A stretch of 64,000 nt of DNA from assembly GCA_963765175.1 (NCBI GenBank), contig CAVXUY010000006.1:24211-88210 (forward strand), given 5' to 3'. Under the pieces are notes generated by a model. The model saw nothing but the letters and a program-made list of their open reading frames with translations, had not been told where the DNA came from and did not search any database. This document shows positions 1 through 64,000 of this stretch, piece by piece. This stretch comes from an uncultured Actinomycetes bacterium (GTDB lineage: Bacteria; Actinomycetota; Thermoleophilia; Gaiellales; Gaiellaceae). The number at the start of each line of letters is the position of its first letter. Within the stretch, counting starts at the first letter, position 1. The position numbers and the translations under genes were made by a program.

Positions 1-220
1 CGTGTGGGCAGCGCCGGCGAGCCTCGGCGGAGCTCATGGCCGAGTGGATGCCGTAGCGGCGCGCGACGTAGTTCGCCGTCGACACGACGCCGCGCCCCTG
101 CGGGTCGCCGCCGACGACGAGCGGCTGCTCGCGGAGCGACGGGTCCTCGAGCTCCTCGACCGCGGCGAAGAAGGCGTCCAGGTCGAGGTGGGCGAGAATC
201 GGCGTGGGCGCCACGGGCAC
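1..220 (-). CDS. dinB: DNA polymerase IV (Y-family) N-terminal part; the gene runs off the left edge
   Basis: Not in the ORF track. Reverse translation from GTG at 220 gives [73 protein letters not shown], the DinB N-terminal signature (DxDAFFAxVE ... VVSTAxYxAR). Confidence 0.8.
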
Positions 221-263
221 GGCGCAAGGCTAGAACGCCGCTCGGAGCCCTATCGTTTCTTAT

Positions 264-1400
264 GTGGACGCAGCTCCGCCTCTGCCGCCTCCCGCGATCG
301 AGCAGCCCGCGCCGCGGCAGGTCTCGTACGGCATCGTCAGCGGGCGCGCGGCGCCCGGAGCTCGCCGCGTCGTCGTCTACGCGGGGGGACGCGAGCTCGG
401 CCACCGTTCGTTGCGCGCCGGATCAACCCGGGGCCGCCGATTCTGGCTTCGCGTCGTGCTCCCGCCGGGCGACAGGGCCGTGAGGGTCACGACGACGACG
501 GCCGACGGGCGCAGCTCCTCCGGCGTCGTGCGCGACGTCTTCGCCCTGCCGGCCGCCGCGCAGCCCCGCTTCGTCCGCGCACGGGAGGATCCCGCACTCG
601 CCGCGAAGCTGGGACCGCTCGTACGCCGGTTCCCGGGGACGGGTGCGTACTACGTCCAGAGCCTGACGACCGGCGGCGGAGCGGCGTGGAATGCCCGCGC
701 GCGCTTCCCCGCGGCCTCGACGCTCAAGCTTGCGATCGCCGTGACCGCGCTCGTCCGCCACGCGGGGATTCCGGCGCCCGGCTCGTACGTCGGCGGCCTC
801 TTCCAGGAGATGATCACGGTCTCGGACGACAAGGCGGCAAACGCGCTCGAGGTCTGGATGGCCGGCTCGACCAGTGCCGGCTCCGACCTGGTCAACGGGA
901 TGATGCGCTCGATCGGCCTCGTCGACTCGATCATGTACGGCGGCTACGCGACCGACGAGGTGAGGATGCCGTCGGGCCGGATTCCCGTCCGGGTGGACGA
1001 GCAGCCGGCGTGGGGCACCGGCAAGTACACGACCGCGTGGGACATGTCTCGGCTGTGGCGCGCCGTCTGGCTTGCCTCCGGAGGCGTCGGCCCGCTCCGC
1101 GCGAAGCAGCCCGGGTTCACGCCCGCCGACGCCCGCTATCTCCTCTGGCTCCTCGCACACGTGAGCGATTCGCGGAAGCTGGACACGAGCCTACGCGGCC
1201 GAGCAGGGGTGTCCGTCCTGCACAAGGCGGGCTGGATCTCGAGAGCGCGCCACGACACTGGCCTCGTCTTCTGGCCGGGAGGAGTCTTCGTCGCTGGGGT
1301 GATGACGTGGAACGGGGCCGGCGTCGGATCCGCCTCCGATCTGCTCGCCGGACGCGTCGCCGCGGCCTCGCTTGCGCGCTTCCGCAAGCCTCGCGGTTGA
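264..1400 (+). CDS. class A beta-lactamase-like serine hydrolase with an N-terminal extension of about 110 aa
   Basis: 378-aa ORF with S-x-x-K (ASTLKLAI), SDD (SDN-like) and KAGW (KTG-like) motifs. No clear signal peptide; start uncertain. Confidence 0.7.
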   Translation: MDAAPPLPPPAIEQPAPRQVSYGIVSGRAAPGARRVVVYAGGRELGHRSLRAGSTRGRRFWLRVVLPPGDRAVRVTTTTADGRSSSGVVRDVFALPAAAQPRFVRAREDPALAAKLGPLVRRFPGTGAYYVQSLTTGGGAAWNARARFPAASTLKLAIAVTALVRHAGIPAPGSYVGGLFQEMITVSDDKAANALEVWMAGSTSAGSDLVNGMMRSIGLVDSIMYGGYATDEVRMPSGRIPVRVDEQPAWGTGKYTTAWDMSRLWRAVWLASGGVGPLRAKQPGFTPADARYLLWLLAHVSDSRKLDTSLRGRAGVSVLHKAGWISRARHDTGLVFWPGGVFVAGVMTWNGAGVGSASDLLAGRVAAASLARFRKPRG

Positions 1401-1461
1401 CCCTACCTCACTCGCTACACTTTTCGAACCAAGTACGACCTCCGAACGAAAGCGAGAAGCG

Positions 1462-3745
<2,284 letters not shown>

Positions 3746-3759
<14 letters not shown>

Positions 3760-4060
3760 ACCCCACGACCCCGTCCCCGAGGAGGTCCGCCGCGTCGCGG
3801 ACCTCCTCGAGCGGCGCTACGCGGTCTCGATCCTGTACGCGTCGCACCAGGGCTGCACGCGCTTCACGGAGTTCCGACGGGCACTCGGCTCGATCCCGCC
3901 GGGCACGCTCGCGCAGCGGCTCGTGGAGCTCGAGGATGCCGGCGTGCTCCGCCGCGAGGTGCGCACGGAGCGTCCGACGCGCGTCGAGTACGTGCTGACG
4001 ATCGAGGGTCAGCAGCTGCGGTCGCTGATCGACGCGGTCGCGGCCTGGGCGAAGACCTAG
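3746..4060 (+). CDS. HxlR-family winged-helix transcriptional regulator
   Basis: 104 aa; RFTEFRRALGSIPPGTLAQRLVELEDAGVLRREV..RVEYVLT pattern. The start overlaps the lon 3' end. Confidence 0.8.
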
Positions 4061-4101
4061 GCGTCGACGCGGAGCCGCTTCGGGCGGTAATACTTCCCAG
4101 A

Positions 4102-4608
4102 ATGAAGCGGCTCGCCGACCCGTACCGGGACCTCGACGTCATCGACTCGCGCGCGCCGCGGTTCAACCAGGCGGTCGTCGGGCTCCTCGCCGGGATCGCC
4201 GTCCTCACGGGCTGGTGGTGGCTGCTCGCGCTACTCGCCGCGCAGCTCGCGGTAGGGCTTACCTTCGGACGGCGCTACTGCCTCCCCTGCCTCGCGTACT
4301 TCGAGCTCGTCCAGCCGCGCTTCGGCGAAGGACCGCTCGAGGACGCACGACCGCCGCGCTTCGCGAACATGGTCGGCGTCGCGTTCCTCTCGGCCGCGGC
4401 GCTCGCGTACCTCGCGGGCGCGGGCGCCCTCGGCGCGGTGCTCGGATCGCTGGTCGCCGTCCTCGCCCTCGCCGCCTCGGCGACCGGATTCTGCGCAGGC
4501 TGTGAGGCGTACAAGCTCGGCCACTTGCTGACGGGGAGGCCGTTCGTCTCGTGCCCGCTGCCGCCGCGTCCAGCCGAGGGCGTAGGCGCGGCCACCGACC
4601 GCAGCTAG
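4102..4608 (+). CDS. integral membrane protein, DUF4395-like
   Basis: 168 aa with several TM helices and CLPC / CAGC cysteine pairs. Family name recalled from memory. Confidence 0.6.
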   Translation: MKRLADPYRDLDVIDSRAPRFNQAVVGLLAGIAVLTGWWWLLALLAAQLAVGLTFGRRYCLPCLAYFELVQPRFGEGPLEDARPPRFANMVGVAFLSAAALAYLAGAGALGAVLGSLVAVLALAASATGFCAGCEAYKLGHLLTGRPFVSCPLPPRPAEGVGAATDRS

Positions 4609-4619
4609 GTGGGTGGTGA

Positions 4620-4639
4620 GGGCGAGGCAAGCCTCGCCC
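4620..4639. terminator. GC-rich hairpin between convergent genes
   Basis: GGGCGAGG-CAAG-CCTCGCCC, 12 nt after the stop at 4608. Confidence 0.5.
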
Positions 4640-4657
4640 CTACACGGATCCTCGTAG

Positions 4658-4677
4658 GGGCGAGATTCATCTCGCCC
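4658..4677. terminator. GC-rich hairpin abutting the cupin stop codon
   Basis: GGGCGAGA-TTCA-TCTCGCCC, directly before the TCA (reverse TGA) at 4678. Confidence 0.5.
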
Positions 4678-5076
4678 TCAGTCGTCGTCCGGCCAGAAGT
4701 TCTCGAGGTACTCGGCGTCGCCGCGCGGGTCGTCGAGGCGGATCGAGACGATGATGAGCTCCGCGTCCTCGGGCTCGTCGTTCCAGACCGAGCGCCAGGT
4801 CTCAGGCGGGACGCGAACCGCCGACCCCGCCCCGAGCTCGACGATTTCGTCCCCGAGCTTGAACTGGAGCGTCCCCGCGACGACGAAGTAGACCTCCTCC
4901 TGCGTCTTGTGCCGGTGGCCGTACGAGCCCTTGCCCCCCGTGAACTGCGGCATCCGCCGGTACGTGAATGCCACCTGCTCGGTCTCGAGGCCGTCCGCGA
5001 GCAGCCGGATCTCGCCCGGGTAGTCGCCGAGGACGTCGTCGACCTCCTCGAGCCTGACGATCGTGTAGTCCGCCAT
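4678..5076 (-). CDS. cupin domain protein
   Basis: 132 aa; GHRHKTQEEVYFVVAGT...GSAVRVPPE two-motif cupin pattern. Confidence 0.8.
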   Translation of the reverse strand: MADYTIVRLEEVDDVLGDYPGEIRLLADGLETEQVAFTYRRMPQFTGGKGSYGHRHKTQEEVYFVVAGTLQFKLGDEIVELGAGSAVRVPPETWRSVWNDEPEDAELIIVSIRLDDPRGDAEYLENFWPDDD

Positions 5077-5106
5077 GCCTGCGCTGACTCTAACGAGGCG
5101 TAGTCC

Positions 5107-5499
5107 TTAGCTCTCGAGCGGCGGAACCGTGGCGTTGGCCGGCATGCGGCCCGGATCCGTGGCCTCGGCGTCCCGGAAGTGGCCCTTGCCCGGCCAGGGC
5201 GTGAGGAGCAGGAGGAGCCGCGAAGGCTCGAGGGCACGGACGCTCCGCGTCTCGCCCGGGTCGAAGGTCAGGAGCATCCCCGCGTCGCACTCGAGCTCGC
5301 GGCCGCCCAGCGTCACGCCCAGTCGGCCGGAGACGATCTCGACGACGGCGTGCTCGTACATCCGGTGGTCTCCCAGCGTGTCGCCTTCGTTCAGGTCGAT
5401 CACCACCGCGCGGCAGTCGGGGCGCGAGAACAGCACACGCGGCTCGCGCTTCCCGTCCGCCTCGATCGAGGGCAGATGCCAGCGCTCCACGCGGGCCAA
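5107..5499 (-). CDS. cupin domain protein
   Basis: 130 aa; HRMYEHAVVEIVSGRL...FDPGETRSV cupin-like beta-barrel motifs. Confidence 0.7.
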   Translation of the reverse strand: MARVERWHLPSIEADGKREPRVLFSRPDCRAVVIDLNEGDTLGDHRMYEHAVVEIVSGRLGVTLGGRELECDAGMLLTFDPGETRSVRALEPSRLLLLLTPWPGKGHFRDAEATDPGRMPANATVPPLES

Positions 5500-5743
5500 G
5501 CTACCACGCTTGCCCTCCGTCTTCCGAGCCCGCCCGCCCGGCGTGGGAGGAGAGGATGTGCGACGCGTGGCGACCGGACGTTGTTAGGCTCGGCCGACCG
5601 GGTGCTCGTGCGTGGACTCTCCGCCCGTTCCCGGCTTCGAAGGCGGGGTCCCTTGCTGCGTGTGTCCGGCTCAGCCCAGTACACGACTACGAGGAAGGGG
5701 AGAGAGTCATGGGCGTAAATCAGCCTCTAGAGGAGGTCACGCG

Positions 5744-7474
5744 ATGAGTAGCCGACTTCGGCGTTCCCTACTTCTGACGACCCTGCTGGCCCTCGTGCTC
5801 GCGGTATCCGGCGCCGCGGTGACGATCGGCCTCGCGGCCAACACGAAGGACACCAAGGTCGCCGGTATTGACGTCGACGCGACGACGATCCCGGAGCTCC
5901 AGGAGCTGATGGACGCGCATCGGCTGAAGTCCGTGCAGCTGACCCAGTTCTATCTGCACCGGATCAAGAAGCTCAACCCGACGCTCAACGCGGTGATCAC
6001 GGTCAGCCCGACGGCGCTCGCCGACGCGCGGGCGGCGGACAAGGCGCGCCGTGGCGGGGACGACCGGCCGCTGCTCGGCATCCCGATCATCGTCAAGGAC
6101 AACGTCAACACGACGGGCATGCCGACGACAGCCGGCTCCTGGGCACTTGCCGGGAGCACGCCGGACGACGCGTTCATCGCCGCCCGGCTCAAGGCGGCGG
6201 GCGCGATCATCATCGGCAAGGCAAACCTCAGCGAGTGGGCGAACTTCCGGTCCGGCCCGTCTTCGTCCGGCTGGAGCGGCATCGGCGGCCAGACCAACAT
6301 GCCGTACGTCCTCGATCGCAACCCATGCGGCTCGAGCTCCGGCTCCGGGGTCGTCGCGGCTGCTGATCTCGCGGTCGCGACCGTCGGCACGGAAACGGAC
6401 GGCTCGATCGTCTGCCCGTCCGGCGCCAACGGCGTCGTCGGGATCAAGCCGACACTCGGGTTGTGGAGCCGCGCGGGCGTCATCCCGATCAGCGCCGACC
6501 AGGACACGGCCGGCCCGATGACACGCAACGTGACCGACGCTGCGGTACTTCTCGGCGCAGGGACCGGCGTCGACCCGGACGACGCGGCGACCGCCGCTCA
6601 GGCCGGCAACGCCTTCACCGACTACACGCAGTTCCTCGACGCCGAGGCTCTCGACGGCGCCCGGATCGGCGTCTGGCGTGACGGAACGTTCGGCCCCTCC
6701 ACCGCGGCGATCGCCGAGCCGATCCTGGCCGACACCATTGCCGCGCTCGAGGCCGAAGGTGCGACCGTGGTCGATCCGACCAATATCGATCTCTCGGCCG
6801 CCGCCAACGAGGGTGCCGCACTCACGTGCGAGTTCAAGACCGACATCCAGACCTACCTCGAGACGTACGTCTCCGGCACGAACCCGGTCGATGGCGAGCC
6901 CTACCCGCAGACCCTCGCGGAGTTGCTCGCGTTCAACAATGCCCATCCCGAGCTCGAGGGGCCTTGGAACAGCGCCATCTTCGTGGACGGTGTCGCGACC
7001 AACGGCCGCGACGCGGCCTGCGCGGCGCTTCGCGCGAGCGTGACACCGCCGGTCCAGGACGAGGTCGACGAGGTCATGGCTGACAACGACCTCGATGCGA
7101 TCATCGCGCTCACGAACACACCGGCCTGGATCACGAACGACAATCCCGAGGGCGGTGACTTTGCCGCAACGGACAGCTTCAATAACTTCATCGGCTCCTC
7201 GACGGCCGCGGCTGCCTCCGGCTATGCGGACATCACGGTGCCGGCTGCGTATCACGGAGTCCTGCCGATGGGCATCACCTTCATCGGCGGCCGATGGGCC
7301 GAGCCGGAACTGATCGGCCTCGCCTACGACTTCGAGCAGGCGACCGACGTTCGGGTTCCGCCGACGTTCATCCCGACCATCGGCGACGACCCCCTGGGCG
7401 GGAGTACCGCGCTGCAGCCCGCGACGACGAAGAACAAGAAGGCTGCGGGTCCGAAGATGACGTCGCTGCGCTAG
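5744..7474 (+). CDS. secreted amidase (amidase-signature family)
   Basis: AS motif CGSSSGSGVVAA..GTETDGSIVCPS. ATG 5744 is preceded by AGGAGG. N-terminus MSSRLRRSLLLTTLLALVLAV looks like a signal peptide, possibly Tat. Confidence 0.9.
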   Translation: MSSRLRRSLLLTTLLALVLAVSGAAVTIGLAANTKDTKVAGIDVDATTIPELQELMDAHRLKSVQLTQFYLHRIKKLNPTLNAVITVSPTALADARAADKARRGGDDRPLLGIPIIVKDNVNTTGMPTTAGSWALAGSTPDDAFIAARLKAAGAIIIGKANLSEWANFRSGPSSSGWSGIGGQTNMPYVLDRNPCGSSSGSGVVAAADLAVATVGTETDGSIVCPSGANGVVGIKPTLGLWSRAGVIPISADQDTAGPMTRNVTDAAVLLGAGTGVDPDDAATAAQAGNAFTDYTQFLDAEALDGARIGVWRDGTFGPSTAAIAEPILADTIAALEAEGATVVDPTNIDLSAAANEGAALTCEFKTDIQTYLETYVSGTNPVDGEPYPQTLAELLAFNNAHPELEGPWNSAIFVDGVATNGRDAACAALRASVTPPVQDEVDEVMADNDLDAIIALTNTPAWITNDNPEGGDFAATDSFNNFIGSSTAAAASGYADITVPAAYHGVLPMGITFIGGRWAEPELIGLAYDFEQATDVRVPPTFIPTIGDDPLGGSTALQPATTKNKKAAGPKMTSLR

Positions 7475-7494
7475 GCGGCGACCATCGCAGACAC

Positions 7495-7526
7495 GACGAA
7501 GCCCGGCCATTCGGCCGGGCTTCGTC
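7495..7526 (+). terminator. intrinsic-terminator-like hairpin after the amidase
   Basis: GACGAAGCCCGGCC-ATTC-GGCCGGGCTTCGTC, a perfect 14-bp stem. Confidence 0.7.
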
Positions 7527-7639
7527 CTGTTGCAGAGCGCGTTGCGGTGAACTACCGAGCGCCTGCCCGTGGCGCCCACGATGCCGGCAGGCGGCGGTCG
7601 GCGGACCATGGCTCCGTAACCCGACAGAAGGAGGCCGTC

Positions 7640-8701
7640 ATGTCTGCAACTGAGGTGCAGCGCTCGAGCGCGAAGGTTGCGACCACCTCGTACCGCGCCG
7701 CGATCGTGCACGACTTCGCGGAGCCGCTCCGCGTCGAGGAAGTCGAGCGGCGCCCGCTCAGGCCTGGTCAGATCCGGGTGCAGATCGAAGCCTCCGGTCT
7801 CTGCCACACGGACATCCACGCCGCTCACGGCGACTGGCCCGTGAAGCCTTCGCCGCCGTTCGTCCCCGGTCACGAAGGTGTCGGGATCGTCGAGGAGCTG
7901 GGCCCTGGCGTCGTCGAGGTCGGAGTCGGCGACCGCGTCGCGCTGCCGTGGCTCGGCTATGCGTGCGGCACCTGCGACTACTGCGTGTCCGGATGGGAGA
8001 CGCTCTGCCACGAGCAGAAGAACATGGGCTATTCCATCGACGGCGGGTTCGGCGAGTACGCGACGGCCTATGCGCGGTACGTGGTCAAGGTTCCCGACAG
8101 GATCGACCCGTTCGACGCGGCGCCGCTCACCTGCGCCGGGGTCACGACGTACAAGGCGGTCAAGGTCGCCGGGACGCGATCCTCGGATCTCGTCGCCGTG
8201 TTCGGCGTCGGCGGCCTCGGGCACATGGCGATCCAGTACGCGCGCATCGCGGGCGGACGAGTGATCGCGGTCGATCTGCACGACGAGAAGCTCGACCTCG
8301 CCCGCGGCCTCGGCGCCGAGTTCACGGTGAACGCGGCGAAGGAGGATCCAGCCGCCGCGATCCAGGCGCTCGGCGGCGCCGACCAGGCGATCGCGCTCGC
8401 TGTCTCGCCGAGGTCGTTCGAGCAGGCGTACCGCTCGCTTCGCCGGGGCGGCACGCTCGTCTTCGTCGCGCTGCCGGCAGAGAACGAGATGACCCTGCCG
8501 ATCTTCGAGACCGTCCTCAACGGCATCACCGTCGTCGGCTCGATCGTGGGCACGCGGACCGACCTGCGCGAGGTCTTCGAGCTGCATGCAGCCGGGAAGA
8601 CCGTCGTCACGCGGGAGATCCGGCCGTTGGAGGAGGTGAACGAGGCGATCGCGGACGTCGAGGCAGGGCGGGTCGCGGCTCGCATCGTCTTCCGCCCGTA
8701 G
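7640..8701 (+). CDS. zinc-dependent alcohol dehydrogenase (MDR family)
   Basis: GLCHTDIH, GHEGVGIV, C-x2-C-x2-C-x7-C structural zinc site, GVGGLGH NAD fold. ATG 7640 follows GAAGGAGG. Confidence 0.9.
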   Translation: MSATEVQRSSAKVATTSYRAAIVHDFAEPLRVEEVERRPLRPGQIRVQIEASGLCHTDIHAAHGDWPVKPSPPFVPGHEGVGIVEELGPGVVEVGVGDRVALPWLGYACGTCDYCVSGWETLCHEQKNMGYSIDGGFGEYATAYARYVVKVPDRIDPFDAAPLTCAGVTTYKAVKVAGTRSSDLVAVFGVGGLGHMAIQYARIAGGRVIAVDLHDEKLDLARGLGAEFTVNAAKEDPAAAIQALGGADQAIALAVSPRSFEQAYRSLRRGGTLVFVALPAENEMTLPIFETVLNGITVVGSIVGTRTDLREVFELHAAGKTVVTREIRPLEEVNEAIADVEAGRVAARIVFRP

Positions 8702-8712
8702 GGGGGTGCATC

Positions 8713-8754
8713 GGATCGTTCCGGCGCCCTCCGTTCCCGGCGCCGGAACGATCC
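8713..8754 (+). terminator. strong hairpin after the ADH gene
   Basis: GGATCGTTCCGGCGCC / GGCGCCGGAACGATCC, a perfect 16-bp stem with a 10-nt loop. Confidence 0.7.
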
Positions 8755-8798
8755 CAGGTCTGTAAGGGTCTCGGAAAAGGTCGAGAAGGAGGTCTCGC

Positions 8799-9518
8799 AT
8801 GTCCACCCTTCCAGCTCACCCAATTCGCGTCGAGGGCAGGCTCGATCCGCAGGTCAGTCGCTGGCTCTGGCTCGTCAAGTGGCTGCTCGCGATCCCGCAC
8901 TACATCGTCCTCTTCTTCCTGTTCATCGCGTTCTTCGTGCTTACGATCGTCGCGTTCTTCGCGATCCTCTTCACGGGGCGCTATCCGCGCGGGATCTTCG
9001 ACTTCAACGTCGGCGTGCTGCGTTGGGCGTGGCGGGTCGCGTTCTACTCGTACGGCGCGCTCGGCACCGACCGCTATCCGCCCTTCACGCTTGCAGACGT
9101 GCCCGAGTACCCGGCGCGCGTCGAGGTGGCGTATCCCGAGCGGCTGTCACGGGGTCTCGTGCTCGTCAAGTGGTGGCTGCTCGTGATCCCGCACTACCTC
9201 TTGCTGAGTGTCTTCCTCGGGGGAGGTGGCTGGTCCTGGGGGATGGGAGACTGGGACGGGAACGACTACGGCCCGGGCGGCGGCCATCCGGGCTTGCTCC
9301 TGCTCCTCGTCGTGTTCGCCGGGATCGCGCTCCTCTTCACGACCCGCTACCCGCGCGGGATCTTCGACTTCGTCCTCGGACTCGACCGATGGGTCCTGCG
9401 GGTCGTCGGGTACGCAGCGTTGATGACCGACTCATATCCGCCGTTCCGGCTGGACCAGGGCGCGGAGGAGCCCGGCGAGCCCGAGCCCGTAGCGGCGCCC
9501 GCGACATCTGAGCTCTGA
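8799..9518 (+). CDS. membrane protein with two DUF4389-like repeats
   Basis: 239 aa; internal duplication (W-L-L-x-IPHY ... RYPRGIFDF ... DRYPPF occurs twice). RBS GAAGGAGG. Confidence 0.75.
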
Positions 9519-9520
9519 CT

Positions 9521-9557
9521 CTGCGTAGTTAGCCACTAGGCCCAGCCCTGCGTAGTT
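9521..9557. promoter_or_regulatory. two direct repeats CTGCGTAGTT upstream of the USP gene
   Basis: Copies at 9521-9530 and 9548-9557 in the 103-nt gap before ATG 9622. Confidence 0.2.
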
Positions 9558-9621
9558 CACCGCACGACGAATCGGGATGCTCGCGGACGCTACGGAGATG
9601 AGCGTCCAGCACGATCGACGC

Positions 9622-9948
9622 ATGGCAGCGCGACCGAGGCAGATTCTCGTGGGCTTCGACGGATCGGAGACATCCGAGCGCGCGCTCGACGCCGCCGCCG
9701 ACCTCGTCGGATACGGCTCGAGCCTGGCCGTCGTGCACGTCCGTCGCGCCGACTCTCCGGAAGGCGACATCATCGGCCGCGCCCGCGAGCAGCTCATCCA
9801 GCGTCAGGTCCCGGCTCGCTACGTCGAGGCTTGCGGTCATCCCGCAGAGGAGATCGTGGCGGCCGCGGAAGCGGTCGGCGCCGACCTCGTGGTGGTCGGA
9901 CGCAGGAAAGCGCTCAGGCGGACGCGATCTGCCAGTAGTGCGTCGTAG
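9622..9948 (+). CDS. universal stress protein family, with an atypical or truncated C-terminus
   Basis: ILVGFDGSETSERAL ... ADLVVVGRR, then KALRRTRSASSAS-stop instead of the G-x2-G-x9-GS tail. Start chosen at the third ATG of the ORF. Confidence 0.6.
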   Translation: MAARPRQILVGFDGSETSERALDAAADLVGYGSSLAVVHVRRADSPEGDIIGRAREQLIQRQVPARYVEACGHPAEEIVAAAEAVGADLVVVGRRKALRRTRSASSAS

Positions 9949-10148
9949 CAGACGTCCTCACGACGGCGATCGCGGCTCTGGCGCTCTTGCGCCTGCGCTA
10001 CTCGGCAGCTGCCCCGACGGCTCCCGCAGCGCGCGCCCGGCACCGGGTCGAGCGCCGTTCGACTCGCGGTCGCGCCGCGAAGCGGAAGCCGAGGCCGAAG
10101 CGGCGGTCGCGGACGCGCTGAGGGCGGCGGAGCGTCCGGGACGCGACA

Positions 10149-12818
10149 ATGGACACGGTGACCTCCGTCGCGGACGCAGTAGACGTCATCCTTCGAGACG
10201 GCCGCACACTACGACTCCGCCCGCCGCGGAGGGAGGACGCGGACGCGCTGCTGGCGTTCTTCCGCTCGCTCTCCGAGCGCAGCCTCTACCTCCGCTTCCA
10301 CGGCTACGCGGGTCTGGACGCCCGGCTCGTCGAGCCGCTCCTCGAGCCGGACTGGGTGGAGCGGGGCGCGCTCCTCGGCGCTCTCGCAGACACCGACGGC
10401 GAGCAGGTGGTCGCCGTCGCCAACTACGTGCGGCTCCGCGACCCCGCCGTCGCGGAGGCTGCGTTCGCGGTCGCGGACGCGCACCAGCGACGCGGCATCG
10501 GCACGCGGCTGCTCGAGCGGCTGGCAGCGCGCGCCTCGGAGGTCGGCATCGAACGCTTCGTCGCCGAGGTGCTCGCCGACAACCGAGACATGCTCGGCGT
10601 CTTCGAGGCGGCCGGGTTCGAGCTCACCCGCGAGCTCGACGGCGGCGAGCTCGAGGTCCAGTTCCCGATCGCGCCGACCGAGCACTTCCTGGAACGCGTG
10701 GAGGAGCGCGACCACACCGCGGTCACCGCCTCGCTACGGCCGTTCTTCGAGCCGCGGAGCGTCGCTGTGATCGGCGCTTCCCGGCGCCGGGGCTCGATCG
10801 GGGGCGAGCTCTTCCGGAACATCCTCATCGGCGACTTCGCCGGCGCTGCCTACCCCGTGAACCGGGACGGCGAGCCGGTCGCGGGCGTGCGGGCGTACGC
10901 CTCGATCGAGGAGATCCCGGACGACGTGGAGCTCGCGGTCATCTCGCTGCCCGCCGGCGCCGTGCTGGGGGCGGCCGAGCAGGCGCTCCGCAAGGGCGTC
11001 CGCGCACTGGTCGTCATCTCGGCCGGCTTCGCCGAGGTCGGAAGCGAGGGCGCCGAGCGCCAGGAACGGCTGCTAGCACTCGTTCGGGCGCACGGCGCGC
11101 GGCTGATCGGCCCCAACTGCCTCGGGATCGCCGTCGCCGGTCCGAGCCTGAACGCGACGTTCGCCGCCAAGTCGGCCCCGAGCGGCAATATCGGCTTCTC
11201 CTCGCAGAGCGGCGCGCTCGGCCTCGCGCTGCTGGAGGCGGCCGAGGCGCGCGGGCTCGGCCTCTCCGCGTTCGTCTCGATCGGGAACAAGGCGGACGTC
11301 TCCTCGAACGACCTGCTCGAGTGGTGGGAGGACGACGAGGCGACGGAGGTGGTCCTGCTGTACGTGGAGTCGTTCGGGAACCCGCGTCGCTTTGGTCGTG
11401 TCGCCCGCAGGGTCGCACGGCGCAAGCCGATCCTCGCTCTGAAGAGCGGGACAACGGCCTCCGGCCAGCGCGCCGCCAGCTCGCACACGGCCGCCCTCGC
11501 GGGCTCGGAGGCGGCGGTCGATGCGCTCTTCCAGCAGGCCGGCGTGATCCGCGCCGCCTCGCTCGAGGAGCTGATCGACGTCGCTGCGCTCCTCTCGAGC
11601 CAGCCCGAGCCGGCGGGACGCAGAGTCGCGGTACTGACGAACGCCGGCGGCCTCGGGATCCTCTGCGCCGACGCGTGCGAGGCCGTGGGCCTGGAGCTTC
11701 CGGAGCTCTCGCCCGAGACGAGAGAGGCGCTCGCGGCGCTGCTCTCGCCGGAGGCGAGCGTGGCCAATCCCGTCGACATGCTCGGCGGTGCGACGGCGGC
11801 GACGTATGCCGAGGCGCTTCCGCGCCTGCTCGCCGATCCTCAGGTCGACGCGGCGATCGTCCTCTTCGTCCCCACGGTGACCGCGTCGGCCGACGACGTC
11901 GCCGTGGCCGTCGCGGATGCTTCCGCCGCGGCCGACTCCGGCAAACCCGTCCTCGCGGTGGTCATGACGTCGAGTGGCATCCCGGCGGCTCTCCGGCGAC
12001 GCGGTGGACACGTCGCCGCGTTCTCGTATCCGGAGTCGGCCGCGCGGGCGCTGGGCCACGCGGCGGCGAGGGCCGAGTGGCTACGGCGACCGTACGGGAG
12101 CATCCCGGTTCCGGAAGGGATCGACCGGCAGGGAGGCGAGCGCATCCTCGAGCGGGCGCTCGCCGCCGGCGACGACACCTGGCTCGGCCCGGGCGAGACG
12201 CGTGAGCTCCTTCAGGCGTACGGCATCGTCGTAGTCGAGGAGCGGCTCGCGGGGAGCCCCGACGAGGCCGCCGCGTACGCACGTGAGGTCGGCTTCCCAG
12301 TGGTGGTCAAGACGGCGACCCCCGGAGCGCACAAGACGGAGACGGGAGGCGTGGCGCTCGACCTCCAAGACGATGAAGCGGTGCGAGTGGCGGCCGAGCG
12401 CATCGGCGGCCCCATGCTCGTCCAGCCGATGGTTCAGCGCGGAGTCGAGCTCCTCACCGGCCTCATCCAGGATCCGGTGTTCGGGCCGCTCGTCGCTTTC
12501 GGCCCGGGCGGTGTCCTTGCGGAGCTGATCGGGGAGGCCGGCTTTCGAATCGCGCCCTTGACCGACGTCGACGCCGAGGAGCTCGTCACGGGCGGCAAGG
12601 CCGGGCGGCTCGTCAGCGGTTTCCGAGGCGCGCCTGCGGCGGATGTCGCGGCATTGAGCGACCTCGTGCAGCGGCTCGCTCGACTCGGCGAGGATCTGCC
12701 GGCGGTCGCCGAGCTCGACCTCAATCCCGTGCTCGCGGGACCGAACGGATACGTGGCGGTCGATGCTCGCATCCGGGTGCGGCGCTCCGAGCCAATCGCG
12801 CGTGCGAAGACCTGGTAG
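10149..12818 (+). CDS. bifunctional GNAT acetyltransferase / NDP-forming acyl-CoA synthetase-like protein (Pat-type protein acetyltransferase architecture)
   Basis: 889 aa; N-terminal GNAT (QRRGIGTRLLE), then a CoA-binding domain (VAVIGASRRRGSIGG) and an ATP-grasp domain. Confidence 0.9.
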   Translation: MDTVTSVADAVDVILRDGRTLRLRPPRREDADALLAFFRSLSERSLYLRFHGYAGLDARLVEPLLEPDWVERGALLGALADTDGEQVVAVANYVRLRDPAVAEAAFAVADAHQRRGIGTRLLERLAARASEVGIERFVAEVLADNRDMLGVFEAAGFELTRELDGGELEVQFPIAPTEHFLERVEERDHTAVTASLRPFFEPRSVAVIGASRRRGSIGGELFRNILIGDFAGAAYPVNRDGEPVAGVRAYASIEEIPDDVELAVISLPAGAVLGAAEQALRKGVRALVVISAGFAEVGSEGAERQERLLALVRAHGARLIGPNCLGIAVAGPSLNATFAAKSAPSGNIGFSSQSGALGLALLEAAEARGLGLSAFVSIGNKADVSSNDLLEWWEDDEATEVVLLYVESFGNPRRFGRVARRVARRKPILALKSGTTASGQRAASSHTAALAGSEAAVDALFQQAGVIRAASLEELIDVAALLSSQPEPAGRRVAVLTNAGGLGILCADACEAVGLELPELSPETREALAALLSPEASVANPVDMLGGATAATYAEALPRLLADPQVDAAIVLFVPTVTASADDVAVAVADASAAADSGKPVLAVVMTSSGIPAALRRRGGHVAAFSYPESAARALGHAAARAEWLRRPYGSIPVPEGIDRQGGERILERALAAGDDTWLGPGETRELLQAYGIVVVEERLAGSPDEAAAYAREVGFPVVVKTATPGAHKTETGGVALDLQDDEAVRVAAERIGGPMLVQPMVQRGVELLTGLIQDPVFGPLVAFGPGGVLAELIGEAGFRIAPLTDVDAEELVTGGKAGRLVSGFRGAPAADVAALSDLVQRLARLGEDLPAVAELDLNPVLAGPNGYVAVDARIRVRRSEPIARAKTW

Positions 12819-12904
12819 GCCGCTAGCCCTCGCGTTCGATGTACCTTGCTCTGGGTCGGCCTCTGGGTCAGAGCATGCCAGCTTCAGGACGTGGGAAACG
12901 CGAT

Positions 12905-13729
12905 ATGCATGACGCGCCAACGATCGCGCTCAACGACGGGCGCGCGATCCCGCAGCTCGGCTTCGGGGTCTTCCAGATCCCGCCCGGTGAGGCCACGCGT
13001 GCGGCCGTCGACGCGGCGCTCGCCGCCGGATACCGGCACGTGGACACCGCCGCGGTCTATCGCAACGAGGCCGACGTCGGGGCGGCGGTCCGGGCGAGCG
13101 GGCTCGAGCCGGGCTCGGTCTGGGTGACGACGAAGCTCGCCAACGCCGACCAGGGCGCCGCGACCGCCCGCCGAGCGTTCGAAGCGTCGCTCGAGCGGCT
13201 CGGCCTGGAGGCCGTCGCCCTCTACCTGCTGCATTGGCCACACGAGCGCAGACTCGAGAGCTGGCGGGTACTCGAGCAACTCCATGCCGAGGGGCTCGCT
13301 CGCTCGATCGGGGTCTCGAACTTCCTCGTGCGCCACCTCGACGAGCTGCTCGCGCACGCGTCGGTCCCGCCCTCCGTGAACCAGATCGAGCTGAGCCCAT
13401 TCCTCTATCGCAGCCGCAAGGACACGGTGCGGCGCTGCGCCGAGGAGGGAATCGCAGTCGAGGCCTATAGCCCATTGACCAAGGGGCGCCGGCTCGACGA
13501 CGCTACCGTCGCGCGCATCGCCGCCGAGGTCGGCCGGACCTCGGCCCAGGTGCTCATCCGCTGGTCGCTGCAGAAGGGCTTCGTCGTGCTCCCGCGCTCG
13601 TCGAACGCCGCTCGCATCGCTGGCAACGCGGCCGTCTTCGACTTCACGCTCGACGACGCCCAGATGGCCGCGCTGGACGGGCTCGACGAGGGTCTGACGA
13701 CGGGCTGGGATCCGGCGAGACAGGCTTGA
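12905..13729 (+). CDS. aldo/keto reductase (2,5-diketo-D-gluconate reductase-like)
   Basis: GYRHVDTAAVYRNE, LYLLHWP, IGVSNF, LPRSSN motifs. Start at the internal ATG. Confidence 0.9.
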   Translation: MHDAPTIALNDGRAIPQLGFGVFQIPPGEATRAAVDAALAAGYRHVDTAAVYRNEADVGAAVRASGLEPGSVWVTTKLANADQGAATARRAFEASLERLGLEAVALYLLHWPHERRLESWRVLEQLHAEGLARSIGVSNFLVRHLDELLAHASVPPSVNQIELSPFLYRSRKDTVRRCAEEGIAVEAYSPLTKGRRLDDATVARIAAEVGRTSAQVLIRWSLQKGFVVLPRSSNAARIAGNAAVFDFTLDDAQMAALDGLDEGLTTGWDPARQA

Positions 13730-13732
13730 GCT

Positions 13733-15136
13733 CTACGCATCGCCGATGAGCTCGGTGAGCAGCTCGGCGTACTGGAGCAGGTGACGGTCGCCGAGGAAGT
13801 AGCGTTCGACGTGGCGGCGGCCATTCAGGGCCAGGCGCTCTGCCTCGGCGCGATCGACAAGCAGACGGTCGACGGCGGCGCCGAAGGCTTCGAGGTCGTG
13901 CGGGTCGTCGACAAGGAGCCCGGTCTCGTCGTGGATCACCTGCTCCACGATCCCGCCAACAGCGGTCGCGACGACGGGGCGCGTCTTCCACATCGCCTCG
14001 GCGACCGTCAGCCCGAAGCCTTCGGCGATGCTCTTCTGCGCGACGACGGTCGAGTGTCGCTGGAGCGCGTTGATGACGATCGCGTTCTCGAGTGGATCGT
14101 CCATCGGAACTGCGGCGAGATGGGCGCGGGCTCGGTCGGGCCCCGGGAGCGCCTTCCAGGCCGCGACCGTCTCCTCCCAGACCTCCCGACCCTCCGGGTC
14201 GTCGCTCACTCCGGACACGGCCGGCCCCGCCAGCACGAGGTGCGCCGGTCCGGCGTGGACGTAGCGGACGAAGGCCTCGAGCACTCCGGCCATGTCCTTC
14301 AAACGATCCCAGCGGGAGACCTGGACGACCAGCGGCGTCCGCGGATCGGGAGGACCGCCTTCACGCACGACGTCAGCCCGATGCCGGACCCGCACGTCCG
14401 GCGCGCGGCCGTCTTGGGCGAGGAGCCCTGCGGCGGCAAGAAGGGCGAGCACCTCGCTCGGCTCGAGCTCCCGGTTCTTGGGAGTGAAGGGGTCGATCGA
14501 CGGTGGAATCGCGCGTAGCCTCCCCCGTTCGATCCACTCGGGCGCGAACGACTCGCGCGAGAACACGAACGCATGCGCAGGCTCGACGTACGGGCGCACG
14601 AAGGCCCAGGCGCGCTCGGTCCACTCGTTCCCTCCGTCGTAGCCGACGTGGCAGCGCCAGATGACGTGCGCGCCCAGCTCGACGAGCGGGGCGATGAGGC
14701 CCGCGGGCTGCGGGTCGTGGACGATCACGACGTCTCCTCTGCGAACCTCCCGGCGGACGGTATCGAGGTTCGCGGAGACCGTCCGCTCGTAGATCGCGCG
14801 CTCCCGCTCTCCGAGGTCGCCCCCGTCGCCGGGAGAGCCGTAGAGGCCGTTGTGGACTCGCTTGGTGACCGCGAAGAACTCAGGGTCTCCCGCGATCACC
14901 AGCCAATCCGCGTCCAGCCCGACGCCCTGCGCGTAGCCGAGCAGGGTCGCGAGCAACTCGGCGACACCGCCACCCGTCGCGGTCGAATTGATGTTTACGA
15001 TGCGCCGGTCGCCGAGCAATGTGCGGAGCGCTTCGGCCCCCTCGGTCAGCGCGTCGACCCGCTCACGCCCGATGAGCGGCTCGAGTCGTCGCGGGTCGAT
15101 CGGACGGGTTTCGATGTTCGCGGCCGGCGACACCAC
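13733..15136 (-). CDS. GT4-family glycosyltransferase (trehalose-synthase-like)
   Basis: INSTATGGGVAELL N-domain and EGFGLTVAEAMW C-domain. The first 51 ORF-track codons are Arg/Ser-rich junk, so the start is set at GTG 15136. Confidence 0.8.
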   Translation of the reverse strand: MVSPAANIETRPIDPRRLEPLIGRERVDALTEGAEALRTLLGDRRIVNINSTATGGGVAELLATLLGYAQGVGLDADWLVIAGDPEFFAVTKRVHNGLYGSPGDGGDLGERERAIYERTVSANLDTVRREVRRGDVVIVHDPQPAGLIAPLVELGAHVIWRCHVGYDGGNEWTERAWAFVRPYVEPAHAFVFSRESFAPEWIERGRLRAIPPSIDPFTPKNRELEPSEVLALLAAAGLLAQDGRAPDVRVRHRADVVREGGPPDPRTPLVVQVSRWDRLKDMAGVLEAFVRYVHAGPAHLVLAGPAVSGVSDDPEGREVWEETVAAWKALPGPDRARAHLAAVPMDDPLENAIVINALQRHSTVVAQKSIAEGFGLTVAEAMWKTRPVVATAVGGIVEQVIHDETGLLVDDPHDLEAFGAAVDRLLVDRAEAERLALNGRRHVERYFLGDRHLLQYAELLTELIGDA

Positions 15137-15318
15137 CCGGCAGTCTCTCGAAATCGGGTGCGAAGGAGCCGGGTCAGGCGGCCCGATGCCGCTCCTCGCC
15201 GCCGATGCGGACGAGTGCTTCCGCGTCGAGGTGGTCGCCGCGCGCGAAGACGTCCTGATCGCAGGCGCTTCGCGGTCGGGCGGCCGCATGAATGACTCTC
15301 CGCGCGCCGGCGCAGTCG

Positions 15319-15966
15319 CTAGCCCTCTTCACCCTCGAGCAACCCCTCGGCAAGCGCATAGCGAACGAGCTCCGCGCGGCTCGAGAGCCCGAGCTTCCGC
15401 ATGATGTGCGCCCGGTGCGTCTCGGCCGTGCGCACCGAGATGAAGAGCATTTGCGCGATCTCCTGGTTCGTATGCCCGAGGGCGAGCAGGCGTAGTACCT
15501 CGCGCTCCCGCTCGGAGAGCGGGTCGACCTCGGCACGCTTTCGCTCCTCCGCTTCGGCCGCGATGAGCCGGGCGCCCAGCGCGGGATGGAGGTACCGCTC
15601 CCCGGCTGCGACGGCGCGCACCGCGGCGACGACCTCGGTGTCGGCGGCTTCCTTGAGCACGTAGCCGCTTGCACCGGCGTCGAAGGCCTCGCGGACGTAG
15701 CGCGGGTCGTCCTGCATCGAGAGGACGAGTACCTTCGCCTCCGGCACGGCCTGCAGCAGCGTGGGCGTGCCCTCGATCCCGCTCTTGCCCGGCATCACGA
15801 CGTCCATGAGCACCACGTCCGGCTTGTGCTCCAGCGCCTCGAACACGGCGCGCTCGGCGTTCGGCGCCTCGGCGACCGTCTCGATGTCCTGCTCGGCGTC
15901 GAGTACACGGCGGAGGCCGGTTCGGACGACCGAGTGGTCGTCGACGACCAGCACGCGGATAGTCAC
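15319..15966 (-). CDS. NarL/LuxR-family response regulator (DevR-like)
   Basis: 215 aa; REC domain (VVDDH..DVVLMDVVMPG) plus LuxR HTH (LSEREREVLRLLALGHTNQEIA). 4-nt overlap with the upstream kinase. Confidence 0.9.
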   Translation of the reverse strand: MTIRVLVVDDHSVVRTGLRRVLDAEQDIETVAEAPNAERAVFEALEHKPDVVLMDVVMPGKSGIEGTPTLLQAVPEAKVLVLSMQDDPRYVREAFDAGASGYVLKEAADTEVVAAVRAVAAGERYLHPALGARLIAAEAEERKRAEVDPLSEREREVLRLLALGHTNQEIAQMLFISVRTAETHRAHIMRKLGLSSRAELVRYALAEGLLEGEEG

Positions 15967-17614
15967 CGCAGCGGAACCTCGGCGACGATGGTGGTCCCTG
16001 CCCCCTCGGCAGCCTCGATCCGCAGGCGTCCGCCGACGAGACCGACTCGCTCCCGCATGCCGGCGAGGCCGAGGACGTCATGGCCGACTGCCGCCGGGTC
16101 GAAGCCGGCGCCGTCGTCTTCGATCACGGCGGCGACCGACATGTCCCGGTGCGTGAGGAGGATGCTGACCCGAGTGGCGCCTGCGTGCTTGACCACGTTC
16201 GTGAGCGCCTCCTGGACGATACGGTAGAGGGCGGTCTCGACCTCGTTCGGCAGTCGGCCGTCTCCCAGCTGCGCCTCGAGGTCGACCTGCACGCCCGTCT
16301 GCTCCTGGAAGGTCGCCGCGAGGCGCTCGACCGCGGTCGCCAGGCCGAAGTCGTCCAGGGCGGAGGGCCGGAGCTCGACGGCAAGCCGGCGCACGTCCTG
16401 GAGGGTCGAGACGACGAGCTCGCGGAGAGAGGAGAGCGCCGCTCGGTCTGCGTCGCCGGCGGCGCTCTGCTCGAGCGGTTTCAGCCCGAGCAGGATCGAC
16501 GTGAGGGCCTGCCCGGTCTCGTCGTGCAGCTCGCGGGCAAGGCGTTTGCGCTCGAGCTCCTGGGCCTCGACGACGCGGCGCAGCGCGTCTCGGCCGACGC
16601 GCTCGGAGAGGTCTACCGCGACTGCCGCGCGCTGGGCGAAGGTCTCCGCGAGACGGAGATCATCGTCGGTGAAGCTCGGGCTGGGGCCTGAGCGGTCGTG
16701 CGCGATCATGACGCCGATCGCGCGGCCGCGGGCGACGAGCGGGACGAAGAGCGCCGAGTGGACGCCGAGCCGCCGCGCCGCCTGCTGGTCGATCTCCGGA
16801 TCCTCGAGCACCGAGTCGACCCGCTCGCTGTGCCGGCGCTCGAGCACACGTCCGGCTTTCGAGCCGCCGAACTCGAGCTGCATGCCGACGATGCCGTAGC
16901 TCCCCTCGCCCTCGGCCGCGGCGACGTCGAGCGCGTCCCCCTGCGGGATGGCGATGAGCACGAGCCTGGCGTCGACGAGCTCGCGCAGCCGGCGGGCGAC
17001 GAGGCTGAGCAGGGGCTCGAGCTCGATCTCGGAGGCGAGCGCGTTGCCGATCTCGTTCAGCGACTCGAGCTGGCGCAGCCAGCGCGTCGAGCTCTCGTAC
17101 AGCCGGGCGTTCTCGATCGCGACCGCCGCCTGGGTCGCGAGCATCTGCGTCAGCTCCTCGTCCTCCTCCGTGAAGTCGGCGCCGCCCTCCTTCTCCGTCA
17201 GGTAGAGGTTGCCGTAGGCGACGCCGCGGAGGAGGATCGGGACGCCGAGAAAGGTGCTCATCGCGGGTGATTTTGCGGGAACCCGACCGAGCGCGGGTCG
17301 TCGGCGAGGTCGTGGAGGCGCAGCGGGCGAGCCTCGCGGATGAGGACGCCGAGGATTCCTCGGCCGCGAGGAAGATCGCCGATGGCCGCGTGCGTCTCGG
17401 GGTCGATGCCCGTCGTCACGAAACGCTCGAGCGCCTGCCCCGACTTGCCGATGACGCCGAGCGCGGCGTAGCGGGCCCCGGTCAGCTCGGCGGCCGTCTC
17501 GACGAGCCGCTGCAGAAGCATGTCCAGGGAGAGCTCGGAGCTGAGGGCGATGCCGGCGTCGACGAGGACGCGAAGGCGATCGACTGCTGGCCCGAGACGG
17601 CTCCACGCGGCCAT
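15963..17614 (-). pseudogene. tandem-GAF sensor histidine kinase (DevS/DosT-like architecture), split by a 1-nt frameshift near 17262
   Basis: ORF 17258-17614 encodes GAF-A and ends ...SVGFPQNHPR-stop. The frame of ORF 15963-17606 continues AMSTFLGVPILLRG, then GAF-B, HisKA_3 (ELHDETGQ) and HATPase. Restoring one nt gives GFPQNHPxMSTFLGVPI. Confidence 0.85.
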
Positions 17615-17672
17615 TCTCTCAGCCTGTCCTGCGAGGGCGGGATGAGCGCACTGACTTCACGCAGACGCACAA

Positions 17673-17694
17673 GGGGGCGGACTTCGTCGCCCCC
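17673..17694 (-). terminator. hairpin downstream of the 17753 gene
   Basis: GGGGGCG-GACTTCGT-CGCCCCC. Confidence 0.45.
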
Positions 17695-17752
17695 TCGTGT
17701 GCTCCGGGAGGTCGGAGCAGCTGCTCGATCCGGGACCTCCCGTCCCCCCGGA

Positions 17753-18365
17753 TCAGCCTGTTGCTGGCTGCGTGGACACCGGCGACCTCTTGGCTTCGGC
17801 TGCCGGCTCGCGGCCGAACACGGCGAAGGCGAGGATCACGAGCCCGATGCCGGTCAGCAGCAGCGCGACCCCGACGACCATGCCGAAGATCGAGAGCTGC
17901 TCGGCCATGTAGCTCGTGTTGAGGGCCGTCGTGATCGCGACCGCCGTGACCCAGCTCTGCCGGGACGGGTTCGAGATCGGGTTGCCCTGCTCGTCCGTCA
18001 GCGCGGCCTCCTCGTCGCTCGTCCCCGCAGGGTCGTCGGGGTTGTCGGCGGCGATGTACCGGCCCATCTGGGCGTAGGTCAGCCCCTCAGTCCCCTCGAG
18101 CTGGTGCTCGCGCATGATCTTGGCGAATGCGCGGGCCTGCTCGCCGGTCGTGACCTGCTCGCCGTACCACTTGGACGCGTACTGGTCGGTCGCGGCATCC
18201 TCGTCCGCGGCCTCGCTGAAGAAGACCATGCTCGTCCTTGAGAGCTGTCGCTGGACGGTCGTATCCGCCCGTCGACGCCCATGTAGATCGCGGCCGCGCC
18301 GAAGAGCGATGAGCACTGCCTCCTGCGACGAATCCGCCGATCTCCCAAATCCTTCTGCCCTTCAT
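17753..18365 (-). pseudogene. two-TM membrane protein, paralogue of 54358-54945, with at least 2 frameshifts in the 5' part
   Basis: ATG 18365 gives MKGRRIWEIGGFVAGG. A second frame gives (S)LFGAAAIYMGVDGR and a third gives DTTVQRQLS...MREHQLEG..LTYAQMGRY..LSIFGMVVGVALLLTGIGLVILA. The intact paralogue has the same order. Confidence 0.7.
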
Positions 18366-18491
18366 CGCTCCACCTCCCGGATCGAGCCTTCTCTTGTTGG
18401 ACAGTTCCAGTGTCCGACGGGGCGGAGGAGGCGGGCATCGGAGTATCCACGGGCCGTTGCTGCAGTCACACCGCACGGCCTCTGCGGAGAA

Positions 18492-18764
18492 CTACGGAGT
18501 CCCCGCCTCGGCGGCCAGCTCGTCGTTCAGGAGGCGATGGAACATGGGGCGAAGAGACGCTTCCTCGGCAGCCGCGGCTGCGCTCGCGAGAGCGAGTCTG
18601 AGCTCCAGGAGATAACGCGCCAGCCCGGGTGAGGCCGCGAGCGCGGAGCCGACCGGCGCAAGCGCGCAGGCACTGTCGTGCCAGAGCTGGCAGGAGCTCC
18701 CCGGACACGCCTCGCGCTCGCCGAGCGCGAGGCGAAGCGCACACTGCGGTGCAGGCGTCGTCAT
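18492..18764 (-). CDS. hypothetical small Cys-containing protein (90 aa)
   Basis: ATGA overlap with the USP stop; high GC3; C-x11-C-x4-C-x3-H-x3-C spacing. No family recognised. Confidence 0.4.
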   Translation of the reverse strand: MTTPAPQCALRLALGEREACPGSSCQLWHDSACALAPVGSALAASPGLARYLLELRLALASAAAAAEEASLRPMFHRLLNDELAAEAGTP

Positions 18765-19213
18765 GAGGCGACCGGGTCCTGCACGGCTGCCGCACGGACG
18801 ACGAGCACCGGCCGCCTCGACGCGCCGAGGATCCCGCGCGAGACGCTCCCCAGGAGCGCCGACGCGAACCCGCCGAGCCCCCTCGAGCCGACCACGACGA
18901 GGTCTGCGTCGATCGTGTCGGCGTGACGGGTGATCTCGGCGACCGGGTCGCCTCGGAGAAGCGCGGCCCCGGCGGGCACGCATTCACGGTCGGCCACCGC
19001 CTGGGCGTCGTCGAGCACCTGCTCGTCCGAATTGGTCGGCTCGTAAGGCACCGCGCCCATCAGACCGAAGCCGTTCATCGACACCAGGTCGGTCAGCGGG
19101 ACGACGTGGACGAAGACCGCCTCTGCGGCTTCATCGCGCGCGAGCTCGACCCCGAGCTCGACTGCCTCGTGTGCGGCGGTCGAGCCATCGGTCGCGATCA
19201 GGATCCGCTTCAT
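18761..19213 (-). CDS. universal stress protein
   Basis: MKRILIATDGS ... LVVVGSRGLGGFASALLGSVS ... PVLVV. Confidence 0.85.
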   Translation of the reverse strand: MKRILIATDGSTAAHEAVELGVELARDEAAEAVFVHVVPLTDLVSMNGFGLMGAVPYEPTNSDEQVLDDAQAVADRECVPAGAALLRGDPVAEITRHADTIDADLVVVGSRGLGGFASALLGSVSRGILGASRRPVLVVRAAAVQDPVAS

Positions 19214-19365
19214 CGTCAACCTCCTCCGCTTCGCTCGTGCTCTCAGGTTCCTCCCGCGCCGGCGCACGCGCATCCGCGCCGAGCCCGATCAGGGTGAGTA
19301 CTTCTCCGCAGCTGCCGCTCGAGCCGCCGGCCGCCACGTCGGAGTCAGCGGCGAGCTCGTCCCCG

Positions 19366-20194
19366 CTACGCGACGTCGCGGCGACGAAAGAGCAAGCCGG
19401 CGACGAAGGCGAAGACCGACAGATAGAGGAGGAGGATGAGGGCCGCCTCCTGGCCGCCGACGAACGGGCCCGAGAAGGAACCCGGCCCACGGTCGCCCAG
19501 GTCCTCGGTCGACACTCCGAGCGCAACGACCAGTGAGTAGCCGGCTGCGCGCACGAAGAGCTCGACGAGCTGGTCGAGGAGGCTCACCTGGGTTGCGAGT
19601 GCGCTCAGGAGACCCTCGACGACGAACGCATAGAGGATGCCCACGCCGGTCGCCAGCGCGGTACCCCTGAACAGGATGCCTAGCAACACTCCCAACGCCG
19701 CCCAGACGGCAAGGATGAGCCAGCCGGCCGCGAGACCGCGAATCAGCAGCCACAGCGACGGCCACGTGGTGTCCGCGCCTTCGCGCACGGCAATCGCGTA
19801 GCTGGCAAGCGCTCCGAGCGCGAAGGCGACGAGCACGAAGACGGCCAGCGCGACCGCAAGCGCGACGAGCTTCGCGCCGAGGACGTGCAGGCGGCCGGGG
19901 CGCTGGGTCAAGAGCGTCTTCAGAGTGCCCCACCCGTACTCGCTGCCGAAGCGCGAGGACGCCGAGCATCAGCGCGAGCACGCCGCCGAAGAAGGGGAAC
20001 CCGCCCAGGAGCGCTTCGACGAGGTCTTGCGGCAGCATCTCCGAGAGGGAGCCGGGCGTCGAACCGTTGAGGTAGGTCACGTACGGCACGACGTATGCGA
20101 AGACGAGCGCGAGCGAGGCCCAGATTCCGAGCAGGATCCAGGTGCTCGCCCGCTTGCGGACGATCAAGAGCTCCGCGCGAACGCTGCCGATCAT
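19366..20194 (-). pseudogene. ABC-2 type transporter permease, frameshift near 19951
   Basis: The N-terminal frame ends ...GGVLALMLGVLA. The next frame reads FGSEYGWGTLKTLLTQRPGRLHVLGAKL... (conserved GTxxxLL motif) to the stop at 19366. Confidence 0.8.
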
Positions 20195-21099
20195 TCTTCG
20201 CCTCCCTCCTGCGTCAGGTCCAGGAACACCTTCTCGAGCGACTCGCGCTCGGGCCGGAGCTCGCCGACTGCGACTCCCGCCTCGACGAGCGCCCGGTTGA
20301 CGGTCGAGGCCGCGGCCGGATCGACGTCGAGACGGAAGCCGCCGTTCACACGGGCGACCCCCTCGACGGCGCGAAGGGTCTCGAGCACGCGCGCGGCCTC
20401 GTCGAGCGGTTCGGCGCGGATCCAGAGGCCCTCGCGCCCGCGCAGCTCGTCCACGGTCCCCTCCCTGACCAGTCTTCCCTTCCTGATCACCGCGACGAGG
20501 TCGGAGACCTGCTCGACCTCGGTCATGAGATGACTCGAGAGCAGGACCGTGCGGCGACCCTGGCCGAGGCTGCGGATGAAGCCCCGCATCTCGGCCATCC
20601 CCGCAGGATCCATGCCGTTCGTCGGCTCGTCGAGGATCAGGAGCTCGGGATCCTTGAGCAGCGCGGCGGCGATTCCGAGTCGCTGCTTCATTCCGAGCGA
20701 GTACCCGGCGAAACGGTCGCCGGCCCGCTCGGCGAGGTCGACCTCCTCGAGGACGGTCTCGATCCTGCTCTCGTCCGTACCGGAGTACCGCGCGAGTACC
20801 CGGAGGTTGTCTCGTCCGGACAGGAACGGATAGAACGTCGGCGACTCGATCAGCGCCCCCACGCGCGCGAGACTCGCCGGCGACCCGGGCGGCGCGCCGA
20901 GGACGCGTGCGCTCCCCGAGGTGGGACGCACGAGCCCGAGGAGCATGCGCAGCGTCGTCGTCTTGCCCGCGCCGTTCGGGCCGAGGAAGCCGTAGACCAC
21001 GCCACGTGGCACTTGCATGCTCAGCCCGCTCACGGCGACGATGCGGTTTCCGTAGCGCTTGCCGAGCTCGTGCGTCTCGATGACGAAATCGCCGGTCAT
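20191..21099 (-). CDS. ABC transporter ATP-binding protein
   Basis: Walker A GPNGAGKTT, signature YSLGMKQRL, Walker B LLILDEPT. 4-nt overlap with the permease. Confidence 0.9.
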   Translation of the reverse strand: MTGDFVIETHELGKRYGNRIVAVSGLSMQVPRGVVYGFLGPNGAGKTTTLRMLLGLVRPTSGSARVLGAPPGSPASLARVGALIESPTFYPFLSGRDNLRVLARYSGTDESRIETVLEEVDLAERAGDRFAGYSLGMKQRLGIAAALLKDPELLILDEPTNGMDPAGMAEMRGFIRSLGQGRRTVLLSSHLMTEVEQVSDLVAVIRKGRLVREGTVDELRGREGLWIRAEPLDEAARVLETLRAVEGVARVNGGFRLDVDPAAASTVNRALVEAGVAVGELRPERESLEKVFLDLTQEGGEE

Positions 21100-21103
21100 C
21101 CGC

Positions 21104-21358
21104 TTACGCGCCCTTCGCGTGGCTCCCCAGCTCGTCGAGCCGCGCCCGGTACTCCTCACCGCTCAGCTCGCCCCGTGCGAAGCGCTCCGCGAGGATCTCG
21201 CGTGCGCGGTCGTGCGGTCCGCGGCGGTCTCGCCGCCGAGCGATCAGCCAGATCGCAGCGCCGATGAGCGCCGCCCAGAAGAGCAGCCAGAGCGGCCACC
21301 AGTGATGTCCCCAGTCGCCCTCCTGGGTCAGTAGAGGGAGTGCAGCGACAGCGTTCAT
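21104..21358 (-). CDS. SHOCT-domain small membrane protein
   Basis: 84 aa; one TM helix, then ILAERFARGELSGEEYRARLDEL. Confidence 0.75.
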   Translation of the reverse strand: MNAVAALPLLTQEGDWGHHWWPLWLLFWAALIGAAIWLIARRRDRRGPHDRAREILAERFARGELSGEEYRARLDELGSHAKGA

Positions 21359-21403
21359 GAATCACTCCTTGGGTGTCGTGTGGTCTGTCACCCAGCAACG
21401 GTA

Positions 21404-21415
21404 GGTCCCGGGACC
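21404..21415. promoter_or_regulatory. perfect 12-nt palindrome GGTCCCGGGACC in a divergent promoter region
   Basis: Lies 46 nt upstream of the SHOCT/ABC operon start and 111 nt upstream of the kinase start. Confidence 0.25.
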
Positions 21416-21525
21416 CCCGCTCCGAAACGCTCCACGGAAGGAGTTTCGCGTCCCCCCGCAGGCGGACGGACGATCCTCCCGCGGGAAGACTCGTGGCTGC
21501 CGGTGGGCGGCTACGCTCGTTCGGA

Positions 21526-22729
21526 ATGGGCTCCTACTCAGCGTCCAGACCGGTCCGGACGCCCTGGCAGAGGCGTCGAGAAGTCGCGCTCGACGTCGCC
21601 CTCGCACTCGTCGTGTTCGCCCTCTCGATTGCCGTGCTCGCGGGACGGGACGACGAAGCAGGCGCACGCGGGCTGGACGCGCTCGGACTCCTGCTCGTCG
21701 CCCTCGCGTCCCTGCCCCTTGTTGCGCATCGCAGAGCCCCGCTCGCGGTGTTTGCCGTGACCGCGGCGGCGAGCGCGGTGCTGAACGCCCTCGACTACCC
21801 GCCCGGCCCGCCGATCGGGCCGACGGTCGCTCTCTACTTCCTGGCCTCGAACCCGGAGCGGACGCGGGCGTCGCGATGGGTGGTGGGTTCCGTGGTCGCG
21901 AGCCTCTTCGTCCTTCACGTCGGCGGCGTCGCCGTCGCCGAGGAGGCGTTTCCGACCGTCCCGCTCCTCTTCGGCGCCCTGGTCTGGGGCGGAGCGTGGG
22001 TCGTCGGGGACCGCGTCCGCCAACGACGCGCGCGGGTCGCCGGGCTCGAGGAGCAGCTACGGCGGGCCGAGCAGGAGGCCGAGCGCGAGCGCCGCCTTGC
22101 CACGGCCGAGGAGCGCACGCGCATCGCACGCGATCTCCACGACTCCGCCGGGCATGCGATCAACGTGATCCTCGTCCAGGCCGGGGCGGCCAGGCTGCTC
22201 CAGGAGCGGGATCCAGAGCGCTCCCGCGCGGCGCTGGTGACGATCGAAGAGGTCGCGCGCGAGACGCTCGGCGAGATCGACCAGCTCGTTGGCGCGCTGC
22301 GCGACGACGACCCGAGCGGAGAGGACGGAGGACGCGTCGAGCCGCCCGTCGGGCTGGCCGCTCTCGAGACGCTTGCCGAGCGTCATCGCTCGACGGGCCT
22401 CGGTGTCACCGTGCGCGAGCACGGGACACGGCGGCCGCTGCCTGCCGGCGCTCGATCAGTCGGCGTATCGGATCCTGCAGGAAGCGCTCACCAACGCCGC
22501 CCGGCACGGAGGCGGCAGCGTGGAGGTCGACATCGACTTCGGACCCAGCGCGCTCGAGCTGACCGTCAGCAACCCGATTCGTGCGGGCCAGGCAGCGAGC
22601 GGGCCGGCCCACGGCATCGTCGGGATGCGGGAGCGGGCGGCACTCCTCGGAGGCAGCCTGGAGACCGGCGCCGAGAACGGCCTCTACCGTATGCGGGCGC
22701 TGCTTCCGTACGGCGGCGACGGTACGTGA
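21526..22729 (+). pseudogene. membrane sensor histidine kinase (HisKA_3 + HATPase_c), frameshift near 22440
   Basis: Frame 1 gives TM helices and the H-box ARDLHDSAGH up to ...GTRRPLPA. Frame 2 (ORF 22289-22729) continues LPALDQSAYRILQEALTNAARHGG...GMRERA. Confidence 0.8.
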
Positions 22730-23406
22730 GCGCGCGCCCGATACGCGTCCTGCTGGTCGACGACGACGACCTCATGCGTGCAGGCCTCAGAGCGGTGCTC
22801 TCGAGCGACGAGACGATCGAGGTCGTCGGTGAGGCCGGCGACGGCCGCGCGGCCCTCGGCGAAGCGCGCTCACGCAGACCGGACGTCGTCCTGATGGATG
22901 TCCGGATGCCGGACCTGGACGGCATCTCGGCGACGCGTGAGCTTCTCGCCGTCTCGCCCGACGTCAAGGTCGCGATCCTCACGACCTTCGAGCAGGACGA
23001 CTACATCTTCGGTGCGCTGAGCGCGGGGGCGTCCGGCTTCCTCCTCAAGCGCTCGAAGCCCGAGCAGCTCATCGCCGCCATCCACACGCTCGCCGAAGGC
23101 GACTCGCTCCTCTCCCCGTCCGTCACGCGCAGAGTCGTCGAGCGTCTGGCGAGACAGCCGGTGGTCGACCCTTCGGCGCGGACGCGCCTGGACGAGCTCA
23201 CCCCACGCGAGCGAGAGGTGCTCGGGCTCATCGCGCGTGGGCTCTCGAACAGCGAGATCGCAGCCGAGTTCGTGATCGAGGAGTCCACGGTGAAGACGCA
23301 TGTGAAGCGCATCCTCATGAAGCTCCACCTCCGTGACCGCGTCCAGGCGGTGATCTTCGCCTACGAGAGCGGGCTCACCCAGGCCGGCCCCAAGACCGCT
23401 CCCTGA
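22726..23406 (+). CDS. NarL/LuxR-family response regulator
   Basis: GTGA overlap with the kinase stop; IRVLLVDDDDLMRAGL ... LTPREREVLGLIARGLSNSEIA. Confidence 0.9.
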   Translation: MSARPIRVLLVDDDDLMRAGLRAVLSSDETIEVVGEAGDGRAALGEARSRRPDVVLMDVRMPDLDGISATRELLAVSPDVKVAILTTFEQDDYIFGALSAGASGFLLKRSKPEQLIAAIHTLAEGDSLLSPSVTRRVVERLARQPVVDPSARTRLDELTPREREVLGLIARGLSNSEIAAEFVIEESTVKTHVKRILMKLHLRDRVQAVIFAYESGLTQAGPKTAP

Positions 23407-23636
23407 GGAGGACGGTGAGATCCTCCGCTCGGGCCGCTGATGTCGGTCTCGTGCGTTGCTTGTTCATGCCGGACAGGCAGGAGTAGTGTCGGTGAGGTAA
23501 CGCGGTGAAAGAGAGGGGGTCAGTCGAACGCCGCGAGGTCGACGAGGGCGACCACTCCGCGGCCTGACAGGAGCCGGAGATCTTCACGGACGAGCTGCGA
23601 GCGGCGTTCAAGTCGCTTCGCTGAAAGGAGCTGCTC

Positions 23637-24845
23637 ATGAGCACCACCGCAGAGACCGCAACCGAGATCCGAGCCTTCAGCGTCGACATTCCCGAAGACA
23701 AGATCGACGACTTGCGCCGCCGCATCGGGGCGACGCGCTTGCCGAGCAAGGAGCTCGTCGAGGATCGGTCGCAGGGCGTGCAGCTCGCGACGATTCAGGA
23801 GCTCGCCCGCTACTGGACGACCGAGTACGACTTCGGCGCAAGATCGAGGCGAGGCTGAACGCGCTCCCGCAGTTCACCACCGAGATCGACGGCGTCGACA
23901 TCCACTTCATCCACGTGCAGCTCGCAGCACGAGAACGCGCTGCCGCTGATCATGACGCACGGCTGGCCCGGCTCGGTCATCGAGCTGCTCGACACCGTCG
24001 GCCCGCTGACCGACCCGACCGCGCATGGCGGCACGGCCGAGGACGCATTCCATCTGGTGCTGCCGTCCATGCCCGGCTACGGCTTCTCCAGTGAGCCGAC
24101 CGAGCTCGGCTGGGACGCCAGCCGCACCGCACGCGCGTGGGCAGAGCTGATGCACCGCCTCGGCTACACCCGCTACGTCGCCCAGGGCGGTGACGTGGGT
24201 GCCCTCGTCACGGACCTGATGGGCCGCCAGGCGGTCGAGGGTTTGGTCGGCTACCACCTGAACCTGCTCACGGCGACGCTCGCAATCGGCGATCAACTGC
24301 CCAAGGAATCCGAACAGGAACGCGCAGCGGCCGAGGCGCTCGCGACGGTCAAGGAGGACGGCTTCGGCTACTTCCTCGAGATGGCAACGCGGCCACAGAC
24401 GATCGGCTACGCCCTGCTGGATTCACCCGTCGCGCTGGCGGCCTGGCTGCTCGACCACGACACGGACAGCTACTACAAGATCTCCCGCGCGTTCGTCGAC
24501 GGCGAGCCCGTGGGCAATCTCACCCGGGACAACATCGTCGACAACATCACGCTGTACTGGCTGACCGGCACCGCAGCGTCGGCGGCCCGGTCGTACTGGG
24601 AGGACGGACGAGTGCTGGCCGCAGCGATTGCGAGCGGCCAGGCTCCTCCGCCGGTCACCGTGCCGGTCGGCTTCACGTCGTTCCCCGGCGAGATCTATGG
24701 GGTCGCCCCGCGCAGCTGGGTCGAGATCGTCTACCCCGACCTCGCCTACTTCAACGAGGTCGACAGGGGCGGCCACTTCGCCGCCTGGGAGGAGCCGCAG
24801 CTGTTCTCCGAGGAAATGCGCGCCGCATTCAAGGCCGTGCGGTAG
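23637..24845 (+). pseudogene. epoxide hydrolase (EphA-like, with N-terminal EH domain), two frameshifts near 23838 and 23920
   Basis: ELARYWTTEYDFG / RKIEARLNALPQFTTEIDGVDIHFIHV / SQHENALPLIMTHGWPGSVIELL lie in three frames; the rest (ORF 23952-24845) is intact. Confidence 0.85.
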
Positions 24846-24917
24846 TGCGATCGAACGTCGACTGGGGCGGTGGCCGCGCCGCCCCAGTCACCGACCACGA
24901 AACGGGAGACGACTCTC

Positions 24918-25897
24918 ATGGGCATCCTCGACAAGCTTCGCCTCTCCTCCGAGGGCACCGTGCCGTCCCTGGACGGCGCTACCGAGTGGCTCAACTCGGA
25001 GCCGTTGACGGCGGCCGACCTCCGCGGACACGTCGTCGCATTCGATTTCTGGACCTTCACCTGCATCAACTGGATCCGGACCGCGCCCTACAGGCGCGCC
25101 TGGTACGAGAAGTACCGCGATCAGGGCCTGATCGTGATCGGCGTCCACACGCCCGAGTTCCCGTTCGAGCAGGACGTCGACAGCATCCGGGCCGCAGATC
25201 GAGGAGATGCGAATCGCATATCCCGTCGCCGTTGACAGCGACTACGCGATCTGGACCGCCTTCGCGAACAACTACTGGCCCGCGCTCTACATCGCCGACG
25301 CCGACGGAACGATTCGCTTCCACCGCTACGGCGAGGAGGGCTACGAGGAGTCCGAGCGAGCCATCCAGGAGCTCCTCGACGTGCCCCGGACCGACGCCGT
25401 CGCCGTCGAGACCGAAGGAGTCGAGGCGCCCGCCGACTGGGGCGACCTTGCAGTCTCCCGAGACGTACCTCGGCGCCGAGCGGGGCGAGCGCTTCACCTC
25501 GCCGGGAGGCGCAGCCTGGGAGGAGCGTCGGACCTACGAGAAGCCCTCCCAGCTCGCTCTCAACCGGTGGGCCCTCTCGGGTGAATGGACCCTCGGGCGG
25601 AAGGCGGTGCATCTCAACGAGGCAGGCGGCTCGCTCGCGTACCGCTTTCGCGCCCGCGACGTCAACCTCGTCATGGGGCCGCCGCACCGCCGGCAGCCGA
25701 TTCGGTTCGAGGTCCGTGTCGACGGGGCGCCACCCGGCGCCGCAGGCGGGGTCGACGTCGGCGAGCGCGGCGAGGGCACCGCTCACGACCGGCGCCTGTA
25801 TCAGCTCGTCCGCCAGCCCGGAGAGGTCGGCGAGCACACCTTCGAGATCACGTTCCTCGAGCCCGAAGTCGAGGCGTATGTGTTCACCTTCGGCTAG
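24918..25897 (+). pseudogene. thioredoxin-like (DipZ C-terminal type) protein, two frameshifts near 25196 and 25450
   Basis: FWTFTCINWIRTAPY..VIGVHTPEFPFEQ / IEEMRIAYPVAVDSDYAIWTAFANNYWPALYI / SPETYLGAERGERF...YVFTFG in three frames. The active site reads C-I-N-W, not CxxC. Confidence 0.75.
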
Positions 25898-25941
25898 GCG
25901 AGGGGTGCGAGAGTGTGTCAGAACCGACCGAAGGAGGCGAG

Positions 25942-26544
25942 ATGGCGCTCATTTCCCGGGGCTTCAGGGGCCGCCGCGACGACGCGCCGGGCGACCGCGT
26001 GCCGCCGGGCCAGTACGTAACCAGAGACTTCCCGGTCCTCTCCGCCGGCCCGACTCCGCACACGCCGCTCGAGGCGTGGGACTTCTCGATCGTCGGCGAG
26101 GTCGACGAACCGCTCCGCTGGACGTGGGAAGAGTTCCGCACGCTCCCGAGCGAGGAGGTGACGGTCGACGTCCATTGCGTGACGGGGTGGTCGAAGCTCG
26201 ACACCGCGTGGACAGGTGTCTCCGTCGACACGCTGCTCGACGGTATCGAGACGACGGCGGAGTACGTCGTCCAGTTCTCGGACGGTGGCTACACCACGAA
26301 CGTGCCGCTCGAAGACGTGACCGGCGGCAGGGCCTGGGTCGCCTACGGCTACGACGGCGAGCCCCTCGATCCCGAGCACGGCGGCCCCGCACGCATGCTC
26401 GTCCCGCACCTCTACTTCTGGAAGAGCGCGAAGTGGGTGCGCGGTCTGCGGCTCCAGCAGACCGACGAGCCGGGTTTCTGGGAGGTGAACGGGTACCACA
26501 ACTACGGTGACCCTTGGCAGGAACAGCGGTACTGGGGCGACTGA
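25942..26544 (+). CDS. sulfite-oxidase-family molybdopterin oxidoreductase domain protein
   Basis: 200 aa; DVHCVTGWS, YFWKSAKW, GYHNYGDPW motifs. AAGGAGG RBS before ATG 25942. Confidence 0.85.
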   Translation: MALISRGFRGRRDDAPGDRVPPGQYVTRDFPVLSAGPTPHTPLEAWDFSIVGEVDEPLRWTWEEFRTLPSEEVTVDVHCVTGWSKLDTAWTGVSVDTLLDGIETTAEYVVQFSDGGYTTNVPLEDVTGGRAWVAYGYDGEPLDPEHGGPARMLVPHLYFWKSAKWVRGLRLQQTDEPGFWEVNGYHNYGDPWQEQRYWGD

Positions 26545-27262
26545 CCTGGCGGGTCGCCGAGGTCGTCGACGTCGTCGCCGAGACGCCGCGCGTCAAGACG
26601 ATCGCGTTCGACGTCCCCGACTGGCCGGGCCATCGTGCGGGCCAGCACGTCGACGTCCGGCTGACCGCGGAGGACGGCTACCAGGCGCATCGCAGCTACT
26701 CGATCGCCTCCGCGCCGGACGGCGCACTCGCGTCGAGCTGACGGTAGAGCGCCTCGACGACGGCGAGGTCTCCCCCTATCTGACCGACGAGCTGCGGCCG
26801 GGCGATGGCATCGAGCTCCGCGGGCCCGTCGGCGGCTACTTCGTGTGGGAGCCGTCTCGTGGAGGCCCCCTGCTGCTGCTCGCGGGTGGTTCGGGAATCG
26901 TGCCGCTGATGGCGATGATTCGCGTGCGCGCGGCCGCCAACAGTGACGCCGACACGCGGTTGGTCTTCTCGTCCCGCGGCTGGGAGGACGTCATCTACCG
27001 AGAGGAGCTCGAGCGCCTGAACGGCGACGGCCTCACCGTGGCGCACACGCTCACGCGCTCGCAGCCGTCGGGCTGGACGGGCTACGCGCGCCGGGTCGAC
27101 GCCGAGATGCTGGCAGAGGTCGGCCCCGACCCGGCGGGGCGGCCGCACGTCTACGTCTGCGGCCCGACGCCGTTCGTCGAGGCGGTCGCCGGCGCGCTCG
27201 TGGAGCTCGGGCACTCTGCGGGTGAGATCAGGACGGAACGCTTCGGACCGACGGGAGGTTGA
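26514..27262 (+). pseudogene. ferredoxin-NADP reductase-like FAD/NAD-binding oxidoreductase, frameshift near 26724
   Basis: RSYSIASAPDG in one frame, TRVELTVERLDDGEVSPYL...LLLAGGSGIVP...YVCGP in the next. Start uncertain (26514-26541). Confidence 0.8.
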
Positions 27263-27263
27263 G

Positions 27264-27521
27264 ATGGACGCTCTGATGCTCGACGGAAACGCGGTCGCGG
27301 GCCTGCTCCGGGAGGTCTTCGCGGTGGAGATGACGACGGCCGTCGGAACGTGCGACGGCTGCGGCGCCGGCAACCCCGTCGGCGCGACTCACGTGTATCG
27401 CGGCGCCGGGATCGTCATGCGCTGCCCGAACTGCGGCAACGCGCTCGTGACGATCGTCAAATCCGACACCCGCATGTGGCTCGGCTTTCCGGGAGTGCGC
27501 ACGCTGCAGGTCAGCGTCTAG
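27264..27521 (+). CDS. DUF6510-like small Cys-pair protein
   Basis: 85 aa; C-x2-C ... C-x2-C (CDGCG ... CPNCG). Family name from memory. Confidence 0.65.
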   Translation: MDALMLDGNAVAGLLREVFAVEMTTAVGTCDGCGAGNPVGATHVYRGAGIVMRCPNCGNALVTIVKSDTRMWLGFPGVRTLQVSV

Positions 27522-27532
27522 CGGGCGGCGTC

Positions 27533-27955
27533 TCAGACCGCTCCGAGTGCTGCTGTGATCCTTTCGATCGCCGCCGTCTCCTCGTCCTTTACCCCGCCCT
27601 TGGCCTCCGCTGCCGCCGTCGCGACGTCGAGCACGAAGCCTCGATAGGCCTCGAGCTCGTCCGGAGCCTTGGCGCCGAGCACTGCCACCGCTGCGCCGAG
27701 GGCGTCGATCGTCCCCTCCACGACCTCCTTCGGTGACGCGACCAGGCCGAAGCCGGTGCCGTGTGTTGCCGAGAGCTCGCGGACGAGCTGGCTCTCGCTC
27801 TCACGATGTGCTGCGAGTTGCTTGGCGACCGTGCTTGCCTCACCGAAGCTGTCGGTGAAATCGCGATGGGCCGCGGAGACCAGCAACCCGGCGCCCGTGA
27901 CGCCCTGCTGGAGGTCCTTCCATTCGTCCTCGGTGAAGTCCGCCTTGCCGGCCAT
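27533..27955 (-). CDS. hypothetical protein (140 aa, helical, acidic)
   Basis: ORF with coding-like GC3. Start at the internal ATG (MAGKADFTEDEWKDL). No family recognised. Confidence 0.55.
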   Translation of the reverse strand: MAGKADFTEDEWKDLQQGVTGAGLLVSAAHRDFTDSFGEASTVAKQLAAHRESESQLVRELSATHGTGFGLVASPKEVVEGTIDALGAAVAVLGAKAPDELEAYRGFVLDVATAAAEAKGGVKDEETAAIERITAALGAV

Positions 27956-28026
27956 GTGTCCTCCTTCGATGAGTGCTGTTGTGTCGATTCTGATTACCCG
28001 GCCGCCGCATGAAACCAACCGTGCAC

Positions 28027-28698
28027 CTAGTTGGGGTCACCCGCAGCGACAATTCCGTGCTCGTAGGCGAAGACGACCGCCTGTACTCGGTCGCGTAGGT
28101 CGAGCTTCATCAGAACGCTGCCGACGTGGCTCTTGACCGTCGCCTCGGTCACGACCAGCCGCCGCGCGATCTCGCCGTTCGACAGACCGCGCGCTACGAG
28201 AACGAGCACCTCCCGCTCGCGCGGCGTGAGCTGTTCGAGCACCGCCGTCGGCGGTTCGAGCGGGTCGGTGCGAGCGGAGAAGTCCTCGATCAGCCGGCGC
28301 GTGATCGAGGGCGACAGCAGCGCCTCGCCCCCGTACACGACGCGGATCGCCTCCAGGAGACGTTCGCGCGGGGCGTCCTTCAGCAGGAAGCCGGCGGCGC
28401 CGGCCCGCAGTGCGCCGAAGACGTACTCGTCGAGGTCGAAGGTCGTCAGGACGAGCACGCGCGGCGGCGGCTCGACCCCGGCGGCGGTAAGCCGCGCCGT
28501 CGCTTCCACGCCGTCCATCCCGGGCATGCGGATGTCCATAAGCACGACGTCCGGCTCCAGCTCGCGCACGCGCTCGATCGCTTCGGCCCCGTCGGCTGCC
28601 TCGCCGACGACCTCTAGGTCGTCTTGCGTCTCCAGGAATAGCCGAAAGCCCGTGCGGACGAGCTCCTGGTCGTCGACGATCAGGAGCCGGATGCTCAC
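28027..28698 (-). CDS. NarL/LuxR-family response regulator
   Basis: IRLLIVDDQELVRTGF ... LTPREREVLVLVARGLSNGEIA. Confidence 0.9.
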   Translation of the reverse strand: MSIRLLIVDDQELVRTGFRLFLETQDDLEVVGEAADGAEAIERVRELEPDVVLMDIRMPGMDGVEATARLTAAGVEPPPRVLVLTTFDLDEYVFGALRAGAAGFLLKDAPRERLLEAIRVVYGGEALLSPSITRRLIEDFSARTDPLEPPTAVLEQLTPREREVLVLVARGLSNGEIARRLVVTEATVKSHVGSVLMKLDLRDRVQAVVFAYEHGIVAAGDPN

Positions 28699-29873
28699 GC
28701 GTCACCGCCAACGGGCAGCCGCGCCGCAACCCGGAAGCCGCCGCCCTCCCGGGGCCCCGTCTGCAGCTCTCCGCCGAGAAGGGTCACGCGCTCGCGCATT
28801 CCGACGAGGCCCTGCCCGGTTGTGGCGGCGTCGCGGGTCGTGGTCGTGCCGTCGTCCACGACCTCGAGCTCGAGACGGGAGTCGCGAAACGCGAGCGTTA
28901 CCGTGACGTTCGTCGGGGCTGAATGCTTGAGAGCGTTCGTCAGCGCCTCCTGCACGATGCGGTAGACGGAAAGCTCGACGCCGCCGGGAAGCCCCGTCGG
29001 CTCACCGATCATCTCCAGCCGTACCGGCAGTCCAGCTGCGCAGTAGCTCGCGACGAGCTCGTCCAGCTCGGCGAGCGACGGCTGCGGGCGCGACTCCGCT
29101 CTCTGCTCTGGTTCTCGCAGCAGCGCCAGGATTCGCCGCAGCTCGATCAGGCTTTGCTCGCCGCTCCGTTCGACGCGAGCGAGCGTCTCGTCCGCGGCGT
29201 CGGGCGAAGTGCGCAGCGCGTCGCGGGCACCCCGCACGCCCACGAGCATGACGCTCACGGAATGGGCGACGATGTCATGCAGCTCGCGGGCGATCGACGC
29301 CCGCTCCTCGTGGACGGCGATGCGGGCGAGCTGCTCGCGCTCGCGTTCGGCGGAGGCCGCGCGCTCCTGGAGCTCGCGGCGGTAGCGCCGTTGGGTCTGG
29401 GCGTACGCACCCAGCCCCCAGATGCCGGCTGCCAGCACGACGACGATGATCGCGCCGAACGCGGCGGAGGTCTCCCGGCCGGAGGTGTCCGCCGTGGCGG
29501 CAGAGAACGTCGCGCCGATCGCGGCTGTCACCGCGAGCGCCGCGAGCGATACCCGCCGCTCGCAGAGAGCGGCGGTCGTATAGAGCGCGATTGCTGCCGA
29601 CAGGCCGCCGGGGTCGTCACCGAGGGCGCCAATCGCCACCGTCGCCGCGCCCGTCGTCGCGAGCACGGCCAGTGGCGCCGTCCGACGCGCCACGAGCGCG
29701 CCACCGGCGACGACGGCGAGGACGATCGCCGCCCCGCTCGGGGTACCCGGAGCACCGATCACCTGTGCGAGCTCCGCCGCGGTTGCGAGCGCCGCGAGCG
29801 CGAGGTCGAACGCGAGCGAGCGCCGGCCGCGCGGCCAGCGCTCGTCGAGGCGCGCTTGCACCGGGTCGCTCAT
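28695..29873 (-). CDS. membrane sensor histidine kinase (HisKA_3 + HATPase_c)
   Basis: TM region, H-box ARELHDIVAHS, N-box EALTNALKH, GMRERV. ATGA overlaps on both sides. Confidence 0.85.
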   Translation of the reverse strand: MSDPVQARLDERWPRGRRSLAFDLALAALATAAELAQVIGAPGTPSGAAIVLAVVAGGALVARRTAPLAVLATTGAATVAIGALGDDPGGLSAAIALYTTAALCERRVSLAALAVTAAIGATFSAATADTSGRETSAAFGAIIVVVLAAGIWGLGAYAQTQRRYRRELQERAASAEREREQLARIAVHEERASIARELHDIVAHSVSVMLVGVRGARDALRTSPDAADETLARVERSGEQSLIELRRILALLREPEQRAESRPQPSLAELDELVASYCAAGLPVRLEMIGEPTGLPGGVELSVYRIVQEALTNALKHSAPTNVTVTLAFRDSRLELEVVDDGTTTTRDAATTGQGLVGMRERVTLLGGELQTGPREGGGFRVAARLPVGGDA

Positions 29874-30586
29874 GCGAGGTCGCGTCGGCGCTCGACGACG
29901 ACCGCAGCGAGCAGGAGCAGCACCGCCGAGGCGGCGAGAACCAGTCCGGCTTCGCCCCAGGAGAGCGTGTCGGCGGTGGGATCCCCGGCCAGCCCGACCG
30001 CCGCTCCGAACGGGGTCACCTCGGCCGCGGTCTCGTCGGCGACGACGAGCAGGGGCATTCCGACGAACATCAGGATCAGCGCCCCGACCACACCGGCGAC
30101 CTGGCTGCGGACGAGCGCGCCGGCGGCGACGCCCATGATCGCGCACAGCCCCGCGCCGAGGATGCTTCCCGCGGCCACGAGGGCGATCTTGCCGTACCCG
30201 AGGCCCGGCCCCGGCTCGCCGGTCAGGAGCGGGAGGCCGAGCGCGAGCGTGATCGCGACTGTCAGCGTCCCGAGCACGAGGCCGGTGACGGCGTACGCGC
30301 CCGCCCGCGCGAGCAACAGCTGCCCGCGGCGGCCTCCGACCGCGATCGCAGCCGGGGCGGCGGTGCGGTGACGGTACTCTCCAGCGGCACCGACGAGCCC
30401 GAAGAGGATAAGCAGCAGCGGCAGGCCCGAAATCGCCGCCTGTTTGTCCGCCACCGTGAGCAGATCCTCGGACAGGGTCAAGATCAGGACGTTGGCGATC
30501 GCAGCCGCGACCCCGAGCGCCGCGTAGGCGAACACGGTGCGGGTGGTCACGGTCTTGATCAGCTCGCCTTTCAGTAGGGCGGTCAT
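29870..30586 (-). CDS. ABC-2 type transporter permease
   Basis: 238 aa, 6 TM-like segments; overlaps the ATPase stop by 4 nt. Confidence 0.8.
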   Translation of the reverse strand: MTALLKGELIKTVTTRTVFAYAALGVAAAIANVLILTLSEDLLTVADKQAAISGLPLLLILFGLVGAAGEYRHRTAAPAAIAVGGRRGQLLLARAGAYAVTGLVLGTLTVAITLALGLPLLTGEPGPGLGYGKIALVAAGSILGAGLCAIMGVAAGALVRSQVAGVVGALILMFVGMPLLVVADETAAEVTPFGAAVGLAGDPTADTLSWGEAGLVLAASAVLLLLAAVVVERRRDLA

Positions 30587-31506
30587 GCTGCCACCTCGTC
30601 CGTCAGAGTGAAGAACACTTCCTCGAGCGAGCTCCCGCGCCGTGCCAGCTCATGCAGGACGACGCGCTCGTCGTGGGCGAGCTCTCCTACCTGGGCGACG
30701 CCGAGACCCTCGATCATGAGCCGGTCGCCCCCCTCCTCGTACTCGACCCGGCCGCCGGCGCGCTGTACGGCAGTCGCGAGACGCTCGCGCGTCGGAGTGC
30801 TCACCAGTACGCCGCCGCCGCCGAGCTGCGCGAGCTCATCGATCGATCCTTGGTGCACGAGTCGACCCTTGTGGATCACGACGACGTCGTCGACCGTCTG
30901 CGCGGCCTCGCTCAGGACGTGGCTCGAGAGCAGGACCGTCCCGCCGCTCGCCGCGTGTTCGCGTAGGAACGTGCGCAGCCAGCGGATCCCCTGAGGATCG
31001 AGGCCGTTCAGGGGCTCGTCCAAGACCAGGATCTGCGGGTCGCCGAGCAAGGCCGAGGCGAGCCCCAGCCGTTGACGCATGCCCGTCGAATACGTTCCGA
31101 CCCGACGGCCGGCTGCCTGCTCGAGCTCGACGAGGGCGAGCACCTCCTCGACGCGGCTGCGCGGCAGCCGGGCCAAGGCCGCGAGAGAGAGAAGGTGGTT
31201 ACGCGCCGAGCGGCCGGGATGGGCGCCGCAGGGCTCGATGTAGACGCCGAGCGTGCCGGCGTCCGCTGCCGCCGACGCGACCGGGCTGCCGTTGACGAGC
31301 GCACGTCCGGCGGTCGGACGCGAGAGCCCGACGATCATCTTGAGCGCGGTTGTCTTGCCTGCGCCGTTCGGTCCGAGAAAGCCTGTCACCGCGCCCGCGC
31401 GAATGACGAACGACAGCCCGTCGACCGCTCTCACGTTGCCGTAGTGCTTTGTCAATGCCTCGACCTTGATCGGTGCAGCGACTCGGGAAGCCTGATGAGT
31501 AGTCAT
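30583..31506 (-). CDS. ABC transporter ATP-binding protein
   Basis: GPNGAGKTT, YSTGMRQRL, ILVLDEPL. Start at the internal ATG 31506. Confidence 0.9.
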   Translation of the reverse strand: MTTHQASRVAAPIKVEALTKHYGNVRAVDGLSFVIRAGAVTGFLGPNGAGKTTALKMIVGLSRPTAGRALVNGSPVASAAADAGTLGVYIEPCGAHPGRSARNHLLSLAALARLPRSRVEEVLALVELEQAAGRRVGTYSTGMRQRLGLASALLGDPQILVLDEPLNGLDPQGIRWLRTFLREHAASGGTVLLSSHVLSEAAQTVDDVVVIHKGRLVHQGSIDELAQLGGGGVLVSTPTRERLATAVQRAGGRVEYEEGGDRLMIEGLGVAQVGELAHDERVVLHELARRGSSLEEVFFTLTDEVAA

Positions 31507-31629
31507 GCAGAAAGGATCGGCGACGTTCGTCTCGCGCGCATCGGCGCGCGGGACGAAATTCGTCTTCGACCGAGGGCGAACGGCGACCACGCCACCCTCC
31601 GACCCTAGGAGGACTGAGGAACGATCCGG

Positions 31630-33474
31630 CTAGACGGGAGCGAGGCCGCGCGCCTTGCGGCTCGCAGCCGTCTGACGCCTCTGCGCGGACAGCTCGATCT
31701 TCCGCAGGCGCACGTCGTTCGGCGTCACCTCGACGCACTCGTCCTCGCGGATGTACTCGAGCGCCTGGTCGAGCGAGACCGGCCGCGGCGGGATCAGCCG
31801 GACGGTCGCGTCCGCGCTCGGCGCCCGCGTGTTCGTCAGCTTCTTCTCCTTCGTCGCGTTCACGTCGAGGTCTTCCGGGCGCGCGTTCTCTCCGACGATC
31901 ATCCCCTCGTACACGTCCACGCCCGGAGCGACGAAGAGCGAACCGCGCTCCTGGAGCGAGAGGATCGAGTAGGCGGTCGTCTTGCCTTGCCGATCGGCGA
32001 CGAGCGCGCCGGTCGGCCGGGTCCGGAGCTCGCCGGCCCACGGCTCGAAGCGCTCGAAGACGTGGTGCAGGATCCCGGTGCCGCGCGTCTCCGTCAGGAA
32101 CTCCGTGCGAAAGCCGATGAGGCCGCGCGCTGGTACGAGGACGTCCATTCGGATCCAGCCCGTGCCGTGGTTGACGAGCGCCTCCGTCCGTCCCTTGCGG
32201 AGCGCGAAGAGCTGCGTCACGACGCCGAGATACTCCTCCGGCGCGTCGATGGAGACACGCTCGACGGGCTCGTGCAGCACACCGTCGAGCTCGCGGGTCA
32301 CGACCTTCGGCTTGCCGATCGTCAGCTCGAACCCCTCGCGCCGCATCTGCTCGACGAGGACCGCGAGCTGGAGCTCTCCCCGGCCCTGCACCTCCCACGC
32401 GTCCGGCGACTCGGTCGGGAGGACGCGCAAGGAGACGTTGCCGACGAGCTCGGTGCGGAGCCGCGCCTCGACGAGGCTTGCGGTCACCTTGCTCCCGACG
32501 AGCCCGGCGAGGGGAGAGGTGTTGATGCCGATCGTCATCGAGAGCGACGGCTCGTCGATCGCTATGAGCGGGAGCGGGCGCGGATCGTCCGGCGCCGCAA
32601 GCGTCTCGCCGATGGTGATCTCCGGAATGCCCGCGACCGCGATGATCTCTCCCGGGCCGGCCTCCTCCGCCTCGACGCGATCGAGCGCCTCGGTCACGTA
32701 CAGCTCGGTCACCTTCGCCCGCTCGATCGTCCCGTCGGAGCGGCACCACGCGATCTGCTGCCCGCGCCTGATCCTCCCCTGCACGACGCGGCAGAGCGCG
32801 AGCCTCCCCAGATACGGCGACGCGTCGAGGTTCGTCACGAGCGCCTGGAGGGGATGCCCCTCCTCGTACGTCGGTGCGGGGATGCGCTCGAGGACGAGGT
32901 CGAGCAGCGGCCGTAGGTCCGGCTCGAGCGCGTCCGGATCGGGCTCGAGCGACGCGCGACCGGCCTTCGCGTTGCAGTACACGATCGGGAACTCGATCTG
33001 GCTCTCGTCGGCGTCGAGGTCGAGGAAGAGCTCGTAGACCTCGTTCACGACGCTGTCGATGCGGGCATCCGGCCGATCGACCTTGTTCACGACCAGGATC
33101 ACGGGCAGGCGGGCCTCGAGCGCCTTGCGCAGCACGAAGCGCGTCTGCGGCAGCGGGCCCTCGCTTGCGTCCACGAGCAGGAGCACGCCGTCGGCCATCG
33201 TCAGCCCGCGCTCGACCTCCCCGCCGAAGTCGGCATGGCCCGGCGTGTCGATGATGTTGATCTTCGTGTCGCCGTAGCGGACCGCCGTGTTCTTGGCGAG
33301 GATCGTGATCCCCTTCTCGCGTTCGAGGTCCATGGTGTCGAGCACGCGCTCGTTGACGTCCTGGTTCTCGCGGAAGGCGCCCGACTCCCAGAGGAGCGCG
33401 TCGACGAGCGTCGTTTTGCCGTGATCGACGTGTGCGACGATGGCGACGTTGCGAAGGTCTGAGCGAAGGGGCAC
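31630..33474 (-). CDS. typA: translational GTPase TypA/BipA
   Basis: [28 protein letters not shown], followed by EF-G-like domains. Start at GTG 33474; the upstream ORF-track codons are junk. Confidence 0.95.
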
Positions 33475-33712
33475 GGAGCGAGGGTATCGGCGGGGAACGC
33501 GGGCGGTGCGTCCACAGCTCAGCCTGTCAGGCAATTGCGAGCGTCGCCTGCGCGCCCGCTCTCCGCTTCGTCGACCTCGTGGGTGATCGGCGCGTTCGCG
33601 ATCTCCTCCCGGACGCTCCGAGGACGTGAAGCTGTCGGTCGCGGTGCTGCGTCGCAGCTCATCGCGCGATCTTCGGCCCACGCGGCTCGTCCTCGACGTC
33701 CGCGCGGTGCCT

Positions 33713-34225
33713 CTACAGCGAGTCGACGGTAGCCCGCAAGGCGTCGTGGTCGTAGCCACCGATGTGCATCGCGCCGTTCAGGAAGAGCGTTGGCGTCCCC
33801 TGCGCACCGGAGGTAAGCGCGGAAGCGGCGTCCTCGCGCACCCGCTGCCAGAGCGCGTCCCGCTCGAGGTCGCCGCGCAACCGAGCCTCGTCGAGCCCGA
33901 CCTCACGCGCGTACGCGAAGAGATCGTCCTCGCCGAGTGCCTTCTGGCGGTGGAAGAGCAGCTCGTGCATCGGCCAGAAGAGGCCCTGCGCCGCGGCGCC
34001 CTCGGCGACGCCCGCCGCGGCAAGCGCGTGCGGGTGGATCTCCGTCAGAGGGAAGTGCCTGAAGACGAAGCGCAGCGACGAGTCTTCCGCTTGCAGCTGC
34101 TCGATGTTGCGAAAGGCCTGGCGCGAGTAGGGGCACTCGTAGTCGCCGTACTCCAGGATGACCACGCCCTCACCGCCGCGCCAGTGATCGCGAGCAGCAT
34201 CGAACGGAGGCACGAGCACACTCAT
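33713..34225 (-). CDS. DsbA/thioredoxin-fold protein with a CPYS (monothiol) site
   Basis: 170 aa; [16 protein letters not shown] ... [13 protein letters not shown] overlap with the hemerythrin gene. Confidence 0.8.
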
Positions 34226-34767
34226 CCCGAGGTGGGACCCATCCACGGGGGATCGGGCAGCCGTCGCGCCGTGCCGGCGATGTTCAGCTCTTCGTACTCG
34301 AGGTGGGCGAGCAGGCCTCCCTCGAGCACCTCGAGCGCCTCTGCGACGGCACGTCGGGCGGGTTGGCTCTCGTCCTCGCTCAGCGCTCGGGCTGCGGCTT
34401 CGACAGCGTCGAGGTGGTCGGAAACCTTGCGGTGGTCGGCCCTCAGCTGCTCGACGACCGGCCGGATCGCCGGGTTGGTCTCCTCGAGCTCGTCGAAGAA
34501 CTCCCTGTCCTCGGCGTTGTGGTGCATGTGGACGAACCCGCAGTAGCTCAAGCAGCTCACCTGGAACCGCCACAGCATGCCGTTCCTCTTCAGCTCCCCG
34601 AGCTCCTCGTGCACGTCGTCTGCAGGAAGGCCGTCCTGGACCGCGGCCGCGAGGCGCTCCACCGTGGTGAGGTCGCGGCGAATCAGCGCATGGACCGCGA
34701 GCAGGCTCTGGTACAGCATGCGCCCGCGGACGGTTTCCGGACGGTCTTCGAAGACGGGCACGGTCAT
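34222..34767 (-). CDS. hemerythrin (HHE cation-binding) domain protein
   Basis: 181 aa; HMHHNAEDREFF, ADHRKV, HLEYEE motifs. AGGAGG RBS. Confidence 0.8.
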   Translation of the reverse strand: MTVPVFEDRPETVRGRMLYQSLLAVHALIRRDLTTVERLAAAVQDGLPADDVHEELGELKRNGMLWRFQVSCLSYCGFVHMHHNAEDREFFDELEETNPAIRPVVEQLRADHRKVSDHLDAVEAAARALSEDESQPARRAVAEALEVLEGGLLAHLEYEELNIAGTARRLPDPPWMGPTSG

Positions 34768-34825
34768 GCGCCTGAGCCCTCCTATGCGGCTCGCCGCTCG
34801 CCGACCCGTTCGCGCACTTGCCGGC

Positions 34826-36859
34826 TCAAGTGTGGGCCGGTCCAGTGGCCTGCGCGGCATCGGGTGAGGCGCTCGACATCCCGTGGGCTGCCACGGCGTG
34901 CTCTCGAGCCGGGTCCGTCGCGGTCCGCGTGACTCCGGCGGCCGCATAGGCTTCGTCCTCGTCGAGAGTCTCGTGCTCGAGCAGCGCTTGCGCGAGCGAA
35001 TCGAGCTTGTCCCGGTTCTCCCGCAGCAGGGCGACGACCTGCTCGTGCGCATCGTCGACGATCCGCCGCATCTCCTCGTCGATCAGCTGCTGTGTCCGCT
35101 GCGAGACCTCGGAGGTTCCGGGGAAGACCGGACCACGGCCGTCGGTGGGGAGGACGGCGAGCGGCCCCACCTTGTCGCTCATGCCCCAGCGGCCGACCAT
35201 TGCGCGTGCGATCTCGGTCAGCTGCTGGATGTCCGACTCGGCGCCGGTCGTCGGCTGCGCGTAGACGATCTCCTCGGCGCCGCGCCCGCCGAGGGCGACC
35301 TTGATCCGCGCCAGCAGCTCCCGCTCCTGATAGCTGTAGCGGTCGGCGTCCGGCGCGGAGAAGGTCACGCCCAGCGAAGTCGCGCGCGGAATGATCGAGA
35401 TCTTCCGCACGGGGTCTGCCCCCTCGGTGAGCATGCCGACGATCGCGTGGCCAGCTTCGTGATAGGCCGTGCGGCGCCGGTCTTCCGGGCCGATCATGAT
35501 CTGCCGCTCGGCACCGAGCACGATCCGCTCCAAGGCGTCCGTGAAGTCGGATTCCTCGACCGCCTCGTGCTCGCGCCGCGCCGCCAGGAGAGCGGCCTCG
35601 TTGACGAGGTTGGCCAGGTCGGCACCGACCATCCCTGGAGTGTTGGCCGCGATCCGGCCCAGGTCGACGTTCGGCGCGAGCGGCACGCCGCGCGCGTGCA
35701 CCTGCAGGATCTGCTCACGGCCGGCGCGGTCGGGTGGCTGCACGGCGACACGGCGGTCGAAACGACCGGGGCGGAGGAGCGCCTGGTCGAGCACTTCTGG
35801 GCGGTTGGTCGCGCCGATGACGATCACGCTGGTCGAAGAGTCGAACCCGTCCATCTCCGTCAAGATCTGGTTCAGCGTCTGCTCGCGCTCGTCGTTTCCG
35901 CCGCTGAAGCCCGCGATCCCGGCGGTGCGCGAACGACCGATCGCGTCGAGCTCGTCGATGAAGACGATCGCCGGAGCCGCCTCCTTGGCCTGCGCGAAGA
36001 GATCGCGTACCCGCGAGGCGCCGATGCCGACGATCGCCTCGACGAACTCGGAGGCGGACAGGGAGAAGAAGGGCACGTCGGCCTCCCCTGCCACCGCCCG
36101 CGCGAGCAGCGTCTTGCCGGTGCCGGGCGGACCGACGAGCAGCACACCGGCGGGAACACGGCCTCCCAGCCGCCGGTACTTGTCGGGCCGGCGCAGGAAG
36201 TCGACAACCTCGACCAGCTCACTCTCGGCTTCCTCGACGCCTGCGACGTCGGCGAACGTCACCTTGTCGCCGGATGGCTCGTAGCGGCGTGCCCGCGAGC
36301 GGCCGAATGCCCCGAGCGCGCTCTGGGCGCTGCCCGCTCGGCGCAGGAAGAAGATGAGGAGCCCGACGAGCAGGAGCGTCGGGCCGAAGCCGATGAGCAG
36401 CGTCTGCCACCAAGGCGAGCCCGTGTCGAGCGGCTCGGCATTGACGATCACGTCGGCGCTCTCGAGCAACGCCGAGAGCGCGTCGGTGTCGGCGAAGGCA
36501 GGAATCTCGGTCTCGAACTTGCTCGCCAGCTCCGAGTCCTCATAGCGTGTGGGATTCTTGAACGTTCCCTGGATCGTCGTGCCCTCGGACGTGATCTCGG
36601 CGACCTGTCCCTCACCAACTCGCTCGAGGAAAAAGGGGCTGTAGGGCACGCTGAGCCGCGGCTCGTCGTCCGTCGCCCGCGTGCCCACGTAGTAGTTGAG
36701 GGCGAGCGACGCGAGCAGTAGCGCGATCCACCACCAGCGGAGGCGGCGTCGCTGCGGAGGAGTCGCTGCTGAGCCGGGCGGGGGCTCCGGCGCTCGCGGC
36801 GAGCTTGACGCCTGCGGCCGGTCGCCTCGCTGTGGGCCTTCCGCCTCCGGCTCTGTCAC
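34826..36859 (-). CDS. ftsH: ATP-dependent zinc metalloprotease FtsH
   Basis: Two N-terminal TM helices, [30 protein letters not shown] region, HEAGHA. Confidence 0.95.
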
Positions 36860-37182
36860 TGCGCTTCCTCGTCGACCGTCCGCTCAGCCGTGGGGACAGC
36901 TTCGAGGCGCTCGTCCGGGATGGGCTTGCCGCTCTCGATCGAGAGGCCGTACGTCCCGGCCGCGAGGCGCGCCTCGGCACGGACGACGGCGGCGAGCTCT
37001 TCGCGTAGATCGTCTGCGAGACCCTCCTCGAACTCGTCCTCGTACAGCTCGGACGCCAGGTTGGCCGGGTCCACCTCGTCCGCCGGCTCGCCGGTGTCCT
37101 GCGGCCCCAGGTGGGCGAGCGCTCGCTCGATCCGGGCGCGCTCGGCGGCCAGCAGCTCGCGGGCTCGGTCTGGATCCATCAA
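36856..37182 (-). CDS. DksA/TraR-like protein lacking the Cys4 zinc finger
   Basis: 108 aa; coiled-coil N-terminus, then [28 protein letters not shown] where CxxC...CxxC is expected. GTGA overlap with the ftsH start. Confidence 0.6.
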
Positions 37183-37384
37183 GCCACGTTACCCAGATGC
37201 GAACTCTCGCCGCCGACGAGTCGCTGTCACTCACGCGCCCAGGAACGTGGCCCGGGCACAGCGGCGCGCACTTCCTCGCCGGCCGCCCGAGGATCAGGCG
37301 GAAGCTCGATCGACATCTTGGTTCCGCCTCCCGCGTTCGCGAGCTCGTCGCGGAGCAGCTCGAACCAACGTGCCGACGCCTAAG

Positions 37385-37600
37385 ATGCCGAACATGGGTA
37401 TCGGAAACTGGATTCGTGGGCTCTTTTCGTCCAGCGGTCCGGACGATGAAGCGGCCGAACGCGAGGAGTACGGCGTCTCCGATCGCGGCGAGCTGGAGGT
37501 CGAGCGGGACAAGGCTGCGCCCTTCGCGGGATCCGAAACAGCCGAGGCGGCGGAGGCGGAACTCGATCAGCTCAAGAGCCCGCGCGATCCGGCCGAGTGA
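37385..37600 (+). CDS. hypothetical small acidic protein (71 aa)
   Basis: ATG-initiated and coding-like, but codon usage is the only support. Confidence 0.3.
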   Translation: MPNMGIGNWIRGLFSSSGPDDEAAEREEYGVSDRGELEVERDKAAPFAGSETAEAAEAELDQLKSPRDPAE

Positions 37601-37907
37601 CCGACCAAGGGTCCGAAGGCGTCGTGGTCGGTACTTCGAGCTTCGCCTATGGCGCCAAGAAGCTACGGCGTCTCGCCGGGCGCTGACGGGGCTGTTCTTC
37701 CGGAGGCGGTTGGAGGCGCCGCCGGGCGGCGAGCCGAACGCCGGGGCGCTGCAACGCGACCCGGGCTTACGGCGTCCACCTAGCCGAGAGCATCGGAGCG
37801 TCCGGGTTCCCACTTCGCCAAACGAGGATGCTGTCCTGAAGAAGTCCACCGTGTGTCGCCCTCCCCCGATTCGGCTGCAATGGAGGCGGGGGATACACGG
37901 GTTCAGA

Positions 37908-37980
37908 TGGGCCGGGTTGGGATCGAACCAACGACCTTGGGATTAAAAGTCCCCTGCTCTACCAACTGAGCTACCGGCCC
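37908..37980 (-). tRNA. tRNA-Lys (anticodon UUU)
   Basis: Reverse strand GGGCCGGTAGCTCAGTTGGTAGAGCAGGGGACTTTTAATCCCAAGGTCGTTGGTTCGATCCCAACCCGGCCCA folds as a cloverleaf with loop CU-UUU-AA. No encoded CCA. Confidence 0.9.
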
Positions 37981-38099
37981 GCGCGGTCAGTGTAGAAGCG
38001 AGAACGTGCCGGTCCGGTGAGGACGCCGCTTGCCGATTCACAACCCGAGCGCCCAGGTGTAGAGTCGCCGCGTCAGTCCCAACAGGGGGGAGAGAACCT

Positions 38100-41000
38100 A
38101 TGACACGCCGGCTCGTGCTGGTGCCCGCGCTCGTCGCGGTCCTTTCACTGTTCATCCTTGCGGTCGTCGGTGGGGCGGCTGCACACGGCAGTAAGCAGAA
38201 GAACAAAGCGGACTTCGATTTCTCGACGAAGGTCGTGCTCTTCGCGTCCGACGGGATGCGGCCCGATCTCGTCGACAAGTACGCGAAGAAGGGTCTCCTG
38301 CCCGAGATGGACGAGCTCATGGACGACGGGCTGAAGGGCAAGAACGGGCTGCTCCAGGCGTTCCCGCCGAACACCGGCGTCGGCTGGGCGTCCCTCGCCA
38401 CCGGTGCGTGGCCGTCCTCGCACGGCTCGACGAACAACACGTTCCACCGGACGGGCGAGGGCGAACTTCAACAACTCGACGAGCTTCGCCAACAGCCGGG
38501 AGTCCTCCAGGCGGACACGATCGCCCAGGCGGCCGAGCGCGCCGGGAAGAAGGTCGTGGCCATGGAGTGGGTCGCGGCGCGCGGCTACACGCCCGCGCTG
38601 CAGGGGCCGGTCGTCGACTTCCGGAGCGTTCTTCGGCGGTCGCGGGATCACGCTCAACTTCGACATCCCCGGGCAGACCGCCGCGGCCTTCGGAGTCCAG
38701 TACCAGCAGCAGGAGCTCGGCAGGCGGCGTCCGGGTGGACGAACGTTCCGACGTCGTTCAGCCCCGCGAAGCAGACCTCGTTCTCGCAGAGCAACAGCCT
38801 CAGATCCCGGGGACGGCGTCTGGGACGTCTACGTCTACGACTCGACGAACGACGGCGCGGTCAACTATGACCGTGTGCTCGTCGTGAACGCGTCCAACTC
38901 GAAGAACGGCGGCACGGCCGTCGCGACGCTCGCGCAGGGCGAGTGGGCCGACGCCAAGGTGACGCTTCGTCGGCGACGGGCACGGTCGCCGGCAAGACCG
39001 CCGGCTTCTACATGAAGCTGATCGACCTCTCCGCCGGACGCGGAGACGTTCCGCCTCTACTTCACGTCGGTCCAGCGCGCGAACGCCACTTACAACGCGC
39101 TCGGGCGCGCACGGCTCGACCGCCTTCGAGGAGACGCTCAACCACGACTTCCCTACCTCGACCGCGGCAGATTTCGCGCCGCTCGAGGCGGGGATCGTCG
39201 ACGAGGACACGTACATCGAGCAGGGCCTGATGTGGAAGGACGCCCACTGGGCGTACCTCAAGTACATCATCAAGAGCCTCGGCTAAAGCCCGACCTACTC
39301 ATGGTCGGGACCCCGACGACGGACGAGTTCCAGCACCAGTTCATGGGGCTCATCACGCCGAAGGCCATCGACGGCAGGCCGAACCCCTACTTCGACGACC
39401 TCACGAACGACGACATCCCGGACGGGCGCATCGGCGATCCGCGAGGGCTACATCCGGTCGGCGTACCAGGAGGCGGACCGAACGCTCGCGCTGGCGCGTG
39501 ACCTCGTCGGCGGCGACCCGACGACGTTCGTCTCCTCGGACCACGGCTTCGCGCCGCAGTGGTACGCGGTCAACGTCAGCGAGGTGCTCGTCGACCTCGG
39601 GCTCCAGGAGCGCGAGCAGAGCGGGCAACTGCCGGAAAGCGGCGAACGACCGCGGCCACGCCACGACGCCCGGGCGACACGCTCGCGAAGGAGTGCCACG
39701 CGGGCGGCACCTCGCAGATCTACATCAACCTCGCCGGGCGCGACCCGGCCGCGGGGAACACTCCGCAAGTGCCGGCCGCGAACTACGAGGCGGTGCGGAA
39801 CCAGATCATCACGGCCTTCCAGAACCTGACCGACCCGGCGAACCCGGGCGCGAAGGTCGTGGCGCATGTTTTCAAGAAGGAGGAGCTGCGGGACGTCGAC
39901 GGCACGGACGCGCTGCATCCGAACCGCTCCGGCGACGTCGTTGTCGTCTTCCATCCGCCGTACCAGACGGACGCGCAGACGCCGGGCCAGACGATCGCGT
40001 TCTCGCAGTTCTTCGGCCAGCACGGCTACACGCCGGACCTCGTCAACCTCAAGCGAAACGTCAACATGCATGCGACGTTCATCGCGTCCGGGCCAGGGCA
40101 TCCGCGAGACGCGGTAGAAGATCCGCGGCGTGCGCGCGATCGACGTCGCCCCGACGATCGCGTTCCTCCTGGGGATCCCCGGCCCGCAGAACGCGCAGGG
40201 CAAGATCCTCTACGACATCGTCGACTTCGGCCACGGTCGGCCAAGGCCATGGCAGAAAGGCCCGACCGAGATCACGATCCTCGACATCTCCGACTACCAC
40301 GGCCAGCTCGTGCCGCTGTCCGAGGCGGCGGACAACTCTCCCCGCCGCGCCGCCGCGCCCGTGAATCCGCTGTTCAACATCGGCGGCTCGGCGTTCCTGA
40401 AGCCGTGGTTCGACGAGTACCGCAAGGAGGCGCGAGACGGCTCGATCACGATCGCAGCCGGCGACTCGGTGGGCGCGACGCCGCCGATCTCGAGCTTCTT
40501 CGGCGACACGCCCACGATGGAGCTCATGAACCTGATGGGCTTCTCGGCCGACGGGCTCGGGAACCACAACTTCGACAAGGGGCAGCAGTACCTGCGCAAC
40601 ACGCTGATACCCGCTGGCGAACTTCCCGTTCATCTCGGCGAACGTCGTCGACGCCGACCGGGAAGACGCCGGCACAGTGGCAGCCCGTCGAAACCTTCGA
40701 GTTCGGCAACGGCGTCGACCTCGAGCTGGTCGGGTTCACGAACGAGGACGCTCCGCTCCTCGTCTTCCCGAACGCCTTCGATCCGTTCCAGGTCACGAAC
40801 GCTACTGCGGCGGTGAACGCGGCCGCTGCGAAGGCCACGAAGGCGGAGGCGGTCGTCGCGTTCGGCCATCTGGGAGCGACGGCGGGCACGCTGACGAGCT
40901 CCGCGGGGCCGCTCGTCGACCTCGCCGACAACGTCACGAACGTCGATGCCGTCATCGGCGACCACACCAACTTCCAGGTCCTGTCGACCCGGCCGAACGG

Positions 41001-41911
41001 TGTGCTCGTCACCGAGAACCTGAGCAAGGGCGTCCGCTTCACGCGGGTCCGGCTCGTGGTGCTCGGGGGCGAGCGTGATCTACAAGACCGCCGACTTCCA
41101 CCGGCCGTGGAACATCGGCGTCACGCCGGATCCGGAGATCCAGGCGCGGATCGACGAGCTGAACGCGCAGATCGCTCCGATCCTGGACGACCTGGTCGGG
41201 AACTCGTCGCGCGTCGTCCCGCGGTCGGACGCAGTGCGGGCAGCGTGACGGGGCGTTTGTGCGAGTCGCTGATCGGCAACGTCGTCACCGACTCGCTGCG
41301 GACGGCGTTCCCGGCGGCCACGCCGGCGATCGACTTCGCGATCACGAACTCCGGCGGCCTGCGAGACGCGCCTGACGTGCCCGACGACGGACAACCCGTC
41401 CGACTTCTGTCCGCCGTTCACGCCGCCGCCGTTCCCGATCACGAAGGGACAGGTCCTGACCGTGCTTCCGTTCGGGAACACGGTCGTGACGCGCGACGAT
41501 CGACGGGGCGGACGCTGAAGACGATGCTCGAGAACGTGGCGTCTCGGCAGATGCCTGCGGCCAACGGGCGCTTCCCACAGGTCTCAGGGCTGTGCTTCAC
41601 GTACAACATCGCGGCCGCCGCCGGGAGCCGCGTGACGCGCGTCGTCCGGCAGGCCGCGGACGGCACGTGTACAGGGGCACCGGTGACGTTCGGGGCCGGA
41701 GACAGCTACCGCTCGCCACGAACGACTTCATGTCGTTCGGCGGCGACGGGTATCCGAACCTCGTCGCGCAGCTCGATACGCCGTCGATCATGACGATGGA
41801 CGAGCGACTCGATCACGTACCTCGAGGCGAACCCGGCGATCAGCCCAGCGATTCAGGGGCGGATCAACTGCCGACCGGCGGCGACTTGCCCGGTCGATTA
41901 CCTCGCCGTAA
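38100..41911 (+). pseudogene. secreted nucleotide pyrophosphatase/phosphodiesterase (AlkP superfamily) fused to a 5'-nucleotidase (metallophosphatase plus C-terminal domain), heavily frameshifted
   Basis: Signal peptide MTRRLVLVPALVAVLSLF, then SDGMRPD..PPNTGVGWASLATGAWPSSHG, SSDHGF, IDVAPTIAFLLGIP, ILDISDYHGQ, GNHNFD, CESLIGNVVTD, LATNDFMSFGGDGYP. These segments are spread over all three frames with roughly 20 frame changes. Confidence 0.85.
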
Positions 41912-41923
41912 TCGACTCGGACT

Positions 41924-41947
41924 GGGGCCGGCCTTCGGGCCGGCCCC
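41924..41947 (+). terminator. hairpin after the pseudogene
   Basis: GGGGCCGGCC-TTCG-GGCCGGCCCC, 13 nt after TAA 41909-41911. Confidence 0.6.
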
Positions 41948-42138
41948 ATCCTGCCTGGAACCGAATCGCGACGGCGAGCGCCGCGGTGCCGGCCACGAGC
42001 GAGACCACGTTCGGGACGACGATCGCGCCGTTCCCGAGCGCGACTCCGTATGCGAGCCATCGCCCTCGGTTCACCAGACCGGCACCGGAAGGTTCCCGAA
42101 TTGGGCTGGATCCAGCGGTTTTACGCTCGGGACGGCCG

Positions 42139-42678
42139 CTAGAGGCCGCGGCGATAGACGCCGGCCGCGCGGGTGAGAAAGCCCGCGTCGACGAGGAGGC
42201 GGCGGAGCGTCACGTGGTCGTCGTGGAGCCCGAGCAGGATCTCGTTGACCTGGTGCTCCGCGTACTCGCGACCCGGCTCGAAGCGCGTGGCGACGTACTC
42301 GAGCACGAGCTCTCGCTTGGCGGCGCGCGCGGGAAGCTCCCGGATCCGGCCGTCGGCGTCGACGAAGTTCCGGAGCACCGCCGCCTGTTCGGGTGTGGCG
42401 TCGTCGAGGTCGGGCCGCCGGCGCACCGGCGAGGCCTCTCGCGCTGCCCGCGCGAACGCCCCGTGGTCGACCTGGAGGCCAGGCCCTTCCTGGGAGACGA
42501 TCCCCGCGCGCAGGAGCTGACCGAGCGCACGCGCCGTCTCCGCTTCGGTGAGGTCTGTCCGTTCGGCGATCGCGCGCACGGTGGTGGCGCCGAGCGCGAT
42601 CGCGGAGAGCACGCGGAGCCGCTGCTCGTCCGCGAGCCGGCCGAGGACGCGGGCGGGAGTCGCTGTGGAAGTCGTCAT
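42139..42678 (-). CDS. DUF2087-domain transcriptional regulator (wHTH N-terminus)
   Basis: 179 aa; C-terminal RIRELPARAAKRELVLEYVATRFEPGREYAEHQVNEIL pattern. Confidence 0.75.
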   Translation of the reverse strand: MTTSTATPARVLGRLADEQRLRVLSAIALGATTVRAIAERTDLTEAETARALGQLLRAGIVSQEGPGLQVDHGAFARAAREASPVRRRPDLDDATPEQAAVLRNFVDADGRIRELPARAAKRELVLEYVATRFEPGREYAEHQVNEILLGLHDDHVTLRRLLVDAGFLTRAAGVYRRGL

Positions 42679-42725
42679 GGGCTCAAAGGTAGCGGGTCGC
42701 GGCCGCCTCTACACTCCCGCAAGGG

Positions 42726-42798
42726 GCCCCCATCGACTAGCGGCCCAGGTCGCAGCCCTTTCAAGGCTGTAGCGCGGGTTCGAATCCCGCTGGGGGCA
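42726..42798 (+). tRNA. tRNA-Glu (anticodon UUC)
   Basis: GCCCCCATCGACTAGCGGCCCAGGTCGCAGCCCTTTCAAGGCTGTAGCGCGGGTTCGAATCCCGCTGGGGGCA; acceptor GCCCCCA/TGGGGGC, loop CU-UUC-AA. Confidence 0.9.
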
Positions 42799-42857
42799 TC
42801 AGCAACGTAGGCGCCGCGCGGAACCCGCATGGTTGAGCCAAGTGGTATGTGCGAGAA

Positions 42858-42898
42858 GTGCAGGATTTGCGAAACGGTGCCGGACCGGTGCCGGACCG
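42858..42898. repeat. repeat R3 copy a (GTGCAGGATTTGCGAAACGG), then an 11-nt tandem GTGCCGGACCG x2
   Basis: R3 recurs at 46897-46917 as GTGCAGGGTTTCGCAAACGCC. The tandem is 42877-42898. Confidence 0.5.
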
Positions 42899-43363
42899 GA
42901 ATCTCCCTCTCGACCAGGTGCTCGCGCGCTACTCAGGAGAGCCCCGTCGCCGCTCCGAACGGAGCGCGCGCTACCTTCGCCGCCCCGAACGGACCGCCGC
43001 CCGCGCGGGATCCGTCCCCGGGATCGCACCCGACACGTTCCGCCAATTTATTTGTCTAGTTCCACTTGGCTGCTGGAATGGTGCCTAGCGGGTGCCGCCG
43101 GCGACAAGGCCCGAGAGAGTCGAGTCGACGAGTCAGGTTCCGATTCGGCACCGTGAACATGGATGCCCATAGGGACTGCGAGAGACGGTGGGGCGGTGGC
43201 CGATCGAGGGCGAGGTAGCGCCACGATGACGGCCCTGGGCGTTTCGGAACCGGATGCGTACGGGGCGCTACTCCTCCCAATCGCGGACTCGGGTCGCATG
43301 GGGACATCCATCCCTTCCGGGGAGTTGAAGGCTGCGCTGACACGGCGCTGACACTTCAACCTC

Positions 43364-43485
43364 GGGACACGTCCCGAACGGCCATCTTGTCGTCGGCCTT
43401 GGCATCGGTCATCGTGACGAGCGCGGGACCGGGCCCGATCGGTGGGAACCTCGGCGTCCAGGCGTTCAGGTAGCCGCCCGGCCCC
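43364..43485. repeat. interspersed repeat R1, copy A (full length, 122 nt)
   Basis: Starts with the palindrome GGGACACGTCCC and ends CAGGCGTTCAGGTAGCCGCCCGGCCCC. About 83% identical to copy C by hand alignment, with one 7-nt gap. Confidence 0.75.
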
Positions 43486-43566
43486 GCTCGAGCTCGCTCT
43501 AGGAGACGGCGTAAGCGAACTTCGTCCGGATTGACACAACGGCCCGCGCCGGGGAGGATCTAGGAC

Positions 43567-43929
43567 ATGTCCGTGGTGTCCGCCCGTGGGCTCATGGTCG
43601 CGTATGCGGCTTCCCTGGCGGTGCTCGATCTCTACGCCTTGCTGCCGGGCAACCCCCACTATTCGAGCGTCGGGGGGTTCATCGGTTCAGTTGCGATCCA
43701 GGCGCTCATCGTCTGGCGGCTCTGGCACGGCTCCTCGCTCGCGTGGTTCTTCGCGCTGCTGTTTGCCACGCTCACGCCAGTGAGCCTCGTGTTGATGGCG
43801 GCGCCGGTCGAGTTCGGCGTCGTCTTGCTCTTAGTCGTCTCGGTCGCTCAAGCGGTGATCCTGTTGTCACGCCCGATCAGGCCCGTGGCATCGAAGACGG
43901 CCAGTGACCTCGACCCCTTCGGTCGCTAG
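43567..43929 (+). CDS. hypothetical membrane protein (120 aa, 3-4 TM)
   Basis: ATG preceded by GGAGGA; hydrophobic segments; coding-like GC3. Confidence 0.6.
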   Translation: MSVVSARGLMVAYAASLAVLDLYALLPGNPHYSSVGGFIGSVAIQALIVWRLWHGSSLAWFFALLFATLTPVSLVLMAAPVEFGVVLLLVVSVAQAVILLSRPIRPVASKTASDLDPFGR

Positions 43930-43946
43930 GCGACCGAGTCGCCGCG

Positions 43947-43987
43947 CTCAGGCGTTCAGATAGCCGCCGGCCCCGACATCTCGACGA
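43947..43987. repeat. repeat R1, copy B (3' part only)
   Basis: CTCAGGCGTTCAGATAGCCGCCGGCCCCGACATCTCGACGA matches the 3' end of copy C including the GACATCTCGACGA extension. Confidence 0.65.
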
Positions 43988-44105
43988 CCGAACGTCAGCT
44001 ACGAGAGCGGAGTCCGAAGGGATCCCTTGTAGCCGAGGTTGACCTGGTTCGGCCTCGGGTAGAGACTCAAGATCGAGCACTGACTTCGAGTGGAGGTTCG
44101 GTCAG

Positions 44106-44915
44106 TTGCCCGACGTATACGCGACGATTTCCGAGGCTGAACCGGCCGTCGTCGAAGGGCTCGTCGACATCCTCGAGCTCCGAGCGGCCGATGCGCAGCA
44201 GCGTGAGATGCGGGAGGCGTACTTCGCGGATATCGGCTTTCCCGCTGGTGCGCGTGTCGCCGAAGTCGGCTGTGGCCCTGGGCCGGTGGCGCGGGCTCTT
44301 GCGTCCCAACCTGGTGTCGGGACGGTTGTTGGCGTCGACGCGTCACCGATTTTCATCGCCAAGGGCCGAGAGCTTGCGCAGGACCTCCCGAATCTCAGGT
44401 TCGTCGAGGGCGACGCGCGTGCGCTCCCGCTGGAGGACGGATCGTTCGACGTGGTCGTGTTCCACACCACCCTCTGCCATATCCCCGGTCCCGAACTCGC
44501 CCTGACCGAGGCTTCACGGGTTCTCGTTGTCGGCGGGCGGCTCGCGGTCTTCGACGGCGACTACGCGACGATGACGTGCGCGTGCGGCGACTTCGATCCG
44601 CTGCAGGCGTGCGCCGAAGCATGCGTCGACCACCTAGTGCACGACCGCTGGCTCATACGTCGGCTGCCCAAGCTCGTACGCGCCGCAGGCTTCGAGCTTG
44701 GGCGCTTTCGGAGTCATAGCTATATGGAAGCGCCGTCCTCAGACGGCTATATGTTCGCAATGGTCGACCGCGGGGCCGATGCCTTACGCGCCAGTGGTCG
44801 GATAACGCTTGAGGGGGCCAACGCGCTCAAGGCCGAGGCTCGTCGTCGGTCCGATGCCGGGGAGTTCTTCGGGCACATCGCCTACGCAAGCCTCATCGCG
44901 CAGAAGTCGGCGTAG
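44106..44915 (+). CDS. class I SAM-dependent methyltransferase
   Basis: 269 aa; motif I VAEVGCGPGPVARAL, then FDVVVFHTTLCHIP. Confidence 0.85.
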   Translation: MPDVYATISEAEPAVVEGLVDILELRAADAQQREMREAYFADIGFPAGARVAEVGCGPGPVARALASQPGVGTVVGVDASPIFIAKGRELAQDLPNLRFVEGDARALPLEDGSFDVVVFHTTLCHIPGPELALTEASRVLVVGGRLAVFDGDYATMTCACGDFDPLQACAEACVDHLVHDRWLIRRLPKLVRAAGFELGRFRSHSYMEAPSSDGYMFAMVDRGADALRASGRITLEGANALKAEARRRSDAGEFFGHIAYASLIAQKSA

Positions 44916-44940
44916 GCTCAGTCACTCACCCGACTTGCGT

Positions 44941-45068
44941 GGGACGTGTCCCGACCGGCCAACTTGTCGCCGCCGTCGACGTTCGCCATCGTGACGTTCG
45001 CGGGGCCGGGTCCGATCGGTGGGAGCCTCAGGCGTTCAGGTAGCCACCCGGCCCGACATCTCGACGAG
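44941..45068. repeat. repeat R1, copy C (full length)
   Basis: Starts with GGGACGTGTCCC, the exact reverse complement of the copy A palindrome. Begins 26 nt after the methyltransferase stop. Confidence 0.75.
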
Positions 45069-45189
45069 CTGCCGGGGGGCTGCCACCGGAGACCGCCGTG
45101 GGTCCCGACTGTGCTCTCTGGCGACGGGGCGAGTAGACCCGCGGCTCACTCCCACTGTATGTTCGCGAACCACCGAGCCTGGAGGGTCA

Positions 45190-45846
45190 TTGTCGCTTTC
45201 ACTCGAACGTCTGGCCTCTGCATTCGCGCTTGCTTACGTCGGGTTGTTCGTCGCCCTGCTCGCGTTCACGACCGAGGGCCCAGATCCAACACTTCCGGCT
45301 GCTGAGGAGATGGCGAGAGCCGCGTCGGAGAGTGGTGCCATGCGTGCGTCGGCTCTGCTTGGCTTTGCGGCGAGCCTCGCCTTTGCGGGATTCGCTGCGT
45401 GTCTCGGCGTGCTGCTCGCGCGTCGGGGCGATGTGACTGGCGCAGGGCTGATCGTGGTTGCCGGGGCGCTCGCAACGGCCGTTGACGCGGTGTCGGCGGC
45501 CGGGCTGATCGTGGCCGTGGAGGCGGCGGATCGTGCCCTTAGCGCCGATGTGTTCGCCGCCTTCGGTGACCTTCATACGGCAGCGCTCCTCCTCGAACTC
45601 GCCCCTCTAGGCTTCGTTCTCATCTTGGCCTGGCGTGTCGGGCTAGGTCGGATCGTGTCCTGGATGGGACTCGTCGTCGGGATCGGCTGTGTGATCGCTT
45701 CGGGCGCCGTGATGAGCGAGGACTTCGATCGTGGGCCCCTGGGCATCGCGGTGGTCATCTGGTTTCTCGGACTTCCACTGTGGCTGATCGCGACTTCGTT
45801 CGTCCTCATTCGACGCGGGGCAAACCCAAAGGATCTCGTGTCTTAG
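45190..45846 (+). CDS. hypothetical membrane protein (218 aa, about 6 TM)
   Basis: TTG 45190 follows GGAGGG. The ORF-track start 45019 lies inside repeat copy C and its upstream codons are not protein-like. Confidence 0.6.
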   Translation: MSLSLERLASAFALAYVGLFVALLAFTTEGPDPTLPAAEEMARAASESGAMRASALLGFAASLAFAGFAACLGVLLARRGDVTGAGLIVVAGALATAVDAVSAAGLIVAVEAADRALSADVFAAFGDLHTAALLLELAPLGFVLILAWRVGLGRIVSWMGLVVGIGCVIASGAVMSEDFDRGPLGIAVVIWFLGLPLWLIATSFVLIRRGANPKDLVS

Positions 45847-45897
45847 CGGCGTAGCTGCCGCGCGCGACTCTGTACGGAGCCACGACCCCGACCGCGT

Positions 45898-45951
45898 GAG
45901 ACATGCCCGGAACGCCCATCTTGTCGCCGGCGTCGATGTCCGTCATCGTGA
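45898..45951. repeat. repeat R1, copy D (5' part, more diverged)
   Basis: GAGACATGCCCGGAACGCCCATCTTGTCGCCGGCGTCGATGTCCGTCATCGTGA aligns with the first 54 nt of copies A and C. Confidence 0.55.
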
Positions 45952-46067
45952 AGTGCGCAGTCGTCTACGTGAAGACTGGCCGGCTCGTCTACACCGTGCG
46001 CGACGGGAAGATCGTTAGCTATGAGCTCGAGAACCTCGACGAGTCCGAAGTCGCAGGTAATCCCTGA
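45903..46067 (+). pseudogene. 54-codon ORF whose 3' half resembles the C-terminus of an NTF2/SnoaL-like protein
   Basis: ...VVYVKTGRLVYTVRDGKIVSYELENLDE. The 5' third is made of repeat R1 sequence. Below the ORF-track length cutoff. Confidence 0.3.
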
Positions 46068-46252
46068 CCGTGGCGTTCGCGCGTCGGCTGATCGTCGCCT
46101 ATCCGGGGTGCACTCCACGGTAGGCGCGGGCTTCGGGCTCGCCAAATGACACAAATGAGTCCATTGGTGGGGCCGACTTGCTTCCGTCGGTGGCGGTGTT
46201 CGTCGGCATGTCCTGGCTGCCTGTGACCCTCACCTCCCGCACTCCGCAACGC

Positions 46253-46318
46253 AGAGGAGGCCGCGAGGGACCTCCTCGTCGAGCGCGTTGGTGCGGGGTT
46301 CAGCCCGTGACCGCCACC
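46253..46318. repeat. repeat R2, copy a
   Basis: AGAGGAGGCC(gcgagggacc)TCCTCGTCGAGCGCGTTGGTGCGGGGTTCAGCCCGTGACCGCCACC. Copy b at 46932-46987 lacks the bracketed 10 nt. Confidence 0.55.
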
Positions 46319-46385
46319 TTCATGTTGAGGAAACGTCGAGATGGGGTACCAAATACACATAAACGAGACGGGGTTTCAAACACTC

Positions 46386-46814
46386 ATGAAAGAGATCATC
46401 GTCGGATACGACGGATCAGCGGAAGCGGAGCGCGCACTCGTGCGAGCCGCCGACATCGCGGAGGCGTTCTCCTCGCAGCTCGTAGTGGCGAGCATCACGA
46501 ACTACCCGGCGGCAACAGCGATGGCACCGGTAGCGCCCACACCCATCGCCACGCGCTCGCCCGAGTCCGGGGAGCTCGCCGAACGAGAGCTCGAGCAGGC
46601 ACGCGCGAGTCTCGCGGGGCGTTCGGTGCAGGCCGAGTACGTGACCGAATTCGGCGATGCCGCCGAGCGACTCCTCGAGCTCGCCGAGCGCCGAGACGCG
46701 GACCTCATCGTCGTCGGCAGCCGCGAGCATGGTTTCCTTGAGCACGTCCTCGGGATGTCGTGCGACGAGAAGGTCGCCCGACGCGCGCACACGGACGTCA
46801 TGCTCGTGCACTGA
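46386..46814 (+). CDS. universal stress protein
   Basis: MKEIIVGYDGSAEAERAL ... ADLIVVGSREHGFLEHVLGMSCDEKVARRAHTDVMLV. Confidence 0.8.
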   Translation: MKEIIVGYDGSAEAERALVRAADIAEAFSSQLVVASITNYPAATAMAPVAPTPIATRSPESGELAERELEQARASLAGRSVQAEYVTEFGDAAERLLELAERRDADLIVVGSREHGFLEHVLGMSCDEKVARRAHTDVMLVH

Positions 46815-46896
46815 GTCACGTCCCGAAGACCCCTCCGAACGCGCGACTGAGGCACCTCGGACAGAGGTCGCAAATCGAACGCCGCCGGACCGAGAC

Positions 46897-46987
46897 GTGC
46901 AGGGTTTCGCAAACGCCTAGGCGACGCGGAAAGAGGAGGCCTCCTCGATCGAGCGCGTGGAGCCGGGGTCAGCCGGTGACGGCCACC
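46897..46987. repeat. repeat R3 copy b (46897-46917) followed by repeat R2 copy b (46932-46987)
   Basis: See 42858-42877 and 46253-46318. R2a and R2b flank the USP gene. Confidence 0.55.
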
Positions 46988-47115
46988 GGGATCGGAGCGA
47001 ACAGTAGGTCGGCGGATGTAAACGATGGGCGTGAGCTGGTTGTGCCAACAGGCGAGGCCGGAGCGGGCTTCGTCGTAAGGTGAGAAGTGGCGGGGGCTCC
47101 GTGAGCGCGAGAGCG

Positions 47116-47379
47116 TCACCCCTTGCCGGCCCCGCCGCGCTCCTCGATTAGCAGGTAGCCCGTGTGGGAACACTCAGAAGGATGCTGAACACGCGGTATG
47201 CCCTCCTCGGCTGGCTTGTGTGGCAGGTTGGAAAGCGCCGCCTCCGCAAGAAGCTCGTGCCTCGACGCCTCACGATCAAGGTCACGCGCTGACGCGGCGA
47301 CTCGCGCACGCCTCGCACACGAGAACTCGACGCCGAGCCATGTTTGACCCCCCGCGCAACCCGGGTAGCGTTGCGGCAC
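47116..47379 (-). CDS. hypothetical ORF or gene fragment ending ...HTGYLLIEERGGAGKG
   Basis: Shares a YL-x-IEER C-terminal motif with 47473-47706. Weak coding signal. Confidence 0.25.
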   Translation of the reverse strand: MPQRYPGCAGGQTWLGVEFSCARRARVAASARDLDREASRHELLAEAALSNLPHKPAEEGIPRVQHPSECSHTGYLLIEERGGAGKG

Positions 47380-47472
47380 CCAAAGAGAGAATGGGTTCGG
47401 CCGTGCTCTGGACGTTTCTGCCGCTTCCGGGCAGAGCGCGGAGAAGAGCGGCCGTCCGTTCTCTTTCTCCGT

Positions 47473-47706
47473 TCAGCGGTGGGTCAGTTCAGCCCGCCCG
47501 CCTCCAAGCTCCCGCTCCTCGATCCGCAGGTAGCTCGCTAGTTCAGGATCATCGCCACCCGAACAACTGAGCGAAGAAGGGGTTAGAGAACCAGCACGTT
47601 CTCGGCCGGACATGGGGCTAGACGGCTGAGCGATACGAGCCTTGAATCGATCGAGCCGATGCGTCAGAGTCTCTGCGAGCACTGGGGGCCAGTGCATACC
47701 GTCCAC
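47473..47706 (-). CDS. hypothetical ORF or gene fragment ending ...DDPELASYLRIEERELGGGR
   Basis: Shares the YL-x-IEER motif with 47116-47379. No family recognised. Confidence 0.3.
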   Translation of the reverse strand: MDGMHWPPVLAETLTHRLDRFKARIAQPSSPMSGRERAGSLTPSSLSCSGGDDPELASYLRIEERELGGGRAELTHR

Positions 47707-47721
47707 TCAGGGGGTGGGGAC

Positions 47722-48117
47722 ATGATGAAGGTATTTGTTGCGGCCGTCCTCGCGACGGCGCTCTTCGTCGGCATTGCAGCGCAACCGGCTCCGGCCGTCG
47801 TGCATGAGATCTACGCGGCCTGGTGCGCGGGCAAGGGTGAGATCGAACCGCCGGGTCTGTCCCGCGAAGGCAGCAAGAACTTCGCGATGCCCGTGCTCAA
47901 GAGCGGGGCCGTGTCGGTTCATCCGTTCACCGGCGCGCAAGGCCCTGGCCTTCTGGTCGACATCGACTTCGACGCGCCGAACGTCAAGATCATCCCGACC
48001 GGCAACATCATCGTGATCGGACAGACGCCCGCCGGGCCTCTGTATCTGGAGGAGTTCATGATCGATCCGAACTTCCCAGCGTTCTCGAACTGCGCGAACC
48101 TGCAGATCCCGGGCTGA
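47722..48117 (+). CDS. hypothetical secreted protein (131 aa)
   Basis: Signal peptide MMKVFVAAVLATALFVGIAAQPAPA; G-rich RBS; two Cys. Confidence 0.6.
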   Translation: MMKVFVAAVLATALFVGIAAQPAPAVVHEIYAAWCAGKGEIEPPGLSREGSKNFAMPVLKSGAVSVHPFTGAQGPGLLVDIDFDAPNVKIIPTGNIIVIGQTPAGPLYLEEFMIDPNFPAFSNCANLQIPG

Positions 48118-48127
48118 TCCATGCACA

Positions 48128-48199
48128 CGACAGTGGGGGAGCGGACAGTTCCCCCACCTGTCGCTGGTTAGCGTTTGTCTCGGACCGGCACCGGTCCGA
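48128..48199. terminator. two hairpins between convergent genes
   Basis: CGACAGTGGGGGA...TCCCCCACCTGTCG (48128-48163) and the perfect TCGGACCGG-CA-CCGGTCCGA (48180-48199). Confidence 0.5.
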
Positions 48200-48302
48200 T
48201 GAGGGCAGCAAACAATGGGGTGGAGTACGTCCCTTCTCGGAGTTGGCACCGCCTGGCGAGGGGCCGGGATCCAGCCCAGCCCCTCCCGGCTAGCGATGCG
48301 GC

Positions 48303-48743
48303 TCACGCACTCGACGGCATGAGCCGGAGCTCTCCGGTCCACGACGTAGTCGTCCCGGCGGCGCCCACGAGGTTGCTTCGCTGGTGGACTTGTGCGCCCG
48401 CGAACGAGCCCTCCGTGACCGTGCCGTTCAGCACGATGAACCCGGCTGGGCTGACATGCAGATTCATCTCGGCCGTGAACGAGATGCCTCCGACCGTGAT
48501 CCGCTCGGTCGCTGTCAGCTGGGCGGCGTTGCCGGTGGCCCGGAAGCTCGTGATCTGCATCACGATCGTGACGCCGCCGGCGGTTCCCACGCAGAGACCA
48601 CGGGTTTCGTCGCACGTCTTCGCGTACTGGATCACGATCGGCGCGCTGGACGCGGACGCCTGCGCCGCCCCGAATGCAACGACCCCGACGACCGCCGCGA
48701 CGACGGTGACGAGCAATCCGAAGAGTGTCTTGATGTTGGTCAT
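48303..48743 (-). CDS. hypothetical secreted protein (146 aa)
   Basis: Signal peptide MTNIKTLFGLLVTVVAAVVGVVAFGAAQASA; AAGGAG RBS; beta-rich sequence with a Cys pair. Confidence 0.6.
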   Translation of the reverse strand: MTNIKTLFGLLVTVVAAVVGVVAFGAAQASASSAPIVIQYAKTCDETRGLCVGTAGGVTIVMQITSFRATGNAAQLTATERITVGGISFTAEMNLHVSPAGFIVLNGTVTEGSFAGAQVHQRSNLVGAAGTTTSWTGELRLMPSSA

Positions 48744-48978
48744 GGTTCCCTCTGCTCCTTTCCTCTCATTGCTGTCGTTCGAGCAGTGCCGATGCCGTCT
48801 CGAGCTGGCTTCAGCCGCGGAAGGAAGGACGTGCCGACTCCGGCCCAGTGCGTGCGAGCTTGCGCCAATTGCAACGAGAAATCAAGTGGGATCCGCGGGG
48901 TGGTCAGCCGCGGGGTCCGAGGTCGTCCTTCGCGGCGCCGGGTCGCGTCCTCCTGTTCGCCTGCGGCCACCGAAATAG

Positions 48979-49307
48979 GTGAGGCGAGCGGCGTTTCAGC
49001 GGAGTAGCCTGCGGTTGATTAATGCGCGTGTTCTAGACCTGAGGCGATCAGCAGCAGTGGTGCTCGTGGTGGCCGGTGCGGTCGCCTTGGCTGCGCCGGC
49101 GGGCGCGGCCATCCAGGCGACGACGGTGGACGCCGCAGCTGAAGCGCAGGCGGTGATCCCGCTGCTCTACAAGAACTGCACGAACTTCAACAGAGGTATC
49201 CGCATGGCGTCGGCCGCTTGACGGCGCGAGACAGGACCACGAGCGGCGACCCGGTGACTAACTTCAAGCGCAGCACCCGGATCTACAACATCGCCATGTC
49301 GTACTAA
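48979..49307 (+). pseudogene. secreted YKNCT/YPHGVG-type protein (family usually carrying an Excalibur Ca-binding domain), frameshift near 49195
   Basis: Signal-like RRSAAVVLVVAGAVALAAPAGAA, then LYKNCTNFNR / YPHGVGRLTARDRTTSGDPVTNFKRSTRIYNIAMSY in two frames. No DxDxDG motif follows. Confidence 0.6.
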
Positions 49308-49511
49308 ACGCACGGTTCGATCGCACGGGACGACACGCCGCAAGACCAGAGCAGTTGACCAGCGAGTCGACCAGTTCGTCGCCAGCGCCGGCTACTACGC
49401 GCTGGCGTTAGCCCGCGAGCAGGCGCCGCGAACGATCGAGAGATCGAGGGGGAGGCGTGGGGCGTACGCGTTGCGGGCCTGACCGGTGTCGGGGACACGC
49501 GGCGTTCCTGA

Positions 49512-49853
49512 TCAGGGAGCGAGAAGGACGAGCAGGACGGACACGGCTCCCACCGCGATCCCGACCGCCGCGAGAGCCAGCAAGAAAGCCTCGCCGGTGT
49601 GCGGTTCCCGGTCTTCCCGCAGCGCGGCCTGCAGCTCTCGGTAGTGGACGATCCCGTACACCATGGCTGCCAGACCGGAGGCAGCCAGCGCCGTTCCCAA
49701 TGCGATATACGGCCAGTTCGTGCCGCCGACGACCTCGGGCAGGACGCGCCCGATTGCGAATCCCGCCGCGATCCCGGCCAAACCAGTACGCCACCATGCG
49801 AGATACGTGCGCTCGTGCGCGAGTTGCGTCCGGTGGACTTCGCCGCTCGCCAT
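49512..49853 (-). CDS. DUF202 (YidH-like) membrane protein
   Basis: 113 aa; QLAHERTYLAWWRTGLA motif plus three TM helices. Start at the internal ATG. Confidence 0.7.
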   Translation of the reverse strand: MASGEVHRTQLAHERTYLAWWRTGLAGIAAGFAIGRVLPEVVGGTNWPYIALGTALAASGLAAMVYGIVHYRELQAALREDREPHTGEAFLLALAAVGIAVGAVSVLLVLLAP

Positions 49854-50112
49854 TTCAGGGGGCCGAGCATAGGCGTGTTCGAGCGCCGAGTGTGCAGGCG
49901 CTCGCCGCAGCCGCGTCTCCGCGCTCTGCCCACTTGGACGCCACGCGGCCAACGTAACGAACTCACCTCGTCTGTCAACCACGCGCTCGTGAGAGTCCAC
50001 ATGGCCAAGACGCCCGGCGCGTAGCTCACCGACAACGGTTTCCATTTCGCCGACGCTTCGCCAGAAAAACGCCAGAACTGCAGAACGGCGCGTGCAAGTC
50101 GGCGGGGCGCGG

Positions 50113-50407
50113 TCACTCACCGCGCGCTAGTACTCCCAACCGCTTGTGGTCGATGGCATGCACCAGCGCGTCCGCATGACGATGCACGAGCTCCCGTCCG
50201 ACTCTGCAGTGCGCCGGAAGACCCACGTCACGCGCAGCGACCAGTCCTGCTCCGGCAGGCCCCCGATCGTCCCGTGCTGTCGCTCGATGACGACGAGCAC
50301 CGCCAAGTCGCCGGAGGTGTAAGTCTCCACGACCTCGACCTTCGCCTCGCCGCCGCGCGAAGCGGCCGCCCCATAGGGAGCGGCCGCGTGTGGTCGATGG
50401 AAGCTGA
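50113..50407 (-). pseudogene. NTF2/SnoaL-like (DUF4440-like) gene remnant, 5'-truncated and frameshifted near 50193
   Basis: ...VEVVETYTSGDLAVLVVIERQHG...LRVTWVFRRTAESDG / ELVHRHADALVHAIDHKRL. A G-run one nt short explains the shift. The missing N-terminus would lie under the 50408-51049 gene. Confidence 0.6.
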
Positions 50408-51049
50408 CTAATGCGCGAGCGGCGGATGTCGCGTCGCGCGGACTGCGAGCGTGAGTCCGAGCATCAGCAGGATCCCGATGCCTAGCCCGATCCCGATCTG
50501 CGACCACTCGATCTCAGTACCGGAGCTCGAGACGGACACCTGCGTCGGCTCGTTGACCGGCTTGGCCTGGAACCGATTGTCGTTGGCGACGAAGTGGGCA
50601 TCCGAGCCTGACGTGCGACGGGCTGCAACATGCCCGAAGAGCGTCGGGTCGTTGCGGTATGCGCGGCCGAGCGCCTCGCCGCGAAGGATGACCGCCTGGG
50701 TCGCCGGGTCCTGTCCGAAGAGAGTGGGGTCGTTGCGGTATGCGCGGCCGAGCGCCTCGCCGCGAAGGATGACCGCCTGGGTCGCCGGGTCCTGCCCGAA
50801 GAGCGTGGGGTCGTTGCGGTATGCGCGGCCGAGCGCCTCGCCGCGAAGGATGACCGCCTGGGTCGCCGGGTCCTGCCCGAAGAGCGTGGGGTCGTTGCGG
50901 TATGCGCGGCCGAGCGCCTCGCCGCGAAGGATGACCGCCTGGGTCGCCGGGTCCTGCTGGACGACCGGCTGATCCTGTGCGAACGCGGCCGGAACGGCAA
51001 GGACAAGGGACGCTCCGAGAACCGCGATGGGGGTCAAGCTGCGATACAT
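50408..51049 (-). CDS. secreted, C-terminally membrane-anchored protein with 4 x 27-aa identical repeats
   Basis: Signal peptide ...AVPAAFA-QDQ; (QDPATQAVILRGEALGRAYRNDPTLFG) x4; C-terminal TM helix IGIGLGIGILLMLGLTLAV followed by RATRH. AAGGAGG RBS. Confidence 0.75.
   Translation of the reverse strand: MYRSLTPIAVLGASLVLAVPAAFAQDQPVVQQDPATQAVILRGEALGRAYRNDPTLFGQDPATQAVILRGEALGRAYRNDPTLFGQDPATQAVILRGEALGRAYRNDPTLFGQDPATQAVILRGEALGRAYRNDPTLFGHVAARRTSGSDAHFVANDNRFQAKPVNEPTQVSVSSSGTEIEWSQIGIGLGIGILLMLGLTLAVRATRHPPLAH
50633..50956. repeat. 81-nt tandem repeat x4 inside the CDS
   Basis: Units 50633-50713, 50714-50794, 50795-50875, 50876-50956. Units 3 and 4 are identical; units 1 and 2 differ by 1 and 2 synonymous nt. 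Confidence 0.9.
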
Positions 51050-51272
51050 GGCCTTCCTCCTTCTCCTCGGTGACCTTCATGGCCACCTGCATCGAGGCTA
51101 TGGAGGTGGGCGTGTGCCTACAACGGGAAAACCCCTCGTGTATGGCCGCGACCGGTACCTGCGGAAGTCCGCAAAGTCACCAACGAGCCCGGTTCCGCTT
51201 GGCGTCTGGCATGGCCGCATTTCGCACAACCATGCGGGTTCCCGCCCCGCGTTCAAACACTGCTGGGCACCC

Positions 51273-52187
51273 TCAGTCCGGGAACGAGTCGAGGTCGGTG
51301 CGGGCGCGCTCGAGGACAGCAGGGTCGAAGTTGCGGCCCGTGATGACGAGGGCCATCAGGCCCGGAGTGTCGAGCTTGCGAGCTGCGGCAAGTGCTGCTG
51401 CGGCTGACGGCTCGACCTCGACGCCCGCATCGTGGCAGGCGACGAGTGCCGCGGCGATCTCGCGCTCCGAGACGCGCACTACCAAGTCGACCGTCTCGCG
51501 CAGCCGCGATACGGCGAGCGGGATTGCGACGCGCGTCGCCAGGCCATCCGCGATCGTCGTCCCGCGCGGCGCCGCGACCGGCTTGCCGGCCTCGAGGCTC
51601 GCCGCCATGACCGGCATGTCCTTCGCAACGACGCCGACATGGGTGGTGCCCGGAGACCGCACGAGGGAGGCACCGATGCCGCCCGCGAGCGCACCGTTGC
51701 CGATCGGCGTGACGACGGCCGCGGGCGGCGCGTCGAGCTGGTCGAGGATCTCGTCGCCGATCGCGCGGTACGCGTCGTACTGAAGCGGCTCGGCGCCGTC
51801 CTCGAAGAACGGGAGGCCCTCCGAGCGCGCCCAGACGTGCGCGTAGTGCTTCGCGTCGTCGAAGTCCTCGCCCTCGACGCGGACGTCCGCGCCGAGACTC
51901 CGGAGCAACGCGAGCTTGCTCTGCGTGGAACCCGGAGGCACGAACACGATCGCCCGCGAGCCGTGCTCGCGGCACGCCCAGGCGACCGCCGCGCCATGGT
52001 TTCCCGTCGAGGAGGTGACGATCGTGGTGTGGCCGTCCCCGGCGAGCTCACGGACGACCGGGAGCGCCGCTCGCCACTTGAACATGCCGAGCTCGTGGAC
52101 GTCCTCGCGCTTGAGCCAGAGGTCGTCGCGGCCCGCATAGGTCGCGAGCGCGGCGGGAGCGGGCTCCAGCGGGGTCGGAGGGCTCAT
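51273..52187 (-). CDS. PLP-dependent enzyme of the threonine/serine dehydratase (Trp-synthase beta-like) fold
   Basis: LKREDVHELGMFKWRAA (PLP Lys), SSTGNHGAAVAWA. ATGA overlap with the upstream peptidase. Confidence 0.8.
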   Translation of the reverse strand: MSPPTPLEPAPAALATYAGRDDLWLKREDVHELGMFKWRAALPVVRELAGDGHTTIVTSSTGNHGAAVAWACREHGSRAIVFVPPGSTQSKLALLRSLGADVRVEGEDFDDAKHYAHVWARSEGLPFFEDGAEPLQYDAYRAIGDEILDQLDAPPAAVVTPIGNGALAGGIGASLVRSPGTTHVGVVAKDMPVMAASLEAGKPVAAPRGTTIADGLATRVAIPLAVSRLRETVDLVVRVSEREIAAALVACHDAGVEVEPSAAAALAAARKLDTPGLMALVITGRNFDPAVLERARTDLDSFPD

Positions 52188-53302
52188 GCGCAGAACTCGG
52201 CTGCGGTCGCGAGCACGATGGCTGCGGTCTGCTCGACGTCTGCGAGCTCGATCCACTCGACCTCCGCGTGCGCGCCCTCACCGCGAGGGCCGAACACGAC
52301 GGACGGGATGCCGGCGGCGGCGAAGAGCGCGGCGTCGGTCCAGTAGGGGACGCCGACGATCTCGGGCGGCCCCCCGAGCAGCGGGGTCGCGTTCAGGAGC
52401 AGGCGATCGACGATCGGGGAGTCTGCCGGGGTCTCCATGGGCTCGCGCACGAACCGCGTCGTGACGGTCGCCTCGTGCGCGATCTCGCGGATCTGCGCCT
52501 CGACGAGCTCGGCCGTCTCGCCCGGCAGCGTCCGTCGCTCGATCTGGAGTACACAGCGCTCGGGATACGTCGACAGCTCCTGCCCGCCCTCGATCAGCGA
52601 CGCGTGCAGGGACGCGTAGCCGAGGAGCGGATGGCCCGGGACGCCGACGCGGAGACGCTGGTCGAACTTGTCGAGCGCCACGAGCACCGGCCCCATGCGC
52701 GCAATCGCGTCGACGCCCAGGTCATAACGCGAGCCGTGCGCCGCGACGCCCTGGGTCTCGATCTCCAGCCAGAGGAATCCGCGGTGCGCGATCGCGAGGC
52801 GCATGTCGGTCGGCTCGGTGACGATCGCCGCGTCGGCTCGCACGCTGGCCGCGATCCGTTCGGAGCCGATGCTCAACGCCTCCTCGTCTGCGACCGCGGT
52901 CACGACCAGGTCACCGGCGAGGGGCAGGTCGACCGCGCGCGCGGCGGCGAGCATGATCGCCGCGAGCCCGCCCTTCATGTCGTACGAGCCGCGGCCGTAG
53001 AGCCGGTCGCCGTCGACGCGCGGTGTCGTGCCGGCGTCCGGGCCGCCGAGCGCGACCGTGTCGAGGTGCGCGTTCAGGAGCAGCGTCCGCCCGCCGCCCG
53101 ACCCGCGGACGCGGCCGACGACGTTCACGCGGCTGGGTGCGAGCTCCTCGAGCTCGACCTCGATCCCGCGACCTTCGAGCCAGTCCGCGACGAAGCGCCC
53201 GATCTCCGCCTCTCCCGACCCGCCGGGAACGAGCGTCGGGTTCACGGACTCGATCGCGACGAGCTGGGAGACGAGCTCGGCGGCCTCGGAGTGCTCGCTC
53301 AC
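52184..53302 (-). CDS. M20-family metallopeptidase (ArgE/DapE/CPG2-like)
   Basis: 372 aa; LLNAHLDTV, RLYGRGSYDMKGG, VADEE, HAEVEWI motifs. Confidence 0.85.
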   Translation of the reverse strand: MSEHSEAAELVSQLVAIESVNPTLVPGGSGEAEIGRFVADWLEGRGIEVELEELAPSRVNVVGRVRGSGGGRTLLLNAHLDTVALGGPDAGTTPRVDGDRLYGRGSYDMKGGLAAIMLAAARAVDLPLAGDLVVTAVADEEALSIGSERIAASVRADAAIVTEPTDMRLAIAHRGFLWLEIETQGVAAHGSRYDLGVDAIARMGPVLVALDKFDQRLRVGVPGHPLLGYASLHASLIEGGQELSTYPERCVLQIERRTLPGETAELVEAQIREIAHEATVTTRFVREPMETPADSPIVDRLLLNATPLLGGPPEIVGVPYWTDAALFAAAGIPSVVFGPRGEGAHAEVEWIELADVEQTAAIVLATAAEFCA

Positions 53303-53346
53303 GCGCGCGAGCGTACCGCGTGGTTTGTGTCACCCTTCCGCGGTTC

Positions 53347-53419
53347 GGGCGGTTAGCTCAGCTGGTAGAGCGCCTGCTTTACACGCAGGTGGTCGCAGGT
53401 TCGAGTCCTGCACCGCCCA
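53347..53419 (+). tRNA. tRNA-Val (anticodon UAC)
   Basis: GGGCGGTTAGCTCAGCTGGTAGAGCGCCTGCTTTACACGCAGGTGGTCGCAGGTTCGAGTCCTGCACCGCCCA; loop UU-UAC-AC. Confidence 0.9.
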
Positions 53420-53447
53420 TGAGAGAACGCCATGCTCAGGCGGGGGC

Positions 53448-54014
53448 TCAAACGGGCTCGACCGCCCTGCTCACGATCCAGGCGTGCTTGCCGACGCGGC
53501 GACCCCGGGTGAAGCCGTACTGCTCGAAGAGCTCGACCGTCGCGCTGAAGAGGAAGCGGCCCTGTGCCTCGCGACCGGCGGTCACCTCGGGGATGGCCTC
53601 GACGAGGCCGCCGCCGAGACGGGCGATCTGGTCGAGCGCCCCCTCCAGGCCCGCCCGGGCGATGCCTCGACCGCGATGCCTCTTGTCGACGAAGATGCAG
53701 GTGATCCGCCAATCCGGCCGTGGTGGAGCGTCCTTGTCGTACTCACGCTTGTGCTTGATGCCCGGGAGCTCCTCGGGGCTACCGTATTGGCACCAGCCCT
53801 GGGCGGCGCCGTTCTCGTCGATGACTAGCGCGGCATGAGCGCGGCCCGTGCGGACGCGATCCTCCTTGGCGTCGCGGTAGTTGATTCCCTTCTCTGCGCA
53901 CTCGGGGTGATAGCCGATGCACCAGCAGCCACCGTAAACCCCGTTGTTGCGCTCGACCAGCTCGGCGAAGGTGTCCCATGTTGATGCGTCGAGTTGTCGG
54001 ATCGCATACGGCAT
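53448..54014 (-). CDS. GNAT-family N-acetyltransferase
   Basis: 188 aa; FVDKRHRGRGIARAGLEGAL acetyl-CoA-binding motif. Start at the internal ATG. Confidence 0.8.
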   Translation of the reverse strand: MPYAIRQLDASTWDTFAELVERNNGVYGGCWCIGYHPECAEKGINYRDAKEDRVRTGRAHAALVIDENGAAQGWCQYGSPEELPGIKHKREYDKDAPPRPDWRITCIFVDKRHRGRGIARAGLEGALDQIARLGGGLVEAIPEVTAGREAQGRFLFSATVELFEQYGFTRGRRVGKHAWIVSRAVEPV

Positions 54015-54357
54015 GGTCGGTTCCTTCGATAGTAGGTGTTTCGTCGTCCTGGATCGCGGGGCGATCGTCTGTTCACTCCTGCGCCGGGTCCCGTCTGGGA
54101 CCACGAGCGGCACGTTGCTCGCGACGCGACCGTGTGGCGCAGCGCGACAGCGTAGGAGCGTGAGCGCAGCTCGGCGTCGACCGGGCACGGGCCTCGATGC
54201 CGCCGAGGTCGAGCGGCGCTGTGAGCAGGTCGGCGAAGAAGCTCGCAGACGCCGTGACGGAGCCCGGCGCGCATCGTCACGGGTTCGTCAAGATCCAGGG
54301 GCCTGTCTATGACGGGCGTCCAGCCGTAACTCATGATCCTCGGCGAAGGGGGATGAC

Positions 54358-54945
54358 GTGAAAGAAGGAAGGCTTCTACGCATCGGCGGTTACCTGTCGG
54401 GAGGCTTGCTGATCTTCCTCGGCATCGCCGTCATCGTGCTCGGGATCTGGGGATTCGCGTTTACCCGCGACCACATCGAGCGTGAGGGAATTACTTTCGG
54501 CCCGGTCGAAGACCCGGCGGTCGCGGAGCACGCCGAGCAGTGGGCCGGAGAGCCGGTCGATACCGGCCGAAAGGCGCTCGCACAGGCGGAGATAATGCGC
54601 GAGCACACGCTGTCGGACACCGGCGGGCTCACCTACGCGGAGATGGGCCGCTACCAGTCGGCCGAGGATCCGAGCGATCCGGCCGGGACGAACGACGAGG
54701 CCGCGGCGGCGAAGGACGAAAGCGGCGAGCCGATCTCGAACGGGGCCCGCAACATCTGGGTCACGGAGACCGCTCTAGCGACCGCGCTCGATATGGGCTT
54801 CATGTCGGAGATGCTCTCGATCTTCAGCATCGTCGTCGGCGTCGCATTGCTGTTGACCGGAATCGGCCTGGTGATCCTGGCGAAGGCTGTCTTTGGACGA
54901 TGGAGGCCCGTGGCACAGGTCGCATCCACGAGCCAGGCGCCGTAG
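54358..54945 (+). CDS. two-TM membrane protein (intact paralogue of the 17753-18365 pseudogene)
   Basis: 195 aa; N-terminal TM, soluble middle (IMREHTLSDTGGLTYAEMGRY), C-terminal TM LSIFSIVVGVALLLTGIGLVILA. Confidence 0.7.
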   Translation: MKEGRLLRIGGYLSGGLLIFLGIAVIVLGIWGFAFTRDHIEREGITFGPVEDPAVAEHAEQWAGEPVDTGRKALAQAEIMREHTLSDTGGLTYAEMGRYQSAEDPSDPAGTNDEAAAAKDESGEPISNGARNIWVTETALATALDMGFMSEMLSIFSIVVGVALLLTGIGLVILAKAVFGRWRPVAQVASTSQAP

Positions 54946-55066
54946 TTACTTCATCACGCAGGACGGCAGGATCACGAAGCGAAGAATCAGGCGTGCGCGG
55001 GGATAGCCGTACACGGGTGCAGCGGCCACACGCCGGCGCCGCCGACGCCGTCGGCCGTTCCCTGAC

Positions 55067-56368
55067 GTGAGCGTCCGTGGCGCCGCCTTCCTCGGCATCG
55101 GCGCGATGGTCGGCGCTGGCATCTTCGCGCTGCTCGGCGAGGCCGGAACCGTCGCCGGGTCCGCCGTCTGGCTCTCGTTCCTGCTCGCCGGGATCGTGGC
55201 CTCGCTCCTCGGTTACACCGTCGTCAAGCTCGGTGTTCGCTACCCGTCCTCCGGCGGGCTGATCGCCTACCTCATGGCGGGGTTCGGGAACGGACGCCTG
55301 GTCGGCGTCGCCTCCTGGCTCGGCTACTTCGCCGCGATCGTGATCGTCTGCTCCATGGTCGCCGTCTCGTTCGGGGCCTACGCGACCTCGCTGTTCGTCG
55401 GAGACGACGCCTCGGCGATCTGGGACAACGTCTTCACGACGGCGATCGTGCTCGCGATGGTGCTCGTGAACCTCGTCGGCTCTCGTCTCGTCGATCGCGC
55501 CCAGTCGCTGATCGTGGTCGTGCTGCTCGGCGTCTTCGCGGTGTTCATCGCGGTGACGATCGTCGACATCGATCTCGACCTGCTCGCGTTCGACACCTAC
55601 CCGTCCTTCTCCGACATCGTGGCGAGCGTCGCCCTCACGTTCTTCGCCTATCTCGGGTTCAGCGTGATCACCTTCGCCGCCGGCGACCTCCGCGATCCGA
55701 CCCGTGAGCTGCCGAGGGCGATGTACGGCGCGCTCGGCGTCACCACCGTGTTGTACGTGCTGATCGCCATCGGCGTCTTCGGGACGCTGACCGTCACCGA
55801 GGTGATCGACTACGGGGAGACGGCTATCGCCGAGGCCGCCCGGCCGGCGCTCGGCGACGCCGGGTTCACGATCATGGCCATCGCCGCCATGCTCGCGACC
55901 GCGTCCTCAGTGCTCGCCACGCTCTACGCCTCGGGCGGCCTCACCAGGATGCTGGCCGGCGCCGGCCAGTTCCCGCCCTTCTTCGGGCCCGGCTCCCGGC
56001 TCGGGCCGAGCGCCGGGATGCTCATCACCGCCGCGATCGTCCTCGTCGTCTCGAACGTCGTCGACCTCTCCGCGATCGCGTCCGTCGGCAGCGCCTGCTC
56101 TCTCCTGATCTTCCTTCTGGTCGGGATGTCCGCGTACCGGCTGCGGGCCGAGATCGGCGCGAGGGTCGTCATCGTCCTGCTCGGGCTGGCGGCGACGGCG
56201 ATCGTGCTCGTCTTCTTCGCAGTCGACACGCTCCGCAACGCGCCGGAGACGTTCGCGGCCATCGTTGCGATCACCTTCCTTGCCGTGCTGCTCGATGTCG
56301 TGTGGAAGCGCGTGCGCCAGGCGCCCCCGCCTTCGACGGCCGAAGCGCAGGTCACGCCGTCGTCGTGA
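55067..56368 (+). CDS. APC-superfamily amino acid permease
   Basis: 433 aa, about 12 TM; GAMVGAGIFALLGEA N-terminal motif. Confidence 0.85.
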   Translation: MSVRGAAFLGIGAMVGAGIFALLGEAGTVAGSAVWLSFLLAGIVASLLGYTVVKLGVRYPSSGGLIAYLMAGFGNGRLVGVASWLGYFAAIVIVCSMVAVSFGAYATSLFVGDDASAIWDNVFTTAIVLAMVLVNLVGSRLVDRAQSLIVVVLLGVFAVFIAVTIVDIDLDLLAFDTYPSFSDIVASVALTFFAYLGFSVITFAAGDLRDPTRELPRAMYGALGVTTVLYVLIAIGVFGTLTVTEVIDYGETAIAEAARPALGDAGFTIMAIAAMLATASSVLATLYASGGLTRMLAGAGQFPPFFGPGSRLGPSAGMLITAAIVLVVSNVVDLSAIASVGSACSLLIFLLVGMSAYRLRAEIGARVVIVLLGLAATAIVLVFFAVDTLRNAPETFAAIVAITFLAVLLDVVWKRVRQAPPPSTAEAQVTPSS

Positions 56369-58020
56369 CCACCTCGGTCGTGAACGGGCGGGCCGCCCCA
56401 GTGGCCGGCGCAACCCTCGTGCTGTTCACGCTCGCGTCGGGCCAGTTCCTCATGACCCTCGACAGCTCGGTGATGAACGTCTCGATCGCAACTGTCGCGA
56501 AGGATGTCGGGACGACGGTGACCGGGATCCAGGGCGCGATCACGGCCTACACCCTCGTGATGGCCGCGCTGATGATCACGGGAGCGAAGGTCGGCGCCAT
56601 GATCGGTCGGAAGCGGGCGTTCGCGATCGGATGCGTGATCTACGGGTGCGGCTCGCTCACGACCTCGCTGGCGCAGAGCCTGCCGGTGCTGCTGTTCGGC
56701 TGGTCGCTCCTCGAGGGAATCGGCGCGGCGCTGATCCTGCCCGCCATCGTCGCTCTCGTCGCGGGGAACTTCCCGGCCGAGCGCCGTCCCGCCGCCTACG
56801 GGCTCGTCGCCGCGGCCGGTGCCATCGCCGTCGCCGTCGGCCCGCTGATCGGCGGCTTCTGCACGACGTACTTCTCGTGGCGCTGGGTGTTCGCGGGCGA
56901 GGTGGTGATCGTGCTCGCGATCCTGCTCCTGACGCGCCGGATCGCCGACGCCCCGGTCGAGAAGCGTCCCCAGCTGGACATCGTCGGCGCAGTGCTCTCG
57001 GCCCTCGGCCTGGGGCTGCTGGTGTTCGGTGTGCTCCGCTCGGCCGAGTGGGGCTGGATCCAGCCCAAGGCGGACGGGCCGGAGTGGGCCGGTCTCTCGC
57101 CGACGATCTGGCTGATCCTCGGCGGCCTCTTCGTGATCTGGGTCTTCTTCCGCTGGCAGGCCCGTCGCGAGTCGCGCGGCGAGGAGCCGCTCGTGAAGGT
57201 CGCGATGCTCCGCAACCGTCAGCTGACCGGCGGTCTCACGATGTTCTTCTTCCAGTTCCTCGTGCAGGCGGGCTTCTTCTTCGTCGTTCCGCTCTACCTC
57301 TCCGTCGCGCTCGGGCTGTCCGCGATCGAGACGGGCGTGCGCCTGCTGCCGCTCTCGGTCACTTGCTCGCCGCTGCAATCGGAATCCCGCGCCTCTTGCC
57401 GAACGTCTCGCCCCGGCTCGTCGTCCGTGCGGGCTTGCTCGCGCTGCTGGCGGGCACGGTCGTGCTGCTCGGGAGCGCTCGATCCGGACGCCGGGCCCGA
57501 GATCGTCTTCGTGCCCATGCTCCTGATCGGGCTCGGGATCGGTGCTCTTGCCTCGCAGCTCGGCGCGGTGACCGTCTCGGCGGTGCCGGACGACGAGAGC
57601 CCCGAGGTCGGCGGCCTCCAGAACACGATGACGAACCTCGGCGCCTCGCTCGGCACCGCGCTCGCGGGGTCGCTGCTGATCGCGACGATGACCTCGGCGT
57701 TCCTGACGAACGTCGCGCAGAGCCCGGTCATACCGCGCGAGGCCACGCAGCAAGCGGAGGTGGAGCTCGCGGGCGGCGTGCCGTTCATCTCGGACGCGGA
57801 CCTGAACGCCGTTCTCGAGGAGACGGAGGCCGACCCTGAGGCGACTGAGGCGACGCTCGACGCCTATGCAGACGCGCGAATCGGCGGGCTTCGCTCGGCG
57901 CTGGCGATCCTTGCTTTGCTCGCGGTGGTCGCCCTGTTCCTGGCGCAGAGCATCCCGACGAGACCGCCCGGTGCGACGGGGACGCAGGACGATGTGCCGC
58001 CGGGAGAGCCGCCCGGATGA
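56365..58020 (+). pseudogene. MFS transporter (DHA2/EmrB-like, 14-TM type) carrying a compensated pair of frameshifts near 57364 and 57476
   Basis: The ORF stays open, but codons 355-392 read CSPLQSESRASCRTSRPGSSSVRACSRCWRARSCCSGA. The neighbouring frame reads the TM-like LLAAAIGIPRLLPNVSPRLVVRAGLLALLAGTVVLLGS. GTGA overlap with the permease stop. Confidence 0.7.
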
Positions 58021-58023
58021 CGG

Positions 58024-59436
58024 TTGCGCTCAGGCATCATCGGCGTTGTGGGTGTCGAGCAGCTCTCGTCAGGACACGGCGACGGCGATAGGGCGAGCTC
58101 CGTGGCTCCGGAGACGCGCTACGCGAAGAGCGGTGACGTCAACATCGCGTTCCAGGTCGTCGGCGACGGGCCGTTCGATCTCGTGCTCGTCCACGGCTGG
58201 GTGCAGAGCTTCGACGCCAGCTGGGAGATCGAGTCGATCGAGCGGTTCTACCGGCGGCTCGCGTCGTTCTCGCGGCTGATCCTGTTCGACAAGCGGGGCA
58301 CGGGGCTGTCGGACCGGGTCGCGCCGGACGACCTGCCGACGCTCGAGACGCGCATGGACGACATGCGCGCCGTCATGGACGAGGTGGGCTCCGAGCGAGC
58401 CGCCGTTCTCGGCCATTCGGAGGGTGGGTCGATGTGCGCGCTCTTCGCGGCCACGTACCCGGAGCGGACGCGGGCCCTGGTCATGGACGGCAGCGCGGCC
58501 CGGACGGCGTGGGCGCCGGACTATCCGATCGGAGCGACGGCGGAAGCGATCGACGAGCTGGAGACGTCGATCCTCGACAACTGGGGGCTCGACCTCATCC
58601 GCTCGCTGCTCGAGCAGATGGGCCCGTCGATCGCGGGTGACGACGAGCTCGTCCGGGCGTACACGCGTGTTGCGCTCCGGGCCGCGAGCCCTGCCGCGGC
58701 GGCCGCGCTGACGCGGATGAGTGCGATGATCGACATCCGGCACGTGCTGCCCGCGATTCGCGTGCCGACACTCGTGCTGCATCGCGCGGACGAGGTCATG
58801 GCCGACGCGAGCCGCGACGTGGGCAAGCGGATACCCGGCGCGAAGGTGGTGGAGTTGCCCGGCGCCGATCACATGCCCTGGCTCGGTGATCCGGGCGCTG
58901 CGCTCGACGAGATCGAGGAGTTCCTGACCGGCGTCCGTCCGCATCCTGTGCTCGACCGAGTCCTTGCGACAGTGCTCTTCACCGACATCGTCGGCTCGAC
59001 GGAGCTCGCCGCGGACCTCGGAGACCGAAGTTGGCGTGACCTTCTCGACCAGCACAACTCGCTCGTCCGTCGTGAGCTCGCGCGCTTCCGAGGCAGTGAG
59101 CTGAGCACGGCAGGCGACGGCTTCCTTGCGACGTTCGACGGCCCTGCGAGGGCTGTCGCCTGCGCGGTCTCGATTCGTGACGCCGCGCACGCGCTCGGAC
59201 TGCAGATTCGATTCGGACTGCATACGGGCGAGCTCGAAGTCGTCGGCTCGGACATCCGCGGGATCGCGGTCCACACCGGCGCTCGCGTCGCGGGGATGGC
59301 GGGGCCGGGCGAGGTTCTCGCGTCGAGCACGGTCCGGGATCTCGTCGCGGGCTCCGGGCTGGAGTTCGAGGATCGCGGCTCGCACGAGTTGAGGGGCGTG
59401 CCGGGCGAGTGGCGTTTGTACGCGGTCTCCGCCTGA
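58024..59436 (+). CDS. alpha/beta-hydrolase plus class III adenylate/guanylate cyclase fusion (LipJ-like architecture)
   Basis: HGW..GHSEGG hydrolase part; cyclase part LATVLFTDIVGSTELA...TAGDGFLATF...RFGLHTGE. The true start may be GTG 58102. Confidence 0.85.
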   Translation: MRSGIIGVVGVEQLSSGHGDGDRASSVAPETRYAKSGDVNIAFQVVGDGPFDLVLVHGWVQSFDASWEIESIERFYRRLASFSRLILFDKRGTGLSDRVAPDDLPTLETRMDDMRAVMDEVGSERAAVLGHSEGGSMCALFAATYPERTRALVMDGSAARTAWAPDYPIGATAEAIDELETSILDNWGLDLIRSLLEQMGPSIAGDDELVRAYTRVALRAASPAAAAALTRMSAMIDIRHVLPAIRVPTLVLHRADEVMADASRDVGKRIPGAKVVELPGADHMPWLGDPGAALDEIEEFLTGVRPHPVLDRVLATVLFTDIVGSTELAADLGDRSWRDLLDQHNSLVRRELARFRGSELSTAGDGFLATFDGPARAVACAVSIRDAAHALGLQIRFGLHTGELEVVGSDIRGIAVHTGARVAGMAGPGEVLASSTVRDLVAGSGLEFEDRGSHELRGVPGEWRLYAVSA

Positions 59437-59481
59437 GGCGGACCTGGTCGCAGCCGCGTGACCGCGGCCACGGCGCGCTCT

Positions 59482-60381
59482 TCAGACCACGAGCTCGGCC
59501 TTGCGCACGCGGGAGAAGCCGGCCGCGCCGAGCACCTCAGCGTCGAGCAACCGGCACATCCAGCCGTGGCCCCTGTCCGGGTCGGCCTCGTCCTCGGGCG
59601 TGCCGACGGACGCGAATACCTGGCCGTCGAGGAACTCCCACTCCTCGATCTCGCGATGCTCGCCCTCGATGTCCGCCCGGAAGGCCCGCAGGTCCTCCCG
59701 CAACCGCTCCTTGACCGTGTCGAGCCAGTTCCTCCGCGAAGCGCGGCCCTCCGTCACGCCGCAGAGCTCGAGCAGGTCGTCCTCGATCTGCTCGGGCACC
59801 AGCGCCTCGAGATACCGCTGCGCCTCCTCCCAGTCCGGCGCCTCGCCGGGCTCGAGCGCCGCGAGCTCGACCGCGAGACCGAGAGCCTCCGCGCGCTCGA
59901 AGGTCGCGGTCGCCTGGGCCGGTAACCCTTCGAGGGAGCGAGCAAGTGCATGCTCGAGCTCGTGGTCCGGCAGGTCCTCCGCGACCTCGGCGAAGTCGCG
60001 CTCCGCGAGGAGCTCGAGATACGCCTCGCCGCGCTCGTCGAGCGCGAGGCGCTCGTCGACGACCTCCCAGCTCTCCGGGCGGCCGTCCTCGAGCGTGGTG
60101 AACGCGTGCCCGAGGCGTGGCGCGTCCACGCGGTAACGCCGGAAAGCGCCGACCTCCTCCCGCCCGTCCGGATGTCGCAGCCGGAGGCGGTAGCGGGCGG
60201 GTGTCGCCTCGGCGCGGCCCTCGACGTCGCCGTTCTCGGCCTGCTCGAGCCTGGCGACGAGCCAGAAACGGCCCTCGAGGCGGAGGACCTCGCCCGGCGC
60301 GAGCTCGAGGTCGGTGGTGTAGCGGTGCACGCGCCGGCCTCCTGCCCGATTCACGGTCTCGATCTCGTATGTCCGCGCCAT
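59482..60381 (-). CDS. hypothetical acidic protein (299 aa)
   Basis: Long ORF with coding-like GC3. No family recognised. Confidence 0.6.
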   Translation of the reverse strand: MARTYEIETVNRAGGRRVHRYTTDLELAPGEVLRLEGRFWLVARLEQAENGDVEGRAEATPARYRLRLRHPDGREEVGAFRRYRVDAPRLGHAFTTLEDGRPESWEVVDERLALDERGEAYLELLAERDFAEVAEDLPDHELEHALARSLEGLPAQATATFERAEALGLAVELAALEPGEAPDWEEAQRYLEALVPEQIEDDLLELCGVTEGRASRRNWLDTVKERLREDLRAFRADIEGEHREIEEWEFLDGQVFASVGTPEDEADPDRGHGWMCRLLDAEVLGAAGFSRVRKAELVV

Positions 60382-60476
60382 CCCGGAAACCCTACGCGGG
60401 CGACGAGCTCGGGCGGGCCGCCACGTTCACCAGTCCGGAACCCAACTCCCACCGGACCGGTGCTAGTGTCGCGCCC

Positions 60477-60869
60477 GTGGACGCGGCGGGCATCGGTGCC
60501 ATTGCGGTGTTCGCAGACCTTGACGAGGACCAGCGGAACTGCATCGCGGCCGCCTGCCGCGAGATGGACGTGGCCGAGGATACGACCCTCACCGAGGAGG
60601 GGGAGTTCGGCTACGCGATGTTCGCCGTCAAGGAGGGAACGGCGGACGTCTTCAAGAACGGCGAGCTCATCCGCACACTCGGCCCGGGGGACGTGTTCGG
60701 CGAGATCGCGGTCTTCTTCGGCGGCGTTCGAACCGCGACTGTCGTCGCGACCTCGCCGATGAAGCTCGTCATGCTCTTCAACAGCGAGCTCGTCCGTCTC
60801 GACCGCGAGGTACCGGCGGTCGCGGACAAGCTCCGCGTGACAGTCGCAGAGCGCCTCGGCGCCTCCTAG
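60477..60869 (+). CDS. stand-alone cyclic-nucleotide-binding (CAP-type) domain protein
   Basis: 130 aa from GTG 60477; GEFGYAMFAVKEGTADVF...GPGDVFGEIAVFFGGVRTATVVA. Confidence 0.75.
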   Translation: MDAAGIGAIAVFADLDEDQRNCIAAACREMDVAEDTTLTEEGEFGYAMFAVKEGTADVFKNGELIRTLGPGDVFGEIAVFFGGVRTATVVATSPMKLVMLFNSELVRLDREVPAVADKLRVTVAERLGAS

Positions 60870-60996
60870 CACCGACCGAGCTACAGCCGGCCGATACGCC
60901 GGAAGTACGTGAAGAGCGACGCGCAAGCGACTGCGATCACGCTCGGCACGAGGGTAGTCGTCCACGATGCGGTCGACGATTGTCGGCGATCCGCCG

Positions 60997-61383
60997 TCAG
61001 CGCTCGGTAACGGTCCGGCTTCCGCTCTCGCCCTGCGATTGACGCGTCCCCGCGACCGCCCTTCGCGCCTCGATCTCGTAGGGGTTCGAGCGGTAGCCCG
61101 TCGTCAGGTGCTTGAAGGTCATGTGCCAGAAGCGCTGCTGGCCCTGCCAGATGTGGCAGAGCTCGTGCGTGAGAAGGTCGTCCGAGACGTCGGCGCGCTT
61201 CAGCAGGATCGTCCGCCAGAGCGCGTAGCCCGTGTAACGGCGCAGGAGCGGGAGACGGAAGAACCACGGCGCGACGACGACGCGGACCCGGTCGGTGCGG
61301 ACGGGTGTCGGGTAGTAGTCGAGCCGGTCGAGCCGCGCCTTCGCTCGGTCGAGGCGCGCGCTGAAGTCGTCCTCGCGTCTCAG
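60997..61383 (-). CDS. putative small zinc-metallopeptidase-like protein (HExxH)
   Basis: ...GYALWRTILLKRADVSDDLLTHELCHIWQGQQ... Start uncertain; the only in-frame candidate is CTG 61383, overlapping the upstream stop. Confidence 0.45.
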   Translation of the reverse strand: MRREDDFSARLDRAKARLDRLDYYPTPVRTDRVRVVVAPWFFRLPLLRRYTGYALWRTILLKRADVSDDLLTHELCHIWQGQQRFWHMTFKHLTTGYRSNPYEIEARRAVAGTRQSQGESGSRTVTER

Positions 61384-62225
61384 CTGGCGCTGCCCGCCGG
61401 GGCGAGCACCATGACCGGGCTTCCGTCCTGAGCCTGGAGGTAGGTGTACTGGTACATGCGCGAGCGCGTGAGCCGGTCGACGACGCGCTGTTCGTCGGGC
61501 AGTATCTCGCCGATCCCGGGAGTCAGCGGCGCGGTGAGCGTCTGGTCCAGCGGCCGCCCGAGCTCCGGGCCGAGGTCGCCGCGCTCGAGGAAGACGGTCG
61601 TCCTCAGGTTTCCGTCCGCCCTGGGAGGCATGAGCGCGAGGACGGAGTCGATGCCATCGAGGTAGTTGAACGAGTAGAGCGCGAGCTCGAGCGCCTGACG
61701 GCGCAGCAGCTGAGCGCGTTCGGCGGACGGCTTCCCCTCGGGGATCGAGCACGCCTTTCCGAGGCCGCAGAGCGTATACATGACGGTGTTCCCGGCGGGG
61801 AACGTGTCTACCTCATCGGGCTCCGCCCGTCCGCCACTCGCGTCGGCCCTGACGGCGATCGCCTGCACCTGGAAGATCGCGCCGTCCGGGCCGGTGGCCG
61901 TCGGCGGCCCCGCGTACGTCACAGCGGCGAGCGCGTTCCCGCTCGGGAGCCGGTACAGGCCGCTCACGTGCTCGCCGATCTGGGCGGAACGCCGTTCGGA
62001 GCTTCCCGTCGGCTGGAACTCCGACCAGTGAGGCGCGGGCGCAGGGCTGCCGCGGCCCACGAGGACGAGCAGCGCGCCCACGCCGGCGCCGGCGACGACC
62101 GCGAGCGCGAAGTAGATCGCCGCGAACCGGCCGCGGTAGACGAGGCGGCGCGCGCGGTCCGCGCGCGACTCGGTGCGCGCCGGCGCAGTCGTCCCCTTCG
62201 CGGCAGCGGGTGCCTCGGCACTCAT
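61380..62225 (-). CDS. hypothetical N-terminally membrane-anchored protein (281 aa)
   Basis: ATG 62225 after GAGGAAG; TM helix FAAIYFALAVVAGAGVGALLVLV, then a soluble domain. Confidence 0.65.
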   Translation of the reverse strand: MSAEAPAAAKGTTAPARTESRADRARRLVYRGRFAAIYFALAVVAGAGVGALLVLVGRGSPAPAPHWSEFQPTGSSERRSAQIGEHVSGLYRLPSGNALAAVTYAGPPTATGPDGAIFQVQAIAVRADASGGRAEPDEVDTFPAGNTVMYTLCGLGKACSIPEGKPSAERAQLLRRQALELALYSFNYLDGIDSVLALMPPRADGNLRTTVFLERGDLGPELGRPLDQTLTAPLTPGIGEILPDEQRVVDRLTRSRMYQYTYLQAQDGSPVMVLAPAGSAS

Positions 62226-62233
62226 CGTCTTCC

Positions 62234-64000
62234 TCACATCGTCGGCCACGAGCTCTCCTCCGAGAGGTCCACTTCCGGAATTGTGAGCTTTGCGCCGTCG
62301 AGCAGGGAGAGAAGCTCGTCGCCGAACAGCTCGCGACGTGCGGCGAGGACGTCCGCGATCTGCTCCACCGACTCGCGGTTCGCGACGATGAGGTTGTGGG
62401 CGGCGACGTACGCCTGGCCCAGGATCTGCCCCACGAGCGCGCGCTTGTACCGGTCGCCGAGCACGGACGCGACCGGGTTCTCGCCGAATGCCCCGCCGCC
62501 CGAGGTCCGGTTCACGATCTGGAGCCCGATCTTCTCGAACCGCTCGAGAATGCGCTCGCGCGCCTCCTCCTCGGTCTCGCCCTCGCGTGGCGTCACCTCG
62601 AACGGCTGCGGCCCCATCGCCGAGGCGCCGACCATGAAGGCGGCCTGCAGGGTCACGCTCTGGACGTCGCCGCCGACGCCGTTCGAGTTCTCGCCGTAGA
62701 AGACCCGCTCCGCCGCCATCGCGCCGAGCGCCCATACCAGACGCGCGAACTCCTCGCTGCGGAAGCGGCTGAAGCGCTCCTCCTTCTCGAGCGCCTGATG
62801 ATGGCCGAGCGCGCCGCCGCGCATCCGGATGGAGAGCCGCGTCGATTCGGCGCCTTTCAGGTAGGCATGACCGGCTGCGGCATGGCCGGCCTCGTGAATG
62901 GCGACGGCGCGGCTCTCCTCCGGGACGTACTCGATGCCCACTGCAGTGCCGGCCTCGAGCGTGGTCATTGCCTCCACGAGGTCGTCCCACTGGATCGCGG
63001 CCCGCCCGGAGTGGTGCGCGATCGTCAGCGCCATCGACGTCACCTGCTCGAGCATCGCCGGCGAGTAGCCGTTCGTGACGCGCGCGATCTCCTCGCGGCG
63101 GGTCGGCTGGTCGAGCTCCTCCGCGTGGGCGACCTTGTCGAGGTAGAGGTCGAGGACGTCGAGCCGATCCTGCTTCGTCGGCGTCCGGAACCAGACGTGG
63201 CGCCCCATCCGGCCCGGACGCGTGAGCGCGGGGTCGAGCCGGTCGACGGGGACGTTCGTGGCGCCGATGAAGTAGATCTGCTCCTTTCGCGGACGCGCCG
63301 CCGGAATGCGGATCGATCGGCCGCGGATCCGGCGGGGGACGATGTAGGTCCCGTCGAGCAGGGTGTTCATCTTGTTCGTGAAGAACTTCCTCATGAAGGG
63401 CGGGTTGTCGATTCCGTCCATGACGACGAGGAGCTGGTTCAGCGCGAGCGAGCCGCCGCCGCCGCCCATCCCGCCGGGGAAGATGAAATTCAGGGCGCCG
63501 TTGGCACGCGCGACGAGGGTCGACGCACCCTGCCGGTCCGGGGCGCGCTCGGCGAAGAGGCGCTCACGCCAGTGGCGGTTCTCGAGGATGAGGTCGCCGG
63601 ACGGGTTGAGCGCTCCGAACGGCCCGAAGAAGAGCAGGTCGTGCACGTCGTTGGCGAGGGGCGGCCGCATCCCGCCCTCGGCGCCTCCGAAGCCGGGATT
63701 GAGCACGTTCCGCCGCATGCCGACGGCGTCGATCTCGTCGATGAAGACGATGCACTGGCCGCCCCACTTGCGGGCGAGCCGCTTCGCACGCCGCGCGAGG
63801 ATGCGCACGACGATTGCGTCGATCCCGATGAAGGTCGCGGCGAAGCCGGAGCCCGGGATCGAGACGAACGGCGAGTTGAAGCCCGTCGCGAGCGCCTTCG
63901 CGAGCATCGTCTTCCCGGTCCCGGGCGCGCCGAGGAAGAGGAGGCCCCGCTCCCGCTTTCCCCCGGCGCGCTCGAAGGCTTCCCCCGACTGCCAGATCGA
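62234..64000 (-). CDS. divergent FtsH-like AAA+ / M41 metalloprotease paralogue (5' end beyond the window)
   Basis: GAPGTGKTMLAKALA (Walker A at 63920-63960), IVFIDEIDAVG, LNQLLVVMDG, ATNVPVDRLDPALTRPGR, HEAGHAAAGH. Large insertions relative to the ftsH at 34826-36859. Confidence 0.85.
   Translation of the reverse strand, partial: SIWQSGEAFERAGGKRERGLLFLGAPGTGKTMLAKALATGFNSPFVSIPGSGFAATFIGIDAIVVRILARRAKRLARKWGGQCIVFIDEIDAVGMRRNVLNPGFGGAEGGMRPPLANDVHDLLFFGPFGALNPSGDLILENRHWRERLFAERAPDRQGASTLVARANGALNFIFPGGMGGGGGSLALNQLLVVMDGIDNPPFMRKFFTNKMNTLLDGTYIVPRRIRGRSIRIPAARPRKEQIYFIGATNVPVDRLDPALTRPGRMGRHVWFRTPTKQDRLDVLDLYLDKVAHAEELDQPTRREEIARVTNGYSPAMLEQVTSMALTIAHHSGRAAIQWDDLVEAMTTLEAGTAVGIEYVPEESRAVAIHEAGHAAAGHAYLKGAESTRLSIRMRGGALGHHQALEKEERFSRFRSEEFARLVWALGAMAAERVFYGENSNGVGGDVQSVTLQAAFMVGASAMGPQPFEVTPREGETEEEARERILERFEKIGLQIVNRTSGGGAFGENPVASVLGDRYKRALVGQILGQAYVAAHNLIVANRESVEQIADVLAARRELFGDELLSLLDGAKLTIPEVDLSEESSWPTM

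Follow-up and report, generated by a model that had tools for sequence, protein, structure and literature searches.

In the 64-kb stretch of DNA from an uncultured soil actinobacterium analyzed in this study (the window), a short sequence recurs between small same-strand genes that are otherwise unrelated, which raises the question of what this sequence is and whether it takes part in bringing such genes together. Our analysis indicates that the repeat is a previously undescribed element of ~130 nt (~150 nt with its upstream direct repeats), which is non-coding, unstructured, and orientation-specific. The features of the locus, numbered by window position, are as follows.

42726-42798, plus strand: tRNA-Glu (TTC) gene, found by both ARAGORN and Rfam; the conserved anchor.
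42801-51272, no strand: strain-specific island, delimited by composition and synteny breaks.
43163-43351, plus strand: possible 62-codon ORF from the ORF list, with a weak GC3 signal and no family match.
43334-43354, plus strand: tandem direct repeat GCGCTGACAC-G-GCGCTGACAC, which stops 9 nt short of copy A and 16 nt short of box 1.
43364-43497, plus strand: repeat copy A, full, long variant; box 1 at 43371-43395, box 2 at 43408-43418, box 3 at 43422-43445, and box 4 at 43459-43479, followed by GCTCGAGCTCG.
43567-43929, plus strand: module gene 1, predicted membrane protein of 120 aa; no family match, GC3 0.86.
43947-43987, plus strand: repeat copy B, 3' part only, comprising box 4 and GACATCTCGACGA (profile positions 87-130).
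44106-44915, plus strand: module gene 2, class I SAM-dependent methyltransferase (Pfam Methyltransf_11, E 9e-24; NCBIfam).
44941-45068, plus strand: repeat copy C, full and of the short variant (7 nt fewer ahead of box 4); 3' extension GACATCTCGACGA.
45190-45846, plus strand: module gene 3, predicted membrane protein of 218 aa; no family match.
45898-45958, plus strand: repeat copy D, 5' part only, comprising boxes 1 and 2 (profile positions 3-66); the last copy of the array.
45959-46067, plus strand: apparent C-terminal SnoaL/NTF2-like remnant, judged from its translation and a strong plus coding-frame signal.

The original prediction, made by reading the sequence, had placed four repeat copies at 43.3-46.1 kb, and all four were recovered there on the plus strand: two full copies (A and C, 128-134 nt), one 3'-only copy (B, 41 nt), and one 5'-only copy (D, 61 nt). 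The plus-strand genes between them, which had been called unrelated, indeed show no mutual similarity apart from the repeats, and the distances of B, C, and D from the preceding stop codons (18, 26, and 52 nt) agree with those given earlier. Copy A begins 12 nt past the possible 62-codon ORF, the stop codon of which falls within the second tandem direct repeat. The identity of A and C, previously put at 83%, is slightly lower at 78.5% over 121 aligned nt; the alignment contains one 7-nt indel, and its first 89 ungapped nt are 80% identical. Within the searched loci, the family profile gave E values of 3e-33 for A, 8e-32 for C, 2e-14 for D, and 6e-4 for B, and the 90% identity of B with C over 41 nt is better support for B than its profile score. 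The start codon of module gene 3 was inferred from a GGAGGG ribosome-binding site. The mini-ORF at the end of the array, described before as SnoaL-like, does carry the strong coding-frame signal but has no significant Pfam match and is SnoaL-like by appearance only. It is fused directly to the shortened copy D and forms the distal boundary of the array. The remainder of the 64-kb window contains no further convincing copy. A weak box-4-like match on the minus strand at 37716-37749, 160 nt downstream of tRNA-Lys, fell below significance with the profile and was rejected.

The repeat, whose confinement to this locus would have spoken against the prediction, recurs in other genomes as a rare family of ~20 diverged copies (60-80% identical). 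A related soil MAG accounts for three of the contigs with copies outside the window, and a few short soil-metagenome contigs account for the others; there, too, the copies lie in same-strand arrays of small unrelated genes. The cassette-like layout proposed for the window is therefore borne out, and more strongly than a first reading could see, since same-strand arrays recur elsewhere and adjacent to tRNA genes. In three of the four long loci, a tRNA gene (Glu, Asn, or Arg) lies 270-565 nt upstream of the start: four copies follow tRNA-Glu in the window, two follow tRNA-Asn in L003, and four same-strand copies follow tRNA-Arg in L069. In L180, two copies flank a 35-codon gene. Other copies are located near tRNA-Asn 3' fragments or directly after the conserved gene prs. 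Fragments of tRNA 3' ends lie within or at the edge of the islets in L003, L124, L106, and L082; those of tRNA-Asn adjoin copies in L124 and L106, and one closes the L003 islet (1477-1524). At these loci, they correspond in degenerate form to the distal direct repeat of a tRNA 3' end. Copies internal to an array have no tRNA fragment alongside. Copies begin 2-52 nt after the upstream stop codon, and in L124 and L032 some of them face a convergent or divergent gene.

The search for further members covered several collections. In the first pattern scan of the genome collection, 70 of the 73 loci were conserved housekeeping genes, and most of the 50 matches of the metagenome pattern scan were due to chance. 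A blastn search of plasmids and phages gave nothing real, two pattern scans of IMG/VR viral contigs gave no true copy, and no protein was consistently linked to the copies at the other loci. Copies of one array are not each other's closest relatives, and there are no recent near-identical pairs.

Comparison with close relatives placed the array in its genomic setting. Homology to L126, L127, and L177 stops at window positions 42798-42800, which is the 3' end of tRNA-Glu; homology to L126 resumes at 51273, and L127 and L177 differ again. As each relative has different DNA past the 3' end of tRNA-Glu, the array sits in a hypervariable island (42801-51272) that begins, with a synteny break, at the end of a tRNA gene. 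The variation between strains expected of a cassette array is thus present, the array segment differing between all four close relatives examined. Besides the array, the island contains a USP gene and unnamed ORFs, and its G+C content is 0.65-0.67 versus about 0.70. Other short repeats are also present in it. No tRNA-Glu fragment longer than 12 nt that could serve as a distal att site was found anywhere in the window, and no integrase gene was found among the tested ORFs of 42.8-51.3 kb. The integrase genes of L126 and L177 adjoin tRNA-Lys. No genome pair sharing an array that differs by one module was found, and no circular junction was seen.

The conservation of the repeat is arranged in blocks, with spacers of variable sequence and fixed length between them; box 1 (CTTGTCG) and box 2 (CATCGT) are 17 nt apart. 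The prs genes of L104 and L125 are orthologous (80% nt identity), and the adjoining box 1 is 93% identical between both loci, with the two sequences diverging inside the repeat. The ends of the partial copies are clustered: in profile coordinates, 5'-only copies stop at 66 (D) and 67 (L125) and the 3'-only copy L069b starts at 61, and a second cluster brings ends at 89 and 91 against one at 87, the eight break points forming at least two clusters plus outliers. Most 5'-only copies retain both boxes (D, L125, L003a, L084), and L082 and L069d retain box 1 only. A direct-repeat pair of at least 8 nt precedes 6 of 17 copies, compared with 2.9% of random 66-nt windows; these repeats are in tandem and 8-10 nt long, all six copies that they precede are array-proximal, and their sequence differs between subfamilies. 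The pair at 43334-43354 is the example in the window. We rejected their interpretation as excision footprints or target duplications, since one and the same direct-repeat motif belongs to the unit in L104, L125, and L180.

Several known classes of sequence were weighed against these observations. Remnants of protein genes (displaced gene ends or pseudogene fragments), or a small antisense ORF encoding VTMTDxxxGDKMAVRDVS, are suggested by a GC3-like three-base periodicity, by a minus-strand frame that is open through copy A, and by a minus-frame peptide that looks alike across copies, with a 3-nt deletion in L104. However, only ORFs lying on repeat copies were recovered, both by profile searches against 5.8 billion proteins in minus and plus frames and when 1.84 billion representatives were searched exhaustively with HMMER. 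This result equally speaks against the remnant of one duplicated gene that had been named as a possible refutation, and the translated repeat had no Pfam match. The G+C-rich phase is the most conserved position rather than the least, there is a length difference of 7 nt between the long and the short variant, the stop codons after the peptide are not conserved, and substitutions between A and C are, as first noticed, not concentrated at third codon positions (5 of 18), making a coding origin very improbable. A structured RNA (riboswitch, leader, or small RNA) repeated before each gene would suit an intergenic and orientation-specific sequence, but single-sequence folds were no better than shuffles on either strand, the consensus fold reached just -11.8 kcal/mol with an unfavorable covariation term of +1.4, and no Rfam match overlapped any copy even at E up to 10, only tRNAs passing the gathering threshold; we regard this as even less credible. 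The integron reading, in which the copies would be attC sites with an integrase or in a cluster without one (CALIN), has the layout in its favor, with one site per gene in a single orientation just downstream of the ORF, modules of 0.5-1 kb in the window, and lengths within the attC range of 57-141 nt for A, C, and D, with B outside. Against it, all copies and their immediate flanks are free of RYYYAAC and GTTRRRY: when both strands of 42799-46400 were searched with regular expressions, each motif occurred once (42832 and 45284), both times away from the copies, and no core pair was 40-150 nt apart. Folding z scores against dinucleotide shuffles ranged from -0.71 to +1.22 over six copy/strand combinations, with no conserved pairing. 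The reservations attached to the attC idea at the outset, namely that cores and hairpin symmetry were lacking, therefore hold in both the motif scan and the folding of both strands. No intI or Phage_integrase match was obtained in the tested ORFs of 36.8-54.9 kb, and complete integrons have so far not been found in the host phylum, Actinobacteria (PMC9024848). Taken with these results, an integron is the least credible of the readings considered, bordering on the negligible.

The other arrangement first suggested, a REP/MITE-punctuated array, fails as well. End-to-end inverted alignments were at or below shuffle means in A, C, L106, L032, and L069a, giving no terminal inverted repeats; copy number is low, with four copies in 64 kb at pairwise identities of 60-80%, and the copies are old and diverged. 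The direct repeats near the copies are in tandem on one side and do not flank them as target-site duplications. A diversity-generating retroelement was rejected: the 18 A-C substitutions span every type, with 6 changing an A and 4 changing a G, and no reverse-transcriptase domain was found among the tested ORFs. The genes share no relationship and copies of one array are not nearest neighbors, which led us to reject local tandem duplication of a repeat-plus-gene unit.

Our favored but tentative reading, possible but short of probable, is that the repeats are double-stranded DNA recombination joints (att-like sites) for single-gene modules. We infer recombination at the repeats, the position of the crossover, and a dedicated enzyme. 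Single-gene modules would be gained and lost at the repeat joints in small islands, which may be anchored at tRNA 3' ends and at a small number of further conserved genes; the hosts would form a narrow clade within the uncultured soil Actinomycetota. A free-form module would carry one complete site, and this site would recombine with a resident one, the crossover falling most probably between boxes 2 and 3. On the proximal side, such an exchange would leave a full hybrid copy, and the distal end of the array would keep a 5'-only copy. The tandem direct repeats of the copy nearest the anchor are possible accessory protein-binding sites, and the recombinase gene would lie at another place in the genome. 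Consistent with this proposal, the 5'-only copy D closes the array distally and is joined to DNA from outside it, and the break of homology at the tRNA-Glu 3' end, together with the tRNA-Asn fragments, links the family to integration hotspots. The recurrence of the layout, the divergence of L104 and L125 within the repeat, the clustered ends of partial copies, the block conservation with neither a codon-like pattern nor RNA structure, and the array-proximal direct repeats count in its favor as well. The lack of a protein consistently linked to the copies, of a genome pair differing by one module, and of a circular junction counts against it, as do the copies that face a convergent or divergent gene. 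On the same side, no recombinase gene was present in the tested ORFs of 36.8-54.9 kb, copy B does not fit a crossover between box 2 and box 3, and the break points are few and scattered enough that simple deletions could explain them. As the copies are only 60-80% identical and no recent near-identical pairs exist, the family may be no longer active.

Two further readings compete with the recombination joint. The copies could be relics of a non-autonomous selfish element, or of the arms of old tRNA-integrating islands, that spread anciently, persisted in fast-turnover island DNA, and had no part in moving genes, the partial copies being ordinary deletions. The low copy number, the identities of 60-80% with no young copies, the varying break points, the lack of a recombinase nearby, and the presence of other short repeats in the island all point in this direction, and copies flanking tRNA fragments point away from them, like the two arms of an integrated element. 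We nevertheless consider a relic rather unlikely: between L104 and L125, identity is higher in box 1 (93%) than in the neighboring prs coding sequence (80%), the block conservation across genomes points to selection, terminal inverted repeats are absent, and tRNA fragments are missing next to copies inside the arrays. Alternatively, the repeat could be a portable promoter or operator, with boxes 1 and 2 as -35 and -10 elements or as regulator sites that place the island genes under common control. Two conserved boxes separated by a variable spacer of fixed length would suit this role, as would the position of most copies, which point to the next gene from 70-200 nt upstream of its start, the retention of both boxes in most 5'-only copies, and the upstream tandem direct repeats, which resemble activator sites. 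However, a sigma-70-like consensus scan of 42.6-46.5 kb found no match. The actinobacterial -10 consensus is TANNNT, and CATCGT is without its first T and has invariant inner bases atypical for a -10 element. Moreover, the spacing of 2-52 nt from the upstream stop codon ties the copies equally to the upstream gene, copies in L124 and L032 face no co-directional gene, and a promoter leaves the origin of 130 shared nt before unrelated genes unexplained; this reading is somewhat more doubtful still.

If the repeats are recombination joints, they provide a concrete handle on how small accessory genes gather in the hypervariable tRNA-linked islands of soil bacteria. The family defines a searchable motif, the model predicts a crossover point and a circular intermediate, and the enzyme could be sought through its co-occurrence with the repeat. 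If the repeat is instead a relic or a shared promoter, it would be a modest lineage-specific curiosity.

Among known systems, MITE, REP, BIME, MIRU, and Correia elements resemble the present family as short, non-coding, lineage-specific intergenic repeats between co-directional genes. The family differs from them in lacking terminal inverted repeats, a palindromic unit, and flanking target duplications, and in having few, old, and diverged copies in island DNA only. The pdif (XerC/D) modules of Acinetobacter plasmids have 28 bp sites with an AT-rich center in alternating orientation. They share with the present model that short recombination sites delimit small gene modules and that the recombinase is encoded elsewhere, although nothing dif-like is visible in the repeat described here.

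The tycheposon islands of Prochlorococcus are tRNA-targeted and built by repeated integration, and the repeats that punctuate them are partial tRNAs that represent att sites (bioRxiv 10.1101/2020.12.28.424599). In the present islands, by contrast, the sequence between the genes bears no relation to tRNAs, each unit is one gene (0.5-1 kb), and the window island is without a tRNA-Glu fragment. Both kinds of island are hypervariable, start at a tRNA 3' end, and carry strain-specific cargo, the tRNA 3' fragments of L003, L124, L106, and L082 are a further point in common, and both are degraded, with integrases that may be missing.

Integron arrays share with the present ones single, unrelated, co-oriented small genes, a repeat of ~60-140 nt at each joint shortly past the stop codon, and strong divergence of the repeats within one array. 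The differences are that the repeat has no R''/R' cores, no end-to-end imperfect palindrome or hairpin, and no intI, that anchoring is at a tRNA rather than next to an integrase, and that the exchange would be central within the site and not at its 3' core. A new, non-integron gene-cassette system of Actinomycetota, which would capture single-gene modules at composite double-stranded sites of ~130 nt, with a direct-repeat proximal site, tRNA anchoring, and a recombinase encoded elsewhere, is a speculative and rather doubtful extension of the recombination-joint reading. The integron site attI1 carries the direct repeats DR1 and DR2, and the two extra direct repeats at the proximal site of the present arrays are similar to this arrangement.

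The repeat of about 130 nt that punctuates this array is genuine and represents a family not described before; its layout recalls that of integrons, and it lies in a hypervariable island linked to a tRNA gene. The array lies where the G+C content, approximately 0.70 over the window, falls to 0.65-0.67 (from about 43 to 50 kb), and comprises the following features:

42726-42798, plus strand, tRNA-Glu
43163-43351, plus strand, possible 62-codon ORF, ahead of copy A
43364-43497, plus strand, copy A, full
43947-43987, plus strand, copy B, 3' part only
44941-45068, plus strand, copy C, full
45898-45958, plus strand, copy D, 5' part only
plus strand, 120-aa membrane protein, separated from its neighbours by repeat copies
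plus strand, SAM-dependent methyltransferase, array gene
plus strand, 218-aa membrane protein, array gene
plus strand, short ORF with a 3' part resembling the C-terminal remnant of a SnoaL-like gene

The original prediction of repeat copies interspersed in a same-strand array of unrelated genes was confirmed, as all four copies are present on the plus strand and the genes between them show no mutual similarity when compared within the array. The division into two full and two partial copies also held; the identity between A and C, previously put at about 83%, was measured at 78.5-80%, and that between B and C was 90%. No fifth copy was found in the 64-kb window.

Alignment of the copies revealed four conserved blocks. 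Box 1 (GTCCCGAACGGCCATCTTGTCGCCG), preceded by a near-palindrome (GGGACRYGTCCC), is separated from box 2 (GTCATCGTGAC) by a spacer that is variable in sequence and fixed in length, so that CTTGTCG and CATCGT lie 17 nt apart. Box 3 is CGCGGGGCCGGGCCCGATCGGTGG and box 4 is CAGGCGTTCAGGTAGCCACCC. Box 4 is followed by GCTCGAGCTCG or GACATCTCGACGA, and the stretch before it is 7-8 nt longer in the long variant than in the short one. In 6 of 17 copies, the 60 nt before box 1 include a perfect tandem direct repeat (8-10 nt, period 11-13), compared with 2.9% of random 66-nt windows; each of the six is the copy nearest the conserved flank. The window's example is a doubled GCGCTGACAC at 43334-43354. 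The motif varies between subfamilies and is common to three contigs (L104, L125 and L180), indicating that the tandem repeat belongs to the unit. L180 has an TTTCTACC pair immediately ahead of box 1 and, at 690-720 in the minus-strand reading, a second perfect tandem direct repeat, GGTGTGGTCTC twice, some 110 nt upstream of its first copy. A weak box-4-like match (79% over 34 nt) was also noted on the minus strand of the window at 37716-37749; read in the direction of tRNA-Lys, it lies 160 nt downstream of that gene, and the family profile does not score it as significant.

Pattern, profile and protein-space searches beyond the window brought the family to about 20 members. A pattern from the 5' part led to three contigs (L003, L032 and L069) of one MAG, 'uncultured Actinomycetes bacterium MFD09267.bin.1.238', which is related to the window (one gene 91% identical in DNA); the other 70 loci returned were chance matches in housekeeping genes. 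A second pattern recovered a few short soil-metagenome contigs (L106, L084, L086, L104 and L082), and protein-space searches recovered L124, L125 and L180 via spurious ORFs lying on repeat copies. No real copy was found in the plasmids, phages and viral contigs searched. Pairwise identity among copies is 60-80%, and the nearest relatives of A are L106 and L069a (a copy in L069), and that of C is in L032. As the window copies are not each other's closest relatives, local duplication was rejected as the origin of the array. The family is thus old and rare, and its range is a narrow clade of soil bacteria.

A tRNA gene precedes the start of the array in three of the four long loci, at a distance of 270-565 nt and in the same orientation: tRNA-Glu for the window, tRNA-Asn for L003 and tRNA-Arg for L069. 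Fragments of tRNA-Asn that span the anticodon loop through the 3' end are found 110 nt from the copy in L124 and 634 nt from that in L106; in L003, a 2.4-kb islet ends in a degenerate tRNA-Asn 3' fragment, and a tRNA 3' fragment in L082 is flanked on both sides by copies pointing away from it. Three related genomes (L126, L127 and L177), whose DUF2087 proteins are 88-95% or more identical to that of the window, all retain the DUF2087 gene and tRNA-Glu, and none carries the repeat. Their DNA homology to the window ends at 42798-42800 and restarts in L126 at 51273, with a PALP gene, an M20 peptidase gene and tRNA-Val; the DNA in between differs in each of the four genomes. The array thus lies within a strain-specific island (42801-51272). 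Two further contigs terminate at tRNA-Glu, about 150 nt short of the DUF2087 gene. No integrase was found among the ORFs tested in and around the island, and no tRNA-Glu fragment in the window. In L104 and L125, copies lie just after the conserved prs gene (80% identical, with box 1 93% identical), and divergence begins inside the repeat.

At tRNA-Lys (37908-37980, minus strand), homology with the three relatives ends exactly at the 3' end (37907/8), and L126 and L177 bear an integrase fragment or gene there; the window has none. Thus, at least two of the three window tRNA genes (Glu and Lys) border variable DNA. At tRNA-Val (53347-53419, plus strand), L126 homology ends at 53419, and a segment downstream of it in L126 has its counterpart elsewhere in the window. 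The non-coding island segments 47054-47098, 47331-47475 and 47486-47538 are 82-92% identical to DNA downstream of tRNA-Val in L126 (662-965) and to L032 7509-7557, indicating that these small conserved pieces move between tRNA-linked islands.

A second short repeat (46262-46320 and 46935-46985, 77% identical overall) flanks a universal stress protein gene (46386-46814), which suggests that junction repeats of more than one family occur in the island; the core of this second repeat, about 50 nt long (CCTCCTCG.TCGAGCGCGTGG.GC.GGGGTCAGCC.GTGAC.GCCACC), follows a GAGGAGG/CCTCCTC hairpin. The island also contains an internal 25-nt repeat (47138-47162 and 47513-47537) and, near its distal edge, four tandem copies of an 81-nt unit (50631-50957, 98% identity) encoding a 27-residue protein repeat inside a minus-strand ORF (50408-51049). 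The spacer from tRNA-Glu to the first ORF (42830-43030) carries short tandem and direct repeats (GTGCCGGACCG, twice; CCGxCGCCGCxCCGAACGGA, twice at 42944-43001) and no convincing ORF. A further conserved non-coding segment of about 100 nt, absent from the window, adjoins copies in both tRNA-linked arrays of the MAG (L069 3111-3210 and L003 2576-2672, 89-90% identical). Outside the island, a phosphodiesterase / 5'-nucleotidase gene (38100-41793), a single 1270-codon ORF in L127, is broken over several frames in the window (38100-38870 and 39559-41793, best coding signal 40130-40816), owing either to frameshift decay or to assembly insertion/deletion errors.

The repeat fails the membership tests for the attC, MITE, Rfam and pseudogene classes. 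The attC idea was abandoned, since core motifs are absent in or beside every copy, as originally noted, folding of both strands was no better than that of shuffled sequence, and no conserved pairing was found across copies. There was no Rfam match. A MITE was rejected for lack of terminal inverted repeats, with few copies and none young, and a DGR pair was rejected for the tested copies. A three-base periodicity in G+C and frames open on either strand were seen in the repeats; however, conservation is highest, not lowest, at the G+C-rich phase. This conservation pattern argues against a gene remnant, as do the A-C substitutions, evenly distributed over the three phases in line with the earlier non-coding assessment, and the two variants 7 nt apart in length. 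Profile searches in both frames, against 5.8 billion proteins and in an exhaustive comparison with 1.84 billion representatives, retrieved no ORFs other than those located on copies.

Partial copies break off at non-random points. Those with the 5' part only stop, in profile coordinates, at 66 (D), 67 (L125), 89 (L003a), 91 (L084), 53 and 39, and 3'-only copies begin at 61 (L069b) and 87 (B); 5' ends and 3' starts coincide at two points, the sharper lying between boxes 2 and 3. These clustered ends, the block-wise conservation at the DNA level, the position where unrelated single-gene units meet and where conserved DNA gives way to variable DNA, and the place of the 5'-only D as the last copy, adjoining foreign DNA, lead us to favour, tentatively, a double-stranded recombination joint served by an enzyme encoded elsewhere. 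Circular modules would integrate into a resident site, leaving a 5'-only copy such as D at the array edge, and the proximal copy's tandem direct repeats would be accessory binding sites.

Against this stand the failure to find a recombinase among the ORFs tested or a genome pair differing by one module, the small number of break points and the lack of young copies; copy B is at odds with the main crossover between boxes 2 and 3. A serious though unlikely alternative is that the repeat is a relic, selfish or from an arm region, that no longer plays any role. Boxes 1 and 2 might instead form a portable promoter or operator, which we consider rather improbable; a mobility mechanism would still be required for unrelated genes to acquire the same sequence.

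The proposed recombination joint would resemble an integron in outline without belonging to the integron family. Integron arrays are nearest to the window array in layout. Complete integrons have not been found in Actinobacteria (PMC9024848). In genomic setting, the nearest systems are tRNA-anchored islands formed by repeated integration, such as tycheposon islands (bioRxiv 10.1101/2020.12.28.424599), in which, unlike in the window array, the punctuating repeats are partial tRNAs.

Follow-up and report, generated by a model that had tools for sequence, protein, structure and literature searches.

A putative membrane-anchored protein with four identical 27-residue repeats represents a sequence-defined family of Gaiellaceae-like Actinomycetota

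Within the window, by which we mean the whole 64-kb stretch of DNA that was analysed, a complete gene was located on the minus strand; the preliminary description had given no strand. The reading frame starts with an ATG preceded by the ribosome-binding site GGAGAAGGAGGAAGG (51052-51066), and its GC3 of 0.85 is typical for genes of this window with its 69% GC. The gene is genuine and its product a small exported protein; it is flanked upstream by a conserved leader and downstream by a hairpin and the remnant of another gene. The features are as follows:

50408-51049, minus strand: complete gene of 213 aa plus stop (TAG, 50408-50410), from the ORF list, the translation and homologues
51050-51152, minus strand: conserved 5′ leader, putative promoter region
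51132-51145, minus strand: proximal box of the leader, CCATACACGAGGGG
51118-51127, minus strand: leader element CCCGTTGTAG
51095-51100, minus strand: -10-like TAGCCT of the leader
51069-51087, minus strand: 7-bp leader hairpin GGTGGCC-ATGAA-GGTCACC, with 95.8% of cells paired
50978-51049, minus strand: predicted Sec-type signal peptide, aa 1-24, MYRSLTPIAVLGASLVLAVPAAFA followed by Q, based on an A-x-A motif and on hydropathy, which peaks over aa 4-24
50633-50956, minus strand: tandem array, 4 x 81 nt, encoding 4 x QDPATQAVILRGEALGRAYRNDPTLFG, aa 32-139, from TRF and unit-by-unit comparison
50876-50956, 50795-50875, 50714-50794 and 50633-50713, minus strand: the array units, 81 nt each, from unit-by-unit comparison
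50534-50632, minus strand: non-repeated linker of 33 aa (aa 140-172) with the pre-anchor motif D-x-H-F-x-A-N-D-N-R-F-x-x-K-P
50411-50533, minus strand: conserved C-terminal module, aa 173-213, composed of SSGTEIEWSQ, a Gly-rich TM segment and a tail, from the logo of 178 unique members
50441-50497, minus strand: predicted Gly-rich TM helix, aa 185-203, Kyte-Doolittle peak 2.42
50411-50440, minus strand: predicted cytoplasmic tail RATRHPPLAH, following the TM helix and forming the C-terminal end
50362-50387, minus strand: GC-rich hairpin GCGGCCGCTCCC-TAT-GGGGCGGCCGC, 20 nt after the stop, putative factor-independent terminator
50113-50361, minus strand: pseudogene that retains ~80 codons from the 3′ part of a gene of NTF2/SnoaL-like (DUF4440/SnoaL_3) type, from Pfam and the repaired translation

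Hydropathy analysis of the 213-aa protein revealed only two hydrophobic segments, aa 1-24 and aa 185-203. The cleavage site of the signal peptide, A-F-A/Q, was placed by rule rather than by a dedicated predictor. Neither an LPXTG-type pentapeptide ahead of the TM helix nor a Cys is present in the 213-aa sequence. Sequence and hydropathy consequently match the layout that had been proposed for this protein, namely a signal peptide, repeats, a C-terminal TM helix and a basic tail without LPXTG. Within the linker, residues F152, D156, R158, F159 and P163 are invariant in the subfamily alignment A3, and in distant members the linker motif recurs as D-R-F-x-A-N-D-N-R-F or D-D-R-F-R-x-D-P.

Strong tandem repeats were detected by TRF at a single place in the 64-kb window, the array of this gene (50631-50957; period 81, 4.0 copies, 97% matches, score 633). 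All four 27-aa units are 100% identical at the protein level. In their DNA, units 1 and 2 are the same, unit 3 carries two differences and unit 4 one, all of them synonymous and located at third codon positions, with 0-3 nt separating any pair. The earlier wording, nucleotide-identical units, thus holds for units 1 and 2 but slightly overstates the likeness of the array as a whole. Judged by sequence, the unit is an instance of a family-wide motif, Q-A-L-x-x-R-[GS]-E-A-L-[GN]-R-x-Y, and not a new invention. A single-sequence AF2 model predicted one helix of ~19 residues per unit, at low confidence (pLDDT 54). An amphipathic character of this helix was considered and dropped as not significant, since 23% of shuffles reached the same value. 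The repeat had not been recognised in the preliminary description, and indeed it could be placed in no described family: Pfam and NCBIfam searches with the protein and with a repeat dimer (E ≤ 10) returned only sub-threshold matches that were taken as chance. These were EFG_III, sucCoA-alpha and DUF883_C, the last in 1 of 50 members and below threshold with E = 0.0095. HscB, the best match of the PDB profile search (E = 0.013), was likewise rejected.

Homologues of the whole protein numbered 36 in a word-indexed database of 5.8 billion proteins; all are hypothetical and lack a Pfam domain, and all carry the C-terminal module save the frameshifted P0035. Using the C-terminal 74 aa as query, at least 325 clusters at 50% identity were obtained (E ≤ 1e-3), and in all 150 listed of these 325 family matches the match ends at the last residue. 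The family is defined by its last ~40 residues, which comprise SSG-x-E-I-E-W-x-Q, a Gly-rich TM segment and R-x-T-R-x-R-P-L-A-H as the end. A logo of 178 unique members showed conservation of 100% for the W, G+6 and the terminal H, 99% for G+10 and L+13 and 98% for Q+2, while among the signature residues S-6 and E-1 reached 82% each and G-5 90%. The Arg residues of the tail (R+22, R+25, R+27) are conserved to 83-88% with T interspersed and are followed by the conserved P-L-A-H, and the distance from the W to the C-terminus is constant in 162 of the 178 unique members. The N-terminus is also conserved family-wide (M-x-R-x-I-S..., with P19 invariant in A1); by a heuristic that is not SignalP, 164 of the 178 unique members begin with M-x(0-4)-[RK] and continue with a hydrophobic run. 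Between these ends, the ectodomains of 50 diverse members consist of differing tandem arrays of short motifs and are often unalignable (mean column identity 19%). None of the Pfam or NCBIfam models scored above threshold on these 50 members.

The members are small metagenomic or MAG proteins from Gaiellaceae-like Actinomycetota, and the 11 genomic loci with the family all belong to MAGs labelled Actinomycetes, Actinobacteria or Gaiellaceae. Tandem paralogues were found in several of them, with four copies in L010 and L012, three in L004 and two in L002 and L014; the 64-kb window holds one copy. The exact 213-aa protein has no database record elsewhere. Scanning metagenomes with the single protein yielded nothing and an alignment-based scan yielded distant members only, and no family member was present on viral contigs. 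Four matches of the leader pattern on viral contigs lay in unrelated sequence and were discarded as chance. On the evidence of these comparisons the family is undescribed, multigene and, as far as seen, restricted to Gaiellaceae-like soil Actinomycetota.

The leader is ~95% identical between the window and L001, another MAG, which exceeds the identity of the coding sequence. An element of ~100 nt corresponding to this leader lies upstream of 29/29 family genes found by the leader pattern, and two further family genes in the loci examined (L018 and L019) do not have it. In the leader hairpin 95.8% of cells are paired, compared with 33-66% when the positions are slid, and one pair shows G-C/G-U/A-U covariation. 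Boxes of the form GTCAAAC-NC-R-GGGGG are spaced ~22 nt apart beside a -35/-10-like region, of which the window and L001 keep one box each. Rfam gave no match over 49000-52500, and a consensus promoter scan was negative. Both the promoter and the terminator are proposed because of conservation and folding, and it is from these that we infer the promoter assignment in the leader. The terminator hairpin folds in the window (11-bp stem) and in L001 (z = -4.9), and the differences between the two are compatible with the structure; the consensus terminator scan was negative because the hairpin has no T-run. Sequestration of the SD sequence by an upstream CCTCC box was also considered; the pairing between the two is kept, yet any SD is complementary to CCTCC. 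This box would precede the transcription start if TAGCCT were the -10 element.

Leader, gene and terminator hairpin together form a block of ~800 bp, and the hairpin is the 3′ end of the block common to the window and L001. Past this block no synteny between the window and L001 was detected. An apparent tRNA in common was rejected as generic tRNA similarity (tRNA-Val versus tRNA-His). The adjoining SnoaL-like pseudogene lacks ~45-65 N-terminal codons in comparison to full-length relatives of 127-142 aa, and it carries a 1-nt deletion (GAC-TGG-GAG to GAC-GGG-AG, ~50192-50195). Once the deletion is repaired, the translation aligns along 100% of its length with P0037 and relatives, which are intact NTF2/SnoaL-like proteins, at up to 94% identity; Pfam DUF4440 scored 19-22 bits, below the cut-off of 25.2, and covered profile positions 41-101 of 107. 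By blastn, the homology of the pseudogene to L024 spans window positions 50362-50105 only. Repaired translation and blastn agree that the block adjoins a SnoaL-like gene truncated at its 5′ end, as had been noted before, and ~8-10 nt of microhomology are found at the junction. No empty insertion site was found, the three loci with SnoaL-like genes all having different neighbours, and for this reason a replacement of the SnoaL-like 5′ end can be proposed only as probable: the ~800-bp unit would have been placed beside the SnoaL-like gene, probably at the expense of its 5′ half.

In L001 an orthologue with 86% identity was found, which likewise contains four units. Mean differences between units amounted to 1.5 within the window array and 2.7 within the L001 array compared to 10.0 between the arrays, units of the window and L001 being 7-13 nt apart with 7 fixed array-wide differences. 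The closest pair across the genomes is that of the last units, W4 and L4, as expected if the edges of an array homogenise least. Omega for the window versus L001 was 0.076 on the units and 0.27-0.42 elsewhere; by this measure the unit peptide is under purifying selection. The likeness within each genome together with the 7 array-wide private substitutions indicates that the arrays evolve in concert, so that concerted evolution and selection on the peptide, both put forward in the preliminary description, are borne out by the comparison with L001. Unit copy number differs between relatives that are 83-91% identical outside the array: P0003 has one unit, P0001 and P0002 have two, and the window and L001 four. 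The repeat number is thus not invariant among close relatives, in line with the earlier expectation that it would vary. Since the unit measures 81 nt (3 x 27), gain or loss stays in frame and would produce size variation only, not on/off switching.

We propose, with moderate confidence, that the gene encodes a membrane-anchored type I envelope protein with a size-variable helical repeat ectodomain that arose by lineage-specific amplification. The protein would be exported by the Sec pathway with removal of the signal peptide and would stay in the cytoplasmic membrane in type I orientation, held by the Gly-rich TM helix with the N-terminus outside and the 10-residue tail inside. A stalk of 33 residues would carry the rest of the exposed part, a string of four identical units, each a helix plus turn of 27 residues. 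The family would keep constant its anchor module of 40 residues, its signal peptide and a promoter/leader of ~100 nt, and the ectodomain may be rebuilt from a few short helical motifs that are duplicated in tandem and in frame, deleted and homogenised. The four-unit array would then represent a lineage-specific amplification of the Q-A-L-x-x-R-G-E-A-L-G-R-x-Y helix; recombination among its units would keep it uniform, with the peptide preserved by selection, and a change in unit number would alter the length of the exposed part. From the layout we infer the topology, an envelope function and that the mature protein retains its anchor; TM helices may in addition pack against each other via their G-x-G-x-G-x-G face.

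Two other explanations concern the array itself. An assembler might have expanded the repeat of a true gene with one or two units, as short reads make it difficult to assemble near-identical units of 81 nt; no other record of the exact protein exists, and close relatives carry one or two units. Nevertheless, units 3 and 4 have their own private synonymous SNPs, and therefore at least three distinct units were resolved in the assembly. Moreover, the frame is intact throughout the array, and the independent MAG L001, on a contig of 1.9 Mb, shows four units of the same length with private substitutions of its own. We consider such an artefact extremely improbable. The contingency-locus behaviour suggested earlier would, in its strict form, require that array copy number flips often within a population and thereby switches a phenotype. 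An in-frame unit of 81 nt can shift neither the frame nor the promoter spacing, no simple-sequence tract occurs in the promoter or the coding region, and the leader contains no tandem array at the TRF threshold. Long near-identical repeats are good recombination substrates and copy number does vary among close relatives, but this variation was seen between genomes ~10% diverged and not within a clone. A strict contingency locus thus appears quite improbable.

The remaining alternatives concern the C-terminus. Its 40 residues could constitute a new tripartite signal, in which case a membrane endopeptidase or transpeptidase would recognise SSG-x-E-I-E-W-x-Q and remove the TM helix and tail, leaving the repeat domain on the wall or on a lipid. 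Read against Haft's definition of tripartite C-terminal sorting domains (bioRxiv 10.1101/2023.06.07.544157; PMC3237569; PMC1569441), the module lies at the extreme C-terminus (attribute 1), occurs in several copies, up to 4 per locus (attribute 2), has at least three near-invariant signature residues (attribute 3), includes a TM helix (attribute 4) and is found in proteins with N-terminal signal peptides (attribute 6), and the basic cluster (attribute 5) is present in part with R+22, R+25 and R+27, although the tail looks more like a specific motif than a plain run of Arg. The high diversity of the ectodomains also fits a sorting signal. However, the conservation of the signature is equalled by that of TM helix and tail, which are of fixed length and closed by an invariant His, a rigidity that exceeds the needs of a generic cleaved signal and favours retention over a discarded segment. 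Homologues with other or absent signals (attribute 8) were not seen among those retrieved with the whole protein, apart from the frameshifted P0035, and it is doubtful that the carriers are unrelated but for the signal (attribute 7), because signal peptide and 5′ leader are also homologous, which points to one paralogous family rather than unrelated cargo. Known sorting-signal models were not matched either: hmmscan with the C-terminus alone (50 or 74 aa) returned 0 NCBIfam or Pfam families at E ≤ 10, and so no match to LPXTG, PEP-CTERM, GlyGly-CTERM, MYXO-CTERM, WGxxGxxG-CTERM or other such models. Sortase, rhomboid, exosortase or CPBP-type genes were found neither around the window gene nor within the conserved loci analysed. 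We regard cleavage of the module as a sorting signal as possible but rather unlikely. A further reading assigns the function to the invariant tail R-x-T-R-x-R-P-L-A-H-COOH, which would be bound by a cytoplasmic partner, the candidate being the TPR domain of the AAA+/TPR/LuxR regulator upstream in the canonical locus. Family members would in that case serve as membrane tethers or co-sensors and, through the leader boxes, exert feedback on the promoters of their genes, with the repeats tuning sensing or spacing. C-terminal peptides are commonly bound by TPR domains. In L002-L008, L010 and L011 the immediate upstream neighbour is a same-strand gene for a large AAA_16 + TPR + GerE(LuxR) regulator (the gap, measured in L002, is ~50 nt), direct-repeat boxes occur in the leader of every family gene found by the leader pattern, and the tail is of constant length and ends with a free-carboxylate His in 100% of members. 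This reading is purely inferential, and we judge it highly improbable: the synteny is among fairly close relatives beside the housekeeping genes dnaK-dnaJ-clpB and may be historical, and the copies in the window and L001 have no nearby regulator and one box each.

Gaiellales-like Actinomycetota seem to be frequent in soil metagenomes but have very few cultured members, so that their cell envelope is, to our knowledge, almost uncharacterised. The gene described here leads to a family of considerable size, with at least 325 clusters at 50% identity, for which Pfam and NCBIfam have no model. If the module serves protein sorting or acts as a signalling tether, it would represent a new envelope-biogenesis system. 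Otherwise, the family would still be a clean natural case of modular repeat shuffling together with concerted evolution, in a free-living bacterium to which host immune escape, the usual explanation, does not apply. The broader idea is put forward tentatively, as a conjecture we doubt but take seriously: the module would be a new envelope device specific to Gaiellales, either a sorting signal with a processing enzyme of its own or a tether whose tail is read by the neighbouring regulator that in turn controls the common leader, and it would drive rapidly re-tailored repeat coats in a soil lineage that ranks among the most abundant and least cultured actinobacteria. Leader and anchor provide a ready marker for such genes in soil metagenomes.

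The proposed membrane-anchored envelope protein shares single traits with several known systems. Haft sorting domains, among them LPXTG with sortase, PEP-CTERM with exosortase, GlyGly-CTERM with rhombosortase, MYXO-CTERM with myxosortase and the orphan WGxxGxxG-CTERM, likewise combine a signature motif, a TM helix and a basic end, and they occur in several carriers with signal peptides and diverse passengers. In the present family, by contrast, TM helix and tail are conserved in sequence, of fixed length and terminated by an invariant P-L-A-H-COOH, and the carriers are small, homologous at both ends and preceded by a common 5′ leader. In group B streptococci, which are host-associated Firmicutes, the proteins of the alpha C / Rib family are anchored to the wall via LPXTG, and their repeats of ~80 aa are folded and Ig-like. 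Both these proteins and the window protein have long, in-frame, near-identical repeats that are homogenised and whose copy number, which differs between strains or relatives, sets the size; in both, a signal peptide and a membrane-spanning segment occupy opposite ends. The unit described here, however, is a predicted 27-aa helix, the anchor is another one and the bearer is a free-living soil actinobacterium; no sequence similarity to alpha C / Rib-type repeats was found in Pfam and PDB profile searches. The Vlp/Vsa proteins of Mycoplasma have an N-terminal lipid anchor and are switched on and off via promoter homopolymer tracts or site-specific inversion. Like the window family, they are encoded in tandem multigene clusters with a conserved 5′ region and signal peptide and with external in-frame repeats whose number and type vary between paralogues, whereas the window protein has no lipobox or Cys, carries a C-terminal anchor and is accompanied by no visible switch element.

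With regard to the anchor, the "glycine zipper" tail anchors of the DUF883/ElaB type differ in that they have no signal peptide and face the cytoplasm. In ATP-synthase c-subunits the motif G-x-G-x-G-x-G allows very close helix-helix packing within the c-ring. The TM helix of the anchor (IGIGLGIG) has Gly at every second position as well, without homology to the c-subunits, and this analogy suggests that the anchor helix may self-associate or dock on a partner helix.

The gene of the repeat protein is a 213-codon ORF with an ATG start on the minus strand (window 50408-51049). Its GC3 of 0.85 is in line with that of the other genes there, and the GC content of the window is 69%. The gene and its immediate surroundings comprise the following features:

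51050-51152, minus strand: promoter/leader element of ~100 nt, also present at loci L001-L016, L021 and L023 of other MAGs (alignment A5)
51052-51066, minus strand: strong Shine-Dalgarno sequence (SD) GGAGAAGGAGGAAGG, 5' of the gene
aa 1-24: N-terminal signal-peptide-like segment by hydrophobicity, ending A-F-A before Q
aa 185-203: C-terminal hydrophobic segment IGIGLGIGILLMLGLTLAV, a single TM segment, then RATRHPPLAH
50362-50387, minus strand: GC-rich hairpin, 20 nt beyond the stop of the gene
50113-50361, minus strand: NTF2/SnoaL-like pseudogene (C-terminal ~80 residues), directly after the hairpin, 5'-truncated

The two segments are the only hydrophobic stretches in the protein, and ORF and segments agree with the layout of the preliminary description, i.e. 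a signal peptide, four repeats and a C-terminal TM helix followed by RATRHPPLAH; that description named no strand. Tandem Repeats Finder (TRF) reported an array with a period of 81, 4.0 copies and 97% matches (50631-50957), which is the sole strong tandem repeat in the 64 kb. All four units encode QDPATQAVILRGEALGRAYRNDPTLFG in frame (nt 50633-50956, aa 32-139). Units 1 and 2 have the same DNA sequence, unit 3 carries two third-position changes and unit 4 carries one, all synonymous, and pairwise differences amount to 0-3 nt. The earlier claim of four nucleotide-identical repeats therefore stands for unit number and peptide, but strict DNA identity applies to two of the four units only. Single-sequence AF2 placed a helix of ~19 residues in every unit and another helix in the TM segment (pLDDT 54, low confidence, a secondary-structure hint only). 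A weak 30-nt tandem duplication was observed elsewhere in the window (16593-16651; 1.9 copies, 83% matches, TRF score 81).

Neither the protein, its isolated C-terminus nor a repeat dimer matched a Pfam or NCBIfam model above threshold, even at E<=10, and a PDB profile search with the protein was empty. The repeat thus belongs to no described family, in line with the preliminary description, which did not recognise it, and the C-terminus matches no known sorting-signal model in these collections. A database of 5.8 billion sequences yielded 36 homologues, all metagenomic, all 'hypothetical' and none with a Pfam domain, whose alignment is conserved in the signal peptide and chiefly in the last ~40 residues, not in the repeats. 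An exhaustive HMMER search with the C-terminal 74 residues gave 325 clusters (50% identity) at E<=1e-3; among the clusters listed, the match reached the final residue in 150 of 150, and the proteins are small (43-254 aa). The consensus of 178 unique sequences reads S-S-G-x-[ED]-[ILV]-[ED]-W-x-Q-[ILV]-G-x-G-x-G-x-G-x-x-L-x-x-G-L-x-x-x-x-R-x-T-R-x-R-P-L-A-H. Counted from the anchor W, the positions W, G+6 and the terminal H are 100% conserved and Q+2, G+10 and L+13 at least 98%, and 162 of the 178 have the same spacing between W and the C-terminus. When 50 diverse members were scanned singly, no Pfam or NCBIfam family was matched by more than one of them. All genomic copies detected were in MAGs that bear the labels 'uncultured Actinomycetes', 'Actinobacteria bacterium' or Gaiellaceae, and no member was found in the viral contigs searched. 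With the Gaiellaceae match of the adjacent pseudogene and the GC content of 69%, this makes a Gaiellales-like actinobacterium the very probable source of the window. The window gene is one member of a large undescribed family.

Between the conserved ends, the ectodomains combine a small repertoire of short motifs in differing ways, each motif occurring once or as 2-4 tandem copies and followed by the pre-anchor motif D-R-F-x-A-N-D-N-R-F-x-x-x-P:

P-Q-W-x-Q-A-L-E-A-R-S-E-A-L-N-x-x-Y-G-L-G, of which the window unit is the 'D-P-A-T-Q-A-V-I-L-R-G-E-A-L-G-R-A-Y' variant
P-D-A-F-E-R-A-V
M-L-D-A-R-E-R-A-F-G-A-K-R
Y-R-D-A-F-E-R
D-F-W-N-Y-D…T-S-P-G
G-R-S-L-V-F-D-N-H-R
I-R-D-H-G-D-A-T-Q-A-K-L

As a variant of a family-wide motif, the 27-aa unit is the family's first-helix motif in amplified form and no new invention.

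The leader core TAGCCTCG-N3-8-GGTG was detected 29 times in the window and the loci, in all 29 instances directly upstream of family genes and nowhere else. It also precedes paralogues with unalignable ectodomains, a sharing across the family that was unexpected; the element is absent from another two family genes of the loci, those at L018 and L019. Its parts are as follows:

box GTCAAAC-NC-R-GGGGG, one copy in the window and L001, two copies ~22 nt apart in canonical loci
conserved CCCGTTTC
invariant TAGCCTCG, containing TAGCCT
7-bp hairpin GGTGGyC/GGryCACC, with G-C, G-U and A-U at one pair
SD, the last element

By our own reading rather than a tool result, TAGCCT fits the actinobacterial TAnnnT -10 pattern. 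Hairpin and CCTC/GAGG pairing together had 95.8% of cells paired, compared to 33-66% in slid controls, and the covariation score was attained by 2 of 500 shuffles, which is modest support limited by the high conservation. Rfam gave no match for the leader. We read it as a putative promoter common to the family, with boxes for a regulator and a stem-loop in the 5' UTR; a possible alternative is that the 5' UTR is longer and structured and masks the SD.

In the canonical loci (L002-L008, L010, L011), one to four tandem family genes lie in a conserved neighbourhood, at about 7000-12000 in each locus, in the order dnaK, dnaJ, clpB, a ~950-aa AAA_16/TPR/LuxR-type regulator and then the family gene(s); among the genes downstream of these are F420H2-quinone-reductase-like, PNP_UDP_1 and multi-pass membrane protein genes and, further on, LCP (LytR_cpsA_psr). 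In every case the regulator directly precedes the family gene(s) and shares their strand. The copies of the window and L001 are dispersed and lie outside such a locus, and no sortase, rhomboid, exosortase-like or LuxR-type gene is present within ±8 kb of the window gene.

The L001 orthologue, on a 1.9-Mb MAG contig, likewise has 213 aa and four units and is 86% (protein) and 88% (DNA) identical to the window gene. Homology is limited to window 50352-51152, beginning ~100 nt 5' of the ATG and ending just past the GC-rich hairpin, and the ~100-nt upstream region is ~95% identical, above the coding sequence. No relation exists between the flanking genes: upstream, the window has a PLP-dependent dehydratase-like gene and an M20 peptidase, and downstream the SnoaL-like pseudogene and a DUF202 gene, while the flanks at L001 are an M50/CBS protease, a methyltransferase, tRNA-Arg and a YdjM-like gene. 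The gene thus seems to move as a small block that includes its conserved leader. The window contains tRNA-Lys(ttt) (37908-37980), tRNA-Glu(ttc) (42726-42798) and tRNA-Val(tac) (53347-53419); an apparent window/L001 similarity at 53337-53408 is generic tRNA likeness only (Val vs His). At L001 10090-10175, unit 1 of the orthologue has GSRVSQRSDALG in place of GRAYRNDPxLFG. A +1 insertion and a -1 deletion, separated by 31 nt, cause this change, which is either a genuine frameshift with compensation or the product of two indel errors in long reads.

Units differ by 0-3 nt within each genome but by 7-13 nt (mean 10) between the two, and seven substitutions are fixed across all units of one genome versus units 2-4 of the other. 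The terminal units W4 (window) and L4 (L001) are the most similar cross-genome pair and share states lost from the inner units, as would be the case for an array older than the split whose inner units homogenise faster than its edge units. Omega between window and L001 was 0.076 for the units, compared to 0.42 (signal and pre-repeat part), 0.34 (linker) and 0.27 (anchor); as fixed differences were counted once per unit, the ratio is informative, the absolute counts are not. Purifying selection on the repeat peptide is therefore strong, and the data support concerted evolution combined with such selection, one of the two readings originally proposed.

The suspected variation in repeat number was also observed: the close relative P0003 has one unit and P0001 and P0002 have two already diverged units, at 83-91% identity to the window protein outside the array, compared to four units in the window and L001. 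Copy number thus changes on a time scale of ~10% sequence divergence. With a unit of 27 codons every gain or loss stays in frame and alters only the size of the protein, which argues against on/off switching as in a classical contingency locus. A strict contingency locus with high-frequency size variation is quite improbable. That the four-unit array is an assembly artefact is very unlikely, since it contains three distinguishable unit sequences and the independent L001 assembly has the same unit number.

Downstream, the SnoaL-like remnant matches Pfam DUF4440 below threshold, at profile positions 41-101 only, and carries a 1-nt deletion at about 50192-50195 (GAC-TGG-GAG to GAC-GGG-AG). Over its whole length the repaired translation is 94% identical to P0037 and to many other sequences; full-length relatives have 127-142 aa, and the best named match is from Gaiellaceae. 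DNA homology to the P0037 locus (L024) covers window 50362-50105 only. Across the junction, the window sequence agrees with L001 as far as …GGCCGCT and with L024 from CGCGGCGGCGAGG… onwards; the two share ~8-10 nt there, which may suggest microhomology-mediated joining, short GC-rich matches being weak evidence. The data are consistent with the earlier suggestion that the SnoaL-like gene lost its 5' end to the repeat gene, which may have displaced it; no empty site was found, as the three other loci with the SnoaL-like gene all have different neighbours. Other MAG contigs (L024, L025, L026) carry close copies of the 3' ~260 nt of the pseudogene, in contexts that differ from contig to contig, and several of these copies have unrelated N-terminal extensions, as if the gene had been repeatedly truncated or recombined near one point. 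The listed start of the DUF202 (YidH-like membrane) ORF (49512-50120, minus strand) overlaps the 3' end of the remnant by 8 nt; its N-terminal ~95 residues are without a domain match and the true start may lie further downstream. Small ORFs at 47659-48117 (+), 48303-48743 (-) and 48979-49221 (+) have signal-peptide-like N-termini and no Pfam match, and the region just downstream of the window gene seems rich in small exported proteins of unassigned function.

The sequences show a Sec-type N-terminus, one TM segment near the C-terminus followed by a short basic tail, an anchor invariant across the family, the dynamics of the repeats and a leader in common; export, topology and mode of action are inferred. 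Taken as a whole, an exported, permanently membrane-anchored protein whose repeat ectodomain acts via length and valency is somewhat better than an even bet. The signal peptide would be cut off after AFA to leave a type I membrane protein whose four-helix array and stalk face outward and whose last ten residues lie inside. A new cleaved sorting signal is a rather unlikely alternative. Among the eight attributes described by Haft for tripartite C-terminal sorting signals (bioRxiv 10.1101/2023.06.07.544157), 1-4 and 6 are present in the family module and 5 (basic cluster) and 7 (unrelated carriers) are ambiguous, but 8 (homologues without the signal, co-distributed enzyme) is lacking and no enzyme candidate was seen. 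A permanent anchor is favoured, as anchor sequence and length are constrained beyond a disposable hydrophobic plug and glycines form an alternating face. This face resembles helix-packing motifs such as the G-x-G-x-G-x-G of the c-ring, and the anchor may pack against itself or a partner helix, with the tail possibly read by something in the cytoplasm. An attractive but purely inferential proposal with only a slim chance is that the protein is a membrane tether or co-sensor for the neighbouring AAA+/TPR/LuxR regulator, which would act on the shared-leader boxes. For the favoured permanently anchored protein, the repeat is under strong purifying selection yet freely amplified, and the ectodomain probably serves in the wall zone as a coat, a spacer or a surface for multivalent binding and probably does not work as one folded domain.

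That repeats evolve in concert in an exported, anchored protein is an ordinary phenomenon; the chassis of anchor and leader is undescribed and the lineage poorly known. The family is like the Haft-type sorting domains in layout and matches none of them. Lacking LPXTG, lipobox, shared domain or HMM match, it belongs to neither of two comparable groups: the alpha C/Rib surface proteins, which have identical long repeats and strain-to-strain copy-number changes, and the mycoplasma Vlp proteins, a multigene family with conserved 5' ends and repeat-built exteriors. Functionally, it is like alpha C/Rib in its long identical repeats and copy-number changes, and like Vlp in its multigene nature, conserved 5' ends and repeat-built exteriors.
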